This document shows, in pieces, positions 1-55,407 of a stretch of 55,407 nt of DNA. The position numbers were made by a program, and so were the translations under genes. This stretch comes from an uncultured virus (IMG/VR IMGVR_UViG_3300013382_000005). Taxonomy: Duplodnaviria; Heunggongvirae; Uroviricota; Caudoviricetes. The notes below the pieces were generated by a model. The model had not been told where the DNA came from, did not search any database, and was given only the letters and a program-made list of their open reading frames with translations. Location of the stretch: the IMG/VR virus record IMGVR_UViG_3300013382_000005; one strand, given 5' to 3'. Each line of letters starts with the position of its first letter. The first letter of the stretch is position 1.

Positions 1-2
1 AA

Positions 3-761
3 CTGAGCTTTTCTATTGCTAATCTTATGTACTTCATCTGCAAATATATATTCTATATTTAATGTCTTAAGTTTTTGTGATATTGCCTCGTCTTTTAAAG
101 CTTCATAATTTAAAATCAATAAATCATATCCATCGAATTGTTGGTTGAATGCATCTTTTGCACTCAACTCATATTCTTTTATTTTCGATTTATATTGTTT
201 AATTAAAGCTTTATTTTTTGAAATATTTAGCTTCTTGATATCAGATTGTATTTTCTTTATCTTACTTCTATATCCAGATGTAATTTCCGCATTAGATTTT
301 ATTATGTTAGCCTTAGCTTCAGAGAATTTAGATACTTCATTCAACCATTGTAGTTTCAATGTAGCTTTAACAAGAATGATTCCTATGCTATTAGGATTAA
401 TAAGCCTATTTTTTTTAAGTTCAAGATAAGCTCCTATGCCTATAATTGTTTTACCGGAACCACATGGAGAAACTAATAATAACTCTTTATGTATTAAAAT
501 ATCATATATAAGTTTCTTTTGATATTCATAAGGATGAAGTTTTAATTCAGATCCAATAGTATTATAATCTACTTGCAATTCAAACAAGTCTTTTATGTAC
601 TTATATGAATCGAGCGGACATTCCCATGCACCTTTAGAACCACTCCAGTATTTATTATTTATAACAGATAATTTTTGAGCATATTCTAAATACTCTTCTT
701 TTGTTTGACCGGCAAAATATATATAACAGTAATTATTCGATTGTATAATTTGTGCCAGCAT
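3..761 (-). CDS. Superfamily 2 (SNF2/DEAD-like) helicase, N-terminal part; runs off window start
   Basis: Not in the ORF track (no stop in window). ATG at 761 gives MLAQIIQ...HPYEYQ...SPCGSGKT (Walker A)...LILNYEAL...IFADEVHK (Walker B). Confidence 0.85.
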   Translation of the reverse strand, partial: MLAQIIQSNNYCYIYFAGQTKEEYLEYAQKLSVINNKYWSGSKGAWECPLDSYKYIKDLFELQVDYNTIGSELKLHPYEYQKKLIYDILIHKELLLVSPCGSGKTIIGIGAYLELKKNRLINPNSIGIILVKATLKLQWLNEVSKFSEAKANIIKSNAEITSGYRSKIKKIQSDIKKLNISKNKALIKQYKSKIKEYELSAKDAFNQQFDGYDLLILNYEALKDEAISQKLKTLNIEYIFADEVHKISNRKAQ

Positions 762-767
762 AACCTT

Positions 768-2654
768 TTACTTTTTATTTGACATATTGATAAGATATTG
801 AGAATCAATCTCATCAATAAATCTGCTCCTTCTTGATGGTTCTTTACATTGTGCCGTGAATATCGGCCTGGATAAAAATAAATACTTTTTGGCTCTTGTC
901 ATTGCTACATAAAATAATCTGCGTTCTTCTTCTGGATCAGACCTTCCTGGTATAACAAAATCAGTAAGTCCGATCATTATAACGGCAGGCCACTCAAGTC
1001 CCTTACATCCATGCATAGTTGTAAGAGTTACTTTATTGGTTTCTTCTTCATCTGTATCTATATCTAAAGAAGTTATATTAATAAAATCTCTGATATCTAT
1101 ATAAGCTCCTGCTATAGATACTAACTGTAATACATTAGTAAATCTATCTGCGTAAGACTCTGGATCTTCTTTTTGAAGTACAGCTGCATATCCGATATCG
1201 CTTATAATTTTGCGAATAAATTCAGCAGGAGTAAAACTATCTATATCTTGTGTCATCTTTTCAATAAAAGAAGCGAATTCAGATATTTTTTCACTCATCT
1301 TCTTACTGAATAGTTTTTCAGCGCACATATTTTTAAGGCATACTAACATATCAGAACCTATATGCTCATTTACATAAGATTCTACTTTAGCAATTGTAGA
1401 TGGTCCTATTCCTCTTTGTGGAATATTTATGACCCTATTAAAAGCCTCATCATCATAATGATTTATTATGAACTTTGCATATGCTATAATATCTTTAATT
1501 TCCTTGCGCTCAAAAAATGCTATACCATTCTTAATAGAATAAGATATATTATTCTGAATAAGTGCAGTCTCAATTGGCTTACTTTGAGAATTATTTCTAT
1601 ATAAAATTGCAATATCTTTATATTCAAGATGTTGTTTTGTAGTCAAATATTTAATTATATTAACTACATTTTTACCTTCTTGCTCAGGAGAATATTTTTC
1701 GCAATAATATATTTTCTCTCCAACTTCATTTTCAGTAAACAGATTTTTATTACATCTATTACAATTATTATCTATAACAGAAAGCGCACCATTTACTATA
1801 TTCTGAGTACTTCTATAATTCCTATTAAGATGTAGTATCTGCATATCTTTTATAACTTCAGGGATATGAAGTATAGAATCAAGATCTGCGCCACGGAACT
1901 TATATATAGACTGATCATCGTCCAAAAACATACAAAGATTATTATGTTTTGCACTTAATAACTGAAGCAATCTTATATTACTTACACTTGCATCTTGAGA
2001 TTCATCACTTACAATATACTTATATTGTTCTGTTAATATTTCTCTTATGTTCGAGAATTTTTCAAGTAAAATAACAGTGTAATAAATGATGTCATCGAAA
2101 TCTATTGCGTTGTTCCTAGTAAGAGTTTTCTGATATTCAGAATATATTTTTGCTTTTTCAGCATCGAATGGATTCAATGCATTTTTGGCTGTTTCTTCAG
2201 GAGATATGATATTATCTTTCTGATGTGATATATAGCTTGAAGCTGTTTTAAAATCTATAGAAGATTCAGAACATATCTTTTTTAAAACATTTTCTGAATC
2301 CTGTTGATCATATATAGTAAAATCATGTTTTAATATATTTAAAGAACTATAATACTTCTTTAGAATTTTAAAACATACACTATGATATGTACCTATTGTA
2401 ATTTTATCTGCTATACTTTTATCTATAGAATCAGCAATTCTTTCTTTAATTTCATTTGCTGCTTTTACAGTAAAAGTAAATAGCAAAATGGACTCTGGCT
2501 TTATGCCATGTAAAAGCATATATTGCGTTCTGGACACAAGGCATTTAGTTTTGCCAGAGCCTGGTCCGCTAAGGACAAAATAAGGACCGTTGATGCTCTT
2601 AACAACGGCCCTCTGCTCAGGATTTAATTTTGCAAGGATGCTGATAGCATTAAT
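768..2654 (-). CDS. UvrD/PcrA ATP-dependent DNA helicase; probable ATT start at 2654
   Basis: Frame is open upstream of the track start (2537) and encodes LNPEQRAVV...SGPGSGKT. Also DESQD, QSIYKFRGAD, NYRST, TMHGCKGLEW, EERRLFYVAMTRAK. Confidence 0.95.
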   Translation of the reverse strand: MNAISILAKLNPEQRAVVKSINGPYFVLSGPGSGKTKCLVSRTQYMLLHGIKPESILLFTFTVKAANEIKERIADSIDKSIADKITIGTYHSVCFKILKKYYSSLNILKHDFTIYDQQDSENVLKKICSESSIDFKTASSYISHQKDNIISPEETAKNALNPFDAEKAKIYSEYQKTLTRNNAIDFDDIIYYTVILLEKFSNIREILTEQYKYIVSDESQDASVSNIRLLQLLSAKHNNLCMFLDDDQSIYKFRGADLDSILHIPEVIKDMQILHLNRNYRSTQNIVNGALSVIDNNCNRCNKNLFTENEVGEKIYYCEKYSPEQEGKNVVNIIKYLTTKQHLEYKDIAILYRNNSQSKPIETALIQNNISYSIKNGIAFFERKEIKDIIAYAKFIINHYDDEAFNRVINIPQRGIGPSTIAKVESYVNEHIGSDMLVCLKNMCAEKLFSKKMSEKISEFASFIEKMTQDIDSFTPAEFIRKIISDIGYAAVLQKEDPESYADRFTNVLQLVSIAGAYIDIRDFINITSLDIDTDEEETNKVTLTTMHGCKGLEWPAVIMIGLTDFVIPGRSDPEEERRLFYVAMTRAKKYLFLSRPIFTAQCKEPSRRSRFIDEIDSQYLINMSNKK

Positions 2655-2672
2655 AAGGCTAACACCATCCTA

Positions 2673-2876
2673 TTAAAGATTTACGAAAACGTTCTCAGGA
2701 GAATCTCCATCATAATAAGAATCCTTCTTACCACTATCAACCTTTGTGCCACCAAGAACAAGTTCAATATTCTTAGTCTTCTCTACGCATGACTGACCAG
2801 AAAATCCTTCCATTGCTTCGAATCTATATGCACCTGTCTTATCAATAATGATTCTGATGCTCTGCTTATCGTTCAT
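2673..2876 (-). CDS. DUF2997-like small protein
   Basis: I-x-I-D-K-x-G...GFSGQSCVEKT..IE..LG pattern; next to DUF1257 and Ycf46-type AAA genes. Confidence 0.75.
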   Translation of the reverse strand: MNDKQSIRIIIDKTGAYRFEAMEGFSGQSCVEKTKNIELVLGGTKVDSGKKDSYYDGDSPENVFVNL

Positions 2877-2912
2877 AATTATCTTTAGCTCCTATTCAAT
2901 TTTATATATCTA

Positions 2913-3305
2913 TTAAAGCGCATACTGATATGCATTGATAACGATCTCATCATTCTGATTCGTCTCAATGTTATCAATACTCCATCGATTATCTTCAAGA
3001 GCCTTAGTGATTCGCTCCTTCTGATAATACTGTGCAAGCTTGTCAAGGAATGTATCCTGGCGAAGGCCAGTCAGATAAAAGTCACCGACAAGTTCAAGCT
3101 TATTATCCTTATCTGCCCTGAATCCAAGACTGATAACCTCATTGTGTCTGGTAAGGGCAAAATCTACATCTTCCTTGCCCCATGCATTTGAAATACGCTT
3201 ACAATTTCGATCAAGTCCATAACTCATAGTTCTAAGAGCCTTCTCAAGAAGGTTGATATCAGTGTTCTTAAAAGTATCGTTAGTATACTTAACCCAATGC
3301 GACAT
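2913..3305 (-). CDS. DUF1257 (Ycf35-like) protein
   Basis: Likely start MSHW at 3305 after AGAGG. Motifs LLEKAL..M.Y and GF......ELVGD; gene context fits. Confidence 0.75.
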   Translation of the reverse strand: MSHWVKYTNDTFKNTDINLLEKALRTMSYGLDRNCKRISNAWGKEDVDFALTRHNEVISLGFRADKDNKLELVGDFYLTGLRQDTFLDKLAQYYQKERITKALEDNRWSIDNIETNQNDEIVINAYQYAL

Positions 3306-3321
3306 AATAAAATATCCTCTC

Positions 3322-3711
3322 TTATTTATTATTATTTTTATTTGATTGAATTGCAGAAAGCATTTTCTTATAAAAGTCTTTGCGACCTTCAGAATATGCT
3401 TCTCCAAGATAATCCTTAATTTCTTCGTTGTTTTCAATTGTAATTTTCATACTATTTAAAATTACGTCGAAGCAATCTCTGATTATATGACTACAATTAA
3501 GAATACGAATACTATCGTACTCTTCTATATGCGCCATGAAATTATCACAATCTTCAGAAAAAGAATCGAATTCGTTTAGTGCATGCTCTTTTGCTTCTTC
3601 AAGCTTTTGTCTTGCACTAAGTTCTTTAGTAGCCTTTTGCTTTTTCTCTTTTTCTTCTTCTGCAACAATTGTACTAAAATCTATTATATTGATTTTCTTC
3701 TTTGCTGCCAT
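3322..3711 (-). CDS. Hypothetical protein
   Basis: 129-aa ORF abutting the AAA gene. Confidence 0.7.
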   Translation of the reverse strand: MAAKKKINIIDFSTIVAEEEKEKKQKATKELSARQKLEEAKEHALNEFDSFSEDCDNFMAHIEEYDSIRILNCSHIIRDCFDVILNSMKITIENNEEIKDYLGEAYSEGRKDFYKKMLSAIQSNKNNNK

Positions 3712-5328
3712 TTAAATTTCGTTTAGAAGGTCATTCAGGTCTGCATCGCTTACAATAGACTTATCTTTACTAACCTTGTCTATCTCTATACTATTAGCAA
3801 ACAGAGCACGTCCTCTTGCATAATTTTCAAGTGCAAGAATCTTTTCCTTAGATGTATTATATGTTGGAACTACCTTTGAAATAGCATGCTCAATATCATC
3901 CTTGATTATTGTTTTCTTGTTTGTTTTTTTGAATCTCTTATAAGACTGCCATACTGTTTGCTTAACGACATTCTTAATTTCTGAGCCAGTAAATCTGTCT
4001 GTTTTCTTAGCAGCGAATTCAAGAATATCATTACTGACCTTCTGACCTGTTTTGCTGAAATGTATCTTAAAAATGTCCCTACGTTCAGCAGCGGTCGGAA
4101 ATCCAAAATACCACATAGTATCAAGTCTTCCTGATCTGGTAAGTTCAGGAGGAAGCTTACTGACATCATTAGAGGTCATAACCACAAAAACCTTTTCATT
4201 CTCTGCCAAAAACCTGAGAATACTTGAAAAGACTCTTGAAGAAGTTCCTCCATCGCAATCAGATCCGCCATAGCCTCCAAAGATCTTCTCTGCTTCATCA
4301 AACAGAAGAACACATGGTGCACTAGCCTTAACAATTCTAAGTGCCTGTTCAACTTTTCTCTCTGACTGTCCAACGAGCTTATCAAAGATCTTAGACACAT
4401 TGAAAACAAACATAGGGACACCAAGCTTCTTTGCAATTGCTTCTGCAATTATGGTCTTACCGGTACCGGCAATACCAAGAGCCATATATCCCTGTGGTGC
4501 TTCACATCCAAAATCCTTTGCAGAATCAGACAGAACTTCTGATACATCATTGATCCATTCCTTAAATGATTCATTTCCGCCAATATCATCAAAAGAAATC
4601 TTAGGAATTACATAATCAAGAAGTCCAGACTTCTCTACCATATTAATCTTGCACTGAGATATAAGATCAAGATTCAGAGTCTTATACTGAATTGCACTTC
4701 TTGTAAGAATATACTTAATCTCATTAAATGTAAGACCAATAAGTGACTTCGTAGTTGCCTGAATAAGATCATTATCGGGCATTACAAAAGAATCTTTATA
4801 CTTATTCTGAAGCGCGTCAATAATTCCCTTGACAAGATTTGATACCTCGACTTCATCCGGTAAATCATAATTAAAGATAGTAACAATCTTTTCAAGCTCA
4901 ACTGGTATAGATACAACAGGGGTCATAAGAATAAGAGGACAATACGTCTTGCACTTATATTCTTTAATATCTCTGATCATACGCTTCATAGAACCATTCT
5001 CCATCAAAAGATGAGAATCCTTAATTATATACATAACAGATCCTTCAACTTCTGATTCATCAAGGTCATTGTCCTGACGAATCTTGATATATCTCTTTAT
5101 AAGCTGATCAAAAGTAACCTTTTCATCATGTTTTGCAATCTGTCTATTAACAGTACTATATTCATCGAGACCAGAAGCCAATGACCACGCAGAGAGTCCA
5201 AGATTATTTGTATTTGCATATTCACACATGTCATTAATAAAACGTTCTTCTTCGTATGTATTAACGAGAATAACAGGTGTCTTTGCTTTGATTAAATAAT
5301 CAAATGTATCATTGATACACTGTCGCAT
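3712..5328 (-). CDS. Ycf46-like AAA+ ATPase
   Basis: N-terminal TYEEER; FDDIGG, GIAGTGKT, LLFDEAEK, LPPELTRSGRLD. Confidence 0.9.
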   Translation of the reverse strand: MRQCINDTFDYLIKAKTPVILVNTYEEERFINDMCEYANTNNLGLSAWSLASGLDEYSTVNRQIAKHDEKVTFDQLIKRYIKIRQDNDLDESEVEGSVMYIIKDSHLLMENGSMKRMIRDIKEYKCKTYCPLILMTPVVSIPVELEKIVTIFNYDLPDEVEVSNLVKGIIDALQNKYKDSFVMPDNDLIQATTKSLIGLTFNEIKYILTRSAIQYKTLNLDLISQCKINMVEKSGLLDYVIPKISFDDIGGNESFKEWINDVSEVLSDSAKDFGCEAPQGYMALGIAGTGKTIIAEAIAKKLGVPMFVFNVSKIFDKLVGQSERKVEQALRIVKASAPCVLLFDEAEKIFGGYGGSDCDGGTSSRVFSSILRFLAENEKVFVVMTSNDVSKLPPELTRSGRLDTMWYFGFPTAAERRDIFKIHFSKTGQKVSNDILEFAAKKTDRFTGSEIKNVVKQTVWQSYKRFKKTNKKTIIKDDIEHAISKVVPTYNTSKEKILALENYARGRALFANSIEIDKVSKDKSIVSDADLNDLLNEI

Positions 5329-5370
5329 TTATATTCCTTCTTTCAATATCTTTAGTATATATTTAATTTT

Positions 5371-6174
5371 TTAGAGTTCAAACTCTTCTATCTGATCTGT
5401 CTTTCTATTATAATTATTTATAATAGAAAGAATATTGTTAGACGCATTGTCATTATTCATGACAAAGATCTGCTTATCCAGATATTCAGGTATGTCCCGA
5501 TCTGCTATATTATTATAAATCTTATGATCTATAATATTTTTTGTTTCAAATATAATAGTCTGATCAATCTTTTCATTATCTATAGCATATGGTTTCTTTG
5601 TCATAAATATATAAAGCCTGCCATCGCTATGATTCTTGAAGATAATCTGATCAAAGATCACTTTCTTACTGATCATTGCATCAGGAGTAATCGTCACATC
5701 ATTATTCATACCGTTAAAAACAATAGACTTAATTGTTCCTGCAATCTTATGAGACTCAGAATTATAAAGTACACCTATGCCATTATATATAGTATCTGTA
5801 AGAACCTTACCAAGTTCGCTAAGAATCTTTATGCCAGCATATTTTATAAGGTCATTAAATGCACTTGTATTGCTGAAAATCTTATCATTCATATCTGCAT
5901 CAACTAATATTTCTAATATTTTCTCATTACTGATTTCTTCATGAGTAGACTTTTTTTCTGTATCAGAAGGCATATTCTTTGTATCTAACGTACAATCAAG
6001 AAAAGCCTTCTCATCTTCTATAACCAATTCGCCATTAATGATAAGATCATTCGACGTAGTACTAAAAGCGTCTGTAAAAGATATCTTGTTTTTAATATCT
6101 TCAAGCTTAGATAAATCTTTTGTGTCGAAGCCAATTTCTTCTTCGTAATTGCTATTTTTTACACTAAATATCAT
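5371..6174 (-). CDS. Hypothetical protein
   Basis: 267-aa ORF in the operon. Confidence 0.7.
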   Translation of the reverse strand: MIFSVKNSNYEEEIGFDTKDLSKLEDIKNKISFTDAFSTTSNDLIINGELVIEDEKAFLDCTLDTKNMPSDTEKKSTHEEISNEKILEILVDADMNDKIFSNTSAFNDLIKYAGIKILSELGKVLTDTIYNGIGVLYNSESHKIAGTIKSIVFNGMNNDVTITPDAMISKKVIFDQIIFKNHSDGRLYIFMTKKPYAIDNEKIDQTIIFETKNIIDHKIYNNIADRDIPEYLDKQIFVMNNDNASNNILSIINNYNRKTDQIEEFEL

Positions 6175-6186
6175 TAGTATATATCC

Positions 6187-6801
6187 TTATTCTACTGCCT
6201 TGAGAGTATAGCTGAGTTTATTATCTGTATCTAATTCAATAGATTTAATTTGACCCATCTCTACTCCAAGCCATATATTTTTATCTTGTTTTGACCATAC
6301 AGTTTGATTAGCAGAACCTATACTACTTGTAAAACCATCTCCAGATGATTCATTATACAGACGCTGATCCTGCTTATATTCACCGTCCACTATCATATCT
6401 ATATAAGAAAAAAGCTCAATGAATTTTTCATCTTCAAAGAGCTTTTCATTATATAGATCATGCCAAGTATAAACCATAATATGTGACTTAGAATCAAGCG
6501 CCTTAATATTCTTACATAATTCAATAAGTTCATTAAGCTGATCAGTGGGTTCTCCACCACCAATAGTTACATAGCCATTATAATACTGACTATGTACTAT
6601 GTGTTCTGCTACATCTGCTGGTCTATGAAATTTAGTAGCAACCGAGGAATTCCATAAAGCCGGATTAAAACATCCAGGACATGGATTCCCTTCCATTGCC
6701 TTTTTACAACCAAATAAAAATAATTCTATTCTTTGATTCTTGTATTTTTCTGGAGTCGGTCCAGCTGTTGTAGCTGCCCACTTAATATCATATATAATCA
6801 T
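6187..6801 (-). CDS. NrdG-like radical SAM 4Fe-4S protein (second activase-like gene)
   Basis: GC-x7-CPGCFNP, TIGGGEPTDQ, IDMIVDGEY, GSANQ. Confidence 0.8.
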   Translation of the reverse strand: MIIYDIKWAATTAGPTPEKYKNQRIELFLFGCKKAMEGNPCPGCFNPALWNSSVATKFHRPADVAEHIVHSQYYNGYVTIGGGEPTDQLNELIELCKNIKALDSKSHIMVYTWHDLYNEKLFEDEKFIELFSYIDMIVDGEYKQDQRLYNESSGDGFTSSIGSANQTVWSKQDKNIWLGVEMGQIKSIELDTDNKLSYTLKAVE

Positions 6802-6802
6802 T

Positions 6803-7000
6803 TTATTTTATTACAGGCTGTCCATTCGCGTCAATAAATATTCTATGTCCGCAGCTGCTACAAACAAGAACAGAATCCTTTTGTATTTCATTATACTGAT
6901 TGGTCTTAGTATCTTTCACATAAGCAAATCTGTCATGTTTGTAAAACAGATTATTATGACACTCAGGACAGAGTAAAATAGCGCCTGAATCTACTAGCAT
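6803..7000 (-). CDS. Small zinc-ribbon protein
   Basis: CPEC...CSSCG. Confidence 0.65.
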   Translation of the reverse strand: MLVDSGAILLCPECHNNLFYKHDRFAYVKDTKTNQYNEIQKDSVLVCSSCGHRIFIDANGQPVIK

Positions 7001-7006
7001 ATTAAT

Positions 7007-7816
7007 TTATCCCTTCTTGACTAACGTTAACTTCTTCTTAGGAGGTTGAACAGGTGCAGGTTCTTCTTCCTTTTCTTCTTGTTCAATCTTTTTGATTTCA
7101 TCCGCAGTACCATTATTCAGGAAATAAACAAATGCATCTATATTAGTAGGATTGATATCATCAAGAGTTTCACAGCCATATCCAAATGAAGCTAACATAG
7201 TAGATATATCCTCAGGAGACAAGCTTCCACATACTTCTCTTATATATTCGAGCTGATTCTGATATTTATCTAATGTTTCCTGAGTCCAAATAGTAGGATC
7301 AGTCATAGATGCAAAATAATCATTCTCTTCTTCAGATCTATAAAGTTCTGCGCCAATCCCAAGTCTTGATGCTGCCTTCTTTAATGCATCTGTTTCTGCT
7401 GCCTTATAAATGCTATCCTGTTCTGATTGTTTACCTATAATACATTTAGAACCATATCCAGTTTTTGAAATTGAACAAGGATTGCCTTCTTCATCATCGA
7501 AATAAACAGTCAGAATGCCATGAACATGGCAAACCGGTCCTTGATCTTCATATCTGCCAACTTGTTTACCATGTTCATCTTTCCAATATTTATTAAAGAA
7601 CGGTGTACCTGGAGTAATCCACTCTTTATCAGCTTCCCAATTCCACATATAATCAAATGCATTATTCAAAATATCTACAACTGTACTACCAGAGATATAT
7701 CTCATTGGTTTTCCACTAACTTCTCTGGTTTTAATCAGATTAGGATTTAATCTTTTCTGAATAATTTTTTGAATACGTTCTGGCAAACAATGCTTATTGT
7801 TGCTTACATTGCTCAT
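7007..7816 (-). CDS. Rad52/Sak-like single-strand annealing protein
   Basis: RYISG..VVDILNNAF...W.W; YKAAETDALKKAASRLGIGAELY. Confidence 0.85.
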   Translation of the reverse strand: MSNVSNNKHCLPERIQKIIQKRLNPNLIKTREVSGKPMRYISGSTVVDILNNAFDYMWNWEADKEWITPGTPFFNKYWKDEHGKQVGRYEDQGPVCHVHGILTVYFDDEEGNPCSISKTGYGSKCIIGKQSEQDSIYKAAETDALKKAASRLGIGAELYRSEEENDYFASMTDPTIWTQETLDKYQNQLEYIREVCGSLSPEDISTMLASFGYGCETLDDINPTNIDAFVYFLNNGTADEIKKIEQEEKEEEPAPVQPPKKKLTLVKKG

Positions 7817-7852
7817 ATCTTTAGTATATCCTTAAATTTTAAATTTTAAAAA

Positions 7853-9079
7853 TCAAGCTGTAAGGCTGCTTTCCACCTTAAGAGCACTCGCTGCAAGCAT
7901 AAGGCAACTCTTCTTAAACTCAATATTATCCATAACGCTTCTAAGGAAGTTATATCTTTCTCTTACCTTATCGAGATAATCATAAAGATTAATAATATCT
8001 CCACTCTTAAGCTTATAATTCATACAAGCATAAGTTGCAGCCTTCTTTCTGAGTGTATCATTTGTTGCATTAGGATCAACAGTCATACGCTTTGCTCTCT
8101 CAAGGAATCCTTCAGGCTCTTTAGACGAAATAGAATCAAGCTCATTCTTATAATAATTCATCGGCTGCCATATTCTATCTCTCAGATTTGAAAGCTGGCA
8201 TACAGCACCGATCAGAGATGAAGTATTAATATCAGTTGTAATCTTAATGTCTGCATTAACCTTAATTACATCTTCATAAAACTTGATCCATTCATCTTCA
8301 TCTCCAAAAGAATCAAATACCTTAGCTGCCTCATTAAAACCTACAGTTGAATTACCTGTGATTGCTACATTATCAATAGAAACAGAAGCAGTAGATTCTA
8401 CATCAGAACCAGTAGCCTTGCTATTGACAGACTCAATTGCATTGTCTGCATCAGTATCAGCAGAATCAATTGCATCTGTTGTAGTTTCAGTAGCGGTCTT
8501 TGCTGCTGCAAGAGCTGCATTGTCTGCTTCAATCTGCTGCTTTGTTCTTCTGATTCTCTTCTTCTTAATAGGAGCAGGAGTATCGTCTGCTACCTTAGTC
8601 TCAGTTTCATCAGTAGTAGTTTCTTCAGATTCAGTATCAATATCTTCCACTACTTCAGAAGAGTTTTCCACAGACTCGTTGTCGCTTTCAACAGGCTTTT
8701 CAACAATATCAGAAACTGTAACTTCATTCTCTGTATTATCTGTAACAATATCAGATTCAACAGATTCTGTAGTTACAGTTACAACATCAGCAGTTTCCGT
8801 AATAGTCTCAGGCGCCTTATTTTCTTCCGTCTTATGAAGCGACTTAAGAGTAAGAGGTTTGCGCGCAACAAAAGGATTTTCTACATGATTCTCAGCAACA
8901 GGATCAGGTAGCTTCTTCTTAAGAGTCAGTCCTCCAAGAGGCTTATGAATTGTTTCTTCAGTGTTATTATTAGTATCAGTAGTTGGTTCAGTAACTGTAG
9001 CGGCTACAGGCTTATTGAACTTCTTGGCAAAAGGGTTATTAGCATTATTCAGTCTCGATGCAAGCTTAGATTCATTCAT
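7853..9079 (-). CDS. Hypothetical protein with long acidic/Thr-rich low-complexity N-terminus and helical C-terminus
   Basis: 408-aa ORF with SD; lies in the recombination cluster. Confidence 0.75.
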   Translation of the reverse strand: MNESKLASRLNNANNPFAKKFNKPVAATVTEPTTDTNNNTEETIHKPLGGLTLKKKLPDPVAENHVENPFVARKPLTLKSLHKTEENKAPETITETADVVTVTTESVESDIVTDNTENEVTVSDIVEKPVESDNESVENSSEVVEDIDTESEETTTDETETKVADDTPAPIKKKRIRRTKQQIEADNAALAAAKTATETTTDAIDSADTDADNAIESVNSKATGSDVESTASVSIDNVAITGNSTVGFNEAAKVFDSFGDEDEWIKFYEDVIKVNADIKITTDINTSSLIGAVCQLSNLRDRIWQPMNYYKNELDSISSKEPEGFLERAKRMTVDPNATNDTLRKKAATYACMNYKLKSGDIINLYDYLDKVRERYNFLRSVMDNIEFKKSCLMLAASALKVESSLTA

Positions 9080-9122
9080 TTTAATTTATATACCTTTCTC
9101 TTTAGTAAATTATTTAATTGGT

Positions 9123-9815
9123 TTAAAGTTCTATATTTAAAGTATTGATACAATAGTCAAAGAAGTTATAAATATCCTGAGTGAATATATTATACTCAGA
9201 TTCAATTACACTTTGTTCCTTAAAGTCTTTTATCTTATCAAAATAAGATAGACTATAAGTTGCTACTGTTGGAATACTATTAATTTCTAACAGTTGGCCT
9301 CTTACTGTCATAAGAGTTGTATTGAAAAACATTTTAACTGGCACAGAACCAAATAACAAAATTGCCTTAGGTTTTACTGTTTCAATTACAGACCCAACAA
9401 TATTCTTATAACAATTAGATATTTCTTGCTTATTCGGTAAGTGATTATTTGCCATCAAACAATTAATGCAATTACAATATAACAATACATCAGGATCTAT
9501 ATTTAACATATTAAATATCTGATACATTTTATCTTCGTATCCATTAAAATAAAAACAGTTATTACTATTATTATTTTCAAACTGGATAGAATTTGGAATA
9601 TCTTTTATTATAAGAATTTTAGAATCTGGATTGCCAGTTAAATAAGTTTTTTGATTATAGCAGCCACAGATATTACAGTTATAAATTTTGTCATTAAGCT
9701 TTTCAAGCGCAAAATTTTTAACTATATCTGTAACATATTGCGTAGGATTATCCGGATTAGCTTCGCGCACTAATTCCATAATTTTATCTTTAGTAGATTT
9801 ATTAGTTAAAGACAT
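9123..9815 (-). CDS. Family 4-like uracil-DNA glycosylase fold, catalytic motifs degenerate
   Basis: CNIC, GNPDSKILII, NCINC...N.LP...EI.NC, KPKAILLFG, RGQ, PTVATY. Confidence 0.75.
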   Translation of the reverse strand: MSLTNKSTKDKIMELVREANPDNPTQYVTDIVKNFALEKLNDKIYNCNICGCYNQKTYLTGNPDSKILIIKDIPNSIQFENNNSNNCFYFNGYEDKMYQIFNMLNIDPDVLLYCNCINCLMANNHLPNKQEISNCYKNIVGSVIETVKPKAILLFGSVPVKMFFNTTLMTVRGQLLEINSIPTVATYSLSYFDKIKDFKEQSVIESEYNIFTQDIYNFFDYCINTLNIEL

Positions 9816-9843
9816 ATATTATATACTATGTTTTGACTATATT

Positions 9844-10479
9844 TTAATTTGTTTCTAATAGCTTTATTTTAGCCTTAAGCAGATCGTTTTCTTTTTCTGC
9901 TGTCAGCAACTTTGCTTTTAATAATTCATTTTCTTTATTAATAATATCTAAAGACAACTCTGCTTTTTGTTTAGATTTACGATCTTCGACCATAGTATAA
10001 ACCATAGACATAACCATGTCCGAATCCAAGATACAATAAACGTCTTTATCTGTACCTGAAAATATAAACTTAAGATACCAGAATTCTTTATTTTCTGCTA
10101 TTGCTTCTCTTTTAAGTTTTTCAAGCCATTCTTTTTGAATTGTAAATGTCTTTTCACCACGAGAAGTAAGCTTATTCTGTTCTTTAAGTTCTTCCATGAT
10201 ATTAATGATTCCAGATATCTGTTCATCTCCCTTGACATGACCAGCACCGGAATTAGGAGTCTGTCTCGATGTTACTCCAGATAATAGATTATTATTAGCC
10301 TTATTGTTGTTGTATTCAAAAACAGAACCACCTCGTTTAGTAATTTTGGGGGCTGTTTTGTTCAGCCCCCTCTTTACTTCTTTAGGTGGTTTGTAATGAA
10401 GTCCTTTTGTTGAACATAGGTGACACTTCTCACCTATATTCAAACAATCGGAATATCCGTATTCACAAATGTTATTCAA
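9844..10479 (-). CDS. Putative Holliday junction resolvase (PD-(D/E)xK nuclease)
   Basis: G..FE, TPNSGAG..KGD, E.K, FTIQKEWLEKL..EA; adjacent to recA. Confidence 0.65.
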   Translation of the reverse strand: MNNICEYGYSDCLNIGEKCHLCSTKGLHYKPPKEVKRGLNKTAPKITKRGGSVFEYNNNKANNNLLSGVTSRQTPNSGAGHVKGDEQISGIINIMEELKEQNKLTSRGEKTFTIQKEWLEKLKREAIAENKEFWYLKFIFSGTDKDVYCILDSDMVMSMVYTMVEDRKSKQKAELSLDIINKENELLKAKLLTAEKENDLLKAKIKLLETN

Positions 10480-11954
10480 CGATTTCCTTCATATTTTCTG
10501 AAACATCTTCGATGATTTTATTTTCTTCAGCTTTTGCAGCTGCAACTTCTTCATCAGACATTTCAGTGGTTCTACCATTGACTCGATCCTGAAGTTTTGC
10601 AAAATAATCGGGATGATTTATTACGTATTCGCGATAAGCATTCTTGCCACGCCATACAAGATCCTGACCGTCCCACTGTCTTATCTCTCCGGTTTCAGTA
10701 TCAATATCTCTAATCATAGAACCATTTTGAGTCAAGATACCTTGACTAATAGCATTCTGAAGAGTTTCAAGATATTGCTCAATACCTTGTCCAAAAATAG
10801 CATAATATTCAGTTTTTAGATAAGGATTAACAGACGGAGTACAATGGTTCTTCTTTACCGTAAGACCTATTTTAATACCTTCGGCAGGCGTAATAGGATC
10901 AGATTCCTGAATAGATCTCTTGCGAAGATCTATAGTAAGGGCAGAAGCATACTTAATAGCCTCGCCACCAGCGATAATTTTATTGTCTCTGGCCATTACG
11001 TTACCTATATCTGTCGATAGATGCGTGACCACAACAAATGCTGCATTACTCTCAGCAACAAGAGAAGTAAACTTCCTTGCCATCTTCGCATTCATTCTTG
11101 CTTGAAGTGCAATTGTAGACTTAGCAATACTTGCGTCTACCTCTTCCTTAGGAACAAGACATTTGAGTGAGTTAATGACAACCATATCACATACAGATGC
11201 CGCAAGAACAGATTCAATCTTTTCAAGTGCAGCCTCTCCTGCTCCCTCTCTGTCATGTTCTATATACAAAAATCGATCAGGATCTATATGAAATGTGTTG
11301 ATAAGATAGTCCAATTCTAGCGAAGATTCGCTCTCGAGCCAACATGCGATGTATTCCTTGGACCTCGATTGGTTGAATGCAATACTTTCCAGTAAAAGAG
11401 ATGTTTTCAAATAGTTATTACCCCGTAGTTTTTTATCTACGGCTCTAGAGATTACTCTCATTTTCATCGACCAGTCGATTCTGGTCTAGTTTAGCATAGT
11501 TTTTTACGTTATGTATTTACTGTTACGTAGAACGGCCTCGTGGGAGTATTATATTCTATATTAAATATAGTTTCAGCTCCTATGCGTTGCCCCTGACTAT
11601 AATTTTACTTATAGCCTTCGGTTCGAATTAAGATCTTACGATCTCTTCTCGCTTAATTCCATTCTCATAATCATATTCTTTCAAACAGCATCAGAATATG
11701 ACGGCAAAACAATTACCACTATCCGGCAATCCAGAAACGATAGTCATCCTCTTACGAGGGAATCCTCCGCCAATCGCATCATTAACATTCTTACTTGGAG
11801 TAGGAATATATTCAATTTTAAGCTTATCTTTAATTTCTTCGCTACGACCAAGACGACCCATAATAGTCTTTCCAGCCTTATTATTAATGCCGTCACTTAT
11901 CTTATCAATAGCTTTAAGTTTTTCTTGTAGAGTCATATGCTTATTCACCACCAT
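10472..11954 (-). CDS. recA: RecA recombinase, 2 exons (11715-11954, 10472-11407), 391 aa spliced
   Basis: IPTPS..VN.AIGGGFP; joining exons restores Walker A GLPDSG|KTS; also LQAR, GGEAIKY, VKKN. Confidence 0.93.
11408..11714 (-). ncRNA. Group I intron in recA (307 nt, no ORF)
   Basis: Exon ends GGT; P1 GGTAA/TTGCC with U.G at the splice site; P7 GCATAG/CTATGC; terminal G; removal is in frame. Confidence 0.9.
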
Positions 11955-12279
11955 CCATGTTCTTAAAAAATTCTATAACTTGTTTATAATCTTCGATAGT
12001 ATTATTTATCTTAGAATTTTTTGGCATTTCTTTACTCAATGCCTCTAATTCATTTAATCTCATATTAAGAAAAGTTATAATAGACCTAATATAGTACTTA
12101 GCTATATATATGTCTACATAATCATCTTCTTTTATAAGATCCAATGTTTCTTCAGATAAAATATTTACTACTTGTTGTCTCGCAGCTTTTGGTTGCAACT
12201 TGGTAGAATTGAGCAAGGCTCCGATATAATTAACGAAGCCTTGTTTAATCTGCGTCAAGTCATTACTATAAGTATTCAC
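11941..12279 (-). CDS. Hypothetical protein
   Basis: 112-aa ORF overlapping its neighbours. Confidence 0.7.
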   Translation of the reverse strand: MNTYSNDLTQIKQGFVNYIGALLNSTKLQPKAARQQVVNILSEETLDLIKEDDYVDIYIAKYYIRSIITFLNMRLNELEALSKEMPKNSKINNTIEDYKQVIEFFKNMDGGE

Positions 12280-15200
12280 GACGTTATATTTTCCTCTTTA
12301 TCAGATTCTTCTGTTGTATCTATAACAGAAACAGAAGCTATTGTATCATTGTCGTTAAGCCTTATAAGTCTAACTCCCATAGATACTCTACCTGTAGATC
12401 TGATGCTAGATAATTTAAGTCTGATCATCTTGCCATACTTAGTAGATACAAGAAGTTCGTCATGATTGTCTACAATAGCAGCAGAAACAACCTGACCACT
12501 TTCTTCTGTTATTTTATGAGAGGTTACGCCACGCCCATTTCTTCCTTTACTTGCATATGCATTACAGGAAGTCTGTTTAGCGAAACCATTCTCAGTAATA
12601 GTCAAAAGATACTTCTTGGAATTAGAATCATTAGAAGAAGGCGTAACAATAACTTTTACAACATAATTATTGTCGCTGAGTTTAATGCCCTTAACGCCTC
12701 TACCAGACTTGCCGGTTTCACGAATCTTATCCTGAGTCATACTAAGAGCCTTACCATCAGATGTAACTAGCGTAATATTGCACTCAGTATTTTTATTCTC
12801 AATGACATCTATATCTGCAAGCATATCATTGTCCATAAGTGTAATAACCTTGGTTACATTACCGCGCTTTGGAAGAAGATCAAAAGACATCTTTTTAAGC
12901 ATGCCATTTCTGGTTGCGAACACAAAAGTACTATTCTTAACCTTTGTATCAGCGGCAATAATATTAACAACCTTTTCTCCAGCCTGAACCTCCTATGACT
13001 AAAGTCACAGGGTTCTCATTTTTCATTATATCTATGATAATAATTGAATTGATATATACTTGATATAATTTCTTGAGCTATCCCCGTAGTTCCTACGGTT
13101 CTTATATATGTTAAAATATTAAGAATTGATTATTCTTAATCCTTCATTTAAAATATTAATTGCTGCATTAATATCTCTATCGTGATTTGTTCCACATTGT
13201 GGGCATGTCCATTCTCTAACAGATAAATCTTTTGTTTGAGAATTGATATGTCCACATATGTGGCACTTCTGAGAACTTGGGTAATATTGATCTATTTTAG
13301 ATACAGTTTTTCCATACCATTTTGCTTTATATTCCAATTGTTTAACAAATTCTGACCATGATGCATCAGATATATTTTTGCGTAATCTGCATGCATCATT
13401 TTTGCTTATGTTCTTATTAGATTTTTCAAACATATCCTTTACATTAAGTGTTTCAATGCATATAACATCATATTGTCTAATTAAATTAGTTGATAATTTA
13501 TGCATAAAATCCAAACGCTGATTATGTATATGAAACTGTAAATTTGCAATCCTTTGTCTCAATTTATTATAACGATTGCTATCCCTTGTTTTTCGAGATA
13601 GCTTTTGCTGTAATAAAGCGAGTCTCTCTGAAGAATTACAAAAATACTTACCTGCATCTATTTTTGTCTGATCGCTAAATGTGCAATAACTTTTTATTCC
13701 TAAATCTATGCCAATAGGTTTATTCGTTTTTGGCAACTCTTTAATTACAACGTCCGTGCAACATAAAGATATATAATATTTCCCATTTGGTTTTTGAGAA
13801 ATTGTCGCATTAAGAATTCTACCTTTATGCTTTCTCCCGCCACGAATTTTCAATAAACCAACTTTAGGAACTTGTATATATTTATCTAAAAATTTAATAT
13901 TGCTATTAGTTCTATAACTGTAATTATGAATCTTTTTAGATTTAAATTTTGGAAAACTTGCTCGTCCTTCAAAGCGATTTTTATACGCATTATCTAAATC
14001 TTTTAAAGAGTTTTGCAATGCACATTTGTCTGGTTCTCTTAACCAGTCCAATTCTTGTTTTAGAGATGTTAAATCTGAACAACATTGATAATACGACATC
14101 GTAACATGATTTGTACGATATTCTTCAATTCTCCTATTTAAATAATAGTTGTATACAAACCTAACGCACCCAAATGTCTTTTGTAATAATTCAATTTGCG
14201 TTTTGGTAGGATATACTCTATATTTATAAGAGACGTCCATAGATTTATTATACTCCTTATTTTATTTTTTGATTTTGAATATATTGCCGTATTTGCTCTT
14301 CTGTATTTTTAGAAACAGTAGCAATATAATAACTTGGATTCCACAAATGTTCATCCAATAATTTGTCTTTTAATTGTTCTTTATATTTTTTCATTAACAG
14401 ATGAGCAGATACTCCCTTTAATGCTTTAAGCATATTGGGTATGTATATTTGTGGATTACAATTAACTAGCAAATGAATGTGATCCAAATCGCCATTGCAT
14501 TCTAATATTTCGAATTCATTGTCTTTTGCTATATTATTCAAAATCTCAAATAAATCTTTTTCAATTTGTCCTGATAGAATTCTACGTCTATATTTAACAC
14601 ACCACACTATATGATATTGAATTGAATATACGTAACCTCTACCATAAGTTAATGTCATAATATTTATTACTCCGTAATAATTAGATATAACATATGAAAT
14701 TAAAAAAGTAAAGTATTTTTCTAAATATATTTTAAATTTTATAATAACATATGTAAGAACCATAAGAACTTACATCTTTAGTTTTTTGGAGGTCTCGTTC
14801 ATACAAGATCGCTACTCTTGTACAGTTCTCTTATGAACTTCTTATATTTTCATATAAGCACAGACTATATCTTCTTCTTCGTCATAACACGGTCAGAAGT
14901 CGTCCACTTCGGATACACTTGTATCCTACATAATAGTCGTTGAACCTTCCCCTGTTCAGGGCTTGGCTGCTGATTGCCTCTTTATTTAGTACTTAGGATT
15001 TAACCATATACTATACAATAATTTTTTTTCTGCTTTCGCAACATTCACACTTAAATTTATTTCAATTTTATGTTGTAGTTTTATTGTCTTTAAGGTTTTC
15101 CAGCAATTCAAACGATATAGGAAATTTTATTAAAAATTTCCTCACATACAAATTTCTTTATATGTGGACTATTTATAGTTATTAACTCATGGTTAAAGGC

Positions 15201-17009
15201 CACGAGTATGCATAACTACTTTTAATCAAGCTGCTTAAGATAATTATTAATATGCTTACCTTTAGAAGTCTTGGCTACCTTAGGAATCTGATACCCCTTA
15301 AGAATATGACATCTACCAGTACTGGTAAAGAAAAGAAGATCGTCTTTATTACTCATATAAATAATCTTCTTGATGCTATCATTATCAGCTTCATTTATAT
15401 ACTGATTGATTCCTTTACCATTTCTGGACTGAGTCTTATATTCTTTCTCACTTACAGACTTTATAATATCATTATTAGTATAACTAATAACAATAGGTTC
15501 TTCTGCAATTAGATCTGCTTCGTCCAAAGCGCTATATTCAGATTCTTCTATTATAGTTCTTCTCTGGTCTCCATACTTCTTTTTATATACCAAGAATTTG
15601 TTCTTAATATATTCAAGAAGTTTATTTTGATCATTTAATAACGAATCATATTCTGCCGACTTATTATTTAAAGAAGTCAGATCTTCATTATACTTAGCTA
15701 TATTAGCATGAGATATATTTTTTAATGGCATATCAAGAATATATTTTATCTGATTGTCATTTTCAAATATATTAGTTGCCTTAAGATCTTCAAACTCATT
15801 ATCGCTATTTTGAAGAATATCGATAACAGTATCGATATTTGTAGCCGCAAGTATAATTGCTCTTACTGTATTGATTCGCGCATTAAGCCTTTCATTCTCA
15901 TATGCAATATAATTATATGTTACGTTAACGCCATGAGATAGAAAAGCTGTAAGCATAGTATCAAGATTAACTGTTTCAGGTTTGCCATCGACGAGAACAA
16001 CATTATTTACGCCGATAGAAGTCTGCAATGAAGTCTTACTGAATAACTTATTAAGTAACAGGTCGACATTAGCGTCCTTCTTGACATCAATAACAATTCT
16101 TACGTAGCATTCCTTGGATGACTCATCTCTTATCTCTTTGATTTCTGGCAAAACACCGTTATCTTTAAGAGAATCTATAAATTTAACAAGCTCTGCCTTT
16201 TTAGACTTATAAGGCAAGTCATTAAATATTATCTGTGTTGTGCCATTTTTAAGAGTCTTAGTAGTATAATTTGCTCGTACAATTATACTGCCTCTTCCAG
16301 TCTTAAAATAACTTCTGATACCTGATGTGCCTACAATAGTTCCACCTAATGGAAAATCCGGTCCTTTTATAATTGAGAAAACTTTATTTTCGTCAATATC
16401 TTCTCCATTAATAGTTTGATCTATATAATAGATTAACGCATCGTATACCTCACTTATATTATGAGGCACAAGATTACAAGCCATGCCTACTGCAATACCT
16501 GAAGAGCCATTAATAAGTAGATTAGGAATAAGTCCGCTTAATGTTACTGGTTCTTCTTTTGTATTATCAAAGTTAGGCATAAAATCTACTGCATTCTTAT
16601 CGATATTCTCAAGCATATCGTATCCAATACGAGTAAGTTTTGATTCGGTGTAACGGTAAGCAGCCGGTGGATCATCATCAAGTGGATTTCCATTATTGCC
16701 ATTAAAGTCAATTAACGGATATCTCATTGTGATAGGCTGAGACATAGCTGCTAAAGCATCATAGGTCGATATATCGCCGTGAGGACTGAATGCACCTATA
16801 ACATGACCAACTGTAGTTGCACATTTGTGAAAATTAGCCGATGGGGTCAAATTATTGACCCACATCGAATATAGAATTTTTCTTTGAACTGGTTTAAGAC
16901 CGTCTATAATATTAGGCAATGCTCTATCGGTTATGACTGAAACGGCATAATCGAGAAAAGAATTGCCAACTATATTACTAACGTCTTGTGTTAATATTGT
17001 TTCTGGCAT
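12276..17009 (-). CDS. gyrA: DNA gyrase subunit A, 2 exons (15225-17009, 12276-12983), 830 aa spliced
   Basis: DRALP..DGLKPVQR, PHGD, AAYRYTE, GIAVGMA; beta-pinwheel repeats; junction KQLD|AGEKVV is in frame. Confidence 0.95.
13119..14240 (-). CDS. tnpB: TnpB RNA-guided endonuclease (IS605 family) of the IStron
   Basis: YKYRVYP, FGCVRFVYN, GIDLG, IETL, SSQKCHICG, CPQCG..HDRDINAA; RuvC D/E/D intact. Confidence 0.95.
   Translation of the reverse strand: MDVSYKYRVYPTKTQIELLQKTFGCVRFVYNYYLNRRIEEYRTNHVTMSYYQCCSDLTSLKQELDWLREPDKCALQNSLKDLDNAYKNRFEGRASFPKFKSKKIHNYSYRTNSNIKFLDKYIQVPKVGLLKIRGGRKHKGRILNATISQKPNGKYYISLCCTDVVIKELPKTNKPIGIDLGIKSYCTFSDQTKIDAGKYFCNSSERLALLQQKLSRKTRDSNRYNKLRQRIANLQFHIHNQRLDFMHKLSTNLIRQYDVICIETLNVKDMFEKSNKNISKNDACRLRKNISDASWSEFVKQLEYKAKWYGKTVSKIDQYYPSSQKCHICGHINSQTKDLSVREWTCPQCGTNHDRDINAAINILNEGLRIINS
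14257..14658 (-). CDS. tnpA: Y1 HUH transposase TnpA
   Basis: YHIVWCVKYRR, DHIHLL, LWNPSYY, YIQNQ; ATG at 14658 after GGAG. Confidence 0.93.
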   Translation of the reverse strand: MTLTYGRGYVYSIQYHIVWCVKYRRRILSGQIEKDLFEILNNIAKDNEFEILECNGDLDHIHLLVNCNPQIYIPNMLKALKGVSAHLLMKKYKEQLKDKLLDEHLWNPSYYIATVSKNTEEQIRQYIQNQKIK

Positions 17010-17741
17010 TTACGACTCCTCTTTCTGGTTATCTAAACGGGACTCTGTTGACTCATTTCTTAGACTACAATCGATAATTAGATCGCTAATAGAAACTTCG
17101 TAACTAGTGCGAGTCATAATCCTATCTCCTATGTTTTTTGTATATTCCCTTGACTGAAATCTTCCTATAATGGAAATTCTATCGTTCTTAGAAATATTAG
17201 ATGCGCTCACTGCGTTCGTGCCCCATGCAATAGCAGGTATATAGTCAATCTTTTTATTTGTACTATATTTTCTGCTTACTGCGATCACAAGATCAGTAAT
17301 TGCCTTCTTATTTGGAGTTAGCCTATAAATTGGGTCTTTACACAAATAGCCGCTTAAATGTACATGATTAATATCATCTGAATCATCTGCAACATTAACT
17401 GTTATATCATAAGCATATATAAATACTTTCACATGATATCTTAAGTTATTATTGTTGTCGTAATATTGTTCATTGTAGCTTCTAACTTCGCCGCTACAAT
17501 AAACCTTTTTGCCCTGTATATCTTCACCAATATTATTATAGCATCTTTCATTTAGCATAACAGGGATAATATCATAGGCATTACTTAATCTTTTAACCTT
17601 AAGATTAAAGGTGTAATAATTAATATTCTTGCTACTATGATGTTTTGTAATTTCTGTATCCGCTGTGCCAATGAAAGTTGCTATATTGTCTTGATTTAAT
17701 ATATCTTTAAATGGATTCTTCTGAAAGTTATAATCGCTCAT
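17010..17741 (-). CDS. ssb: Single-stranded DNA-binding protein with two OB folds
   Basis: V.RLS...D.IPV, G..RSYN, GYLCK.P.YR.TP, DYIPAIAWG, GRFQSREY, YEVSIS. Confidence 0.9.
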   Translation of the reverse strand: MSDYNFQKNPFKDILNQDNIATFIGTADTEITKHHSSKNINYYTFNLKVKRLSNAYDIIPVMLNERCYNNIGEDIQGKKVYCSGEVRSYNEQYYDNNNNLRYHVKVFIYAYDITVNVADDSDDINHVHLSGYLCKDPIYRLTPNKKAITDLVIAVSRKYSTNKKIDYIPAIAWGTNAVSASNISKNDRISIIGRFQSREYTKNIGDRIMTRTSYEVSISDLIIDCSLRNESTESRLDNQKEES

Positions 17742-18378
17742 TGTCTGTTTTACCTATGTTGACAACCATATCTTCGGTTGTTCCTATCTTATTCTTTTGC
17801 GTTACTAAATATAATTCATCATTTATTTTATCCATGATTATTAAACGCAAAGAACTATATAGATCAAAACATTTAGAGCAATAACTAGCGAATCTCTTTT
17901 GTATTGTATTATATCTATATTGATTAGTCGCAATAACAATTATATGCGTACCATAAATCAGCTTAGATATATTTATCATGAATTTACTCAACTGCTTAAA
18001 TGGATATTTAAAATTCAGATTACTGATAGAGTCTATAAATATAAAAAAATTATCCATGCATGATTCTTTCATTCTTTTTATAAAATCAAGAATCTTGTTT
18101 GGATCATTATCATAGTTTATAATCAATCTATCAGAATCTATATTGTAATCCTTAATATATTTCATACACATATGATTATCTGAATCTATATATAAAATAA
18201 TACTTTCCGGACTACTATTTAATATATCTTTAACTATGCTGAGCAAGCATGAAGTTTTGTAAGAAATTGCGCCCGATATCTCTATGATCTTACCATAGAG
18301 TAATTCTTCATTATCTATGATGTAGTCATTTAAGTTCGTATGCGCATTATAATCTATCTTTGGTATTAAATTGTTCAC
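17728..18378 (-). CDS. Degenerate RecA-like protein
   Basis: GKIIEISG..SYKTS (altered P-loop), LYIDSD, FIDSI, IATNQYR, QKNKIG. Confidence 0.6.
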   Translation of the reverse strand: MNNLIPKIDYNAHTNLNDYIIDNEELLYGKIIEISGAISYKTSCLLSIVKDILNSSPESIILYIDSDNHMCMKYIKDYNIDSDRLIINYDNDPNKILDFIKRMKESCMDNFFIFIDSISNLNFKYPFKQLSKFMINISKLIYGTHIIVIATNQYRYNTIQKRFASYCSKCFDLYSSLRLIIMDKINDELYLVTQKNKIGTTEDMVVNIGKTDNERL

Positions 18379-18383
18379 TGTGA

Positions 18384-21057
18384 TTAAACATCTACATCTG
18401 CATTAACTGCATTTTCGATTATGAAGTCTTTTCTATCCTTAACATCGACACCCATACATAAAGTTAGCATCTGATCTGCTGCTTCAGCATCTTCAACTGT
18501 AACCTGTATGATTTTACGAGTTTCTGGATTCATTGTGGTGTCCCAAAATGGCTCGGGATTCATCTCGCCTACGTTAATTCCTGTATCACTACAGGCACTG
18601 ACTATTTCTTTTGTTCAGGCTAAACCGTTTACTATACTGCCTTCATTACAATCTACTGTTTCGAATTACGTATCAATAGTAACTCTACATTCCGACAAAG
18701 GAACTAGTCGATACATGTCTCAAAAAATAAAACACACGAGATCATCTTAATTGTTAAAATTAAGACTACCTCGTTAGCTATATATAAAATATAACCCCAT
18801 TGATAAAATGGTTAAGTAGATAAGGGCTTGGCTTCGCTTACCCTTTAAAACGGTTTACAACACAATTGCTTCCCATTTCAGCAACTATGCTATCTTTCTC
18901 TGTATCTGAATATGCATATCGAATATCTTTATTCTTAGCTATCTTAAATAATGGAGGACAAGCTAAATAAAGATATCCTTTTTCTATGATAGGCTTAAGA
19001 TATCTATAGAAAAATGTGATATATAAGATTCTAATATGTGCTCCATCGACCTTTTATACCCTGACTTTCATCATATTTATATAGGGATTAGACTATACCA
19101 TCATCCTGATTGTATTAAAGTAATATAACAGAAGTTACGTGTCTAGTCGTTGAACATTCTACTTAATGTTTAAGTAGCTTCGCTGCGCTTGGTTATCCAA
19201 TACTTAATCTTTTTACTATACCAAAGCGTGTTACTCTTTGCCACATATTCATCACTGAATATGTTTAGTAATTAAGTCTCTAAGGAACTCCCCGCAATTT
19301 ACGTAATTTTTTACTATGTCATTACTGTCATAGGCGGACATCGATTAAGGTTTTATCCGCATCTGAAGCTAATATAATCTTATGATATCTAAGTTTGTTT
19401 ATATCAAAATCTTCTCCTATACCACACTTTAATGCGCGTAATACATCAAGAAGTTTTTCATTTGTATAAACCTTGTCTATTCTAGTTTTTTCTACATTCA
19501 GTACTTTTCCAAAGATAGGAAGTATTGCTTGATACTTTCTGTCCCTGGCTGCTTTTGCAGTACCTCCTGCTGAGTTCATTATTCGACTATTTCTTATGCG
19601 TTTTATATAGCGCATCCTACCGTTTCGATTGTCGTATCAATAGACAACCTACTCTCCGACAAAGGAGCTAGTCTGTACAGGATTTTATTCCCACGAGATC
19701 TTACCCTCGTTAGCCATAAATATATTTACGACCCCATTGATGAGATGGAAAAGTAGGTAAGGGCAACTCATCTACCCTCAACTATATAGACTTCACATTC
19801 TTCTGGATTCTTGCTTTGACAATCTGCAATCTTACCTGCAAGACTACCCTCAAGAATATTCTTATTCTTTCTAATATGTTCTCTTGCTTTCTGTGCAGAC
19901 TTTCTTGCTTCAGAAGCTGTGATACATTTTTCTATTATAATCTTTGCGTTATCCGGATACTTATCAAAATAAGATGAGATAAGTGATTCAGTAAAAGAAG
20001 TTAAAATTGTGCGCACATTTCTCATATCTATTTTATTTTTAGCCTGAGAAATAAACTTTGGATCTTTTACTTTAATCGAAACAATTGCACAGATTCCTTC
20101 AAGAACGTCATTGATTTCAAATTTATTTTCTTCTTTAATAAACTTATTATTAATTGCATAATCGTTAATAGCTTTAAGAAGGCCAGATCTGAAACCAATT
20201 AAATGGTCTCCACCATCTTCAGTATTTATGTTATTGCAGAATGTAGTTATGTCTGAAGTATATGTATCTGTATATGTAAGCGCAACACTTACATCTGTAT
20301 CTGATACTATATTATTCTTATAAATTATATCTTCAATTATATTGACTTTAACGCCAATATTCTTCTTGACATAGTCCTTTAGACCATCTGGATAATGATA
20401 TGTTATATATTCATTATCTTCTTCTGTGCCACCACTGAATATTGTAGTAAGACCAGGATTGAGGAATGCAAGCTGCTCAAGTCTTGTTTTAATCTTATTA
20501 AGGTTTAAAGACGTATCGTCTCCCCAGATTTCAGAATCAAGTCTAAAACAAATTTCAGTGCCATTACATTCTCCTGAATTATCTGCAAGAAGATGTAGAT
20601 GCTCAATGATCTTACCTTTTGCAAAATGAGCTTGATAAACCTTATCGTCTCTATATATGTTTATAAACATATCTGAAGAGGTTGCATTAACGCAAGACAA
20701 ACCTACTCCATTAAGACCAGCGGTAACAGTTTTATATGCATCTTCTGCATTATCAAACTTACCACCGGCATGAAGAACGGTTGCTGCAACTTCTACCTGA
20801 GATAACCCTTTATATTCTGGATCCTTATGAGGTTCAATCGGAATTCCGCGTCCATCATCTCTTACAGTTATAATATCACCAGTAATATTCACTGAAATGT
20901 TCTTGGCAAAACCAGCCAAGAATTCATCTATACTATTATCGATGATTTCAAAAACAGCGTGTTCTTTACTGGAAAGGTACATGCCTACTCTTTGCCTGAC
21001 ATTATCAGGATATCTGAGTATTGTTATTTGTGCGCCATTATTTATATTTTCTGACAT
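18384..21057 (-). CDS. gyrB: DNA gyrase subunit B, 4 exons (19774-21057, 19355-19576, 18840-19050, 18384-18571), 634 aa spliced
   Basis: [23 protein letters not shown]. Spliced junctions rebuild VEG|NSAGG, DAD|VDGAHI and RFKG-L-GEMNP (Leu codon T|TA split). Confidence 0.95.
18572..18839 (-). ncRNA. Group I intron gyrB-I3 (268 nt), related to gyrB-I1
   Basis: P1 AAGGGT/GCCCTT; shared blocks ATCAATGGGGT, GCTAACGAGG, GACTAG.TCCTTTGTCGGA, AAGAAATAGTC; P9 CCTGTAGTGATACAGG. Confidence 0.9.
19051..19354 (-). ncRNA. Group I intron gyrB-I2 (304 nt)
   Basis: IGS ATCGATGTCCGC pairs both exons; AATTGCGGGGA, GCGCAGCGAAG, TTCAACGACTA, GGTATAGTCT. Confidence 0.92.
19577..19773 (-). ncRNA. Group I intron gyrB-I1 (197 nt, apparently without P9)
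   Basis: P1 AGGGT/GCCCT; P10 TGAGTT/AACTCA; GCTAACGAGG..CTCGTG; P7 GACTA/TAGTC; terminal G. Confidence 0.88.
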
Positions 21058-21444
21058 TTATACACCATTGTCATCATCCAAAATCTCTGGCTTTATATTT
21101 CCTGTAATATGTCTTATAAAACCTTCGACTGCTGCAATTATACATTCTTTCTCTGTATAACCAGTCTGAATATCAGATTCAATTACAAATGGTTTATATT
21201 TAGAGCCAGCAATTTGGAATTTAATTTCGTTTGCGGCAATAATAATGATCTTATTATAATCTTTATTATATATATATCTGAAACTATATGGAACATCATT
21301 AAAACTATATCTTGTTTTATTAGACAAGAAAAGAGCAGCCGCGATTTCTTCTGCGGCTGTCCTTATATTCTTATCTGTTTCAGTTTCAGAATCGATATTC
21401 TTCAGAAGTTCATTCTGAATCTGATCGAGCTGTTTATCGTTCAT
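21058..21444 (-). CDS. Hypothetical protein
   Basis: 128-aa ORF in the operon. Confidence 0.7.
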   Translation of the reverse strand: MNDKQLDQIQNELLKNIDSETETDKNIRTAAEEIAAALFLSNKTRYSFNDVPYSFRYIYNKDYNKIIIIAANEIKFQIAGSKYKPFVIESDIQTGYTEKECIIAAVEGFIRHITGNIKPEILDDDNGV

Positions 21445-21446
21445 TA

Positions 21447-21941
21447 TTATCTGCCACCGATATGGGGCTTACCACCAAGACCACTACCAAGAGGCTTGAA
21501 CTTTGAAGTCCCTCCACCGCTGATACCACTCAGAGGATTCGGCGCTGCCTGAGTCTGTGCAGGCTTAGAGGCAGTATGAGTCTCTGCCTGTCCATTCTCA
21601 GAATTACCAGTGTCAGACTTTGAACCGCAGAAATTAGCTCCCTTAACAGAGACAAAAATTTCTCCTGGCTTAATAGTTCCGTCCTTAGTAGTATATTCTT
21701 CGTTATAATCTAGCTCACCATTAATCGCGATAAAATCCATCTTCTTAAAATACTGAGTAATAAACTTAGCATTTGAACCAGATGCCTTACAAAGAATATT
21801 AAGAGATTCCGGATACTGCGCATCTTTCTTCTTATAATTCTTTGTTACGCCAAGATAAAAAGAACAAAACTCATTATCATCCTTATTGCTGCTATAAATA
21901 TCGGAAATGATTTTCCCATTAACTGCATACATATTAAGCAT
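21447..21941 (-). CDS. Single-stranded DNA-binding protein (second, single OB fold)
   Basis: MLNMYAVNG, F.LGV, A.FI.QYF.K.D.I.INGEL; Gly/Pro-rich tail. Confidence 0.75.
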   Translation of the reverse strand: MLNMYAVNGKIISDIYSSNKDDNEFCSFYLGVTKNYKKKDAQYPESLNILCKASGSNAKFITQYFKKMDFIAINGELDYNEEYTTKDGTIKPGEIFVSVKGANFCGSKSDTGNSENGQAETHTASKPAQTQAAPNPLSGISGGGTSKFKPLGSGLGGKPHIGGR

Positions 21942-21977
21942 AATTGTATATACCTTTCTTTAGTGAATATTTATTTT

Positions 21978-22541
21978 TTACTGCTGCTCTGCTGCCTGCT
22001 TAAGCAGTGTATACATTGCAATAAATGCACTCGGAGGCATCTTATCAAGATCAAACGACTGATACAGGTGATTAGAACTGTCATCAACAAAACCATTGAC
22101 TTCATCTTCTCCAAATGCATCATATGCTTCCTGAACATAATTAATTGCATCAGCATACTTCTCCTGAAGCTCTTCAGTCCATACATCAGGATCATCATCA
22201 GAAGTACGATCAATAATATCTGTATCAGTAGTTTCTTCCGTAGAAGTATCTTCTGTTACAGTTTCATCAGTAGTAGTCTCTTCAGCGACAGGAGTATCAA
22301 CTACAGTAGGTTCAATAGTGGTCTCTTCTACTACAGGAGCAGATTCCTTCTTAGACTTCTTCTTAGTAACTGTAGGCATAGAAACAACATCTTCAACATC
22401 AGTAGAATCAGCTGTCATAAGACGAGAAAGAGAATCCATCATTCTCGTCATAATCTCACACTTATTATATGGGTCTGAGATCATCTTCAGCTGCTCAACT
22501 GTATTACTATAAAGCTTCTTATAAATTTCAGAATAATTCAT
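21978..22541 (-). CDS. Hypothetical acidic protein
   Basis: 187-aa ORF with SD AAGGA and a T/E-rich linker. Confidence 0.75.
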   Translation of the reverse strand: MNYSEIYKKLYSNTVEQLKMISDPYNKCEIMTRMMDSLSRLMTADSTDVEDVVSMPTVTKKKSKKESAPVVEETTIEPTVVDTPVAEETTTDETVTEDTSTEETTDTDIIDRTSDDDPDVWTEELQEKYADAINYVQEAYDAFGEDEVNGFVDDSSNHLYQSFDLDKMPPSAFIAMYTLLKQAAEQQ

Positions 22542-22570
22542 TTTATTATATCCTTTGTAAATCTTTAATT

Positions 22571-22883
22571 GTCAGCTACTCATGATTAAAATCACAAGCT
22601 TGTAACTAGAATATTTTTATTCTACTAAAAGTTATGTAGAATCGAAGTTCAAACGAAATTGAATTCTCCTTCGCTTCTGCTACATCGTCGGGTGACTGAC
22701 CGCACCCGTTTCTTACCTAGAATATATCCAGACAATACTTATTTCTAATATAAAATCTATGCCATTTTTAAATTAGTGTCTTAAATATAATATTTATATT
22801 CAACGGTTCTCTAATTTAAAATAGATTTTACTTTTTTAAAATATTTCATCTCATCATTAAAATAACGAGTATCCATATTTTAT
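22571..22883 (-). mobile_element. ORF-less IS200/IS605-like element (MITE/omega-RNA-like), copy 1
   Basis: Near-duplicate of 55103-55406. End hairpins ACTCGTTATTTTAATGATGAG and GCTTGTGATTTTAATCATGAGT-AGCTGAC. Confidence 0.75.
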
Positions 22884-24220
22884 ATTAAATAAATAATTTC
22901 AGGCGAGTCAGAAACGCCATTGACATAATCAGAAGTTATATTAATAGACTTAATCTTACCTTCTGGACAAATCTTCATATACTTGAGTAAGAGAGACTCC
23001 ATGATCCCACGGAGCCCTCTTGCTCCAGTTCTTTTCTGAATTGCTATATTAGCTATAGCAGATAATGCATCATCTGTAAATGTCAGATCAACATTATCAT
23101 ACTTTAACAACTTCTTATACTGTTTGCAGAGAGAATTTTTTGGTTCAACCATAATCTTTATAAGTGCTTCTTGAGTCAGATCGTCAAGAGTACATATAAT
23201 GGGAAGTCTGCCGATCATTTCGGGAATTAAACCAAATCGACGCAGATCATCAGTTGTAACCTGATCTATAACATCTCCAAGTTTAATTTCTTTCTTTTTC
23301 TTAGGAGTAGAACTGAATCCTAATCCAGATTCACACATACCAAGTCTTTGAGATATGATCTTTTCAATTCCTTCAAAAGATCCACCACAAATGAATAATA
23401 TATTTTTAGTATTCAGCTTAATACATTCTTCAGTTGGTGATCTCTTATTGCCATTTGGTATATCTACTACTGCTCCTTCAATAAGTTTAAGAAGACCCTG
23501 TTGGACTGCTTCACCGCCAACATCTTTTGAAAGCGATACATCTTCTCCCTTGCGAGATATCTTATCGAACTCATCAAAATATACGATACCTCTTTCTGCT
23601 TTTGAGATATCACCATTTGCTTCGTTTAATAAGGTTTTGAGACTAGACTCAACATCTGCACCGGCATATCCAGCTGCTGTAAGTTTTGATGTATCACATA
23701 TTGCAAGTGGTACATCAAGACACTTAGCAAGAGTCTGAAGTAATAATGTTTTGCCGCTGCCGGTACTTCCAAGCATAAGTATATTACTTTTGCTGATTTC
23801 AGTAGTGTCTATCTCATCTTGATCAAGAATCATCTTATAATGATTATATACTGCAACAGATATAATATCTTTAGCTTTATCCTGACCAATAACATATTGA
23901 TCTAAATAAGCTTTTATTTCAGATGGTTTACGTATGGTAAAATTACTGGCATCATAATCAAGTATATTATCATTGTCAGTTTTTATCTTACTGTTTTGCG
24001 CAATACGCTTTTTTCTTGTTGTATTAGTAGATTTATTTGTTTCCGTAAGACAGTCCTCATCATTTCTATGAATATAATGATGTAACATATCTATACATTT
24101 AAAGCAAATATATTTGTTTCCACTACTAATCAGATGTTCAGTATTATCGTCACCACAAAAAGTACAGCAAGCATCTGTCTCAACCTGTCTGGAATTATTT
24201 TTTGTCTTATTATTTGCCAT
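22880..24220 (-). CDS. clpX: ClpX ATPase
   Basis: Zn finger CTFCG...CFKC; VIGQ..AK, YNHYK, KSNILMLGSTGSGKT, DEFDKI, TGARGLR. Confidence 0.95.
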   Translation of the reverse strand: MANNKTKNNSRQVETDACCTFCGDDNTEHLISSGNKYICFKCIDMLHHYIHRNDEDCLTETNKSTNTTRKKRIAQNSKIKTDNDNILDYDASNFTIRKPSEIKAYLDQYVIGQDKAKDIISVAVYNHYKMILDQDEIDTTEISKSNILMLGSTGSGKTLLLQTLAKCLDVPLAICDTSKLTAAGYAGADVESSLKTLLNEANGDISKAERGIVYFDEFDKISRKGEDVSLSKDVGGEAVQQGLLKLIEGAVVDIPNGNKRSPTEECIKLNTKNILFICGGSFEGIEKIISQRLGMCESGLGFSSTPKKKKEIKLGDVIDQVTTDDLRRFGLIPEMIGRLPIICTLDDLTQEALIKIMVEPKNSLCKQYKKLLKYDNVDLTFTDDALSAIANIAIQKRTGARGLRGIMESLLLKYMKICPEGKIKSINITSDYVNGVSDSPEIIYLI

Positions 24221-24269
24221 ATTTAAAATATCTTTAGTAAATTGTACATTCTATTAAATATAAAGCCAA

Positions 24270-24446
24270 TTAAAGAATCTTATTTATCTTCTTATTGACT
24301 ATAGAACGGATTTTGCGTTTATGCTTACGTTTTATGTACTTACCAATATCTCCTGACATTAATGTTTCGATATCATTTAATGTAGAGGCACATTTTCCTG
24401 CCTTTCTTGAGATATCGTATAAGCTACTTACGAGTTTACTAGCCAT
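24270..24446 (-). CDS. Small basic hypothetical protein (58 aa), not in the ORF track
   Basis: MASKLVSSLYDISRKAGKCASTLNDIETLMSGDIGKYIKRKHKRK...; ATG overlaps the HU stop (TAATG). Confidence 0.6.
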   Translation of the reverse strand: MASKLVSSLYDISRKAGKCASTLNDIETLMSGDIGKYIKRKHKRKIRSIVNKKINKIL

Positions 24447-24760
24447 TAGCTATTACTCTTTGCATCCCTGAAGGCAAACTTAAGCTTCTTACTTGGAGTA
24501 AAGCTTACCTTCTTGTGAGCCGGAACAACCCTAACCTCACCCTTTCTTTCACCAAAGTTTATTGTTGTAGCCTTTTCCTTGACGTCAGTAATCTTAAATG
24601 TTCCTATATTAAAAGTACAACTATCGCCAAGGATAAGTACATCCTCAAGCATGTCAAACACCTTTGTTGTCATACTTCTGGCTTCAGCAATACTTATACT
24701 ATGCTTTTCTGCAAGCTTTCTTACAAATGTCTCAACATTAATCTTATTAGTTGTTGTCAT
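24446..24760 (-). CDS. HU/IHF family DNA-binding protein
   Basis: IGTFKI....K...VPAHKKVSFTPSKKLK. Confidence 0.85.
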   Translation of the reverse strand: MTTTNKINVETFVRKLAEKHSISIAEARSMTTKVFDMLEDVLILGDSCTFNIGTFKITDVKEKATTINFGERKGEVRVVPAHKKVSFTPSKKLKFAFRDAKSNS

Positions 24761-24794
24761 TATAAAATACCTTTCTCAAATTATTATATATATT

Positions 24795-24826
24795 AAAAAA
24801 GATAGGATTATAAAATCCTATCTTTT
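24795..24826. terminator. Intrinsic terminator-like hairpin after nrdG
   Basis: AAAAGATAGGATT...AATCCTATCTTTT inverted repeat with T tracts. Confidence 0.6.
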
Positions 24827-24830
24827 ATTT

Positions 24831-25385
24831 TTAATCAATCGTAATAATCGAAGACAAACTATTATTTATTTGATTCTTTCTTGTAGTTTGAACATCTATA
24901 ACTCTCTGATTAGAAGATCCACGCCATTTAAGACGCAAATCTCTTAAATCATCTTTATATGGTCCATCTACAAAAACATCACAATTATTTATAAGATGTC
25001 TTCGCGCATTCATTATTTTTATATCTTCATCTGGAATATTGGGATCACTAAAAATCTGCCCCCAAGTAAATCCAGACCAAATCCATACATTCTTATCTAA
25101 TTCTTCTCTTATCTTTATAGCTAAACGTGTAAGACCAAATATATCTTTTTCATTTTGCCATAAAGGATCTCCACCTAATATAGATAATCCTGCTATATGA
25201 GGTTTAGATACTAATTGAAGAATTTTATATTCTGTATCTTCTGTATATTGCTTGCCACAGTTATAATTTTGAGCTTCTTTATTGAAGCAATTATAGCAAT
25301 GAAATTGACAACCAGATACAAATAAAGATACGCGAATACCTGGACCATTAGATATGTCCATTTGTCTTATACAAGAATAATTCAA
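24831..25385 (-). CDS. nrdG: Anaerobic ribonucleotide reductase activase
   Basis: NGPGIRVSLFVSGCQFHCYNCFN, LGGDP, VDGPY, RGSSNQR; directly after nrdD. Confidence 0.95.
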   Translation of the reverse strand: MNYSCIRQMDISNGPGIRVSLFVSGCQFHCYNCFNKEAQNYNCGKQYTEDTEYKILQLVSKPHIAGLSILGGDPLWQNEKDIFGLTRLAIKIREELDKNVWIWSGFTWGQIFSDPNIPDEDIKIMNARRHLINNCDVFVDGPYKDDLRDLRLKWRGSSNQRVIDVQTTRKNQINNSLSSIITID

Positions 25386-28300
25386 TTGTTTACCTCATGA
25401 TTATCCATATGAACATATCTTTCTGCTATTTCTTGTGTACGCCCCTGATTCCAAAATTGAGTACCTATATCCTTTATACCTTCGGTTTCCCGATATTTAT
25501 AAGAGGAGTAGACTATACAATATAATTATTTGCTTTATTACATCAACATCTTTGAAAATCTCTAAAATTATAATTACTTTTATATGTTCCATCAAAGTTT
25601 CTTATAACATGTTCAATTTGCAAAGTGTAATCTGTATTCTCTTTAGCAGTGCACCATTCTAAATTTTCAGCCCTGTTATCATTTCTAACACAATTTTTAT
25701 GATTAACGTATTTTTTATTTTCTGGATTTGGCAAAAAATATTGTGCTACCAATCTATGAATATATAAATCTTTTCTTTTATTTGTAGAATTTTGCCTCGC
25801 ATAAATACGTGCATATCCATTCCTTGTTAATCGAGGATTTATCTTATAAAGTTCTATTGTTTTATTTCTATTTCTATTTCCTTGTCCTAAATTGCAATAT
25901 ACATTGCCATCATCAGATATAAAATATCCTTTATAATCTATTATTGGTTTTATCATAGAACGTGTCTCTTTATATTATTATATAATAAGCAAATAATTAT
26001 TTGGTATTATAGTCGTTGAACATCTTCCTTCAGCTTTTCTGTTAAGGAATTTTGCTGCGTCTGAGTGACTTGCACACTCGGTTGTCCCTACACTAATTAC
26101 TTTTTATGGTTTCTATTTTATAAAAACTGTTGAGTTTTAAACTCGCACCGCATTCACATTTGTCGTTTCCAACTCTGTTGTAGCGAATTAGTATTATGGG
26201 GAGTTTCCCGCAATTTCACCAATTTAAAGTGGACTATATAGTTAATTTAATCCACATGTACGACGGGCGACATTCATTTTAGTCTGATCTTCATTACCAC
26301 AATTAGGGCAATGCCATGAAAGTTCACCGTCTTGATCGATTATTTGAATTTCTCCATCATAACCACATATCTGACAGTAATCACTCTTAGTATTGAGTTC
26401 AGCATACATTATGTTATCATATATATACTTAATAATTTCGAGAACAGCATCAATATTGTTCGTAAGATCTGCGCATTCAATATAACTTATTGCCAAAGGT
26501 TTTTAGCTTTAAGTTTGCTTTCTACAATATTGCGTAATTGTTTTTTCTTTTTTTCTGGAAGAGATTTTGTAAATTCTATTTTTTTATTATGTTCAGATTC
26601 GTTTGTAAAATCCTTAAATAATAGTTTTTCTGCATATAATCTCTTATAAACAGCTTCTTCTATAGATTCAGTATAACCTAAGTGACAACGTATTGAACCT
26701 AATCTAATTTCTGGATCATATCTATTTCTATCTTTACGATATGTGACTCCAATAAATCCTGAAGTATTATTGCTCATAAAAGATTTATTTAATACATTTT
26801 CACTTTGTTCACATATTCTAAGATTGCATTTTCTATTATCTTTAGGATTTCCATTAATATGATCTACTGCTATATTAGTAACAATGCGATTATCTAATCC
26901 TAAAATTACCCAACTTAATTCACGCTGTGTACCTTGTGATGGTAATCCTGTTACGATATGAGAATGAGAAAATCTCCATTTATGATATTTAACTTTAGAT
27001 AAATCTTCTGTATCAATAATAAATTCATCAATTTTTTCAGATGTTTTCCCATCGTATAAATATCCAATAGTTTGATCACCATTAATAATAAATTCATTTA
27101 AATCATTTTGTGTTCTTGGACATGTATCTAAGAATTCTCCATGATTAAATAACTGATGCATATGTTTAGAACATAATGTATATCCTTGCATTCTAATTTT
27201 TTTATATGATTCTCTTCCACAGACTTCACATGTATACATATTTTATTTTTTCCTTCCGACTATATCTTCTAGTAGCAGGTAACCACTGCTTCACTAGTTA
27301 TGCGCTTCCCAAAGTGATAAAATCTTTGGTACATTTAGTCTGTACACCTTCTATATATTAATATAGCTTGGCACGGGATTTCCATTTTAGTGTCCCCCGT
27401 TAGCTTACTATTACATAGTAAACACCGTTTTTTCTTACGTTCACACAATTTCAAGGTGGCTATTCAAAGTTATATTGAATGTTAGTTTAACCACCTGGAG
27501 ATAACTTCTGATATTCTGATTCAATCTTTAATTTCTCAAATGGATCTATATGTTCGCGGACATTTATATGATAACTATTAGTTATATAATCATGATCCGT
27601 TACATCTTTAATTATACCAAAACGTTTCTGCAAGCACTTAGCAAATTTAAATGTAGTCGACTCGATAGGGCTCCCATACGTCGAGTATGCAATATCTTCA
27701 TTATTTTTCCACTCATTACATTTATCATTGAGAGCTTGCATAACTTTTAATCCAAACTCTTTCCCTATACCGTGCGAATGTGACTCACCTGTCATATACT
27801 TTACGCATTCATAAAGTCCTGCGTATCCAAGTGATAATGTACTATAGCCACCATGAAGTAATGGATGAATTGGCGCACCCTTAGGGAGTCTTGCTAATGC
27901 TCCATGTTGCCAAAGAATTGGCGCAACATCTGATGTAGCAAGTGCGAGTCTTTCATGCCTATATTGCAATGCTTTATGGCAAAGTTCCATGCGCTCGTCG
28001 AATAATTTCCAGAATTTATCTATGTCTTTACCTGACGATAAAGCAATATCTGGAAGATTGATTGTTACAACGCCTTGATTAACAATCTTCTATATATCAC
28101 TATATAGTTTAGACTATCTCTTCATACCTTTCTTCAGGTATACAGTGCTCTTCGGGCAGTGATAAAATCTGTCCTACCTCCTTATACTCATCAGGAGTAG
28201 TCGTTACACCTCTTAAATGTTCTATATTTTTAACCTTTTTGAACTCTAAAATGTTATATCTTTTTTTGAACCATTTTCTCTTAAAAAATTTGTTGATTGC

Positions 28301-31300
28301 TCCGTTACTATTAGGATGATTACAATAGTTTATAAAACTATTCGCTGGTGCAAAAGATAAAATTTTATCTTTTTGCTTATCATAAACAGTTAAATAAAAC
28401 ATATTCCCTATTCTATAATCGTTGTCAACACAATCTTTAATATTTTCCTGTTGAGTACCAACATATAGATTGTTTATATTATTATTAAGAGCGTTATCGT
28501 CTTTGTGATTCACTTGTTCTGTACTGTCAATGTTTTTGATCCACGTATCACATACCATTCTATGAACTGGAATATGTTTTTGCTTTCCGTTTATATAAAC
28601 GTCAACGCAATAATATTGCTTTTCTTTTCCACGAAGAACGTTCTTGACAATTTTTTGTGAAAATTTAGAAAATACTTGACCGTCAGAACTGACATAATAA
28701 TTATGATTGTGCCTATATTGTTTGAATTCTTTTCCGTTATAAATAATAGATTCCATATAATTTCCTCCTAATATGGCGTAATTATATTTTTAATTAGGCA
28801 CGGTATTGTCTCAAATGAGAGTTTCACCGTTAGCAGGATTTATTTCCCACATCGCTTTTTCTTGCGTTCACACTGTTTATGGTCGGCTTAATTTAGGCGG
28901 TTAACCGACCCCAATACTTAGGTTTATTTGTCTCTGGATCAATATATGGTGTCAAGAAACTTCTGCATCCCATACAAGCATATACATTGCCATTACCATT
29001 TTGGTCTACCTTGTCTCTACGCATAATTTTTGCCGAGATATAATCTGGTACCATACGTTTTGCTGTACATTTAGCAGATAATACCGTTAAATACCAAAAT
29101 GGAGAATCTTCAGTTATATTATTTTCATCGAGAACATAAAGAAGCTTAGGAAATGCAGGTGTAACATAATGACCAGATTCATTTTTAAAACCTAATATTC
29201 TTTGTTTCAAAAATTCTTCAATCAATAGTGCAGTTTCATGCTGATATTCTATATTATCATTAAGATACATAAACACAGAAAGAAATGGAGCTTGTCCATT
29301 AGTATTTGTCATGCTATTAACTTGATAGTTAAAAGTTTGTACAGCATCTTCAATTTCTTTCTTAGTATCAATTTCTGCCCATTTGTTTGATGATATTGCA
29401 TCAAATCCGCGATTAATATATTTATCAATATAAATGTTATAACTATCTCTCACAAATGGTGCGAGATCAGATAAATTTATTGATGCTCCACCATATGAAG
29501 AGCTAGTAACTGCTGTTATAATCTGAGTTGCAATAGTAGCAGCCGTAATTAGTCTATGCGGTTTATCTATTTTAACACCATTTATTGCAGTTCCGTTTTG
29601 AAGCATATCTGCGAGATTTATAAGCTCGCAATTGTGAAGTGATTTTTGTGCAAAATAATCCTTATCGTGAAAATGTAATATTCCACATTCGTCTGCTTCA
29701 ACTATATCTTTAGATAATAATAAACGTTTAGTAATATCTGTACTTGTTATCCCAGCAAGATAATCTCTTTGAGTAGTTACAATTCTTGGATTCTTATTAG
29801 AATTTTCTTTATTCCAATAATCCGAAGTACCATCAATTAATTCTTTTATGCTTTGATCTGTGGTATTTGCTTCTCTTATTAACTTATGCAAAAATCTATA
29901 TTCAACATAAGTTTTGGCTATATCTTTATGTTTTGAAGCCATGAGCTTATTTTCTACAATATTCTGAATCTCTTCAACATCGAATTCATCAGCATTCATA
30001 GCTTCAATTGAATCGGCAATCTTTAACGATATACCAGTAGAGTCTTCTTGATTATTATCTGCAAATGCTGCTTGTATAGCATTTATTATCTTTTGTTTAT
30101 CGAATGGAACTTTACGTCCCCGTTATATTTAGCATAAAACTAAATTTACTGCTTCACAGCGTTCCATTTTGTCAAATGACTACTCTGGTTTTCATAACGC
30201 TCCACAGCATTGAGGTGTAACGACACCTATATGATTAAAGTCTTTACAATTTTGTTATTGTAATTTCAGACAGTATACCTTTGCAAATTTAAAGCAGCTT
30301 GATAGTCTCTATCTATAGCAAAACCACACTTTGGACAAACAAAGATTCTATCTTTTAATTTTAAATCTTTATGTATATGACCGCAATTTGAACATGTTTT
30401 GCTACTTGGATAATATCTATCTGCTTGGATAAATTCAATATTATTCCATTCACACTTATATTTANNNNNNNNNNTTCTGACGTATAAATTCACCAAAGCA
30501 TTCATTTTGAATGGATTTACTTAAATGCCGATTTTTCATCATACCTTTAACATTTAAATCTTTCATAACAACACGTGATGGATTCATTTTAATAATTGTA
30601 CTTGTGCATTGATGAATATAATTATTTCTTATATTAGATAAACGAGAATATATCTCCTTCAATCTTTCTATCAACTTTACAGTATTATTGCTTGTTATAT
30701 AGATACGCCCATTTTTATTTTGGCGGAATTTTCTGCTTATACTATGTTGATAATATTTAACGCGTTTTTCTAATTCTTTTATTCTTCTGCTTTTATTTAT
30801 ATTATGGAATATTATTGATTTATCATTATATGCAACAACTGCAAGTTCTTTAACGCCAAGATCAATTCCAACTCTTATATCTTCGTGCGTCTGTATTTGG
30901 TTCTCACACTCGATGCTAAAAGATATAATCCATTTATTATTTATATGCGTTATACGAACATTGCTGAACTTTTGTTTATTTCCAATTGGTAAGTCAAAAT
31001 CTGTTTTATACTTGACTCTTCCTATTAACTGAATTTGAACATCCTTGTTGTCACGAAAATAAAATTTTTCATTACAAACAGGATATGATTCTTTTGAATG
31101 TTTTTTACTTTTAAACTTAGGGAATCCAGATATTTTAGCAAAAAATCTATCATAAGCATTCTGTAAATCTATACATACTCTTTGTAAACTAGTGTTAGAT
31201 ACATTATATAACCACTCATGCTCACCATCATTTTTTAATGGTTTAAGTAGTTTTATCATATCAAATGCTGTTAGATGTTTTTTACCATTATTATATTCTA

Positions 31301-31943
31301 TGATTTGATATTCTAACATCCAATTCCAAATATATCTGCAAGAACTTATGTGTTGATATAATTTCTGCTCCTGATCCTTTGTTGGAAACAAACGAACTTT
31401 ATAGCCTTTAATCATGTTGTTCTCCTTTCTTATTGAAATGGTATATACTAATATATTACCATATAAACACGTTCTTAAGAAAAGAGAATTTTAGTTTTTT
31501 AGACGCTACTCTTTGCTGAGTCATTAAAACTCCTCATACTTTTCGTATGAGCGTAGACTATATCTTCATTTTATCATGTTTTACGAATTATAAAAATGAT
31601 AAAAGATTACCATTTCGATTTAAGGGATTCTCACCCACGCCAATCACTTGCGCCCTACTCCTAAAGATATTGATAAAATATCCAATGGGATAGTCGTTGA
31701 ACCTTATTCTATTCGAATCTTGGCTGCTGATTTGCCATTACAAATACTTAGGATTTAACCATATACCATCTATTTATTTTTTCTACTTTCGTAACCATCA
31801 CATTTAGACTTGTTTCATTCTTATGTTGTGGTATAAATAGCTTTAGGCTGTTCCAGCAATTAGATAATTTTTTTTTACACACACATTGCTGTATGCGGAG
31901 ACTGAACTTAAGGTTAATCTCTTTTAATTACTATGGTTTTCAT
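25382..31943 (-). CDS. nrdD: Class III ribonucleotide reductase, 5 exons (31917-31943, 28904-30119, 27490-28082, 26250-26493, 25382-25470), 722 aa spliced
   Basis: Junctions give [16 protein letters not shown] (ATP cone), GR-F-NQGVV (Phe codon split), SPGG|AISY and RTCG-Y-IG (glycyl radical motif, Tyr codon split); also MGCRS, YITNSYH. Confidence 0.95.
25471..26249 (-). ncRNA. Group I intron nrdD-I4 (779 nt) with HNH ORF in P8
   Basis: P1 GTGGAT/GTCCAC; AATTGCGGGAAA, ACGCAGCAAA, TTCAACGACTA, GTATAGTCT; terminal G. Confidence 0.92.
25543..25956 (-). CDS. Intron-encoded NUMOD4-like/HNH endonuclease
   Basis: [41 protein letters not shown]. Confidence 0.9.
   Translation of the reverse strand: MIKPIIDYKGYFISDDGNVYCNLGQGNRNRNKTIELYKINPRLTRNGYARIYARQNSTNKRKDLYIHRLVAQYFLPNPENKKYVNHKNCVRNDNRAENLEWCTAKENTDYTLQIEHVIRNFDGTYKSNYNFRDFQRC
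26487..27239 (-). CDS. Intron-encoded HNH endonuclease with AP2-like C-terminus
   Basis: [28 protein letters not shown].....EA...R..AE. Confidence 0.9.
   Translation of the reverse strand: MYTCEVCGRESYKKIRMQGYTLCSKHMHQLFNHGEFLDTCPRTQNDLNEFIINGDQTIGYLYDGKTSEKIDEFIIDTEDLSKVKYHKWRFSHSHIVTGLPSQGTQRELSWVILGLDNRIVTNIAVDHINGNPKDNRKCNLRICEQSENVLNKSFMSNNTSGFIGVTYRKDRNRYDPEIRLGSIRCHLGYTESIEEAVYKRLYAEKLLFKDFTNESEHNKKIEFTKSLPEKKKKQLRNIVESKLKAKNLWQ
26494..27489 (-). ncRNA. Group I intron nrdD-I3 (996 nt) with HNH-AP2 ORF
   Basis: P1 GGTGGT/GCCACC; GCTAACGGGG, CCCGTGCCAAG, GTACAGACTA, GAAGATATAGTC; ends TTTG|GCA. Confidence 0.92.
28083..28903 (-). ncRNA. Group I intron nrdD-I2 (821 nt) with HNH ORF
   Basis: P1 GGTCGGT/GCCGACC; GCTAACGGTGAA, ACCGTGCC, GTAACGACTA, AGAGATAGTCT; terminal G. 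Confidence 0.92.
28109..28756 (-). CDS. Intron-encoded HNH homing endonuclease
   Basis: YYVSSDG.V.S, VHRMV...[16 protein letters not shown]. Confidence 0.9.
   Translation of the reverse strand: MESIIYNGKEFKQYRHNHNYYVSSDGQVFSKFSQKIVKNVLRGKEKQYYCVDVYINGKQKHIPVHRMVCDTWIKNIDSTEQVNHKDDNALNNNINNLYVGTQQENIKDCVDNDYRIGNMFYLTVYDKQKDKILSFAPANSFINYCNHPNSNGAINKFFKRKWFKKRYNILEFKKVKNIEHLRGVTTTPDEYKEVGQILSLPEEHCIPEERYEEIV
30120..31916 (-). mobile_element. nrdD-I1: group I intron carrying IS607-type tnpB and omega-RNA, no transposase
   Basis: P1 GAGAT/GTCTC; core AATTGCTGGAA, AATCAGCAGCC, TTCAACGACTA, AAGATATAGTC; tnpB follows the core; ends TATAACGG at the 3' splice site. Contains an N gap. Confidence 0.88.
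30266..31415 (-). CDS. tnpB: TnpB (IS607-type), interrupted by an assembly gap; RuvC-II Glu replaced by Lys
   Basis: GIDLGVK, VVMKDL (usually EDL), [34 protein letters not shown]. Confidence 0.88.
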
Positions 31944-32234
31944 ATGTGTTATATATCTCACTTAACTTTATAAATAGTATTTTTAACCTATTTTTATTAT
32001 TAGGTAAGGAAGATATTACTCATATACGTTTGTCTTATCTGTCTTAATAATGCAAATCATATATTAGTAATATCTTCTATATTGTCATTTTAAACAAATC
32101 TTATTTGTTGTTAAAACAGACAAAATACTATAAATAAAATTATATCTTTTGCACTATTAATTATTTAACTCAGCATCAATCTGCTTAAATTTTAAATCTA
32201 AGCTGCTGAGTTTATGATTATATATTTTATGTTT

Positions 32235-32696
32235 CTANNNNNNNNNNCGTTTTTTGTCACCATTGCTGAAATTTGAATCGTATTTTATTTTATCCTGATC
32301 TAATATTTTTTCAGGAGAAAATAATGATCTATCTACTCTAGGTGAATAAAGTTTCGATCTCTCTTCTTTAACCTGTTTGCAATATGCATCACGAATCTGA
32401 TTAAGTCTTGTAATTGTAAGCTTGATATTACTATCTGCATTACTCATTGCAGAGATATAAGCTAATTCTTCTTTAAGATATCTACGCTTAATAAGCGTAT
32501 CTCTTAATCTTACTACTATTTGAGTAAGTTGTATTGCGTCCAGGCGTTCAAATTCAAGACAATGCTGTAGATCAACAATTGTTTTATCACATTCACTTAG
32601 TTGACTATTACATTCATCTTTATATACATTCAAATCTTTAAGGATTTTAGTCAAGCTATTCACTGTATTAGGTAAGTCAATGAATTTTGAATCCAT
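32235..32696 (-). CDS. Hypothetical coiled-coil protein (3' end in an N gap)
   Basis: LS..DK...DL.H.LE...RR..K...YSPR pattern. Confidence 0.7.
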   Translation of the reverse strand: MDSKFIDLPNTVNSLTKILKDLNVYKDECNSQLSECDKTIVDLQHCLEFERLDAIQLTQIVVRLRDTLIKRRYLKEELAYISAMSNADSNIKLTITRLNQIRDAYCKQVKEERSKLYSPRVDRSLFSPEKILDQDKIKYDSNFSNGDKKXXXX

Positions 32697-32706
32697 ATAT
32701 ATTTCC

Positions 32707-33489
32707 TTACTTTTGTTCTGTGCATGGATGTTCTTCAGGGCAGTATCCTAAATACTTTCCTAAATACTTACATTTTGGCACAAAATAAGTATCTACGATA
32801 TATTTCCATTCGGGAGAATAAGCGCTTAAGGCATTTTCAATATCCGAAAACAAGTTTCGGAATTCCCAGTATGCTCTCTTACATTTTCTCTGATGAGACA
32901 TATCTATAAGGGTTCTTAAATTGATTTTACAAACTACGGTAGTTGTCATACCAAGAGGAAGTATATTTGCCACATCTTCTTTTGGTGCCCCAAGATCTTC
33001 AAGCTGCTGACCTGTTTCTCTTATAATTTTCATAAGAGCTTTATATCTTGCTAAAGCTTCAGGCATACTTGCTATACTATCAGGGATAATATATTCAAAT
33101 CCCTTTTTAGAATAGTCTATATAACGAGTACTAGATTGAAGTCTTGTCGGCAATCCACCTATATGAGTATAAAATTCTCTTACAACTCTTGCAGAATAAC
33201 CTTCAAGAACCATATAAATATCTGGAAATTCTAATGGGCGTCCATGCTGAGATTTAAGGCAGTTCATGCCACGCTTAAAATTCTTTTCTTCATCTTCTGT
33301 ATCTGCGCCATAACAAACACCTGCCATTTCTCCTATTAATCTAATAGGATCTGAGCAGGTGTGATCTGTTTTTATAATGACCTTATTGAACCTTCCACGA
33401 CTAAAGTCGCGAGATTCCTGCTTCATAGACCTTGCAACCTCAGTCTCCACAGGCTTAATTTCCGTAGTTCCTACGGTACTATTTTTCAT
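32707..33489 (-). CDS. thyX: Flavin-dependent thymidylate synthase with IS-derived N-terminal extension
   Basis: AGVCY, H..PLEF, SARV.RE.YTH, QSSTRY, EDVANILP, NLR.L...QR.C.RAYWE.R. The first ~34 aa are encoded by the IS right end. Confidence 0.9.
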   Translation of the reverse strand: MKNSTVGTTEIKPVETEVARSMKQESRDFSRGRFNKVIIKTDHTCSDPIRLIGEMAGVCYGADTEDEEKNFKRGMNCLKSQHGRPLEFPDIYMVLEGYSARVVREFYTHIGGLPTRLQSSTRYIDYSKKGFEYIIPDSIASMPEALARYKALMKIIRETGQQLEDLGAPKEDVANILPLGMTTTVVCKINLRTLIDMSHQRKCKRAYWEFRNLFSDIENALSAYSPEWKYIVDTYFVPKCKYLGKYLGYCPEEHPCTEQK

Positions 33490-34650
33490 AACTGTTTTAT
33501 TCCTTCATTTAAAATATTAATTGCGGCATTAATGTCTCGGTCATGTGTTGTACCGCATTGCGGACAAACCCATTCTCGAACAGATAAATCTTTAGTATTT
33601 GAATTAATATAACCACATACATGACACGTTTGACTTGAAGGAACAAAGCGTCCAATCTTGATATATTGTCGATCATTCCATTCCGCTTTATATGTTAATT
33701 GTTGTGTTAGTTCAAACCATCCACAATCGTATATGGCCTTCGCAAGATTGTGATTCTTCACCATATTGCTAATTGCCAGATCTTCACTAACTATCACTTG
33801 GTTTTCGCTGATAAGCTTATGAGAAATTTTGTGTAGGTAATCAACTCTAGTGTTATGAATCTTTTCGTGGATTTTTGCAACCTTGATCCGTTGTTTGTTG
33901 TAATTGTTGCTACCTTTGATTTTACGAGATAATAGCCTTTGTGCTCTCGCAAGTCTTCCTTCGTACCTCTTTGCTATGCGTTGGTTATTATACTTCTGAC
34001 CGCCTGATGTAATAAGCAAGTCCTTAATGCCAAGGTCAATCCCGATCTTACCATCAGTCGATGGAAGTTTCTTATGTTCAGTCTCGACAAGAACTGATAC
34101 AAAATATTTACCAGATGGTGTCTGTGATACCGTTGCGTTTTTTATCTGACCATAGAACGGTCGACTAAGTTTTGCTTTGATGAGCTTTAATTTCGGAAGT
34201 TGAATCTTATTCTGATCGAACAGAATCTTAATGTTTCCCTTTCCGCTTGTTGCGGTTGTATACGAATTCCTGTGATTGTGCTTACTGCGAAACTTCGGAT
34301 AACCCGAATGAAGTTTGAAGAATCGTTGATAAGCATTGTCCATCGCAAATACTGCATATTCGAGTGTAAATTTATCAACCTCTTTGAGCCATAAATTCTC
34401 ACTTTTTAAGACACGGGTATAATACAAACAATCTAATTTGCTCATCGATTTCTTTTCTGTCTCATATAATTTCTTTCGATAAGCAAGGACCTGGTTATAT
34501 ACGAATCGGCAACAGCCAAACGTTTTCTGAATTAGCTTTTCTTGTTCCTTGTTCGGATATATTCGATACTTATATGCTTTAAGTATTATGTATCACCTGT
34601 TTTTGTTCGTTTACTCATGACTAAAGTCACGATGGTATGCTAGCGTCTTA
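33386..34650 (-). mobile_element. tnpB-only IS200/IS605 (IS1341-like) element inserted 5 nt into thyX
   Basis: Left hairpin CGTGACTTTAGTCATG; right hairpin CGCGACTTTAGTCGTG then GGTTCAA; removal gives ATG AG|T AAG GTC ATT (MSKVII). Confidence 0.9.
33486..34586 (-). CDS. tnpB: TnpB RNA-guided endonuclease; ATA at the expected start
   Basis: Frame extends upstream of the track start to LKAYKYRIYP...FGCCRFVYN after SD AGGTG; GIDLG, SEDL, HDRDINAA intact. Confidence 0.9.
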   Translation of the reverse strand: MLKAYKYRIYPNKEQEKLIQKTFGCCRFVYNQVLAYRKKLYETEKKSMSKLDCLYYTRVLKSENLWLKEVDKFTLEYAVFAMDNAYQRFFKLHSGYPKFRSKHNHRNSYTTATSGKGNIKILFDQNKIQLPKLKLIKAKLSRPFYGQIKNATVSQTPSGKYFVSVLVETEHKKLPSTDGKIGIDLGIKDLLITSGGQKYNNQRIAKRYEGRLARAQRLLSRKIKGSNNYNKQRIKVAKIHEKIHNTRVDYLHKISHKLISENQVIVSEDLAISNMVKNHNLAKAIYDCGWFELTQQLTYKAEWNDRQYIKIGRFVPSSQTCHVCGYINSNTKDLSVREWVCPQCGTTHDRDINAAINILNEGIKQL

Positions 34651-35100
34651 CTCATAGATCTGTACCTCAAGATCTTCGAGCGATGACAGATACTTGATCA
34701 TTAGCGGTTTAACTGTGCCCTCCCAGTCAAGTCCGCCAAGGCCACAACCTATTCTTGGAAATGCTACAGAATGTATACCTACATCTTTATAAGTTTCCAC
34801 AAAATTCTGTAGACCCTTTTCAATATAATCTATAGTAGACTTACTCTTCCAATGTTTCTTAGTAGGGAAGAGAATAATGTCGCGCTCATCACACTTACTG
34901 CCAGGATAATAATAAAGCTTGCCAATATCAATCAAATGATACTGGCAAGCTTTCTTGTATTCTGTAAACATCTTTGGATACCTATTCTTAAAATCGAGCG
35001 CAAGTCCTTTGCCCATAACACCTACCGTATTGACAGGATTAACAATAACCTGAGCATCACTATCAAAGATGTTTTCATTTTTCTTAAATGTAACCATCAT
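34648..35100 (-). CDS. Macrodomain ADP-ribosylhydrolase (DarG-like)
   Basis: IVNPVNTVGVMGKGLA..FK, FPTK.HW, AFPRIGCGLGGL.W. Confidence 0.9.
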   Translation of the reverse strand: MMVTFKKNENIFDSDAQVIVNPVNTVGVMGKGLALDFKNRYPKMFTEYKKACQYHLIDIGKLYYYPGSKCDERDIILFPTKKHWKSKSTIDYIEKGLQNFVETYKDVGIHSVAFPRIGCGLGGLDWEGTVKPLMIKYLSSLEDLEVQIYE

Positions 35101-35119
35101 ATATACTCCTTTCGTTTGA

Positions 35120-35338
35120 TTATTCTATATTTGCAATGTATTTAAGTGAATCAATTGAAAGCTCTTTAGCAGTAAAAAGAATTTGCTGTGTATTATCAAG
35201 CAACTGTTTTACGTTCTCAAGCATATTCGCGTCAATACACTTCTTACACAATTCTATTGAAGTATTGATAGTATCAAAAGAATTGCCTAATGCATTACAA
35301 GTACGTCTTGCTATATTTTGATTCTTCTTAGATACCAT
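35120..35338 (-). CDS. Hypothetical protein
   Basis: 72-aa ORF in the operon. Confidence 0.55.
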   Translation of the reverse strand: MVSKKNQNIARRTCNALGNSFDTINTSIELCKKCIDANMLENVKQLLDNTQQILFTAKELSIDSLKYIANIE

Positions 35339-35516
35339 GTATATTTAATAGTAAATTGGTTATATCGACCATCTGATCTATAAGAATATCGATATAACTA
35401 TATAGATCTTGAATCGTATATTTTTCATCACTGTCTAGCATCATTTCTCGAAGATCCAATAAATGATTTTTCGTTGATTCCAACTTATCATTTATAGCGA
35501 TATAATTCGGAGTCAT
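35328..35516 (-). CDS. Hypothetical protein
   Basis: 62-aa ORF coupled to the dUTPase stop. Confidence 0.55.
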   Translation of the reverse strand: MTPNYIAINDKLESTKNHLLDLREMMLDSDEKYTIQDLYSYIDILIDQMVDITNLLLNIHGI

Positions 35517-35986
35517 TACTTACCAGTACTTCCAAAGCCACCAGTACGAGTCTGATGGCTCTCCTCTCCGATAGGAGCATACTTCATAAGAATGCCCTGT
35601 ACAAGCTTGTCGCCTTCTCTAATAATATATGGCTCCTTGCTATAATTATAAAGGTTGAAACCAATATTTCCATCATTTTTTTCATTATTAGCATAATCGG
35701 CATCTATGATACCAACAGTATTCATAAGCATAATGCCTTTAGAACCAAGAGAGCTACGCGGAAAGATTGCGAGCACTTCATCGAAATTCATAATGGCCTT
35801 CAGATCACTCCAGATCATACAGGACTCTCCCGGCTCAATTCTCACTGTAATAGGAGAAAAGAAATCACATGCTGCCGAAGCCATAGTACTTCTTACAGGC
35901 ATGCTGATATTTGCATCTGGATTCTTTCTATGTTCGTCCTTAACGATCTCAAAACGAGGCTTAATTGTCTGATTAGTTAAAATCAT
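35516..35986 (-). CDS. dut: Trimeric dUTPase
   Basis: SAACD, PRSSLG, GIIDADY, GDKLVQG, RTGGFGSTG; probable start at 35986. Confidence 0.93.
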   Translation of the reverse strand: MILTNQTIKPRFEIVKDEHRKNPDANISMPVRSTMASAACDFFSPITVRIEPGESCMIWSDLKAIMNFDEVLAIFPRSSLGSKGIMLMNTVGIIDADYANNEKNDGNIGFNLYNYSKEPYIIREGDKLVQGILMKYAPIGEESHQTRTGGFGSTGK

Positions 35987-36003
35987 ATTATTCTTCTTTC
36001 TAT

Positions 36004-36627
36004 TTAAAAATTTAAACTTTTGCAAATATTATCTACTTTTATTGTATTGCCATTATCAAATATTTTATCAAATTCTTCGTACATACTTTGACGTTTATCA
36101 ATGTATAACATTGATTTCTCTAAAATAGATTCAAGATTATTGGCCTGATCTATACTGTTTATTTTGAGCTTGTAAAAATACTGACGCTTTTCAATTGCTT
36201 CAATACAAGAATCCCAGTTTTTTTCTACATATTCTAATGCACGCTTATTTTTATCTGAATTGTTTATATATTGTCTGTTTAATCTATCTAATAAGTCTTC
36301 TGTCTTGTATCGATTTTCTAATCTTTTTAGCCATTCATCTTTCAAAGATTTATCTGGATATACAATAATCATAGTTGGCATAGAACTAAATCGTTTTTCT
36401 TCAAGATAATCTTGGACTACATCATGACTAGAAACGAAAACATGATGATTCTTAGAAAGATATATAGCGGTATTCACATATTCTTTATACCAATTTTCGT
36501 GCCGTTTGCCCTCTACTATAAATGCGCTTGACTCTAGATCAATGCAATCAAGATTCTCTTTACACATTGTGGTTTTTCCTACGCCAGGAAAACCGATAAT
36601 AATATAATGATTGCAACGATTGCCCAT
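36004..36627 (-). CDS. P-loop NTPase/kinase-like protein
   Basis: IIGFPGVGKT, IDLESS.F. Confidence 0.7.
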   Translation of the reverse strand: MGNRCNHYIIIGFPGVGKTTMCKENLDCIDLESSAFIVEGKRHENWYKEYVNTAIYLSKNHHVFVSSHDVVQDYLEEKRFSSMPTMIIVYPDKSLKDEWLKRLENRYKTEDLLDRLNRQYINNSDKNKRALEYVEKNWDSCIEAIEKRQYFYKLKINSIDQANNLESILEKSMLYIDKRQSMYEEFDKIFDNGNTIKVDNICKSLNF

Positions 36628-36628
36628 A

Positions 36629-37057
36629 TTAAATTCCTTTAATTAGATCTGCAATATTATTAAGCTGAAGTTCTTTCTGCTTATCTTCAGAAAGCAACTT
36701 ATCAAGCTGACTTTTTAATTCAGTACACTGATTGGACTTTTGTGTCCATTCAAGCATACTTGCACGCTGATGTAGATCATACATCCAATTATCAATGCTA
36801 AAGCCTTCGTATATTACTGTCATAGGATCAATATTAAGATTTGTTGCTGACAAATACAACGAATTAAAATATACAAGATAAAAATTCACATTGCCAATAT
36901 CTAACGTATGAATATTTATCTTGTTATTATTAAATGTAAAAATACAAGTCGTTTTAGGACTGAAAGTAGGTTTTTCCCCTAAATCCTTTTCTTTCGTCTT
37001 TATGTTTTCAATCAATCGAAGTACATAGTTGTCTCTTTCACTGTCCATTTCTCCCAT
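36629..37057 (-). CDS. Hypothetical protein
   Basis: 142-aa ORF. Confidence 0.7.
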   Translation of the reverse strand: MGEMDSERDNYVLRLIENIKTKEKDLGEKPTFSPKTTCIFTFNNNKINIHTLDIGNVNFYLVYFNSLYLSATNLNIDPMTVIYEGFSIDNWMYDLHQRASMLEWTQKSNQCTELKSQLDKLLSEDKQKELQLNNIADLIKGI

Positions 37058-38307
37058 CCTCTCTCTGTTAACATTTGTTTTCCATTAGTTAAATATCTAT
37101 CATATTTAATCGGCTTAATAAAATCATATAATTCTTCTATTGAATCTGTTTCAAGTATGGTAATTCTGTCATTACCATGCGCTTTATTATAACAAACATA
37201 CTTGTTGCTATCTGAATAATAAAATGCATCAATATTATCATATGAACGTTTATTAAATTTTGTAGCATCTATTTCTAAATATTCTTTATCTTTATACCAA
37301 TAGCCCAAATCTTTTTTACTGCTATCTATTGGTATAAGATCATTAATTATCTTTTTAAAACGTTCAAATGGACATATATATTTTTTAGTAGCACTATAAT
37401 CTATAGCGTTAAAATACGAATCATGTTCAAACACATCGAGATATTGTGGATATTCAAGGCACGGATTCTCACTTACAGAATATACGAAATTCTTTGGCAA
37501 TGAACTATATATCATAATAGCATTATAAAACTTTGTTTCATTGGATTTATAGAATACAAATTTTTTATTTTTGCTTTGTTCGGACTTATATTTATAATCT
37601 GCCTTATAAGCTCTAGTATTATTTATTTCTGAGAAAATATCATCATGCCAAGTATTATCAATATTTTCGCTCCATTCTCCTACTTTATAAGTAGTATACC
37701 AATACGATGGTTTTTCACGATAACAAAATGCTTCGCAATCTTTATACGTATACATTTTACCTATATAGACAAGAGGAGTACCATCTATCTTATAATAAGT
37801 ATATCCTACCTTTAAATCTTTGGCAGATATGGGCTTATCATTATATAATGTATTAGCTCTATTTGTAAATTCTTTGTATTCTGGAGCTGATGTAGGTATA
37901 AGTAAAAGATCTGTGCCATCCCATCCGTATACAAAATCTCCTTCTAGTCCTTTGCCTTTAATTGAACTAGTATTTTCAAGAATATATAAGAGATTAGGAA
38001 CAGTAATTTCGAATTCAAAATCGCGTGGATCATAAACTCTTATATAAGTCTGACGCATATTATAATAGTCCTGGTATCCACCGACTTTCTTATTTAATAC
38101 AAAACCAGAGATCGGAGTATTATCAATTTCAAGAGGCTCTATGTTTTTGTCGCGCCAATTTTCCCAAGATATTTGCTTACGAAGCTTGCCCGCATTATCA
38201 TAATAAATGACATAAGCAAGTTTTCCTGTATATGTGCCATCTCTATTATTAAAACCTACTTTAAGCTTCTGTGGAATAAATATGTTTGACATCTTATTGA
38301 TCCTCAT
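37012..38307 (-). CDS. Hypothetical phage protein
   Basis: 431-aa ORF; N-terminal KLAYVIYYD..GKLRK..SW..WRD, VYDPRDFEFEI. Confidence 0.75.
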   Translation of the reverse strand: MRINKMSNIFIPQKLKVGFNNRDGTYTGKLAYVIYYDNAGKLRKQISWENWRDKNIEPLEIDNTPISGFVLNKKVGGYQDYYNMRQTYIRVYDPRDFEFEITVPNLLYILENTSSIKGKGLEGDFVYGWDGTDLLLIPTSAPEYKEFTNRANTLYNDKPISAKDLKVGYTYYKIDGTPLVYIGKMYTYKDCEAFCYREKPSYWYTTYKVGEWSENIDNTWHDDIFSEINNTRAYKADYKYKSEQSKNKKFVFYKSNETKFYNAIMIYSSLPKNFVYSVSENPCLEYPQYLDVFEHDSYFNAIDYSATKKYICPFERFKKIINDLIPIDSSKKDLGYWYKDKEYLEIDATKFNKRSYDNIDAFYYSDSNKYVCYNKAHGNDRITILETDSIEELYDFIKPIKYDRYLTNGKQMLTERGWEKWTVKETTMYFD

Positions 38308-38587
38308 TAGTTAATGTATATGCTACTACATTTTCATGAAACATATAAAACAATAATCCTTCAAGCTCATCTACATAATAGTTTTTACCAATATATGGAT
38401 ATGAAGGATCATTGATATGATCAAAAGCCTCATAATCAATTGCTTCTATATAATGTTCATATTCTTTAGCTTTTTCTATCATAGCAGCAGGATTCTTACA
38501 AACGATAATGCTATTTGGATCTTTTGCTGCAAGCTCAATAAGCTTTCTTGTCTTACCAGTACAATTGCCTGAAATAATATGTATCAT
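38294..38587 (-). CDS. Small P-loop-like protein
   Basis: IISG..TGKT..LI...VDE. Confidence 0.6.
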   Translation of the reverse strand: MIHIISGNCTGKTRKLIELAAKDPNSIIVCKNPAAMIEKAKEYEHYIEAIDYEAFDHINDPSYPYIGKNYYVDELEGLLFYMFHENVVAYTLTNEDQ

Positions 38588-38599
38588 AGTATAAACTCC

Positions 38600-38932
38600 T
38601 TAATTACTCTGTGACCGTAGTATCATCCAAATAAGCCAAAGACCACCTGTTATACATATCATAAATACATCAAATAAAAATGAAAAAAATGTATAACGCT
38701 TCTTTGGCTTTACTATAGCAGTAGACTTTGCTATTGCATTGGCATTAGTGTTATTATTGATAACAATCGGTGTATCATCTTTTTTGGATTGTTCATATTT
38801 TAGCATTTCTACTTGTCTGCCACACTTAGGGCAGATAACTGCATCAAAAGCAATTTTTTCACCACAATACATACAAAACTTTGTTTTATATTGCGCATCT
38901 GTATTCGAAGATATATTTTCGTTATTATCCAT
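38600..38932 (-). CDS. Zinc-ribbon membrane protein
   Basis: KFCMYCG......VICPKCG; hydrophobic C-terminus TGGLWLIW. Confidence 0.7.
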   Translation of the reverse strand: MDNNENISSNTDAQYKTKFCMYCGEKIAFDAVICPKCGRQVEMLKYEQSKKDDTPIVINNNTNANAIAKSTAIVKPKKRYTFFSFLFDVFMICITGGLWLIWMILRSQSN

Positions 38933-38944
38933 AATTATAGTTCC

Positions 38945-39229
38945 TTATCGAATACTTGAAGTAACATATAAATTATATTTATGGCCATTATCAATAATTT
39001 GACAATAGCCATAATCAAGATCGAATTCGTATGTATCTTGATCAATTTGCTGCGCATAGTTTTTCGCACACATATCTCTTATTATTTTATGACTATTCTC
39101 ATTATCAATTATAGTAGCAATATATCCGCTTTCACAATCATTTTTATATGGCGCAATATATTTAATATCAAATGGATGAAACGGCTCTAATAACTTTTCA
39201 AATTCTTCTTTAATTATGTTATTATTCAA
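38945..39229 (-). CDS. Hypothetical protein
   Basis: 94-aa ORF overlapping the ligase stop. Confidence 0.55.
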   Translation of the reverse strand: MNNNIIKEEFEKLLEPFHPFDIKYIAPYKNDCESGYIATIIDNENSHKIIRDMCAKNYAQQIDQDTYEFDLDYGYCQIIDNGHKYNLYVTSSIR

Positions 39230-40530
39230 TTATAACTCTCCGTATCTTTATCTTCTCTTACTGTTACAAAAACAGGGAACTGAAGACTTTCCAATCCTGT
39301 ATCTTTATTTGTAGAAACATCTTTATATTTAACTTCGATGATTTTACCAATCATTTCATTGCGTTTATTCCAGAATTCTATGCTTTCGTCGTAGGTATAT
39401 CCTGGCACATTAAGACTATTTCCTTTATAATCTACGATAAAAGAGCCAAGCCGGTTTCTGTTCTTATGCTCTTTATATCCTGTTATTTTTAAATCTACAG
39501 TATGAAAAGTCTTTACCTTTAAGATTCCTGCATGACGTTTACAAAGATACTGTACATCTTTATTGATCATGCAACCTTCTTTACCTTCTTCATCCATCTT
39601 ATGAAGATAATATTTTATCTTGCTCTGATCATAACCATGATAGAATCTCTCAATAACAGAAAGAGTGGGGAAGGGACCCGGCAACTTTTCTTTAAGATAC
39701 TGATCCAGATAATTAAGATACTGTAATCTCTGAGCATATGTCTCAAGACTACGATTCTCATCTAGGAAATGATTTAAAGGAAATATATCAAAAATAATAT
39801 ACTGAATTTCAGTTTTATCTTCATCAGAATCAGTATTGATTATACCTGTGCCAATTCTGAGATTTTCATTCTCGGACATATTATCTATGTTTTTACGGAT
39901 GATTTCGCCATCAATAAAATAAGAATCCAAGCCTAAATCATATATTGCTTTCTTAATATGATTCAGTCCCTTGAATTCTTTATTCTGACGACTTAGTAAT
40001 CGTCCTCTATAAAATGTACATCTTGTACCATTAGCTTTTCTGCTTATTGCAAACCACTCATTAGGTTTTAATGGATGGTCATCAATCAAATATGCCTGTT
40101 GTACCTGCCATTCTTTTATAAAAGCGTCTCCATAGATACTATTTATAACTTTAGTATTGATTCCTATAACAAGATCTTTTGTAATAATAGATTTAACGAA
40201 ATTCTCTTGTTCAACATTATCACATTGGTTATCTATAAAGTCTTGACAAGCAGCTATATCACAATCTCTGCCAGTATTATTCTTTTTCAGATAATCATAT
40301 AATTCGGAAAGGTTATTTATGACGGCGCATTCAATCTTTTCATCTGTTGCTTTATTTAATTTCTTTTTGTCTATGCCAGTTACTATAGTTTTGTCATAGA
40401 CAAACTTAAGCATATCTGTAAAATCTTTATTATGTTTTTCTCTTCTTAGAATCGCTTGCTTATCAGAAGTGGCAGAAACATTTTTGATTTCATTAGATAT
40501 ACTTAAAAGATTTTCTAGTGTATTATCCAT
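39226..40530 (-). CDS. ATP-dependent DNA ligase
   Basis: Motif I KANGTR, IDGEI, IFDI, EGCMIN, LKVK, SLQFPVF..VREDK. Confidence 0.93.
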   Translation of the reverse strand: MDNTLENLLSISNEIKNVSATSDKQAILRREKHNKDFTDMLKFVYDKTIVTGIDKKKLNKATDEKIECAVINNLSELYDYLKKNNTGRDCDIAACQDFIDNQCDNVEQENFVKSIITKDLVIGINTKVINSIYGDAFIKEWQVQQAYLIDDHPLKPNEWFAISRKANGTRCTFYRGRLLSRQNKEFKGLNHIKKAIYDLGLDSYFIDGEIIRKNIDNMSENENLRIGTGIINTDSDEDKTEIQYIIFDIFPLNHFLDENRSLETYAQRLQYLNYLDQYLKEKLPGPFPTLSVIERFYHGYDQSKIKYYLHKMDEEGKEGCMINKDVQYLCKRHAGILKVKTFHTVDLKITGYKEHKNRNRLGSFIVDYKGNSLNVPGYTYDESIEFWNKRNEMIGKIIEVKYKDVSTNKDTGLESLQFPVFVTVREDKDTESYN

Positions 40531-40537
40531 TTATTTT

Positions 40538-41188
40538 TTAATACCATTCGCAATAAAATAATGCAGTATCTTGTGTAGTAGTGTGTAATGGCAGTGTTTC
40601 AATCTGACCATTATTATACTGAGAGCATTCAAATGGATAATTCAACTGATCCATTATAAATTGTCTGAGCATAAATTCCGGAATCATATAATAACCACAA
40701 TTCTCTACTTCAGTTTCATAATATCTACCGAGTTGATTATGAAACCATTTTTGTATGTCGTATTCTTTGCGCCAATATTTTTCTTCTTCATACTTACATA
40801 CATAACAATGTTTTGTTACATTATCAGTATATTTTCTATCTAATATATATTGTGGTATACATATTCTTTTTTCTGCACCATTGTCATTTTGAATAGTATA
40901 TATCCAGTCTTGTGAATTTGTATTAAGAGCGTAATTTTTATTTTTATCTATACCATAATCGGCATACATACGATCAAAATCTGTTTCTCTATAAACAACA
41001 TCTATCATTGCACAATATGGTTCTAATTGTTGATAACAGCTTTCATAAATTTCTTTATCTGGTATTTTAATATAGTCATATAATTCTGGATCTTCTGATT
41101 TATATACCTTTTTTAAGTCAAGATATGTATCTTTATTATCATTTGTATTTGGTCTTGTAATTCTATAAATATTTATATCCAGACCCAT
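40538..41188 (-). CDS. Hypothetical phage protein
   Basis: MGLD... and YWRK...I..WF...ENC motifs. Confidence 0.7.
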   Translation of the reverse strand: MGLDINIYRITRPNTNDNKDTYLDLKKVYKSEDPELYDYIKIPDKEIYESCYQQLEPYCAMIDVVYRETDFDRMYADYGIDKNKNYALNTNSQDWIYTIQNDNGAEKRICIPQYILDRKYTDNVTKHCYVCKYEEEKYWRKEYDIQKWFHNQLGRYYETEVENCGYYMIPEFMLRQFIMDQLNYPFECSQYNNGQIETLPLHTTTQDTALFYCEWY

Positions 41189-41191
41189 ATA

Positions 41192-41749
41192 TTATTTAAC
41201 CTCCATAACAATAGGTTCAGTGTTCTGCACACTACATGTACTACAAAAATGACAAGCAGTATATATAGCTTGAGCTACTGTTGCACCGTTATATAATGCA
41301 CCAAATGCATAAGATTCTCCAGAACCTATCGCAGTATAATCATTAACTGGCATAATTCCACCAGAATTAAATACATAAGCCTGATTTTCAAAAGCAATAA
41401 TATACGAAGTCTCATTTATAGAGTATGTATCGTCACCAAATACTTCTTTTGCTTTATTTCTATAATCTATAAAAAGCTTATATAGGTCTGGTATTGCGCA
41501 TTCAGTAGATATAACAAATTCATTTCTACTTATTTTTTCAGGAATTACTATGTCATATAAAATAGACATATCTTTTTGCAATCCTACTCCTGCTATATAA
41601 AAATTAGTAGACAAATGATTTTGAAAATACCTAAGTTTAGAATATTTTATATGCGTCGTATCTATGCAATCTGAATTTTCTCTGAACCATGCACAATCAG
41701 CACCAATTGTATAAACACCATTTTCTCTCTTAATAACTGCTATGCTCAT
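41192..41749 (-). CDS. Ntn-hydrolase / proteasome beta (HslV)-like protein
   Basis: MSIAV.......IGAD and YTAIGSG.SYA.GAL..GA....A...A. Confidence 0.65.
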   Translation of the reverse strand: MSIAVIKRENGVYTIGADCAWFRENSDCIDTTHIKYSKLRYFQNHLSTNFYIAGVGLQKDMSILYDIVIPEKISRNEFVISTECAIPDLYKLFIDYRNKAKEVFGDDTYSINETSYIIAFENQAYVFNSGGIMPVNDYTAIGSGESYAFGALYNGATVAQAIYTACHFCSTCSVQNTEPIVMEVK

Positions 41750-42366
41750 TATTCAACCTCATCGAAATAAGTAGCTTCCATATCTGCAATGTGAAGTGCA
41801 ACACATAATGGATCCTGTTCGAATGCTTTGTTCAGAGATCTGTCTCCGCCTTTTACAGCTGAATCGAATGCGCCCATATGCCATCTTATAGCTAATCCTT
41901 CTGTATCTGTAAGCTTCATAAATTTATTAATCAGATAGACGGATTTTTCGCCATGACCATATGGCAATTGCTCATCTATCTTATAATATGGTTGACGAGA
42001 CCATTTTCCTGTTTCTTCATCTTTTACGTTCTTGAAATCTACTTTATAAAAATTAGCTTTACAAAGATCATGCAAAAGAGAAACAATAGTTGCGCTTTCA
42101 GCAAGACTTTCTTTATTATCTTCAGTTAAAAATTCTTTTGGTAAATCTCTGCATACTCTACGTATACGTTCATATACATTTATACTATGTACTACTAAAC
42201 CGCCCTTATGAGAGCAATGGTACTGACTAGAAGCTGGAGCTATAAAAAAGTCTGTTTCATTTTGCATATAATTCAGCAAGTCTTGTATACCATCTCGCTT
42301 AACTTGTGTAAGCATAATATTTTTATATTTTTCTGCATTAGCAGATATTTGTTCTTCAGTAATCAC
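41749..42366 (-). CDS. HD-domain phosphohydrolase
   Basis: APAS..YH....GGL..HS, LLHDLCK, GHGEKS, AIRWHMG, H.AD. Confidence 0.88.
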   Translation of the reverse strand: MITEEQISANAEKYKNIMLTQVKRDGIQDLLNYMQNETDFFIAPASSQYHCSHKGGLVVHSINVYERIRRVCRDLPKEFLTEDNKESLAESATIVSLLHDLCKANFYKVDFKNVKDEETGKWSRQPYYKIDEQLPYGHGEKSVYLINKFMKLTDTEGLAIRWHMGAFDSAVKGGDRSLNKAFEQDPLCVALHIADMEATYFDEVE

Positions 42367-42423
42367 AAATTCTCCTTATTTTTGAATATATTAAATTTAT
42401 TTGGAAAATAATTCATATAGTAC

Positions 42424-42452
42424 TTGACAATCAGAATATAATATGTTATAAT
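42424..42452 (+). promoter_or_regulatory. Consensus sigma-A/70 promoter (extended -10)
   Basis: TTGACA-17 nt-TATAAT with TG before the -10. Confidence 0.8.
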
Positions 42453-42488
42453 ATCTTTGGAATAATTTAAAGGAGGGTGTTATATATT

Positions 42489-42848
42489 ATGGCACTTGAA
42501 CTTACGGAAGAGATGCTGCAACAACTTAAAGAGGTTTGCATCGAAACCATCAATAAGAGCGCAGAGGGCGAAGGTAAACGCAAGAAGCGTGCCTTTCATA
42601 AAAACGATCTTGCCATGAATTGCTTCCTTGCCAATCATGTAGATCTTGGTAAGGCAATAACTTCTGCATCTATTGACGATGTAAACTCTGTCTTAGCAAC
42701 ATTTGGCAGTACAACCAACAACTCTGAAGAAATTAAAAAGCTTCAGGATGAAGAAAGCGTACTTCGTGAACAGCTGAAGACTATTAAGGAAAAACTTAAT
42801 GCTCTTAAGCCTTCTAAGAAAGATGCAATTTCCATTAAGGTAAAATAA
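42489..42848 (+). CDS. Hypothetical protein with C-terminal coiled coil; isolated plus-strand gene
   Basis: Own promoter, SD AAGGAGG, ATG at 42489, terminator downstream. Confidence 0.8.
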   Translation: MALELTEEMLQQLKEVCIETINKSAEGEGKRKKRAFHKNDLAMNCFLANHVDLGKAITSASIDDVNSVLATFGSTTNNSEEIKKLQDEESVLREQLKTIKEKLNALKPSKKDAISIKVK

Positions 42849-42883
42849 AAATAAGAGGTGGGTTTATTCCACCTCTTATTTTT
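42848..42883. terminator. Bidirectional intrinsic terminator
   Basis: AAAATAAGAGGTGG...CCACCTCTTATTTT between convergent genes. Confidence 0.8.
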
Positions 42884-44610
42884 TACTTCTTATATACTGT
42901 TACAATTTTACTTTTAATTCCAATGCTCTTCAGAATTTCAATCATATTATTTGCATTTTGTAGATTTGCAAACGCTCCGAATTGAATTGTATACATATAA
43001 TCCAATTTAAATGCTGTAGGGATAATTGTGTTTCTATACACTGTATTATTAATAGTGCTCTTTATTCGTGTCAAATATAAAGTTGCAGACGTTAAATTCG
43101 CACATGCAATTGTAGATACTACACGATAATATAATACTTCTTTATTCGTATCAGGTTTAGTCTCCGTGTTGTTAGAAGACGACTTAATAATCGTATCATA
43201 ATACTTTTTCACGTTGCTAATAAATGTGCTTAAATGAGGAAGAATATATACCGGACAATTTTTTCTTGGTCTTGAACCATCAGGTAAAAATGTCACGATC
43301 TTCTCTTCCATACCCATAAAATAATTATGGGTATATATATCTATGTTAGGATCAAGCTTATTAATATAACATAAATATGCAGCAAGCCTGGCTGTTGTAT
43401 CTTCTGCAATAGCCGAATTGCCGATACATTCAATAGCTATCGTATCAAGATTGCCTCCAATAGAACTCCATCTAGATCCACTATGAGGAGATCTACGTAT
43501 AGATCCATCACTTGCATGCCATCCTCTTTCAACCTTACCATAATCAGTTTCTAGAATTTGCCATATACAAGTATCATCTACAAAGTAATGAACAACAGCG
43601 CCTCCTCCATAACCGTTATAAAATGCTCTAGCACTTTGCTCTGCTGCTGTTGTTCCAGACTGTACTCTTGATACATCAGTATTATGGATTGTAATGCCTC
43701 TAGGATGTCCACTGCCATTATCTACCTTGGCACATGGTTTCATATGTTGTCCAATTTTAACGTGGTCTGCTATATTCTTATTTGAAACAAGATTATCAGG
43801 ACATATCTTACGATTAATTTTTAAAGTCTTACCATCTACAATAATTGTCTTAATAGAGTCTGGCTTTAAAATCGGATTGTTATTATTTATATATTGAACC
43901 TTAGATGCATTACTACCAGTAGACGTACTAGAACTAGAGGATGTATTGCCAGCAGTTGCCGTATCTTTTGTTTCATCCAGAATAGCAGTATTAGAATATA
44001 CTGCGAATACATTATCTACTGCTCTATTATAAGCATCCTTAGTCTTTTTGACGCCGTTAATAAGCATATTAGTGCTTCCTCCGCCATCAAGATTGATAGC
44101 ATATTCACATCCAAGATCTAATAAAATAGACTGTGCTATATTAAACGTAATTCCAGGATTTTCTACGCAGACAACATAAATCTTAGATTTATTATAACCA
44201 AGCATAGTCCTTCTGGCCTTATAATTAATTTCTGTCGCAAAATCTATTTTAACTCTTTTCCCTCCATCTATCAGATTGGGATATCCAGACATAAAGTCTC
44301 TCCACTGATATTGAGATTGATAACCATAAATTAAGTCATTATCGCCTTTAATACCCATACCCCATTTATACTGTGTAGAGGATGCCTGAATTCTTGATTC
44401 GTCTACGAAATTAAAAACAGGATCACCATTGCTCATATTAAAGAATCCTGCGTTAACAAGCAAAGTAGGCTTTGTACTCTGTCGATTATAAAAAGACTGA
44501 AGTGTTTCTCTTGGTTCCTTACAAGTTGCAAAATCAAGACGATATGCTTCATTTTTATTAATTTCTGCAACTATTATATACTTCTGATTCTGATAATAAT
44601 ATATTCGCAT
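42883..44610 (-). CDS. Modular cell-wall hydrolase: phosphodiester glycosidase (NAGPA-like) + amidase_2 + SPOR-like domain
   Basis: NAGFF, RT.LG, NLDGGGS; TIHNT, HYFVD, GWHA, IEC, TH, KNCP; QFGAFAN..NA. Confidence 0.8.
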   Translation of the reverse strand: MRIYYYQNQKYIIVAEINKNEAYRLDFATCKEPRETLQSFYNRQSTKPTLLVNAGFFNMSNGDPVFNFVDESRIQASSTQYKWGMGIKGDNDLIYGYQSQYQWRDFMSGYPNLIDGGKRVKIDFATEINYKARRTMLGYNKSKIYVVCVENPGITFNIAQSILLDLGCEYAINLDGGGSTNMLINGVKKTKDAYNRAVDNVFAVYSNTAILDETKDTATAGNTSSSSSTSTGSNASKVQYINNNNPILKPDSIKTIIVDGKTLKINRKICPDNLVSNKNIADHVKIGQHMKPCAKVDNGSGHPRGITIHNTDVSRVQSGTTAAEQSARAFYNGYGGGAVVHYFVDDTCIWQILETDYGKVERGWHASDGSIRRSPHSGSRWSSIGGNLDTIAIECIGNSAIAEDTTARLAAYLCYINKLDPNIDIYTHNYFMGMEEKIVTFLPDGSRPRKNCPVYILPHLSTFISNVKKYYDTIIKSSSNNTETKPDTNKEVLYYRVVSTIACANLTSATLYLTRIKSTINNTVYRNTIIPTAFKLDYMYTIQFGAFANLQNANNMIEILKSIGIKSKIVTVYKK

Positions 44611-44662
44611 TCAATATTATCCTTATATGTATTTATTTAATTATTTTTAAATTATTATATCT

Positions 44663-44989
44663 TTAGTTAGTATTTTCTTTATCCGTAGAATTATTGCAAG
44701 AATCAAAGATATCTTGCGCAGAAAGAATAAACAAATCTTCTGTATCATTATCAAATACAATAATGCCATGCATATATTCATTATCTTCAATTTCTGTATT
44801 TTTATTTTCTTCGCTACGGATAAGAACAACAGTAGCTGATTTACTGATTATATCTTTAGATTGTACATTATAATCTAATTCATTAAGCAAATCTTTAATT
44901 TGTTCCTTGTGAAATTCTCTTCGTACCATAGATAATAAATATCCTATAATAACGCATAAAATACCATATATAATAATTCTAGCTATCAT
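44663..44989 (-). CDS. Hypothetical membrane protein
   Basis: N-terminal hydrophobic helix; lies between two cell-wall enzyme genes. Confidence 0.6.
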   Translation of the reverse strand: MIARIIIYGILCVIIGYLLSMVRREFHKEQIKDLLNELDYNVQSKDIISKSATVVLIRSEENKNTEIEDNEYMHGIIVFDNDTEDLFILSAQDIFDSCNNSTDKENTN

Positions 44990-45003
44990 ATTATTTATTT
45001 TTC

Positions 45004-45831
45004 TTATTTACTTTTTAAATTTGCTTTTCTCTCAAGAACCTGATCTGTATAGGAAATAGAATAAATACCCTGATTCCATAATACTCGTGCGCCATTAACT
45101 CCACTCTTATAACACATAATCATCTGAGTTTCTGTTTCACAATATGGTCTTATAGTATAAAGCATATAAATACCAGCAAGTATGCTACTTTTAGGATCAA
45201 GGAAATCTGTAATACCAAGCTTTTCTGACATCCATTCGTGATTACAAATGTTTATCTGCATTAATCCATAATCATCTGTAACACTTATTACGTCAGGCTG
45301 GTATTCGCTTTCTCTGCCCATAATAGCAAATACTAATTTTTCATCTATATTATATTGTTTACATACATCTTCAGTATATTCTTGTAACTCATCGCTAAGA
45401 GGAATATCATAATATATATAATCTCCAGATCTTGCAACAGTTGGAAGTGTTTTTTCAGGTTTGATTTCTTCTTTATTTTCTAATACTGTAACATCTTCAG
45501 TTTCTATTTTTATATCTGAAGCTGTCTCGGATTTTGGCTCTGATTCATCTTCATGAGAATCAAATGCAACAGCAGCTGCCATAAACCCTTTTATAAAATA
45601 TGTTTTTGTGTCTGATTCAGGATATGGCAAGCTTAACTCATAATAACTATATTCAGTTTCTGGATCAGATCTTGGTGCTTCAATTTTTATGATTGGATCA
45701 GTATCATAAATAAAATCATGACTATGGTCATATGCTCCACAAGCAGTGGTAGCAAAAATAAATGCAGCACAACCAAGTGCTGCGACACAAGTTGTTTTCT
45801 TATTCATAATAAAAGTTGCTCCTTTAAGCAA
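45004..45831 (-). CDS. Lytic transglycosylase (SLT) with signal peptide
   Basis: AIMGRES, DYGLMQIN, DP...ILAG..ML; start may be the ATG of MNKKTT. Confidence 0.85.
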   Translation of the reverse strand: MLKGATFIMNKKTTCVAALGCAAFIFATTACGAYDHSHDFIYDTDPIIKIEAPRSDPETEYSYYELSLPYPESDTKTYFIKGFMAAAVAFDSHEDESEPKSETASDIKIETEDVTVLENKEEIKPEKTLPTVARSGDYIYYDIPLSDELQEYTEDVCKQYNIDEKLVFAIMGRESEYQPDVISVTDDYGLMQINICNHEWMSEKLGITDFLDPKSSILAGIYMLYTIRPYCETETQMIMCYKSGVNGARVLWNQGIYSISYTDQVLERKANLKSK

Positions 45832-45951
45832 GGTTTAAATCTTTGGATTGAGAGCCACACAAGAAGTTATTACTGCTGTGACATAGCTCAACACACTATT
45901 TTGGCTTCAGAGCAACTACTGCCCGTATCGTCACTCGTTTATTTTTGTATT

Positions 45952-46503
45952 TTAATGCGTAATAACGGATAGTGTATCTATCGCACATGCATAATGATAA
46001 ATAGTATCCACAAGAGTATCTAGATCTCTTCCCTCGTTATTTGATATAATTGTAGTAGGTTTATATTTCTGCATATCAAATTTAATCTCGTCATTGGATA
46101 TACGCGACTCTATCTGTTCAGAAGTGTCGCCGCGCTGCTTCATTCTGCTTCTACGAGTTTTCTCATCACAGTCAATATAAATATCTATAAGACGCTTAGA
46201 ACCATGATAATGTTCTTTAAGATATTCAATTCCATCTGGGTCTATAACATAAATATCGTTATTATCTAACTGTTCAGCTGTAGCGCAATAATAATTACCA
46301 TTAAATTCAGTGTAAGCTATCTTATTTTCCAGCTTATTAAATTCATCTATAGAAACAAAAATATGAGAATCATCATTAATTCTCGGTGATCTTGTTGTAT
46401 ATGACTTTAATACTGATAAATTATATTTTTTGGTAAGCATATCAGCGACAGTTGTTTTGCCACTACCACTCTTGCCTACTAATAGTATAATTATATTGTC
46501 CAT
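45952..46503 (-). CDS. gmk: Guanylate kinase
   Basis: GKSGSGKTT, SYTTR.PR, HIFVS, YVIDPDG, RM..RGD. Confidence 0.88.
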   Translation of the reverse strand: MDNIIILLVGKSGSGKTTVADMLTKKYNLSVLKSYTTRSPRINDDSHIFVSIDEFNKLENKIAYTEFNGNYYCATAEQLDNNDIYVIDPDGIEYLKEHYHGSKRLIDIYIDCDEKTRRSRMKQRGDTSEQIESRISNDEIKFDMQKYKPTTIISNNEGRDLDTLVDTIYHYACAIDTLSVITH

Positions 46504-46742
46504 TTATCTCCTTCTCCTTCTTGGAGTGTTATTAATCCTATTTTGCCTGTTGTTGGTTTTGCGGTTTTGCTTTGCATGGATTCTTTGATTACATACTGTT
46601 CAATATTTTTATTGTTCAAAGCACTATATGTACTTACCAGAAAATTATCAAGCGCTTTGTAAATTGGTTCACAATATTGTTTATATTTTATATGATTTAA
46701 ATATCGTGCTGACTCTAAATATTTTTTTAATATATCAATCAT
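46491..46742 (-). CDS. Hypothetical protein
   Basis: 83-aa ORF; shares the MIDILKKY start with its neighbour. Confidence 0.6.
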   Translation of the reverse strand: MIDILKKYLESARYLNHIKYKQYCEPIYKALDNFLVSTYSALNNKNIEQYVIKESMQSKTAKPTTGKIGLITLQEGEGDKWTI

Positions 46743-47055
46743 GTCTATTTATAGGTGTATCATCCATTAATATTCGCGAATTATTATAATTATTTCTTGA
46801 CATTATCGTTCCAAATAAATTCATAAAATCGTCGTAATGCTCAAGACTAACAGTAAAAGCATATGTATGTTTATTATTCAAAGAAACCGTATTAATAGAG
46901 TGACAACCTTCTTGATTCTGACTTGTTGTTATTTTTATATTATCATAAGGATTACCAATCAAAATATTATCAATTTCATGGCCTACCAAATGGAAGCCCA
47001 TGAATTTCAAACAGAATGTTTTTGAATTAATATATTTTTTAAGAATATCTATCAT
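46735..47055 (-). CDS. Hypothetical protein
   Basis: 106-aa ORF; MIDILKKY start. Confidence 0.6.
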   Translation of the reverse strand: MIDILKKYINSKTFCLKFMGFHLVGHEIDNILIGNPYDNIKITTSQNQEGCHSINTVSLNNKHTYAFTVSLEHYDDFMNLFGTIMSRNNYNNSRILMDDTPINRHD

Positions 47056-47375
47056 GTATTTTTGAAATATTCAACTACCTCTTTGAAGGACTTGCATTTA
47101 TTATACCAATTAAAGTCCACATCCATACAACCATATTCATAATCCTTATCTGCATGCTTACAATAATAATTTAATGGCATATGATAAGCATTTTTTATTT
47201 GTTTTAATAAATCTTGGTTCTGACTTTCTATTTCTTCTATAGGTAATCCTATATAATTATCATATATATTATCTAATGCATGCAATGATTTAAGTCCAGC
47301 AGAACGAGCACACAAAATCTTTTTATACTTAACTTGTTCTGTCAAACTAATATAACACATATGTTTAATTTTCAT
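47052..47375 (-). CDS. Hypothetical protein
   Basis: 107-aa ORF. Confidence 0.6.
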   Translation of the reverse strand: MKIKHMCYISLTEQVKYKKILCARSAGLKSLHALDNIYDNYIGLPIEEIESQNQDLLKQIKNAYHMPLNYYCKHADKDYEYGCMDVDFNWYNKCKSFKEVVEYFKNT

Positions 47376-47384
47376 TATACTTTT

Positions 47385-47693
47385 CTATTCTATGTCGTTT
47401 ATATCGAAAGAGTCATCTAGATATAATGTTTTAATTTCCATAGTATAATGATTTTCACACCAATTGCCTTCAGTCCAACATTCAAATGAATTTTCGGTTT
47501 CTTCCATACAATCGGTATTATTAGGCAAATTCTGCCCAAGAATATCATTAATTAACTCTTGCGTATCTTCAGCATTTAAGATACTTTTATAGTAATCATT
47601 AGCTTTTTCTAAACTAGAAAAAACATTGCTTGTCTGTGATCCAGGATCGCCTCGGTCACACCAATCTTCTGATATAACATATATTTTACGCAT
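47385..47693 (-). CDS. Hypothetical protein
   Basis: 102-aa ORF. Confidence 0.6.
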   Translation of the reverse strand: MRKIYVISEDWCDRGDPGSQTSNVFSSLEKANDYYKSILNAEDTQELINDILGQNLPNNTDCMEETENSFECWTEGNWCENHYTMEIKTLYLDDSFDINDIE

Positions 47694-47695
47694 AA

Positions 47696-47911
47696 TTATA
47701 ATCCTTCCTCGATATCTTTATCATAATCTTTAAGCTGTGCTTCACATATCTTATATGCAAATTCTGCTAAAAAATCTAATGGCAATAGAGTGCCAAATGT
47801 GTCAAACAAAAGTGTTGCAAGATTAGTATTTATCTTAAAAGAATCACCTTTTTCTTCGTTAATTTCCCTTTCTTTATCAACTATATATTCTATTTTTTCG
47901 TCTCTGGTCAT
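47696..47911 (-). CDS. Hypothetical protein
   Basis: 71-aa ORF. Confidence 0.55.
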   Translation of the reverse strand: MTRDEKIEYIVDKEREINEEKGDSFKINTNLATLLFDTFGTLLPLDFLAEFAYKICEAQLKDYDKDIEEGL

Positions 47912-48605
47912 AGTTGTAATTTTCTATATCCTTATGCGTCCACTTAGTTTGATACGCTTCCCCATCTTCTTCAAAATACTTTGTATATAGATAAGATCTT
48001 ATGTCTTGATTCTTATCTATTTCAAAGTATCCAAGATTAATATATCTATCTTCTATTTCCTTAGGAACCAAATAGATATTAATAGCCGAGGTGTTTAATT
48101 CTGGATATACTACTTCTGCATATATTTTACCAAACGGTGTATCTATGTGAATCTTATCATCTAAAAGTCTAACTTCGTATAGAGTCATTTTAATATTCTT
48201 AGTTCTTAACTCTTCGTCATACTCAGAAACATAAAGATCCAGTCTCCAGATACTACGGTAAGTATAATTTATGCTATTATCTAACCTATTAGTATAGCAT
48301 GAGGAATTAATAATGTTGCTATCCGAATCTACTCCGAGATCTCTGAATCCAAATAACATTGAATCTGTTTCAATGGAAAAGTCGCGCATTTTTTCTTCTA
48401 ATGAATTCAAATCGATAACTAAATCGCTTGCATAACTACTACAATACTTTCCTGCTTCTTGGATCAGTTTAGTTATAATAGAAGTATAATTTATTTCTAT
48501 ACTTATTGTGTTATCATATCTCTTATACAATCGACCACTTGCTATCATAGTCTGATTAGTATCACCTTTAACTTTTACAAAGTCATCAATATTTACATTT
48601 CTCAT
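47877..48605 (-). CDS. Hypothetical protein
   Basis: 242-aa ORF. Confidence 0.65.
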   Translation of the reverse strand: MRNVNIDDFVKVKGDTNQTMIASGRLYKRYDNTISIEINYTSIITKLIQEAGKYCSSYASDLVIDLNSLEEKMRDFSIETDSMLFGFRDLGVDSDSNIINSSCYTNRLDNSINYTYRSIWRLDLYVSEYDEELRTKNIKMTLYEVRLLDDKIHIDTPFGKIYAEVVYPELNTSAINIYLVPKEIEDRYINLGYFEIDKNQDIRSYLYTKYFEEDGEAYQTKWTHKDIENYNYDQRRKNRIYS

Positions 48606-49101
48606 ATTTTTCTATATTCTCCTTTTCTTGACTATGCATATAGTTTATACTATGCGAGTCATCGACTACTTCATAAGCCAATGCTTCATTAAGACATTTA
48701 TTTAATATATTCTTATTTATTTCAATGGATGTATATTTATCTTGAGTAGCATTATAATATGTAATTTCAAAAGCATTAATAGCAATGACTCTCAAATCAC
48801 TATTATGTTCAAAATATATATAGAAGTCTTCGAATTCGATGATATTCTGCAAATCATCTTCTTCAAAATATGCGACTTCATCTGTATTTGGATCTACAAT
48901 TTCACATAGTTCGATTTCAGCCCTATTACCATTGCAAATCGACCATGAACTTTCATCACAATCAAAATAATAAGTCTTATTTTTAGTTTTAAGGGTAAAT
49001 GCCCCAGCGCTGATAAAAATGCCATTATTAACTTTTCTGTCCAAAGTCAAATGAATAACAATATCACTTATTGTAACTTGCACTTTTCTAATTCCTTTCA
49101 T
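48586..49101 (-). CDS. Hypothetical protein
   Basis: 171-aa ORF. Confidence 0.6.
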   Translation of the reverse strand: MKGIRKVQVTISDIVIHLTLDRKVNNGIFISAGAFTLKTKNKTYYFDCDESSWSICNGNRAEIELCEIVDPNTDEVAYFEEDDLQNIIEFEDFYIYFEHNSDLRVIAINAFEITYYNATQDKYTSIEINKNILNKCLNEALAYEVVDDSHSINYMHSQEKENIEKYEKCKY

Positions 49102-49384
49102 TTATATTATTTAAGATTTCTATGGCGTTGATGTATTTCAAGCTTGATTTAAAAATTTTTTGCCCTACCTGCAATATATATGCTATGTCATATATATACA
49201 GATAGGGCAAACCCTGACTTTTATTATATTATAAGGAGATTTTTATGGATTAAAAGGAATTCTACGAAGATTATTCAACTAATTTTATATATCTATATTT
49301 AAAGGAAGGTAAACACAAAAGGATACATTACTAGATTATAAGTCAGGAGAAAATAAAAATGCGCTCTAGCCTACACATTTTCTC

Positions 49385-49470
49385 TGGTAGGTCATTCAGG
49401 ATTTGAACCTAAGCTATATCTTATCCGGTGATTATGTTGCAATGCGCTCTACCAACTGAGCTAATGACCT
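49385..49470 (-). ncRNA. tRNA-like RNA with intact acceptor, D and T arms and CCA but no anticodon arm
   Basis: AGGTCAT/ATGACCT-A-CCA, TAGCTCAGTTGGTAGAGC, GGTTCAAATCC; central ~30 nt do not form a stem. Confidence 0.7.
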
Positions 49471-49504
49471 ATATAATCTGGATAATTTCTATCCAGATTT
49501 ATTT

Positions 49505-50134
49505 TTATCTGTTATGCTTTTCTTCTCTCTTATCTTTTCTTTTTCTTGATCTAAGAATAAAGTTCTTATATTGTTTATAAGATCTTATATTTATATACTT
49601 ACAAAGATAGGTATCGAAGCATTTTGCGTCATGGCATAATTCATACTCATTTGCAGAAGCAATGATATAAATTTCTTTATCAGGATTGTATTTTATTGCG
49701 GCTTCAAATAAACCTTCTTTTAAATCTATTATATTATCTATGGATAATCCACTATCAACTGCATCAAACAAAAACCATAATTCTTTAGCATTTGGATTTT
49801 TTCGAACCAATGCACCCATCTGATTGCCTATATTGTATAAATTCATTACAATATTTTCACCTTCAGATGATTGGACAGCAGTTGCTAAGAAATTAAAATC
49901 ACCGTAAAATCCTGCTTTTGATCTAGCATTTTCTCCGCCATCTTTTAGATTATCATAAAATACATATGGTATATTTTCTTTGCTTAATTTATACTGAATC
50001 TGATTGAGTAAAGAAGTTTTACCACAACCATTACATCCAATAAGTATAGTAACACCTGGTTCGAATGTAACAAAACTACGATAATATAAATTACCACATT
50101 CATTAGGGTCTCTATCGATTTTAAAAGTTCTCAT
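49505..50134 (-). CDS. ABC-type ATPase
   Basis: GCNGCGKT, SSEGE, LFDAVDSGLS. Confidence 0.8.
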   Translation of the reverse strand: MRTFKIDRDPNECGNLYYRSFVTFEPGVTILIGCNGCGKTSLLNQIQYKLSKENIPYVFYDNLKDGGENARSKAGFYGDFNFLATAVQSSEGENIVMNLYNIGNQMGALVRKNPNAKELWFLFDAVDSGLSIDNIIDLKEGLFEAAIKYNPDKEIYIIASANEYELCHDAKCFDTYLCKYINIRSYKQYKNFILRSRKRKDKREEKHNR

Positions 50135-50158
50135 ATATTATATTATTTTTTTAAAATA

Positions 50159-50193
50159 AAAATCCCTATATCAAAATATAATATAGGGATTTT
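50159..50193. terminator. Terminator-like hairpin
   Basis: AAAATCCCTATAT...ATATAGGGATTTT. Confidence 0.55.
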
Positions 50194-50441
50194 CTTTGTG
50201 GACAACGATCTTATAGATAGCTTAGACGTTAATCTGTTTACACAAATATATAGCGTCTATTGCATAGCTACGATATTTATTTTATTGCTCTATCGTTAAG
50301 CAAACTTTTTTAAGTTCAGCGTATATAGATTTACTATATACTTTTAAGCTAAGATATATCTTATGCTATCGGCTAGCTGATATTACCCGTAAACATCTTG
50401 AGATTTGCTCAAGACAACTAAAAGCTATGCAATAGAACTAC

Positions 50442-50517
50442 TGGCTCCACCTGCTGGGCTCGAACCAGCGACATCATGATTAACAGTCATGCGCTCTGCC
50501 AACTGAGCTAAGATGGA
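50442..50517 (-). tRNA. tRNA-Asn(GTT)
   Basis: Full cloverleaf, CATGA-CTGTTAA-TCATG, CCA end. Confidence 0.95.
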
Positions 50518-50810
50518 ATAAAAGAATGTTCAGATAGTTCGTTAAGCTATCCCGCTTTATACAAGCTGCTTTTTATTACTAAAAAGATCTTCCCTTGCCT
50601 CTTTACGCTGCCAAACACTTGCAGCTGCTACAGAGAGTGGTACAAACCAAAAGGCGTTCTAAATCCACTCTAAAACTGAATGGGGAATCAGGCACTAAAG
50701 TACCTCAATCTAGTCCTATTTAAGTATAGGGTTTTGATTTTTAAAAAATCAAGACAGTTAAAATTTTCAATTAATTGTTATGTATTAAAGATTGCTGTTA
50801 CTGTCTTAAA

Positions 50811-50902
50811 TGGCGGAAGATGAGGGATTCGAACCCCCGGTCCCAATTAAAGGAAGCATAGTTTTCAAGACTACCTCGTTATAACCACTTCGATAATCTT
50901 CC
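50811..50902 (-). tRNA. tRNA-Ser(TGA)
   Basis: Long variable arm, loop CTTGAAA, GCCA end. Confidence 0.93.
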
Positions 50903-50920
50903 AGATTTTTCAAATGAATA

Positions 50921-50949
50921 TTGACAAGCAATGTCATTTGTGATATAAT
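50921..50949 (+). promoter_or_regulatory. Consensus sigma-A/70 promoter antisense to the tRNA cluster
   Basis: TTGACA-17 nt-TATAAT. Confidence 0.8.
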
Positions 50950-51038
50950 ATATATACTGCAAGTGATTGAAGATCCCCGGACTACACACAAAATATTTTT
51001 ATAAAAATATGTATATTAATTCGGAGGATATTCAATCT

Positions 51039-51134
51039 ATGGAATTAAAAGAATTTATCAATACATTAGCAAGCGTAATTACAATATTTATGTTTGTAGC
51101 CAGTATTTTTGATTCAAATCATTCACGATTTTAA
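51039..51134 (+). CDS. 31-aa hydrophobic peptide, type I toxin-like
   Basis: SD GGAGG; MELKEFINTLASVITIFMFVASIFDSNHSRF; own promoter and terminator. Confidence 0.6.
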   Translation: MELKEFINTLASVITIFMFVASIFDSNHSRF

Positions 51135-51358
51135 CTTTTATTTAATTATTTTTAATATAATAATATAAGAATAAAATCGCTTGCAGTATTCCCTACCTCG
51201 TATTCACAGTACAAGGTGGGGGATTTTATTTTTACAGAAAATAACCAAACTGCTATTTTTAAGTCAAATAGTAACTCAGATTTTACTCTAAACTCTTGAG
51301 AAAGTCGTGCTGCCAAAACACACGGTTTCATTCTAAAGCTCTAAGACTTTAGTGGGCA

Positions 51359-51435
51359 TGGTCCAAATAGTGAGACTCGAACTCACGGCCTCTAGATCCC
51401 AAATCTAGCGTTCTAGCCAACTGAACTATATCTGG
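51359..51435 (-). tRNA. tRNA-Pro(TGG)
   Basis: CTAGA-TTTGGGA-TCTAG; CCA end. Confidence 0.93.
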
Positions 51436-51440
51436 ATATA

Positions 51441-51516
51441 TGGTGAACATGTCGGGAATCGAACCCGAGACATTATGATTAAAAGTCATATCCTCTACCA
51501 ACTGAGCTACATGTTC
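51441..51516 (-). tRNA. tRNA-Lys(TTT)
   Basis: TATGA-CTTTTAA-TCATA; CCA end. Confidence 0.95.
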
Positions 51517-51523
51517 ATTTAGA

Positions 51524-51652
51524 TGGTACTCCTATAGCTAGCTTAATAATTTTAATCCCATATAAAACTATTTTACTTTCAAATCCTATCCAGAGTCGAA
51601 CTGGAGTCTCTGCCGTGAAAGGGCAATGACTTAACCACTTGTCCATAGGAGC
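51524..51652 (-). tRNA. tRNA-Glu(TTC) with displaced 3' acceptor end
   Basis: TTGCC-CTTTCAC-GGCAG anticodon arm; the proper end ATAGGAGTACCA lies 48 nt beyond a first ATAGGA. Confidence 0.75.
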
Positions 51653-51764
51653 ATATATTGTGATTTTGTAAAGTGGCAGACTACGGGCGGTCTGCCAGCG
51701 CTAAATATTATATTCCAAAAGGTTTGCTTATCTAATAGTCTGTGTTTGTAATATTAATAAGCAA

Positions 51765-51840
51765 TGGAGCTTCGCGTCGGACTCTAACCGACAACCTACC
51801 GCTTACAAGGCGGTTGCGCTAACGATTGCGCCAGCGAAGC
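51765..51840 (-). tRNA. tRNA-Thr(TGT)
   Basis: ACCGC-CTTGTAA-GCGGT; variant T loop TTAGAGT; CCA end. Confidence 0.85.
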
Positions 51841-52061
51841 ATATATAGCCATTTCTGGCTATGTTATAAAAGTCCAATCGGTTTGTGCATTGCTAAAAGC
51901 AATTAAGCATGATTGGCTCTGTCCAAATTTTAAATACGGAAACGTCTTAGGCTATCTTTGGTTTTCGGATAGCCATCAGACGAAACCTCAGCTCGATCTA
52001 CACTAGGTCAGACGAGTAAAATAGGAAACTTCAAGCCGTAGGTCTTTGAAGTAATATCCTA

Positions 52062-52137
52062 TGATTGCAGATCGGGGAGTTGAACCCCGGTTGACGGGAT
52101 TATGAGCCCCGCTTGGAAACCAACATCCAGATCTGCA
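52062..52137 (-). tRNA. tRNA-Met(CAT), initiator-like, atypical D arm, ends ATCA
   Basis: CGGGG-CTCATAA-TCCCG; TGCAGAT/ATCTGCA acceptor stem. Confidence 0.75.
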
Positions 52138-52276
52138 ATATTGGGTTATTGTAATTATATATTACTATCACAAAATAATCTATATTATATCTTTAAAGAT
52201 ATAATTAAGAAAAAAATACTCCATAACTCTCCCTAGGAACAAAACTGTTGCACGATGTGCTAGAGCTACGGAGTAT

Positions 52277-52385
52277 CACAAGAAGCAGGATTCGAACCTA
52301 CAACTCAACCCCTTGAATTGATCAGAAACAATGATTGTTTGCGGGCGGCTAAGACCGCCGACTTTGCCAATTCGTCTATTCTTGT
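52277..52385 (-). ncRNA. tRNA-like RNA (Leu-TAG derived?) with 6-nt anticodon loop and a two-hairpin variable region
   Basis: ACAAGAA/TTCTTGT acceptor, GACGAATTGGCAAAGTC D arm, GGCGG-TCTTAG-CCGCC, GTAGGTTCGAATCCTGC T arm. Confidence 0.7.
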
Positions 52386-52388
52386 ATA

Positions 52389-52455
52389 TGCTAGTATCCG
52401 GATTTGAATCGAAAAAATATATCATATTCATTTTCTCAATTAAACTATATTAGCA
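52389..52455 (-). pseudogene. Eroded tRNA remnant
   Basis: GCTAATATAGTTTAATTG...CGATTCAAATCCGG-ATACTAGC: acceptor, D and T remnants only. Confidence 0.4.
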
Positions 52456-52469
52456 AATAATATAATAAC

Positions 52470-53177
52470 TTAGATTGAACTATTATACATATTGTTTTTA
52501 TAATCAGTAGATTTTCTTGATAGTTTGTGTTTATCGCAGCATCTACGCAATGTAGTAACTGAAATATTTAATATTTTAGCAGCCTTTTTAAAATTTCCTG
52601 CACATATATTTAATATTTTGAGTATTTGCTCTTTCGAATATATATCTGTCTTAAGAATAGTACTTTTTGATTGTTCCTTTTTTATTTTTCTTTCATTTGC
52701 TCTTTTTCTTATAGGATAATTAAAATCATTATTATGCCAATACAAACCAGTATTAATACCACAAATAGTATTCTCACTTACATTATATATGTTACCAATT
52801 TGCATATTTGTAAGTTTTGTTGTTTTTAACATAGTTATTATTTCATTCAATTTTTCATTATTTAATTTATCGAAATGACCATTATGATTCCCACCAGCAG
52901 TATTGTTATATCCATTTCGAAATGTATCAAATATGGATATATAATATTGTTCTTTGTTTAACAAATCATTTTGATTACAATGTTCTAATATTTCAAAGCT
53001 AAATGCGTTTAATCCATATTTTCTTATATCTTTATACAAATCCGAATTGTAAGTATAATATGTACTATAATTAATGCGTTTTTTATGGTCTTTCCATCTT
53101 CGTTCAATATTTGTTGACTGTCCAATATATGATTTATTATTAATTTGATTTGTTATTTTATAAATTCCACAAGACAT
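52470..53177 (-). CDS. Free-standing GIY-YIG homing endonuclease in the tRNA cluster
   Basis: GIYKITN..N.KSYIGQS.NIERRW..H, E.YYI, GYN.T.GG; C-terminal HTH-like segment. Confidence 0.9.
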   Translation of the reverse strand: MSCGIYKITNQINNKSYIGQSTNIERRWKDHKKRINYSTYYTYNSDLYKDIRKYGLNAFSFEILEHCNQNDLLNKEQYYISIFDTFRNGYNNTAGGNHNGHFDKLNNEKLNEIITMLKTTKLTNMQIGNIYNVSENTICGINTGLYWHNNDFNYPIRKRANERKIKKEQSKSTILKTDIYSKEQILKILNICAGNFKKAAKILNISVTTLRRCCDKHKLSRKSTDYKNNMYNSSI

Positions 53178-53224
53178 ATAAAAACCAATAATAATCCTTA
53201 ATATTTTAAATTATAATTAATTGA

Positions 53225-53299
53225 TGGCTGGGATGGCCAGATTCGAACTGGCGATTGCAAGAGTCAAAATCTTGTACCTTACCGCTTGGTGACATCCCA
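53225..53299 (-). tRNA. tRNA-Gln(TTG)
   Basis: CAAGA-TTTTGAC-TCTTG; GCCA end. Confidence 0.95.
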
Positions 53300-53354
53300 A
53301 TATGACAGCTATATAATTTATATATAACTGCCATTATTATATTATAGAAAGGTC

Positions 53355-53529
53355 AAGACACTATTTTAATAGGATGTCCTTGCCGGACTAATACTTTTTA
53401 TATGGTTGTTAAAAATATTGCTGTTAGTGTCTTTCTGATTTAAAAATTAATACACAAATTTACTAGACAAGAAGGTGATAACAATATTTATTAAAATCTT
53501 ATATTTACTTATATTGCAGAACTTGTCTA
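53355..53529 (-). repeat. Two tandem stem-closed RNAs with AGAC...C(A/T)GCAAT...GTCT motif (third copy at 50751-50807)
   Basis: AAGACACTA-ACAGCAAT...TAGTGTCTT and TAGACAAG-TTCTGCAAT...CTTGTCTA. Confidence 0.6.
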
Positions 53530-53541
53530 AAAATATATTAT

Positions 53542-55047
53542 TTAATATATAGCTACTTTAAAATCATATCTAGGCTTATCAATTGCTTCATACATAAGCT
53601 CAAGACCAGATTTACCAGTTAGAATAGAAGAGAATATGCTCGGACTGAGTCCAGACATATAACTTACATCTCCTTCTTCAAGAGACATAGGAATATTATT
53701 CTGTCTTGCATTTACATTCCAAAAAATAAGATGTGGCATCTTATATTTTGTCATGCACCATTTATCTTTTATATTTTCTATAAGAGTCTTTTCTGAAATT
53801 TTTGGACAATCTCTTGCTTCATCAAATTCCATATCTGAAATAATGATAAGATTCTCTGGCATATCTTTAGGATCTAAGTTATTCTTAATAGCAGTATTCA
53901 AAACCAAATCAAAAGTTGCTTCGATATTAGTATTGGCTACTTCCATATTTTTATAGAATATATTAACTTTATCCACAATATCAAGATTTTTATTGATTGT
54001 AATAAACCTAGGCGTATCAGAGAATGTTATAAAACAATCTGCAAAAGGACCATTATTCCTTTCTGCACAATAAATACCAAGTGATGATGCTACATCAAAT
54101 GGCATACCACACATAGATCCAGAAGTGTCTACTACTGCAATACCATTAAAAGTACAACCATTAAAATAGTCATTGAGGTTATTCCAATACTTATTCAGCA
54201 TCATTCTTTCATTATTATCAATCTCTCTGTATCGTAAACTAGGCACTTTATCTATAATCTCATATGGATAAAGAGTGCCAGCCTTAACCTTTGTATTTTT
54301 ATCAGAGATAAATTCTCTATACTTATCTCCAATGATTTCACTATTCATGAAAGCATTGCGATACTTAAACCCTGCACGGGATGGAATGGTAGCAAAATCA
54401 ATATCATTCCAGTCTCCCTGAGACATAGTAGTTTCTACAATCTTAATCTTCTTACGAAGTCTTGAAAGAGTAACTCTATATTCTCTCGGAGTCATACCAA
54501 AAGCCATACGTGTTTTACGCGCAAGTTCTCTTGATTCTTTAGAGCTTGTATTTTCGCTCTTAAGCCACTTGGCACAAAGAGATACTGGCTTATTATTTTT
54601 CAGTTCCTTAATATCATTCTGAATCGTGATATATAGATAACTAAACATTAACGATTCAAGCTGTGTATCTACAAATGCATACAGATCATCATATCTGCCT
54701 ATTGCAATTATTTCCTGAAATAGAAGCTCTGACTTACTTGCAATGTCTGATTCATAATATTCAGAATCTGCAAGCCATTTAAGACAAGTCTTAAAAAATC
54801 TTCTTTCACCCTGACCGCCTCTTATATCTCTGATATAAAAGAGACACTTAAGAGCCAGATCCAGATCTTCTGCGCAAGCATTCTTAAACATAATAAGAAT
54901 ATCTTCATCGGATCTTTCACGCATAGCTGAACCCATAGCAAACATATCATATACATTATTAAGTGTAGACTTATGTGTTAGCGCACCATTCTCAGTATAT
55001 GTATAATTTGTTGCTGAACGCATAGCGTTTTTGAAATTATTATTCAT
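53542..55047 (-). CDS. DUF2828-type Ro60/TROVE-like protein with C-terminal vWA domain
   Basis: TENGA, LFYIRDIRGGQGER, GRYDDL, AKWL, MIDAS DTSGSM, NTN, ISDMEFD, FWNV. Confidence 0.8.
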   Translation of the reverse strand: MNNNFKNAMRSATNYTYTENGALTHKSTLNNVYDMFAMGSAMRERSDEDILIMFKNACAEDLDLALKCLFYIRDIRGGQGERRFFKTCLKWLADSEYYESDIASKSELLFQEIIAIGRYDDLYAFVDTQLESLMFSYLYITIQNDIKELKNNKPVSLCAKWLKSENTSSKESRELARKTRMAFGMTPREYRVTLSRLRKKIKIVETTMSQGDWNDIDFATIPSRAGFKYRNAFMNSEIIGDKYREFISDKNTKVKAGTLYPYEIIDKVPSLRYREIDNNERMMLNKYWNNLNDYFNGCTFNGIAVVDTSGSMCGMPFDVASSLGIYCAERNNGPFADCFITFSDTPRFITINKNLDIVDKVNIFYKNMEVANTNIEATFDLVLNTAIKNNLDPKDMPENLIIISDMEFDEARDCPKISEKTLIENIKDKWCMTKYKMPHLIFWNVNARQNNIPMSLEEGDVSYMSGLSPSIFSSILTGKSGLELMYEAIDKPRYDFKVAIY

Positions 55048-55102
55048 TTGTAAAATTCCTCTCTGTTTTTATTTTCAAAAAATAGAAAGAGCAAGACGGC
55101 TT

Positions 55103-55406
55103 GTCAGCTGCTCACGATTAAAATCACGAGCTTGTAACTAAAGTATTTTTATTCTACAAAAATTGCAGAATCGAAGTTCAAACGAAATTAAATTCTCCTT
55201 CGTTTCTGCTACATCGTCGGGTGACTGACTGCACCCGTTTCTTACCTAGAATATATCCAAGTAATGTTATTTCTTAATACAAATCTATATTTTTCTCTTA
55301 AATTAGTGTCTTAAATTCTTACATTCAACGGTTCTCTAATTTAAAAATAGATTTATATTTTAAATATTTCATCTCATCATTAAAATAACAAGTATCCATA
55401 TTTTAT
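55103..55406 (-). mobile_element. ORF-less IS200/IS605-like element, copy 2
   Basis: Colinear near-duplicate of 22571-22883 with different flanks. Confidence 0.75.
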
Positions 55407-55407
55407 G

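Follow-up and report, generated by a model that had tools for sequence, protein, structure and literature searches.

The nrdD gene of an uncultured tailed phage is interrupted by a group I intron whose only mobility gene is tnpB, accompanied by a predicted omega-RNA (Table 1). The window, that is, the whole stretch of DNA analysed (IMG/VR record IMGVR_UViG_3300013382_000005), is 55,407 nucleotides long. We consider it probable that the nrdD element descends from IS607-type (group B) IStrons, has no tnpA, splices, relies on TnpB for homing, and belongs to a clade of elements with a U at position -1 of the 5' junction, here called U(-1) elements.

Table 1. Positions of the nrdD element and its parts in the window
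Feature	Position	Strand	Remarks
Whole intron/IStron derivative	30120..31916	-	1797 nt, TAACCTTAAG...TATAACGG; first nt U31916, last nt omega-G30120
Group I ribozyme core, P2-P9, Twort-like IA2 type	31533..31902	-	Rfam RF00028
Internal guide GUUCAGUCUC	31898..31907	-	read from sequence; P1 + P2 in MFE fold
tnpB	30266..31415	-	Pfam HTH_OrfB_IS605, OrfB_IS605, Cas12f1-like_TNB; RBS AAGGAGA upstream
Omega-RNA scaffold region and right end	30120..30265	-	Rfam RF03064, fold
RAGATH-18 (Rfam RF03064)	30208..30146	-	60.5 bits
Terminal hairpin	30145..30127	-	fold
Terminus ...AUAACGG	30126..30120	-	last G doubles as omega-G of the intron
Inferred omega-RNA guide, exon 2 nt 1-20, GGACGUAAAGUUCCAUUCGA	30100..30119	-	rule: TnpB guide from right-end flank
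nrdD exon 1	31917..31943	-	ATG + 8 codons, MKTIVIKRD
nrdD ATG	31943-31941	-	
nrdD exon 2	28893..30119	-	ATP-cone + first part of NRDD domain (Pfam)

The ribozyme core matches the Rfam family Intron_gpI (RF00028) with 56.5 bits over 31902..31533 (E 3.8e-13, model 1-253); the gathering score of this family is 50, and the match came from a permissive search only, having been missed by a gathering scan of the whole window with default filters. Codon 9 of nrdD is the last before the intron, and all intron features lie on the minus strand, at the coordinates that an earlier note on this DNA had given. Exon 1 ends at T31917 (...AAAAGAGAT), and its final five nucleotides, GAGAU (31921-31917), form the 5' strand of P1. 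In silico, intron GUCUC (31902-31898) pairs with this strand, with a U.G pair at the splice site, and intron GUUC (31907-31904) can form P10 with GGAC of exon 2, which starts at 30119 (GGACGTAAAG). The minimum-energy fold contains both P1 and P2 (z = -4.95), and none of 200 shuffles folded as well. Only one partition of the sequence gives an in-frame KRDG while also placing U at -1 and G as the last intron nucleotide; removal of the intron restores the host reading frame. Of 46 related phage nrdD loci, 45 support the resulting KRD|GRK junction, being uninterrupted at the intron point (K-R-D/N|G) and carrying no intron at this site; the match to the 46th begins only at residue 134 and is uninformative. 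In the splicing reaction suggested by these pairings, GUCUC would bind the end of exon 1, the ribozyme would cut after the U, the GUUC/GGAC pairing would align exon 2, and ligation would restore the ATP-cone motif. No RNA run containing this stretch was found.

The boundaries of the element are unusual on one side and familiar on the other. Just 14 nt (UAACCUUAAGUUCA) separate the 5' splice site from the guide, and an AT-rich left-end inverted repeat complementary to the right end is absent. The 5' flank (...AGAT) and the right end (...CGG) share no matching dinucleotide, and the last letter of the 5' exon is not G. The right end, ...AACGG at 30120, is itself the 3' splice site; of the 18 right ends of relatives listed, 10 finish in the same ...AACGG and eight differ (...CAACGAG, ...ACATCAG, ...GATACGG). 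tnpB lies downstream of the core, beyond 117 nt without an ORF, and the IS607-type affinity of the element is indicated by the serine TnpA of relatives, by the ...AACGG right end and by its homologue CbISt4, a listed group B IStron. Neither tnpA nor a Resolvase domain was found among the 62 window ORFs scanned with Pfam or in G001, a near-identical record of 44 kb. The earlier note's description, namely a group I intron after codon 9 whose guide pairs with both exons, with no insertion sequence left end and no transposase, with tnpB behind the catalytic core and with coinciding right end and splice site, is thus borne out, the pairings in silico.

TnpB guides come from the DNA flanking the right end (10.1101/2023.11.20.567912). 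By analogy, the start of exon 2 would be at once the guide of the omega-RNA and the target in an intron-less nrdD allele. If the element behaves as its tested homologue CboIStron does, TnpB would bind the omega-RNA of the unspliced RNA and use the first ~16-20 nt of exon 2 as guide. Only an intron-less nrdD, with the exon-1 end as TAM and the exon-2 start as target, would be recognised, and the cut would be repaired from an intron-bearing phage genome, thereby copying the intron in. RecA-like, Rad52-like and SSB proteins are encoded in the window and would serve such repair. The logic of the earlier note, that TAM and target exist together only in the intron-less allele, is supported.

The element is one of a set. 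A U at -1 was found in ten elements with both junctions read (the window element, L005, L133 (= L134), L006, L014, L216, L217, L220, L224 and L246), as AT in nine and CT in one, and their right ends are GG in nine and AG in one; an eleventh, L221, has AT at its 5' junction, its right end being off the locus. The ten occupy ten sites, including two positions in a terminase large-subunit homologue as well as other genes, and none of the eleven has space for tnpA. Across relatives the guide co-varies with its own 5' exon: the guide/exon pairs of the clade are GUCUC/GAGAU, GUUCA/UGAAU, GUAGG/CCUAU, GUCGA/UCGAU, GUUGC/GCAAU, GUAUC/GAUAU and GGUCA/UGGCU, with GUUC/GAAU in four further cases, the pairing in L246 being weak. 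In contrast, the dinucleotides match (GG/GG or AG/AG) in 11 other TnpB-linked introns, three of which have a serine tnpA. IQ-TREE gave the U(-1) clade a support of 99/95 (first six rows); in the FastTree topology the most recent common ancestor of all ten U(-1) elements unites them with three rows with no or cut 5' part (support 0.63). In relatives whose TnpB is 37-44% identical, 14 of the 32 upstream ORFs examined were MerR + Resolvase serine transposases and none was a Y1 transposase; more distant relatives have serine tnpA and full IS607 ends. Judged from junctions and trees, the U(-1) elements form a single TnpB clade, an undescribed branch of known IStrons whose junction type looks new.

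These relatives also correct the earlier note in three respects. It had asked whether homologous introns all lack tnpA and all sit at the nrdD site; the first holds for the ten clade elements, the second fails. The candidate RNA-guided homing intron that it described is no one-off, since the clade comprises at least ten elements and homing of tnpA-less IStrons by TnpB is in print (10.1101/2023.11.20.567912). Finally, the proposal that TnpB replaced a protein homing endonuclease in a pre-existing nrdD intron found no supporting evidence. Most likely the intron and TnpB came in as one unit, an IStron derivative, given that tnpA-less TnpB introns of the same clade occur elsewhere and that distant relatives carry serine tnpA and IS607 ends.

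The window copy of TnpB has RuvC-I (GIDLG), RuvC-III (DRD) and a CxxC...CxxC zinc finger. A run of N interrupts tnpB within the window; in L213, a contig 99.6% identical to it, the gene is one intact ORF of 379 aa. The catalytic position of RuvC-II is Lys (codon AAA, 30563-30561; VVMKDLNV), as the earlier note had read it, turning the D-E-D triad into D-K-D. Glu occupies this position in 36 of 36 other aligned TnpBs and in every other clade member read, and the sister copy described below keeps it (GAA; 30563 T>C on the + strand). At near-invariant TnpB columns the window protein deviates at 3 of 64, others, with one exception, at 0-2. Three assemblies (the window, G001 and L213) carry the Lys allele, and they are essentially one phage (99.6-100% identical). 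With its RuvC-II Glu replaced by Lys, the nuclease of the window copy is probably dead and homing switched off in this phage, a state reminiscent of how homing endonucleases are expected to begin decaying after fixation of their intron.

A sister copy, ~94.6% identical across both junctions and at the same nrdD site, is present in contigs of four pig-gut runs from four studies. Between the two copies of tnpB, 33 codons have changed, 19 synonymously and 14 nonsynonymously (pN/pS 0.17, binomial p 6e-7), a count covering 40 of 114 difference rows, that is, the listed part of tnpB. The bias points to purifying selection between the two copies and fits a working protein in the lineage. The first 45 nt of exon 2, as far as 30075, are about 93-96% identical to the sister lineage, after which identity falls sharply to about 50-70%; the nrdD bodies of the two lineages are only about 70% identical, and the backbone beyond nrdD is again 93%. 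The drop could mark a co-conversion tract of the intron or, equally, a swap of the nrdD body.

These data bear on whether TnpB is a passenger that plays no part in homing here, the intron persisting because its precise deletion from an important gene is rare, sharing being due to ordinary recombination and selection having acted at other times or places. Loss of the catalytic Glu from the window copy would fit, as would the failure to find a close intron-less allele: the 45 uninterrupted nrdD genes have at most 72% protein identity and exon-2 starts several bases off the inferred guide, and no intron-skipping contig was seen in the four pig-gut runs (contigs drop rare variants). Moreover, the intron is ~95% identical to its sister, which is the level of the backbone (93% at nrdG), so vertical descent alone explains the shared site. 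However, pN/pS has stayed low over the divergence of the two copies, the ORF is intact, and tnpB has been kept throughout the clade, with Glu wherever else it was read; we therefore regard a passenger TnpB as unlikely.

The junctions, in turn, bear on whether the element is an ordinary decayed group B IStron, inserted by a serine TnpA acting in trans at the GG of ...GATGGACG, its boundaries since shifted, its left end eroded and its TnpB left over. The intron-less site does contain GG (GAT|GG), the left end retains the TAAC of canonical left ends (TAACAAA..., TAACTAAC...), and tnpA loss is reported as common among IStrons (PMC4227781, PMC13565253). In a 2026 mutational study, altered right-end dinucleotides still permitted some excision, with changed joints (PMC13521648). 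Yet a canonical insertion would read GATGG|TAAC...AAC GG|ACG, and the observed GAT|TAAC...AACGG|GGACG can be reached from it only by losing 2 nt on the left and gaining 2 nt on the right. The non-matching pattern recurs in ten elements at ten sites within one clade, and is thus a property of the lineage rather than an accident. Resolvase is absent from the window ORFs and from the 44-kb record (of a phage genome of ~235 kb), and tnpB shows purifying selection. We judge this decay quite unlikely. Placement by a serine TnpA is itself unlikely in view of the U junction, the lost left-end repeat and the guide tailored to each insertion site, and TnpB is the sole mobility protein on board.

Nuclease-dead TnpB-like repressors are known. 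That the Lys variant, full length despite the catalytic change and found in the window, G001 and L213, has been retained for a function that needs no nuclease activity, either binding the omega-RNA to tune nrdD splicing (TnpB is reported to regulate IStron splicing; 10.1101/2023.11.20.567912) or repressing DNA under RNA guidance, is very unlikely, because a single recent substitution in one lineage has the look of early decay, two further changes fall at near-invariant columns, and the guide's sole full-match target is the phage's own interrupted site, which has no TAM.

If the nrdD element is a tnpA-less IStron descendant, as we favour, the U(-1) clade might further be a separate kind of mobile intron that has abandoned movement by transposase, has TnpB and omega-RNA as its sole homing nuclease and reaches new genes by a route at the RNA level, such as guide-directed reverse splicing, or by some other TnpA-independent route. 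We hold this tentatively and think it rather doubtful. Such a route would explain the match of guide to exon, the identity of the inserted unit with the excised intron RNA (U...CGG) and the non-matching dinucleotides.

Described group B IStrons, such as CbISt4 of Clostridium phage c-st (listed as group B in Table 1 of PMC4227781) and CboIStron, likewise have a 5' IA2 ribozyme followed by tnpB and omega-RNA, a right end ...CGG that is the 3' splice site, and a TnpB clade linked to serine TnpA in relatives. They too often lack tnpA, and homing by TnpB/omega-RNA, in tnpA-less IStrons as well, has been published, with CboIStron as the demonstrated case, as has the conflict between splicing and omega-RNA formation (10.1101/2023.11.20.567912). 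The nrdD element is 75% identical to CbISt4 DNA over matched pieces amounting to 27% of the query, and its ribozyme core, over 172 nt (query 69-240), shares 82.9% identity with the intron of the c-st IStron. It differs in its ...AGAT exon end, canonical U.G pair and site-specific internal guide, whereas described group B elements follow GG (AGGG, TGGG, GAGG) or AG, equal to the right-end dinucleotide, splice after G and have AT-rich inverted repeats at the left end. In c-st that left-end stretch is about 55 nt with a repeat, as against 14 nt without one.

Group A (IS200/IS605-type) IStrons such as CdISt1 also combine a group I intron with a TnpB-bearing insertion sequence and have a 5' exon ending in T, but they lie behind TTGAT-like pentanucleotides, their terminus is TCAG and their transposase is a Y1 TnpA; in the nrdD element the TnpB is of the IS607 clade, the omega-RNA is RAGATH-18 and the end is ...CGG. 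A group A copy lies in the gyrA-like gene of the window (TTGAT|...TTCAG|; Y1_Tnp 14257-14763, tnpB 13119-14240), and the ribozyme cores of the two introns of this phage are 76% identical over 172 nt. The ribozyme type is shared with introns of Enterocloster phages that bear homing endonuclease genes (about 82% identity over about 175 nt), for example an intron of phage CB457P2 that carries an I-TevI-like gene (81.9% over 175 nt). Phage group I introns that encode protein homing endonucleases resemble the nrdD element in sitting in conserved phage genes, with canonical U at -1, a site-specific guide and an internal nuclease gene whose target exists only in the intron-less allele. Here, in contrast, TnpB with its omega-RNA makes an RNA-guided nuclease, the cargo derives from an insertion sequence, and reading of the guide runs across the 3' splice site, which sets splicing against guide formation.

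IStrons serve as the model of a single sequence in which ribozyme, transposase and RNA-guided nuclease coexist. A clade that kept ribozyme and TnpB without the transposase logic would show TnpB standing in for a protein homing endonuclease in an ordinary phage intron. The Glu and Lys sister copies offer a natural comparison of active with inactive nuclease that parallels the rise-and-decay cycle of homing endonuclease genes, and the clade supplies a set of natural TnpB/omega-RNA pairs with AT-ended flanks.

As regards those flanks, the tested IS607 IStron TnpB requires the TAM TGGG (10.1101/2023.11.20.567912). Because the 5' exon here ends in ...AGAT, the expected TAM is not TGGG: an empty nrdD site would read AGAT|GGACG..., placing AGAT at the TAM position, and the GAGAU at the end of exon 1 would double as the TAM-side flank of the target. 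Flanks in the U(-1) clade are AT-ended in 10 of 11 elements, and the TAM of the clade is apparently other than the TGGG that tested IS607 TnpBs use. One relative, L007, consists of the TnpB/omega-RNA part without a ribozyme and likewise follows ...GAGAT|T, a hint that the AT flank may be needed in the DNA itself and not by P1 alone.

The genes of the window lie on the minus strand of phage-like DNA (~31% G+C) and include those for gyrase/topoisomerase, RecA-like, Rad52-like and SSB proteins, thyX, dUTPase, nrdD/nrdG and a tRNA cluster. A 12-kb stretch 99.6% identical to the window lies within a 235-kb metagenome contig, and a near-identical 44-kb record, G001, was used in place of the window's own assembly. 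The coding sequence of nrdD is interrupted by an insert that is a group I intron carrying tnpB and an omega-RNA (see table). At exactly the insertion point, 45 of 46 related phage nrdD loci read unbroken through K-R-D/N^G (carets mark junctions), the remaining one aligning from residue 134 only; these comparisons give good support to the proposed exon junction and show that an insert here is uncommon among nrdD genes.

Features of the window and their coordinates
Feature	Position	Strand	Remarks
nrdD exon 1	start 31943	-	nine codons, MKTIVIKRD
nrdD intron insert	31916..30120	-	1797 nt, after nrdD codon nine
Group I intron core, complete	31902..31533	-	permissive Rfam scan, 56.5 bits (gathering 50)
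tnpB of nrdD intron	31415..30266	-	all three TnpB Pfam domains
omega-RNA region, 3' of tnpB			RAGATH-18 60.5 bits, then hairpin, then ...AUAACGG
nrdD exon 2	reading frame resumes 30119	-	
NRDD-domain pieces	28893-29999, 27487-27990	-	nrdD further broken (window 25543-28756)
HNH_3 endonuclease ORFs	28109-28756, 26487-27239, 25543-25956	-	between and around nrdD pieces
gyrA IStron	12924-15222	-	group A, complete
gyrA IStron group I core	15169..14841	-	Rfam 75.3 bits; 5' exon end TTGAT
gyrA IStron Y1 transposase	14763..14257	-	
gyrA IStron tnpB	14240..13119	-	right end of element ...GGTTCAG^
ORF with gyrase C-terminal repeats	12276-12923		downstream of gyrA IStron
Third tnpB	33486-34445	-	319 aa
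thyX	32707-33489		start overlapped by third tnpB
tRNA cluster	49388-53299		9 Rfam tRNA matches
DUF3800-I RNA	50152-50278		adjoins tRNA cluster
SegE-like GIY-YIG endonuclease ORF	52470-53177		adjoins tRNA cluster

The nrdD intron escaped the default Rfam gathering scan of the whole window, and only the permissive scan recovered it; as a point of Rfam method, the 55-kb gathering scan thus overlooked an intron that scores above threshold in a 2.2-kb permissive-filter scan. In silico, GUCUC complements exon-1 GAGAU to form P1, with U.G at the splice site, and GUUC just 5' of it is complementary to exon-2 GGAC, a candidate P10; the final intron base is G, and both P1 and P2 are present in the minimum-energy fold (z = -4.95). 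The terminal ...AACGG is the element terminus in 10 of 18 relatives' right ends among those listed. Only 117 nt separate ribozyme and tnpB, leaving no space for a transposase, and a Resolvase domain is absent from the 62 scanned window ORFs and from G001. The exact junction pattern had no match in viral_contigs and two in metagenome_contigs; the 16 sequencing runs listed for the stretch include none of RNA. The anatomy described in the earlier note, comprising the junction, ribozyme, tnpB, omega-RNA and right end and the lack of tnpA, was correct at every checkable point.

Among named elements the closest is CbISt4 from Clostridium phage c-st, which Tourasse et al. (2014, Table 1) list among the group B, IS607-type IStrons, with its ORF A deleted. 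In the viral and bacterial collections no TnpB relative exceeds 57% identity. In relatives with a 37-44% identical TnpB, the 32 upstream ORFs tested include 14 that encode MerR + Resolvase serine transposases and none (0/32) that encodes a Y1 transposase; judged by these neighbors of the relatives' tnpB, the IS607-type affinity that had been proposed for the nrdD element holds.

In elements of this type, the right-end dinucleotide is the one cut and rejoined by the serine recombinase (PMC13521648). The group B IStrons described in the literature consulted have a 5' exon ending in G and AT-rich inverted repeats at the left end, with a GG flank (AGGG, TGGG, GAGG) accompanying a CGG end, or AG a CAG end in CsISt1. 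Eleven introns among the loci examined have such matching dinucleotides, either GG/GG (c-st, L225, L154, L156, L149, L182 and L189) or AG/AG (L008, L223, L151 and L011), as called from ORF continuity for L008 and L223, from frame and the paper for c-st, and from reading of the ends for the others; a GG assignment for L008 was dropped for AG/AG, which yields an ORF from its ATG. Canonical insertion of the nrdD element at the GG of GATGGACG predicts GATGG^TAAC...AAC-GG^ACG, whereas its junctions read AGAT^TAACC...TATAACGG^GGACG. Because the observed ends differ from this prediction, they argue against a simple serine-recombinase origin of the nrdD element.

The same junction pattern, a 5' exon ending in U (mostly AT) rather than in the right-end dinucleotide, was found in nine further elements, which together with the nrdD element are here called the U(-1) class (see table). 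In each, the five bases directly 5' of P2 complement the element's own exon end, weakly so in L246, which is counted in the class as its weakest member. L160 and L167 (broken tnpB), L145 (unclear 5' end) and L218 and L219 (cut by contig ends) were omitted from the junction tallies. A boundary for L005 after ...ACCGT was rejected in favor of ...TTGAAT^, since it puts the exons out of frame.

Junctions of U(-1) elements in the loci examined
Locus	5' exon end	Right end of element	Remarks
L005	TTGAAT^	...CAACGG^	in terminase large-subunit homologue; gap-free against 5 uninterrupted homologues across junction
L133 (= L134)	GAGAAT^	...CAACGG^	
L006	GCCTAT^	...CAACGG^	in terminase large-subunit homologue; aligned to 4 uninterrupted homologues
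L014	ATCGAT^	...TAACGG^	
L216	AAGAAT^	...CAACGG^	
L217	ATGGCT^	...CAACGG^	
L220	TGCAAT^	...TAATGG^	
L224	AGATAT^	...CAACGG^	
L246	AAAAT^	...AACAG^	frame open across AT^...CAG^; P1 pairing weak
L221	AAGAAT^		right end beyond locus

The earlier note had asked whether homologous introns all lie at this nrdD site and lack tnpA; no U(-1) element has space for a tnpA, and other sites, such as terminase genes, are also occupied. By TnpB phylogeny the U(-1) elements form one clade (IQ-TREE 99/95 for the six elements then known); with all ten in FastTree, the only other descendants of their common ancestor are three rows whose 5' part cannot be read (support 0.63). The sister group of the clade, comprising L008, L223 and L225, is canonical. 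One viral contig holds two U(-1) TnpB introns at different sites, L006 and L221, whose TnpBs share 81% identity across the 236 aa of L221 that precede the contig end and whose guides, GUAGG and GUUCG, respectively, each fit their own exon. In the literature consulted only TTGAT-, GG- and AG-type IStron junctions were found, although supplements and figures could hold others. What looks new is a distinct, transposase-free junction class among IStrons with TnpB homing, which are themselves known.

A run of Ns causes the halves of the window's tnpB to read as separate ORFs; in L213, a 99.6% identical contig, the gene is a single intact 379-aa ORF. The RuvC-II catalytic Glu is replaced by Lys in the window TnpB (VVMKDLNV) and is kept in 14/14 readable relatives (a 15th, L017, gave a 31-aa fragment only and is outside this count). 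It is likewise present in the 36/36 other sequences of a 37-row alignment, in which the window TnpB departs at 3 of 64 near-invariant columns. In four pig-gut runs (four studies), contigs of ~94.6% identity extend unbroken over 30075..32049 and, since they span both junctions, place this sister copy in nrdD at the site occupied in the window. None of the contigs from these runs has a joint that skips the intron, which is no evidence that such alleles are absent, because contigs drop rare variants. In all four runs position 30563 is C rather than T, so that the codon for Lys becomes GAA (Glu). Window and sister tnpB differ in at least 33 codons, 19 synonymously and 14 not, among the 40 differences listed out of 114, and the resulting pN/pS of ~0.17 (binomial p 6e-7 against neutrality, from the same 40 of 114) indicates that TnpB has been under purifying selection in the window/sister lineage. 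As read from these sequences, the change to Lys arose recently and is private to the window lineage.

In the proposed mechanism, the nrdD intron would splice via P1 and P10, and the omega-RNA would extend ~16-20 nt into exon 2. A Glu-bearing TnpB would then cleave intron-less nrdD, with the exon-1 end as TAM and the exon-2 start as target, and recombinational repair would copy the intron into the cut allele; the cutting step would be lost in the window's Lys copy. The anatomy, the restored frame, the family relations, the selection on TnpB and the Glu-to-Lys change are established, and the earlier note's interpretation of the element as a homing intron is partly supported. An RNA-guided homing intron is not new as such, because TnpB-guided homing and retention are already published for the C. 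botulinum IStron, where element ends coincide with splice sites, splicing competes with omega-RNA, the TAM is TGGG and the scaffold ends ...UCGG (bioRxiv 10.1101/2023.11.20.567912).

For the spread of the U(-1) clade to new sites, guide-directed reverse splicing is a candidate route, as what is inserted equals the RNA that splicing would excise, and the guide of every element fits its site. Counting against it is L007:2914-4272, a TnpB + omega-RNA unit without a ribozyme, whose DNA is 91% identical to that of L005 and which is placed after the stop of an ORF: its left flank, ...GAGAT^T, hints that AT may be needed at the DNA level, as TAM or target.

A sharp breakpoint lies at 30075, 45 nt inside exon 2: identity between the window and its sister lineage drops there from ~93-96% to ~50-70%. 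The nrdD body in L214, a 2.7-kb contig of that lineage, is ~70% identical to the window and ~2.5 kb shorter, and identity is back at 93% in nrdG (24940-25393). This breakpoint could be the edge of a co-conversion tract from homing of the nrdD intron; equally, it could reflect a replaced nrdD body. Three HNH ORFs lie within this body in the window. A permissive scan of the other nrdD interruptions (25300-29100, E <= 0.01) gave no Rfam intron.

Elsewhere in the window, a canonical group A IStron splits a gyrA/topoisomerase-IV-A-like gene. The third tnpB retains the RuvC Glu and lacks the N-terminal HTH domain, and no intron or known omega-RNA was detected around it by permissive Rfam scan (32000-35300, E <= 0.01). 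The tRNA cluster adjoins both an RNA and an endonuclease ORF.

Follow-up and report, generated by a model that had tools for sequence, protein, structure and literature searches.

All genes of the thyX locus lie on the minus strand of the window, the whole stretch of 55,407 nucleotides that was analysed (Table 1). The phage thyX gene is interrupted between its nucleotides 5 and 6 by E1, an element with a GC content of 37% against 32% in the window. The left flank of E1 reads GAGGT (34668-34664), 8 nt and ATGAG (34655-34651), after which the element opens with TAAG (34650-34647). Its right end, ...GGTTCAA, finishes at 33386 and is followed by the flank TAAGGTC from 33385. An earlier note on this DNA had placed the element at 33381..34655, which we correct to 33386-34650; the boundaries can still be moved by up to 4 nt because TAAG is present at both junctions, and for the same reason TAA can be counted either as target or as element. 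The repeated TAAG may be a coincidence or a 4-nt repeat. The stop codon of the upstream macrodomain gene (TAA, 34650-34648) does coincide with the first bases of the left end, as had been remarked before, though the ownership of these bases by the element is ambiguous. The stranded native ATG of thyX opens a frame of only 14 codons, ending inside the E1 left end. The hairpins near both ends are 88% alike, and their motif has 6 matches in the window where 0.16 are expected.

Table 1. Features at the interrupted thyX gene, in order of increasing position.
Feature	Position	Strand	Basis
thyX, third base of codon 2 to stop	32707..33385	-	Pfam PF02511, alignment, structure model
Leader frame, 35 codons, ATG overlapping tnpB stop	33385..33489	-	ORF listing, frame analysis
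Predicted guide-RNA (omega-RNA) scaffold, 3' part, and right end	33386..33500	-	RNAalifold
E1, TnpB-only IS200/IS605-type element, 1265 nt	33386-34650	-	Sequence, Pfam, end hairpins
Right-end subterminal hairpin CGCGACTTTAGTCGTG	33396..33412	-	Hairpin comparison, motif search, RNAalifold
tnpB	33486..34586	-	Pfam PF12323, PF01385, PF07282; alignment with relatives
Left-end subterminal hairpin CGTGACTTTAGTCATG	34616..34632	-	Hairpin comparison, motif search
Macrodomain gene upstream of the insertion	34648..35100	-	ORF; Pfam PF01661 (E 7.1e-23)
Stranded native thyX translation start: GAGGT, 8 nt, ATGAG; ATG at 34655-34653	34651..34668	-	Sequence, homologue alignment

Downstream of E1, the body of thyX appears intact. 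The Thy1 profile (PF02511, E 4.3e-33) matches from residue 44 of the fusion described below over profile positions 6-190 of 191, and across an alignment of 18 sequences the gene retains each of the 68 invariant columns. This near-complete match, together with the invariant residues, places the predicted product in the ThyX family; a sequence search of the PDB for a solved structure gave no match at E<=1e-5. The closest homologue (P0001, 89% identical, 226 aa) begins MSEVIIKTDRTC (MSEVIIK) and the next closest (P0002, 75% identical) begins MSNVIINKNRTC (MSNVIIN). All 17 aligned homologues start in the column of the predicted native methionine, MSE, MSN and MGK being among the starts, supporting MSKVIIK as the native N-terminus and thereby the start (MSKVII) that the earlier note had proposed. 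An exact 22-nt pattern for the empty thyX site had no match in viral contigs, where thyX relatives are merely 55-59% identical. Nor is there an empty-site allele among the three assemblies of the source phage; the two others (G001 and L028) are 100% identical to the window phage. Since all three are identical here, the insertion is not datable. The phage may be able to dispense with thyX.

The right end of E1 as a reading frame

The stop codon of tnpB (TGA, 33488-33486) is overlapped by an ATG at 33489-33487, forming ATGA (33489-33486). A Shine-Dalgarno-like (SD-like) GAAGGA (33506-33501) lies 11 nt upstream of this ATG, a longer distance than the 5-8 nt at the SDs of neighbouring genes, and the same bases are also conserved Glu-Gly codons of TnpB. 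From the ATG a single ORF of 260 aa (32707..33489), beginning MKNSTVGTTEIKPVETEVARSMKQESRDFSRGRFNKVIIK, leads into thyX: the predicted leader peptide MKNSTVGTTEIK... would run on into KVIIK. Its last codon, AAT, combines two E1 bases with one thyX base. The stop-free leader spans the scaffold and the right-end hairpin and meets thyX at codon 3, which confirms the earlier description of a new ATG at the tnpB stop reading without interruption into thyX. The two remaining frames of the right end are closed. Among 20000 dinucleotide shuffles of the 34 codons, 8.3% are also open in the required frame; consequently the E1 copy alone is not decisive, and the argument depends mainly on the comparison with other loci. 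An AlphaFold model assigns low confidence to the leader (pLDDT 51-56) and high confidence to the core from residue ~41 onwards (pLDDT 94-96). No terminator-like site was found on the gene strand within E1. A TnpB-leader fusion by frameshifting was considered and rejected, as the -1 frame contains a TAA just upstream of the ATG.

The tnpB gene of E1 shows signs of decay. Although all domains of TnpB are present (HTH_OrfB_IS605, PF12323, E 5.7e-21; OrfB_IS605 or RuvC, PF01385, E 4.6e-25; the C-terminal TNB zinc finger, PF07282, E 2.7e-24), the homology begins at an ATA (34586-34584) that is aligned with the ATG or GTG start of the relatives. An in-frame TGA lies upstream (34595-34593) and the first ATG, GTG or TTG does not occur before 34445. 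Its SD has become weaker (ACAGGTGAT against GGAGGTGAT), and a segment of ~100 nt with TTGACA...TATAAT in the relatives is missing. The start codon, SD and promoter that an expressible tnpB should have are thus not found together in E1, and the gene is probably no longer expressed. Because it has no start codon, coupling of the leader to tnpB translation may not be assumed.

In an RNAalifold analysis of 21 sequences with per-pair counts, three helices of the predicted scaffold are kept by the relatives. Two of these, the right-end hairpin among them, contain compensatory pairs (CG/GC, UA/CG, AU/GC); the middle long-range stem is nearly invariant. The scaffold matches no Rfam family. Given that tnpB lacks a start codon and the promoter-like segment, the predicted guide-scaffold role may be extinct in the E1 copy. 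It had been suggested that ~100 nt serve here as scaffold, transposon end and coding sequence at once; the conserved helices and the open frame agree with this, and the qualification concerns the scaffold role, which may belong to the past.

Whether E1 could be removed by splicing is a relevant question given the other residents of this genome. Two further TnpB elements in the window, E2 and E3, located in a gyrA-like gene and in nrdD, are intron-bearing IStrons with group I introns (RF00028, 75.3 bits for E2 and 56.5 bits for E3). E2 encodes a Y1 TnpA (PF01797, E 1.6e-39), has a right-end hairpin (12994-13009) similar to those of E1, and shows the target TTGAT and the end TCAG, which agree with the group A IStron as described in the available text of PMC4227781. 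Across 32000-36000 Rfam returned no match at E<=1 for a group I intron. An intron in E1 was rejected on this result, in line with the splicing-free arrangement proposed earlier.

Close relatives, empty sites and the wider family

The five closest relatives of E1, with 66-81% TnpB identity, reside in other phages. The expectation that related elements would keep the open frame is borne out by all five: in each of the six members (E1, L006, L007, L008, L009 and L029) an ATG lies 1 or 7 nt before the tnpB stop, and these ATGs share one frame that is open across the right end. As the members share ancestry, these are not six independent observations. In L006 and L007 the frame continues into the downstream genes at codon 2, giving 239 and 342 aa, and in L029 (107 aa) it passes in frame through the downstream gene's own ATG. 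In L008 it ends 4 nt short of the next ATG and in L009 on the next ATG (ATGA). The leader of L008 holds an in-frame insertion of 21 nt, and that of L029, reading the sequences by eye, is frame-shifted relative to E1 but open. Both are signs that openness, rather than the peptide, may have been selected.

Sister phages reveal what was present before insertion. At the L007 site, two sisters (L017 and L018) carry the SD GAGGTGAT followed by ATGAG|TAAAACA (MSKTYPE); at the L006 site, L025 and L026 carry AAGGAG followed by ATGGC|AACGAAA (MATKKV). In the occupied L007 and L006 alleles, whose junctions fall within codon 2, stretches of 38 and 27 nt with the native SD and ATG are missing, so that the comparison with empty sites, as recommended by the earlier note, documents the loss of the native start. 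The downstream genes are nevertheless intact and full length (97% and 91-92% identity to the sisters); that of L007 matches a tail-fibre family. For three of the six members (E1, L006 and L007) no other plausible start is available to the gene downstream. The left junctions CTCGAA|GTATAG (L006) and GGGAAAT|GTATAG (L007) do not fit a simple insertion, and 'GTATAG' or 'GAAAT' as target motif was dismissed, as the sister phages have no such bases at the site. Left of the insertion point, E1, the empty site of L007 and the left flank of L008 all have ATGAG; L006 has ATGGC. On the gene strand of the window, only 7 of 67 ATGAG occurrences coincide with a first start codon, and one of these 7 is an internal ATG of tnpB (34445).

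Outside this lineage the pattern fades. No ATG-initiated frame crosses the right end in 18 other phage-borne TnpB elements. In a gut clade at ~65% identity one frame is also open (+9 to right end), with an ATG in that frame in 5 of 49 non-duplicate loci, none of them extending beyond the end by over 126 nt. Of 25 loci from the wider family, 22 show a frame that is open in part and contains an ATG. It extends at least 150 nt beyond the end in only three of the 25, about what chance would give; with no enrichment, in-frame fusion is not supported as a general property of this family. TnpB matches in INPHARED phages are partial, the best having 64% identity over 76% of the query.

A start codon probably supplied by the element

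On balance we consider it probable that the right end of E1 supplies thyX with a start codon and a leader, without splicing. According to this explanation a non-autonomous, TnpB-only element would have inserted just after the ATGAG of thyX in a large phage. It would belong to a small phage-borne lineage with three linked right-end features: a start codon close to the tnpB stop or overlapping it, a frame free of stops through the guide-RNA scaffold and the terminal hairpin, and an exit after two codon bases, the phase of ATG AG| in the target. With the right end phased to its target in this way, insertion at a start codon would therefore give a whole protein with a 33-residue leader in which residues 1-2 are replaced. 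The stop codon opening the left end would terminate the upstream gene, and on transcripts that read through, ThyX would be translated from the E1 ATG or from a different in-frame start within the leader, so that splicing would not be required to obtain it from the interrupted gene. The anatomy, the native N-terminus, the start and open frame kept by close relatives and the empty-site alleles are seen in the sequences; that the leader frame is translated, the fusion active and the arrangement selected is inferred. With the promoter segment and start codon of tnpB gone, the right end would now probably act mainly as the 5' coding leader of thyX.

The most serious alternative, in our view an unlikely one, is that E1 inactivated or crippled a dispensable thyX and that frame and ATG are by-products of the conserved guide-RNA sequence and of the ATGA at the tnpB stop. 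The 8.3% of open shuffles fits this, as do the absence of an excess of in-frame fusions in the wider family (3 of 25), the mostly open frame of the gut clade, the position of the SD-like motif within tnpB coding sequence and the undated insertion. Against it, thyX kept 68 of 68 invariant columns while E1 decayed, and in L006 and L007 intact genes, one of them tail-fibre-like, have the element's ATG as sole remaining start. Also, the start codons differ in position yet share one frame, which the 21-nt insertion of L008 respects, and none of 18 other phage TnpB ends has such a frame. Restoration might instead occur at the DNA level, with the Y1 transposase of E2 excising E1 in some replicating genomes and the fusion frame being irrelevant. 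That transposase is encoded in the window, the E2 right-end hairpin resembles those of E1, and the E1 hairpins and left flank are intact; we nonetheless regard excision as improbable, because the three assemblies of the phage contain no empty-site allele, cross-recognition between the targets TTGAT and ATGAG is uncertain, and L006 and L007 would be unaccounted for, as excision could not restore a gene whose native start is deleted.

It might further be argued that the leader serves the element itself, with ribosomes that cross the scaffold regulating guide-RNA folding or TnpB binding, or being delivered for coupling, and with the thyX fusion being incidental. The frames of L008 and L009, which end unfused at the next gene start, would suit such a role, and the transcripts of IStrons are reported, in the available part of 10.1101/2023.11.20.567912, to strike a balance between maturing into guide RNA and restoring the host transcript. 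Even so this is quite improbable, given that the E1 frame is intact though tnpB is probably no longer expressed, and that three of six members (E1, L006, L007) have no other plausible downstream start. Removal of E1 at the RNA level, through a cryptic intron or trans-action of the genome's two group I introns, we hold to be very improbable: two IStrons do reside in the window and E1 starts with TAA as IStrons do (PMC4227781, available text), but Rfam finds nothing at E<=1 across 32000-36000, and the ~65 nt between the left boundary and tnpB leave no space for a ribozyme core.

Relation to known systems

The TnpB-only elements of the IS200/IS605 family (IS1341 type), with IS608 and ISDra2 as paradigms, are the natural reference for E1. 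The likeness comprises the HTH, RuvC and zinc-finger domains of TnpB, a subterminal hairpin near either end, and a structured, predicted guide RNA that extends from the 3' part of tnpB as far as the right end. E1 may also share insertion 3' of a short motif without a clear target duplication, but the TAAG at both of its junctions may be a 4-nt repeat, L006 has ATGGC, and the L006 and L007 left junctions do not fit. There is no transposase of its own, so that mobilisation would be expected in trans. E1 differs in an apparent target, ATGAG, that contains a start codon (against TTGAT or TTAC), in a right end with an ATG and a stop-free frame phased to the target motif, in having a stop codon at the very start of its left end, and in the loss of the tnpB promoter segment and start codon.

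IStrons such as CdISt1 combine a group I intron with an IS605 or IS607 element. Similarities with them concern, as far as the available text of Tourasse 2014 (PMC4227781) and Zedaveinyte 2023 (10.1101/2023.11.20.567912) goes, a TnpB element co-oriented inside a protein-coding gene and harm to the host gene that is neutralised, in E1 by proposal. A left end opening with a stop codon is a previously described IStron property shared by E1 (PMC4227781, available text), and two competing uses of the right-end RNA are a further parallel (10.1101/2023.11.20.567912, available part). In contrast, E1 has no intron, the proposed rescue is translational (a new start and a leader peptide) instead of RNA splicing, and the E1-thyX product would bear an N-terminal extension rather than being restored exactly. 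In phage Aeh1, insertion of the mobE homing endonuclease splits nrdA (Crona et al. 2010, PMC3045599, in its available part). There too a mobile element interrupts a phage nucleotide-metabolism gene, and insertion-derived sequence becomes a translated tail of the host protein without RNA or protein splicing, as is predicted for E1. The element type is another one, however, and nrdA is cut into two reassembling polypeptides whereas thyX would have its start replaced and yield one; the tails there are essential by experiment (PMC3045599, same part), and the E1 leader is a predicted one. Judged by titles and abstract openings, with subscription journals mostly outside the coverage, we found no paper describing the present arrangement.

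Mobile elements in compact phage genomes must spare their carrier, and self-splicing introns, inteins and gene splitting by homing endonucleases are known solutions. If the proposed explanation is true, RNA-guided TnpB transposons have a further solution that acts by translation alone: a single stretch of ~100 nt would be coding leader, guide-RNA scaffold and transposon end at once. The presence of TnpB elements on start codons would also become easier to understand, and a single phage would offer a natural three-way comparison between two IStrons and one intron-less element. The finding bears on the fixation or domestication of TnpB elements, and is relevant to annotation, where genes of this kind are readily taken for truncated ones or given a wrong start. 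A broader idea, which we put forward tentatively and with more doubt than confidence, is that the phage-borne lineage is a translationally transparent 'start-codon cassette' with an ATG-containing target, a stop-first left end and a phased right-end ATG. In phage genomes, which are dense with genes, such a cassette would seek out the starts of genes and take their place. Once the native SD and ATG have disappeared, as they have in L006 and L007, translation of the host gene would come to depend on the element and loss of the element would kill the gene, an addiction-like route to fixation. What splicing does for the IStrons of these genomes, the cassette would then do by translation.

Insertion of E1 at the start of thyX

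The minus-strand gene order at the locus is dUTPase, two small ORFs, the macrodomain gene, tnpB and thyX. The earlier note described a TnpB element (E1) that splits thyX after ATGAG, and this observation is confirmed. All three TnpB domains are found in its tnpB, and its right end terminates ...GGTTCAA (33386), where dozens of relatives terminate GTTCA followed by A, C or G. The left flank reads GAGGT, 8 nt, ATGAG and the right flank TAAGGTCATTATAAAA, in which T-AAG-GTC resumes the gene. ThyX relatives from the protein search measure 219-242 aa; the closest two (89% and 75% identity) start MSEVIIKTDRTC and MSNVIINKNRTC respectively, and in an 18-sequence alignment all homologues (17/17) start at one column. 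Compared to that column the window ThyX carries 33 additional N-terminal residues, after which F-N replaces M-S. The alignment fits the native start MSKV, composed of the stranded ATGAG plus T-AAG-GTC. The macrodomain gene is still terminated by TAA because E1 begins with TAAG, again as the note had stated.

The proposed fusion frame is also confirmed: the 260-aa ORF 32707..33489, whose first ATG overlaps the stop of tnpB, stays open across the right end and runs on into ThyX. This candidate start has an 11-nt spacer; a second possible in-frame ATG, at codon 22 of the leader, is not conserved in the relatives L006 or L008. For E1 alone an open leader frame has a chance expectation of 8.3%. The thyX gene keeps 68/68 invariant columns of the alignment. 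In the AlphaFold model of the fusion the first ~33 residues are of low confidence (pLDDT 51-56), the first strand comprises residues 36-39 (KVII) immediately past the junction, and confidence is high for the core, beginning at residue ~41. Near the 3' end of thyX (window ~32730-32760, minus strand) an in-frame 12-nt tandem duplication yields KYLGKYLG, against one 4-residue segment only in the 17 homologues (KYLG in the closest).

An RNAalifold consensus of 21 relatives contains three helices, all kept by E1, with compensatory pairs in the two hairpin helices and a nearly invariant middle long-range stem. One stretch of bases is thus an open frame as well as a transposon end and a putative guide-RNA scaffold.

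Leader frames and empty sites in related elements

Close TnpB relatives in viral contigs are L006 (81% identity), L007 (80%), L008 (78%) and L009 (66%), to which the metagenome scan adds L029 (75%) and L028, the window's own phage. The note had suggested checking whether related elements keep the frame open, and these close ones do: 6/6 lineage members (E1, L006-L009 and L029) have an ATG placed 1 or 7 nt ahead of the stop codon of tnpB, and measured against the conserved scaffold it always opens the same frame (see table for the extent of the frames). Leader peptides are no more conserved than the nucleotides dictate, a 21-nt insertion in L008 is in frame, and the L029 leader, compared by eye, shifts frame midway and is still open. 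Together these observations suggest that selection acts on the openness of the frame and not on a particular peptide.

Empty sites, the other comparison proposed, were available through three sister phages differing in the occupied site. The L007 target (empty alleles L017/L018) has ...CTCGAA TAA followed by intergenic sequence containing GAGGTGAT and, after it, ATGAG|TAAAACATA... (MSKTYPE), against ...GTTCAA|TAAAACATA when occupied; the L006 target (empty alleles L025/L026) reads AAGGAG, 9 nt, ATGGC|AACGAAA (MATKKV), against ...GTCCAC|AACGAAA. In L006, L007 and E1 alike the junction falls within codon 2. The native SD and ATG are absent from the occupied L007 and L006 alleles (38 and 27 nt), which leaves the element ATG as the sole nearby start of otherwise intact genes: those downstream of L007 (with a tail-fibre family match) and L006 are full length, at 97% and 91-92% identity to the empty alleles. 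This comparative evidence supports the note's interpretation that the right end of the element would rescue thyX translationally.

Beside the left end (L006:1820-1850, L007:1820-1850) 27-38 nt of target are missing, comprising the upstream gene's end, SD and ATG; they may have been lost during insertion or after it. Both left ends open with GTATAG straight after host sequence; that of L008 opens with ACATAA, differing by transitions only. In L008 the element seems simply to have inserted behind ...CATGAG, with nine bases left before the stop of the upstream gene. As a putative target, ATGAG stands to the left of the insertion in three of the four cases that can be read; on the gene strand of the window only 7/67 ATGAG sites lie on a first start codon, one of the seven being the internal tnpB ATG.

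Controls and the wider family

Among 21 non-duplicate phage-borne elements with the scaffold 5' motif, a frame that starts at an ATG and spans the right end occurs in the three lineage members and in none of the others (0/18). A large gut clade, whose TnpB is ~65% identical and whose target is TTGAAAT, has one frame open from +9 to the end, usually without ATG (present in 5/49 non-duplicate loci), and no ATG-bearing frame in these 49 loci runs >126 nt past the right end. In the wider family with E1's scaffold, a frame that is open in part and contains an ATG occurs in 22/25 loci, and only 3/25 have frames running at least 150 nt past the right end. The combination of ATG and open right-end frame is therefore lineage-specific, not general.

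Wider-family right ends also contain GGAGG or GAGAGG, resembling an SD, ~5 nt short of the boundary, and in L227 the element separates the SD of a gene from its ATG (TTGAT|...GGGAGGTTCAC|GAGTATG), so the element end may replace ribosome-binding sites as well. In another phage (L005:1-700) a tnpB 55% identical to that of E1 lies directly upstream of a thyX (55% identical), its right end 15 nt short of the SD and start codon (ATG) that belong to this thyX; here the association of a TnpB element with a thyX start seems to have arisen independently. A 244-kb viral phage contig (G002, loci L259-L265) holds seven tnpB genes 37-44% identical to that of E1, with stop-to-stop frames of 400-455 aa, exceeding the 364-aa match.

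Introns and surroundings in the window

Features of the window and leader frames of E1 and its relatives
Feature	Position	Strand	Remark
E1 end hairpins	34616-34632 and 33396-33412		similar to each other, flanking tnpB
E1 leader frame			260 aa, into thyX
L006 leader frame			239 aa, into downstream gene
L007 leader frame			342 aa, into downstream gene
L029 leader frame			107 aa, passes in frame through next gene's own ATG
L008 leader frame			44 aa, ends 4 nt short of next ATG
L009 leader frame			33 aa, next ATG overlapped by stop
E2, complete IStron	15224-12984	-	splits gyrA-like gene (LKQLD|AGEKVV)
E2 group I intron	14841-15169	-	RF00028, 75.3 bits
E2 Y1 tnpA	14257-14763	-	
E2 tnpB	13119-14240	-	
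E3, second IStron	31916-30120	-	after nrdD codon 9
E3 group I intron	31533-31902	-	56.5 bits
E3 RAGATH-18 RNA	30146-30208	-	
tRNA cluster	49388-53299	-	eight genes
DUF3800-I RNA	50152-50278	-	RF02969, 59.1 bits

The window appears to come from a large phage genome. It contains tRNAs and many genes in one orientation, and the metagenome scan recovered the same locus in an identical 235-kb contig. An IS-end-like hairpin CGTGATTTTAATCGTG (55113-55128, minus strand; region 55100-55240), upstream of a DUF7788/DUF2828 gene (53542-55047), could be a remnant IS end or unrelated. N runs at ~32237-32247 and ~30464-30473 represent assembly gaps or masked stretches, one of which breaks the tnpB of E3.

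The note's splicing-free reading agrees with the Rfam scan: window 32000-36000 gave no match at E<=1, so E1 has no intron, and only ~65 nt separate its left boundary from tnpB. E2 is flanked by CTTGAT|TAA... and ...TTCAG|GCT; its target TTGAT and its TCAG end (it begins TAA) are those described for group A IStrons (PMC4227781). The E3 intron was missed by the whole-window scan at gathering threshold. In PMC4227781 and 10.1101/2023.11.20.567912, IStron splicing is described as a means of limiting harm to the host gene, and the stop codon at the IStron start is already noted. Rescue of a split phage nrdA by element-derived tails is shown by Crona et al. 2010 (PMC3045599), and a search of titles and abstract openings found no description of right-end start codons of TnpB elements. 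With two intron-bearing TnpB elements beside E1, splicing, the solution already known, thus coexists in one phage with an element that lacks an intron.

In the tnpB of E1, ATA occupies the position where relatives start with GTG or ATG; this tnpB also has a weakened SD and lacks a promoter-like segment of ~100 nt. Judged from these sequence features, the nuclease and guide functions of E1 may be gone, with the leader role remaining.
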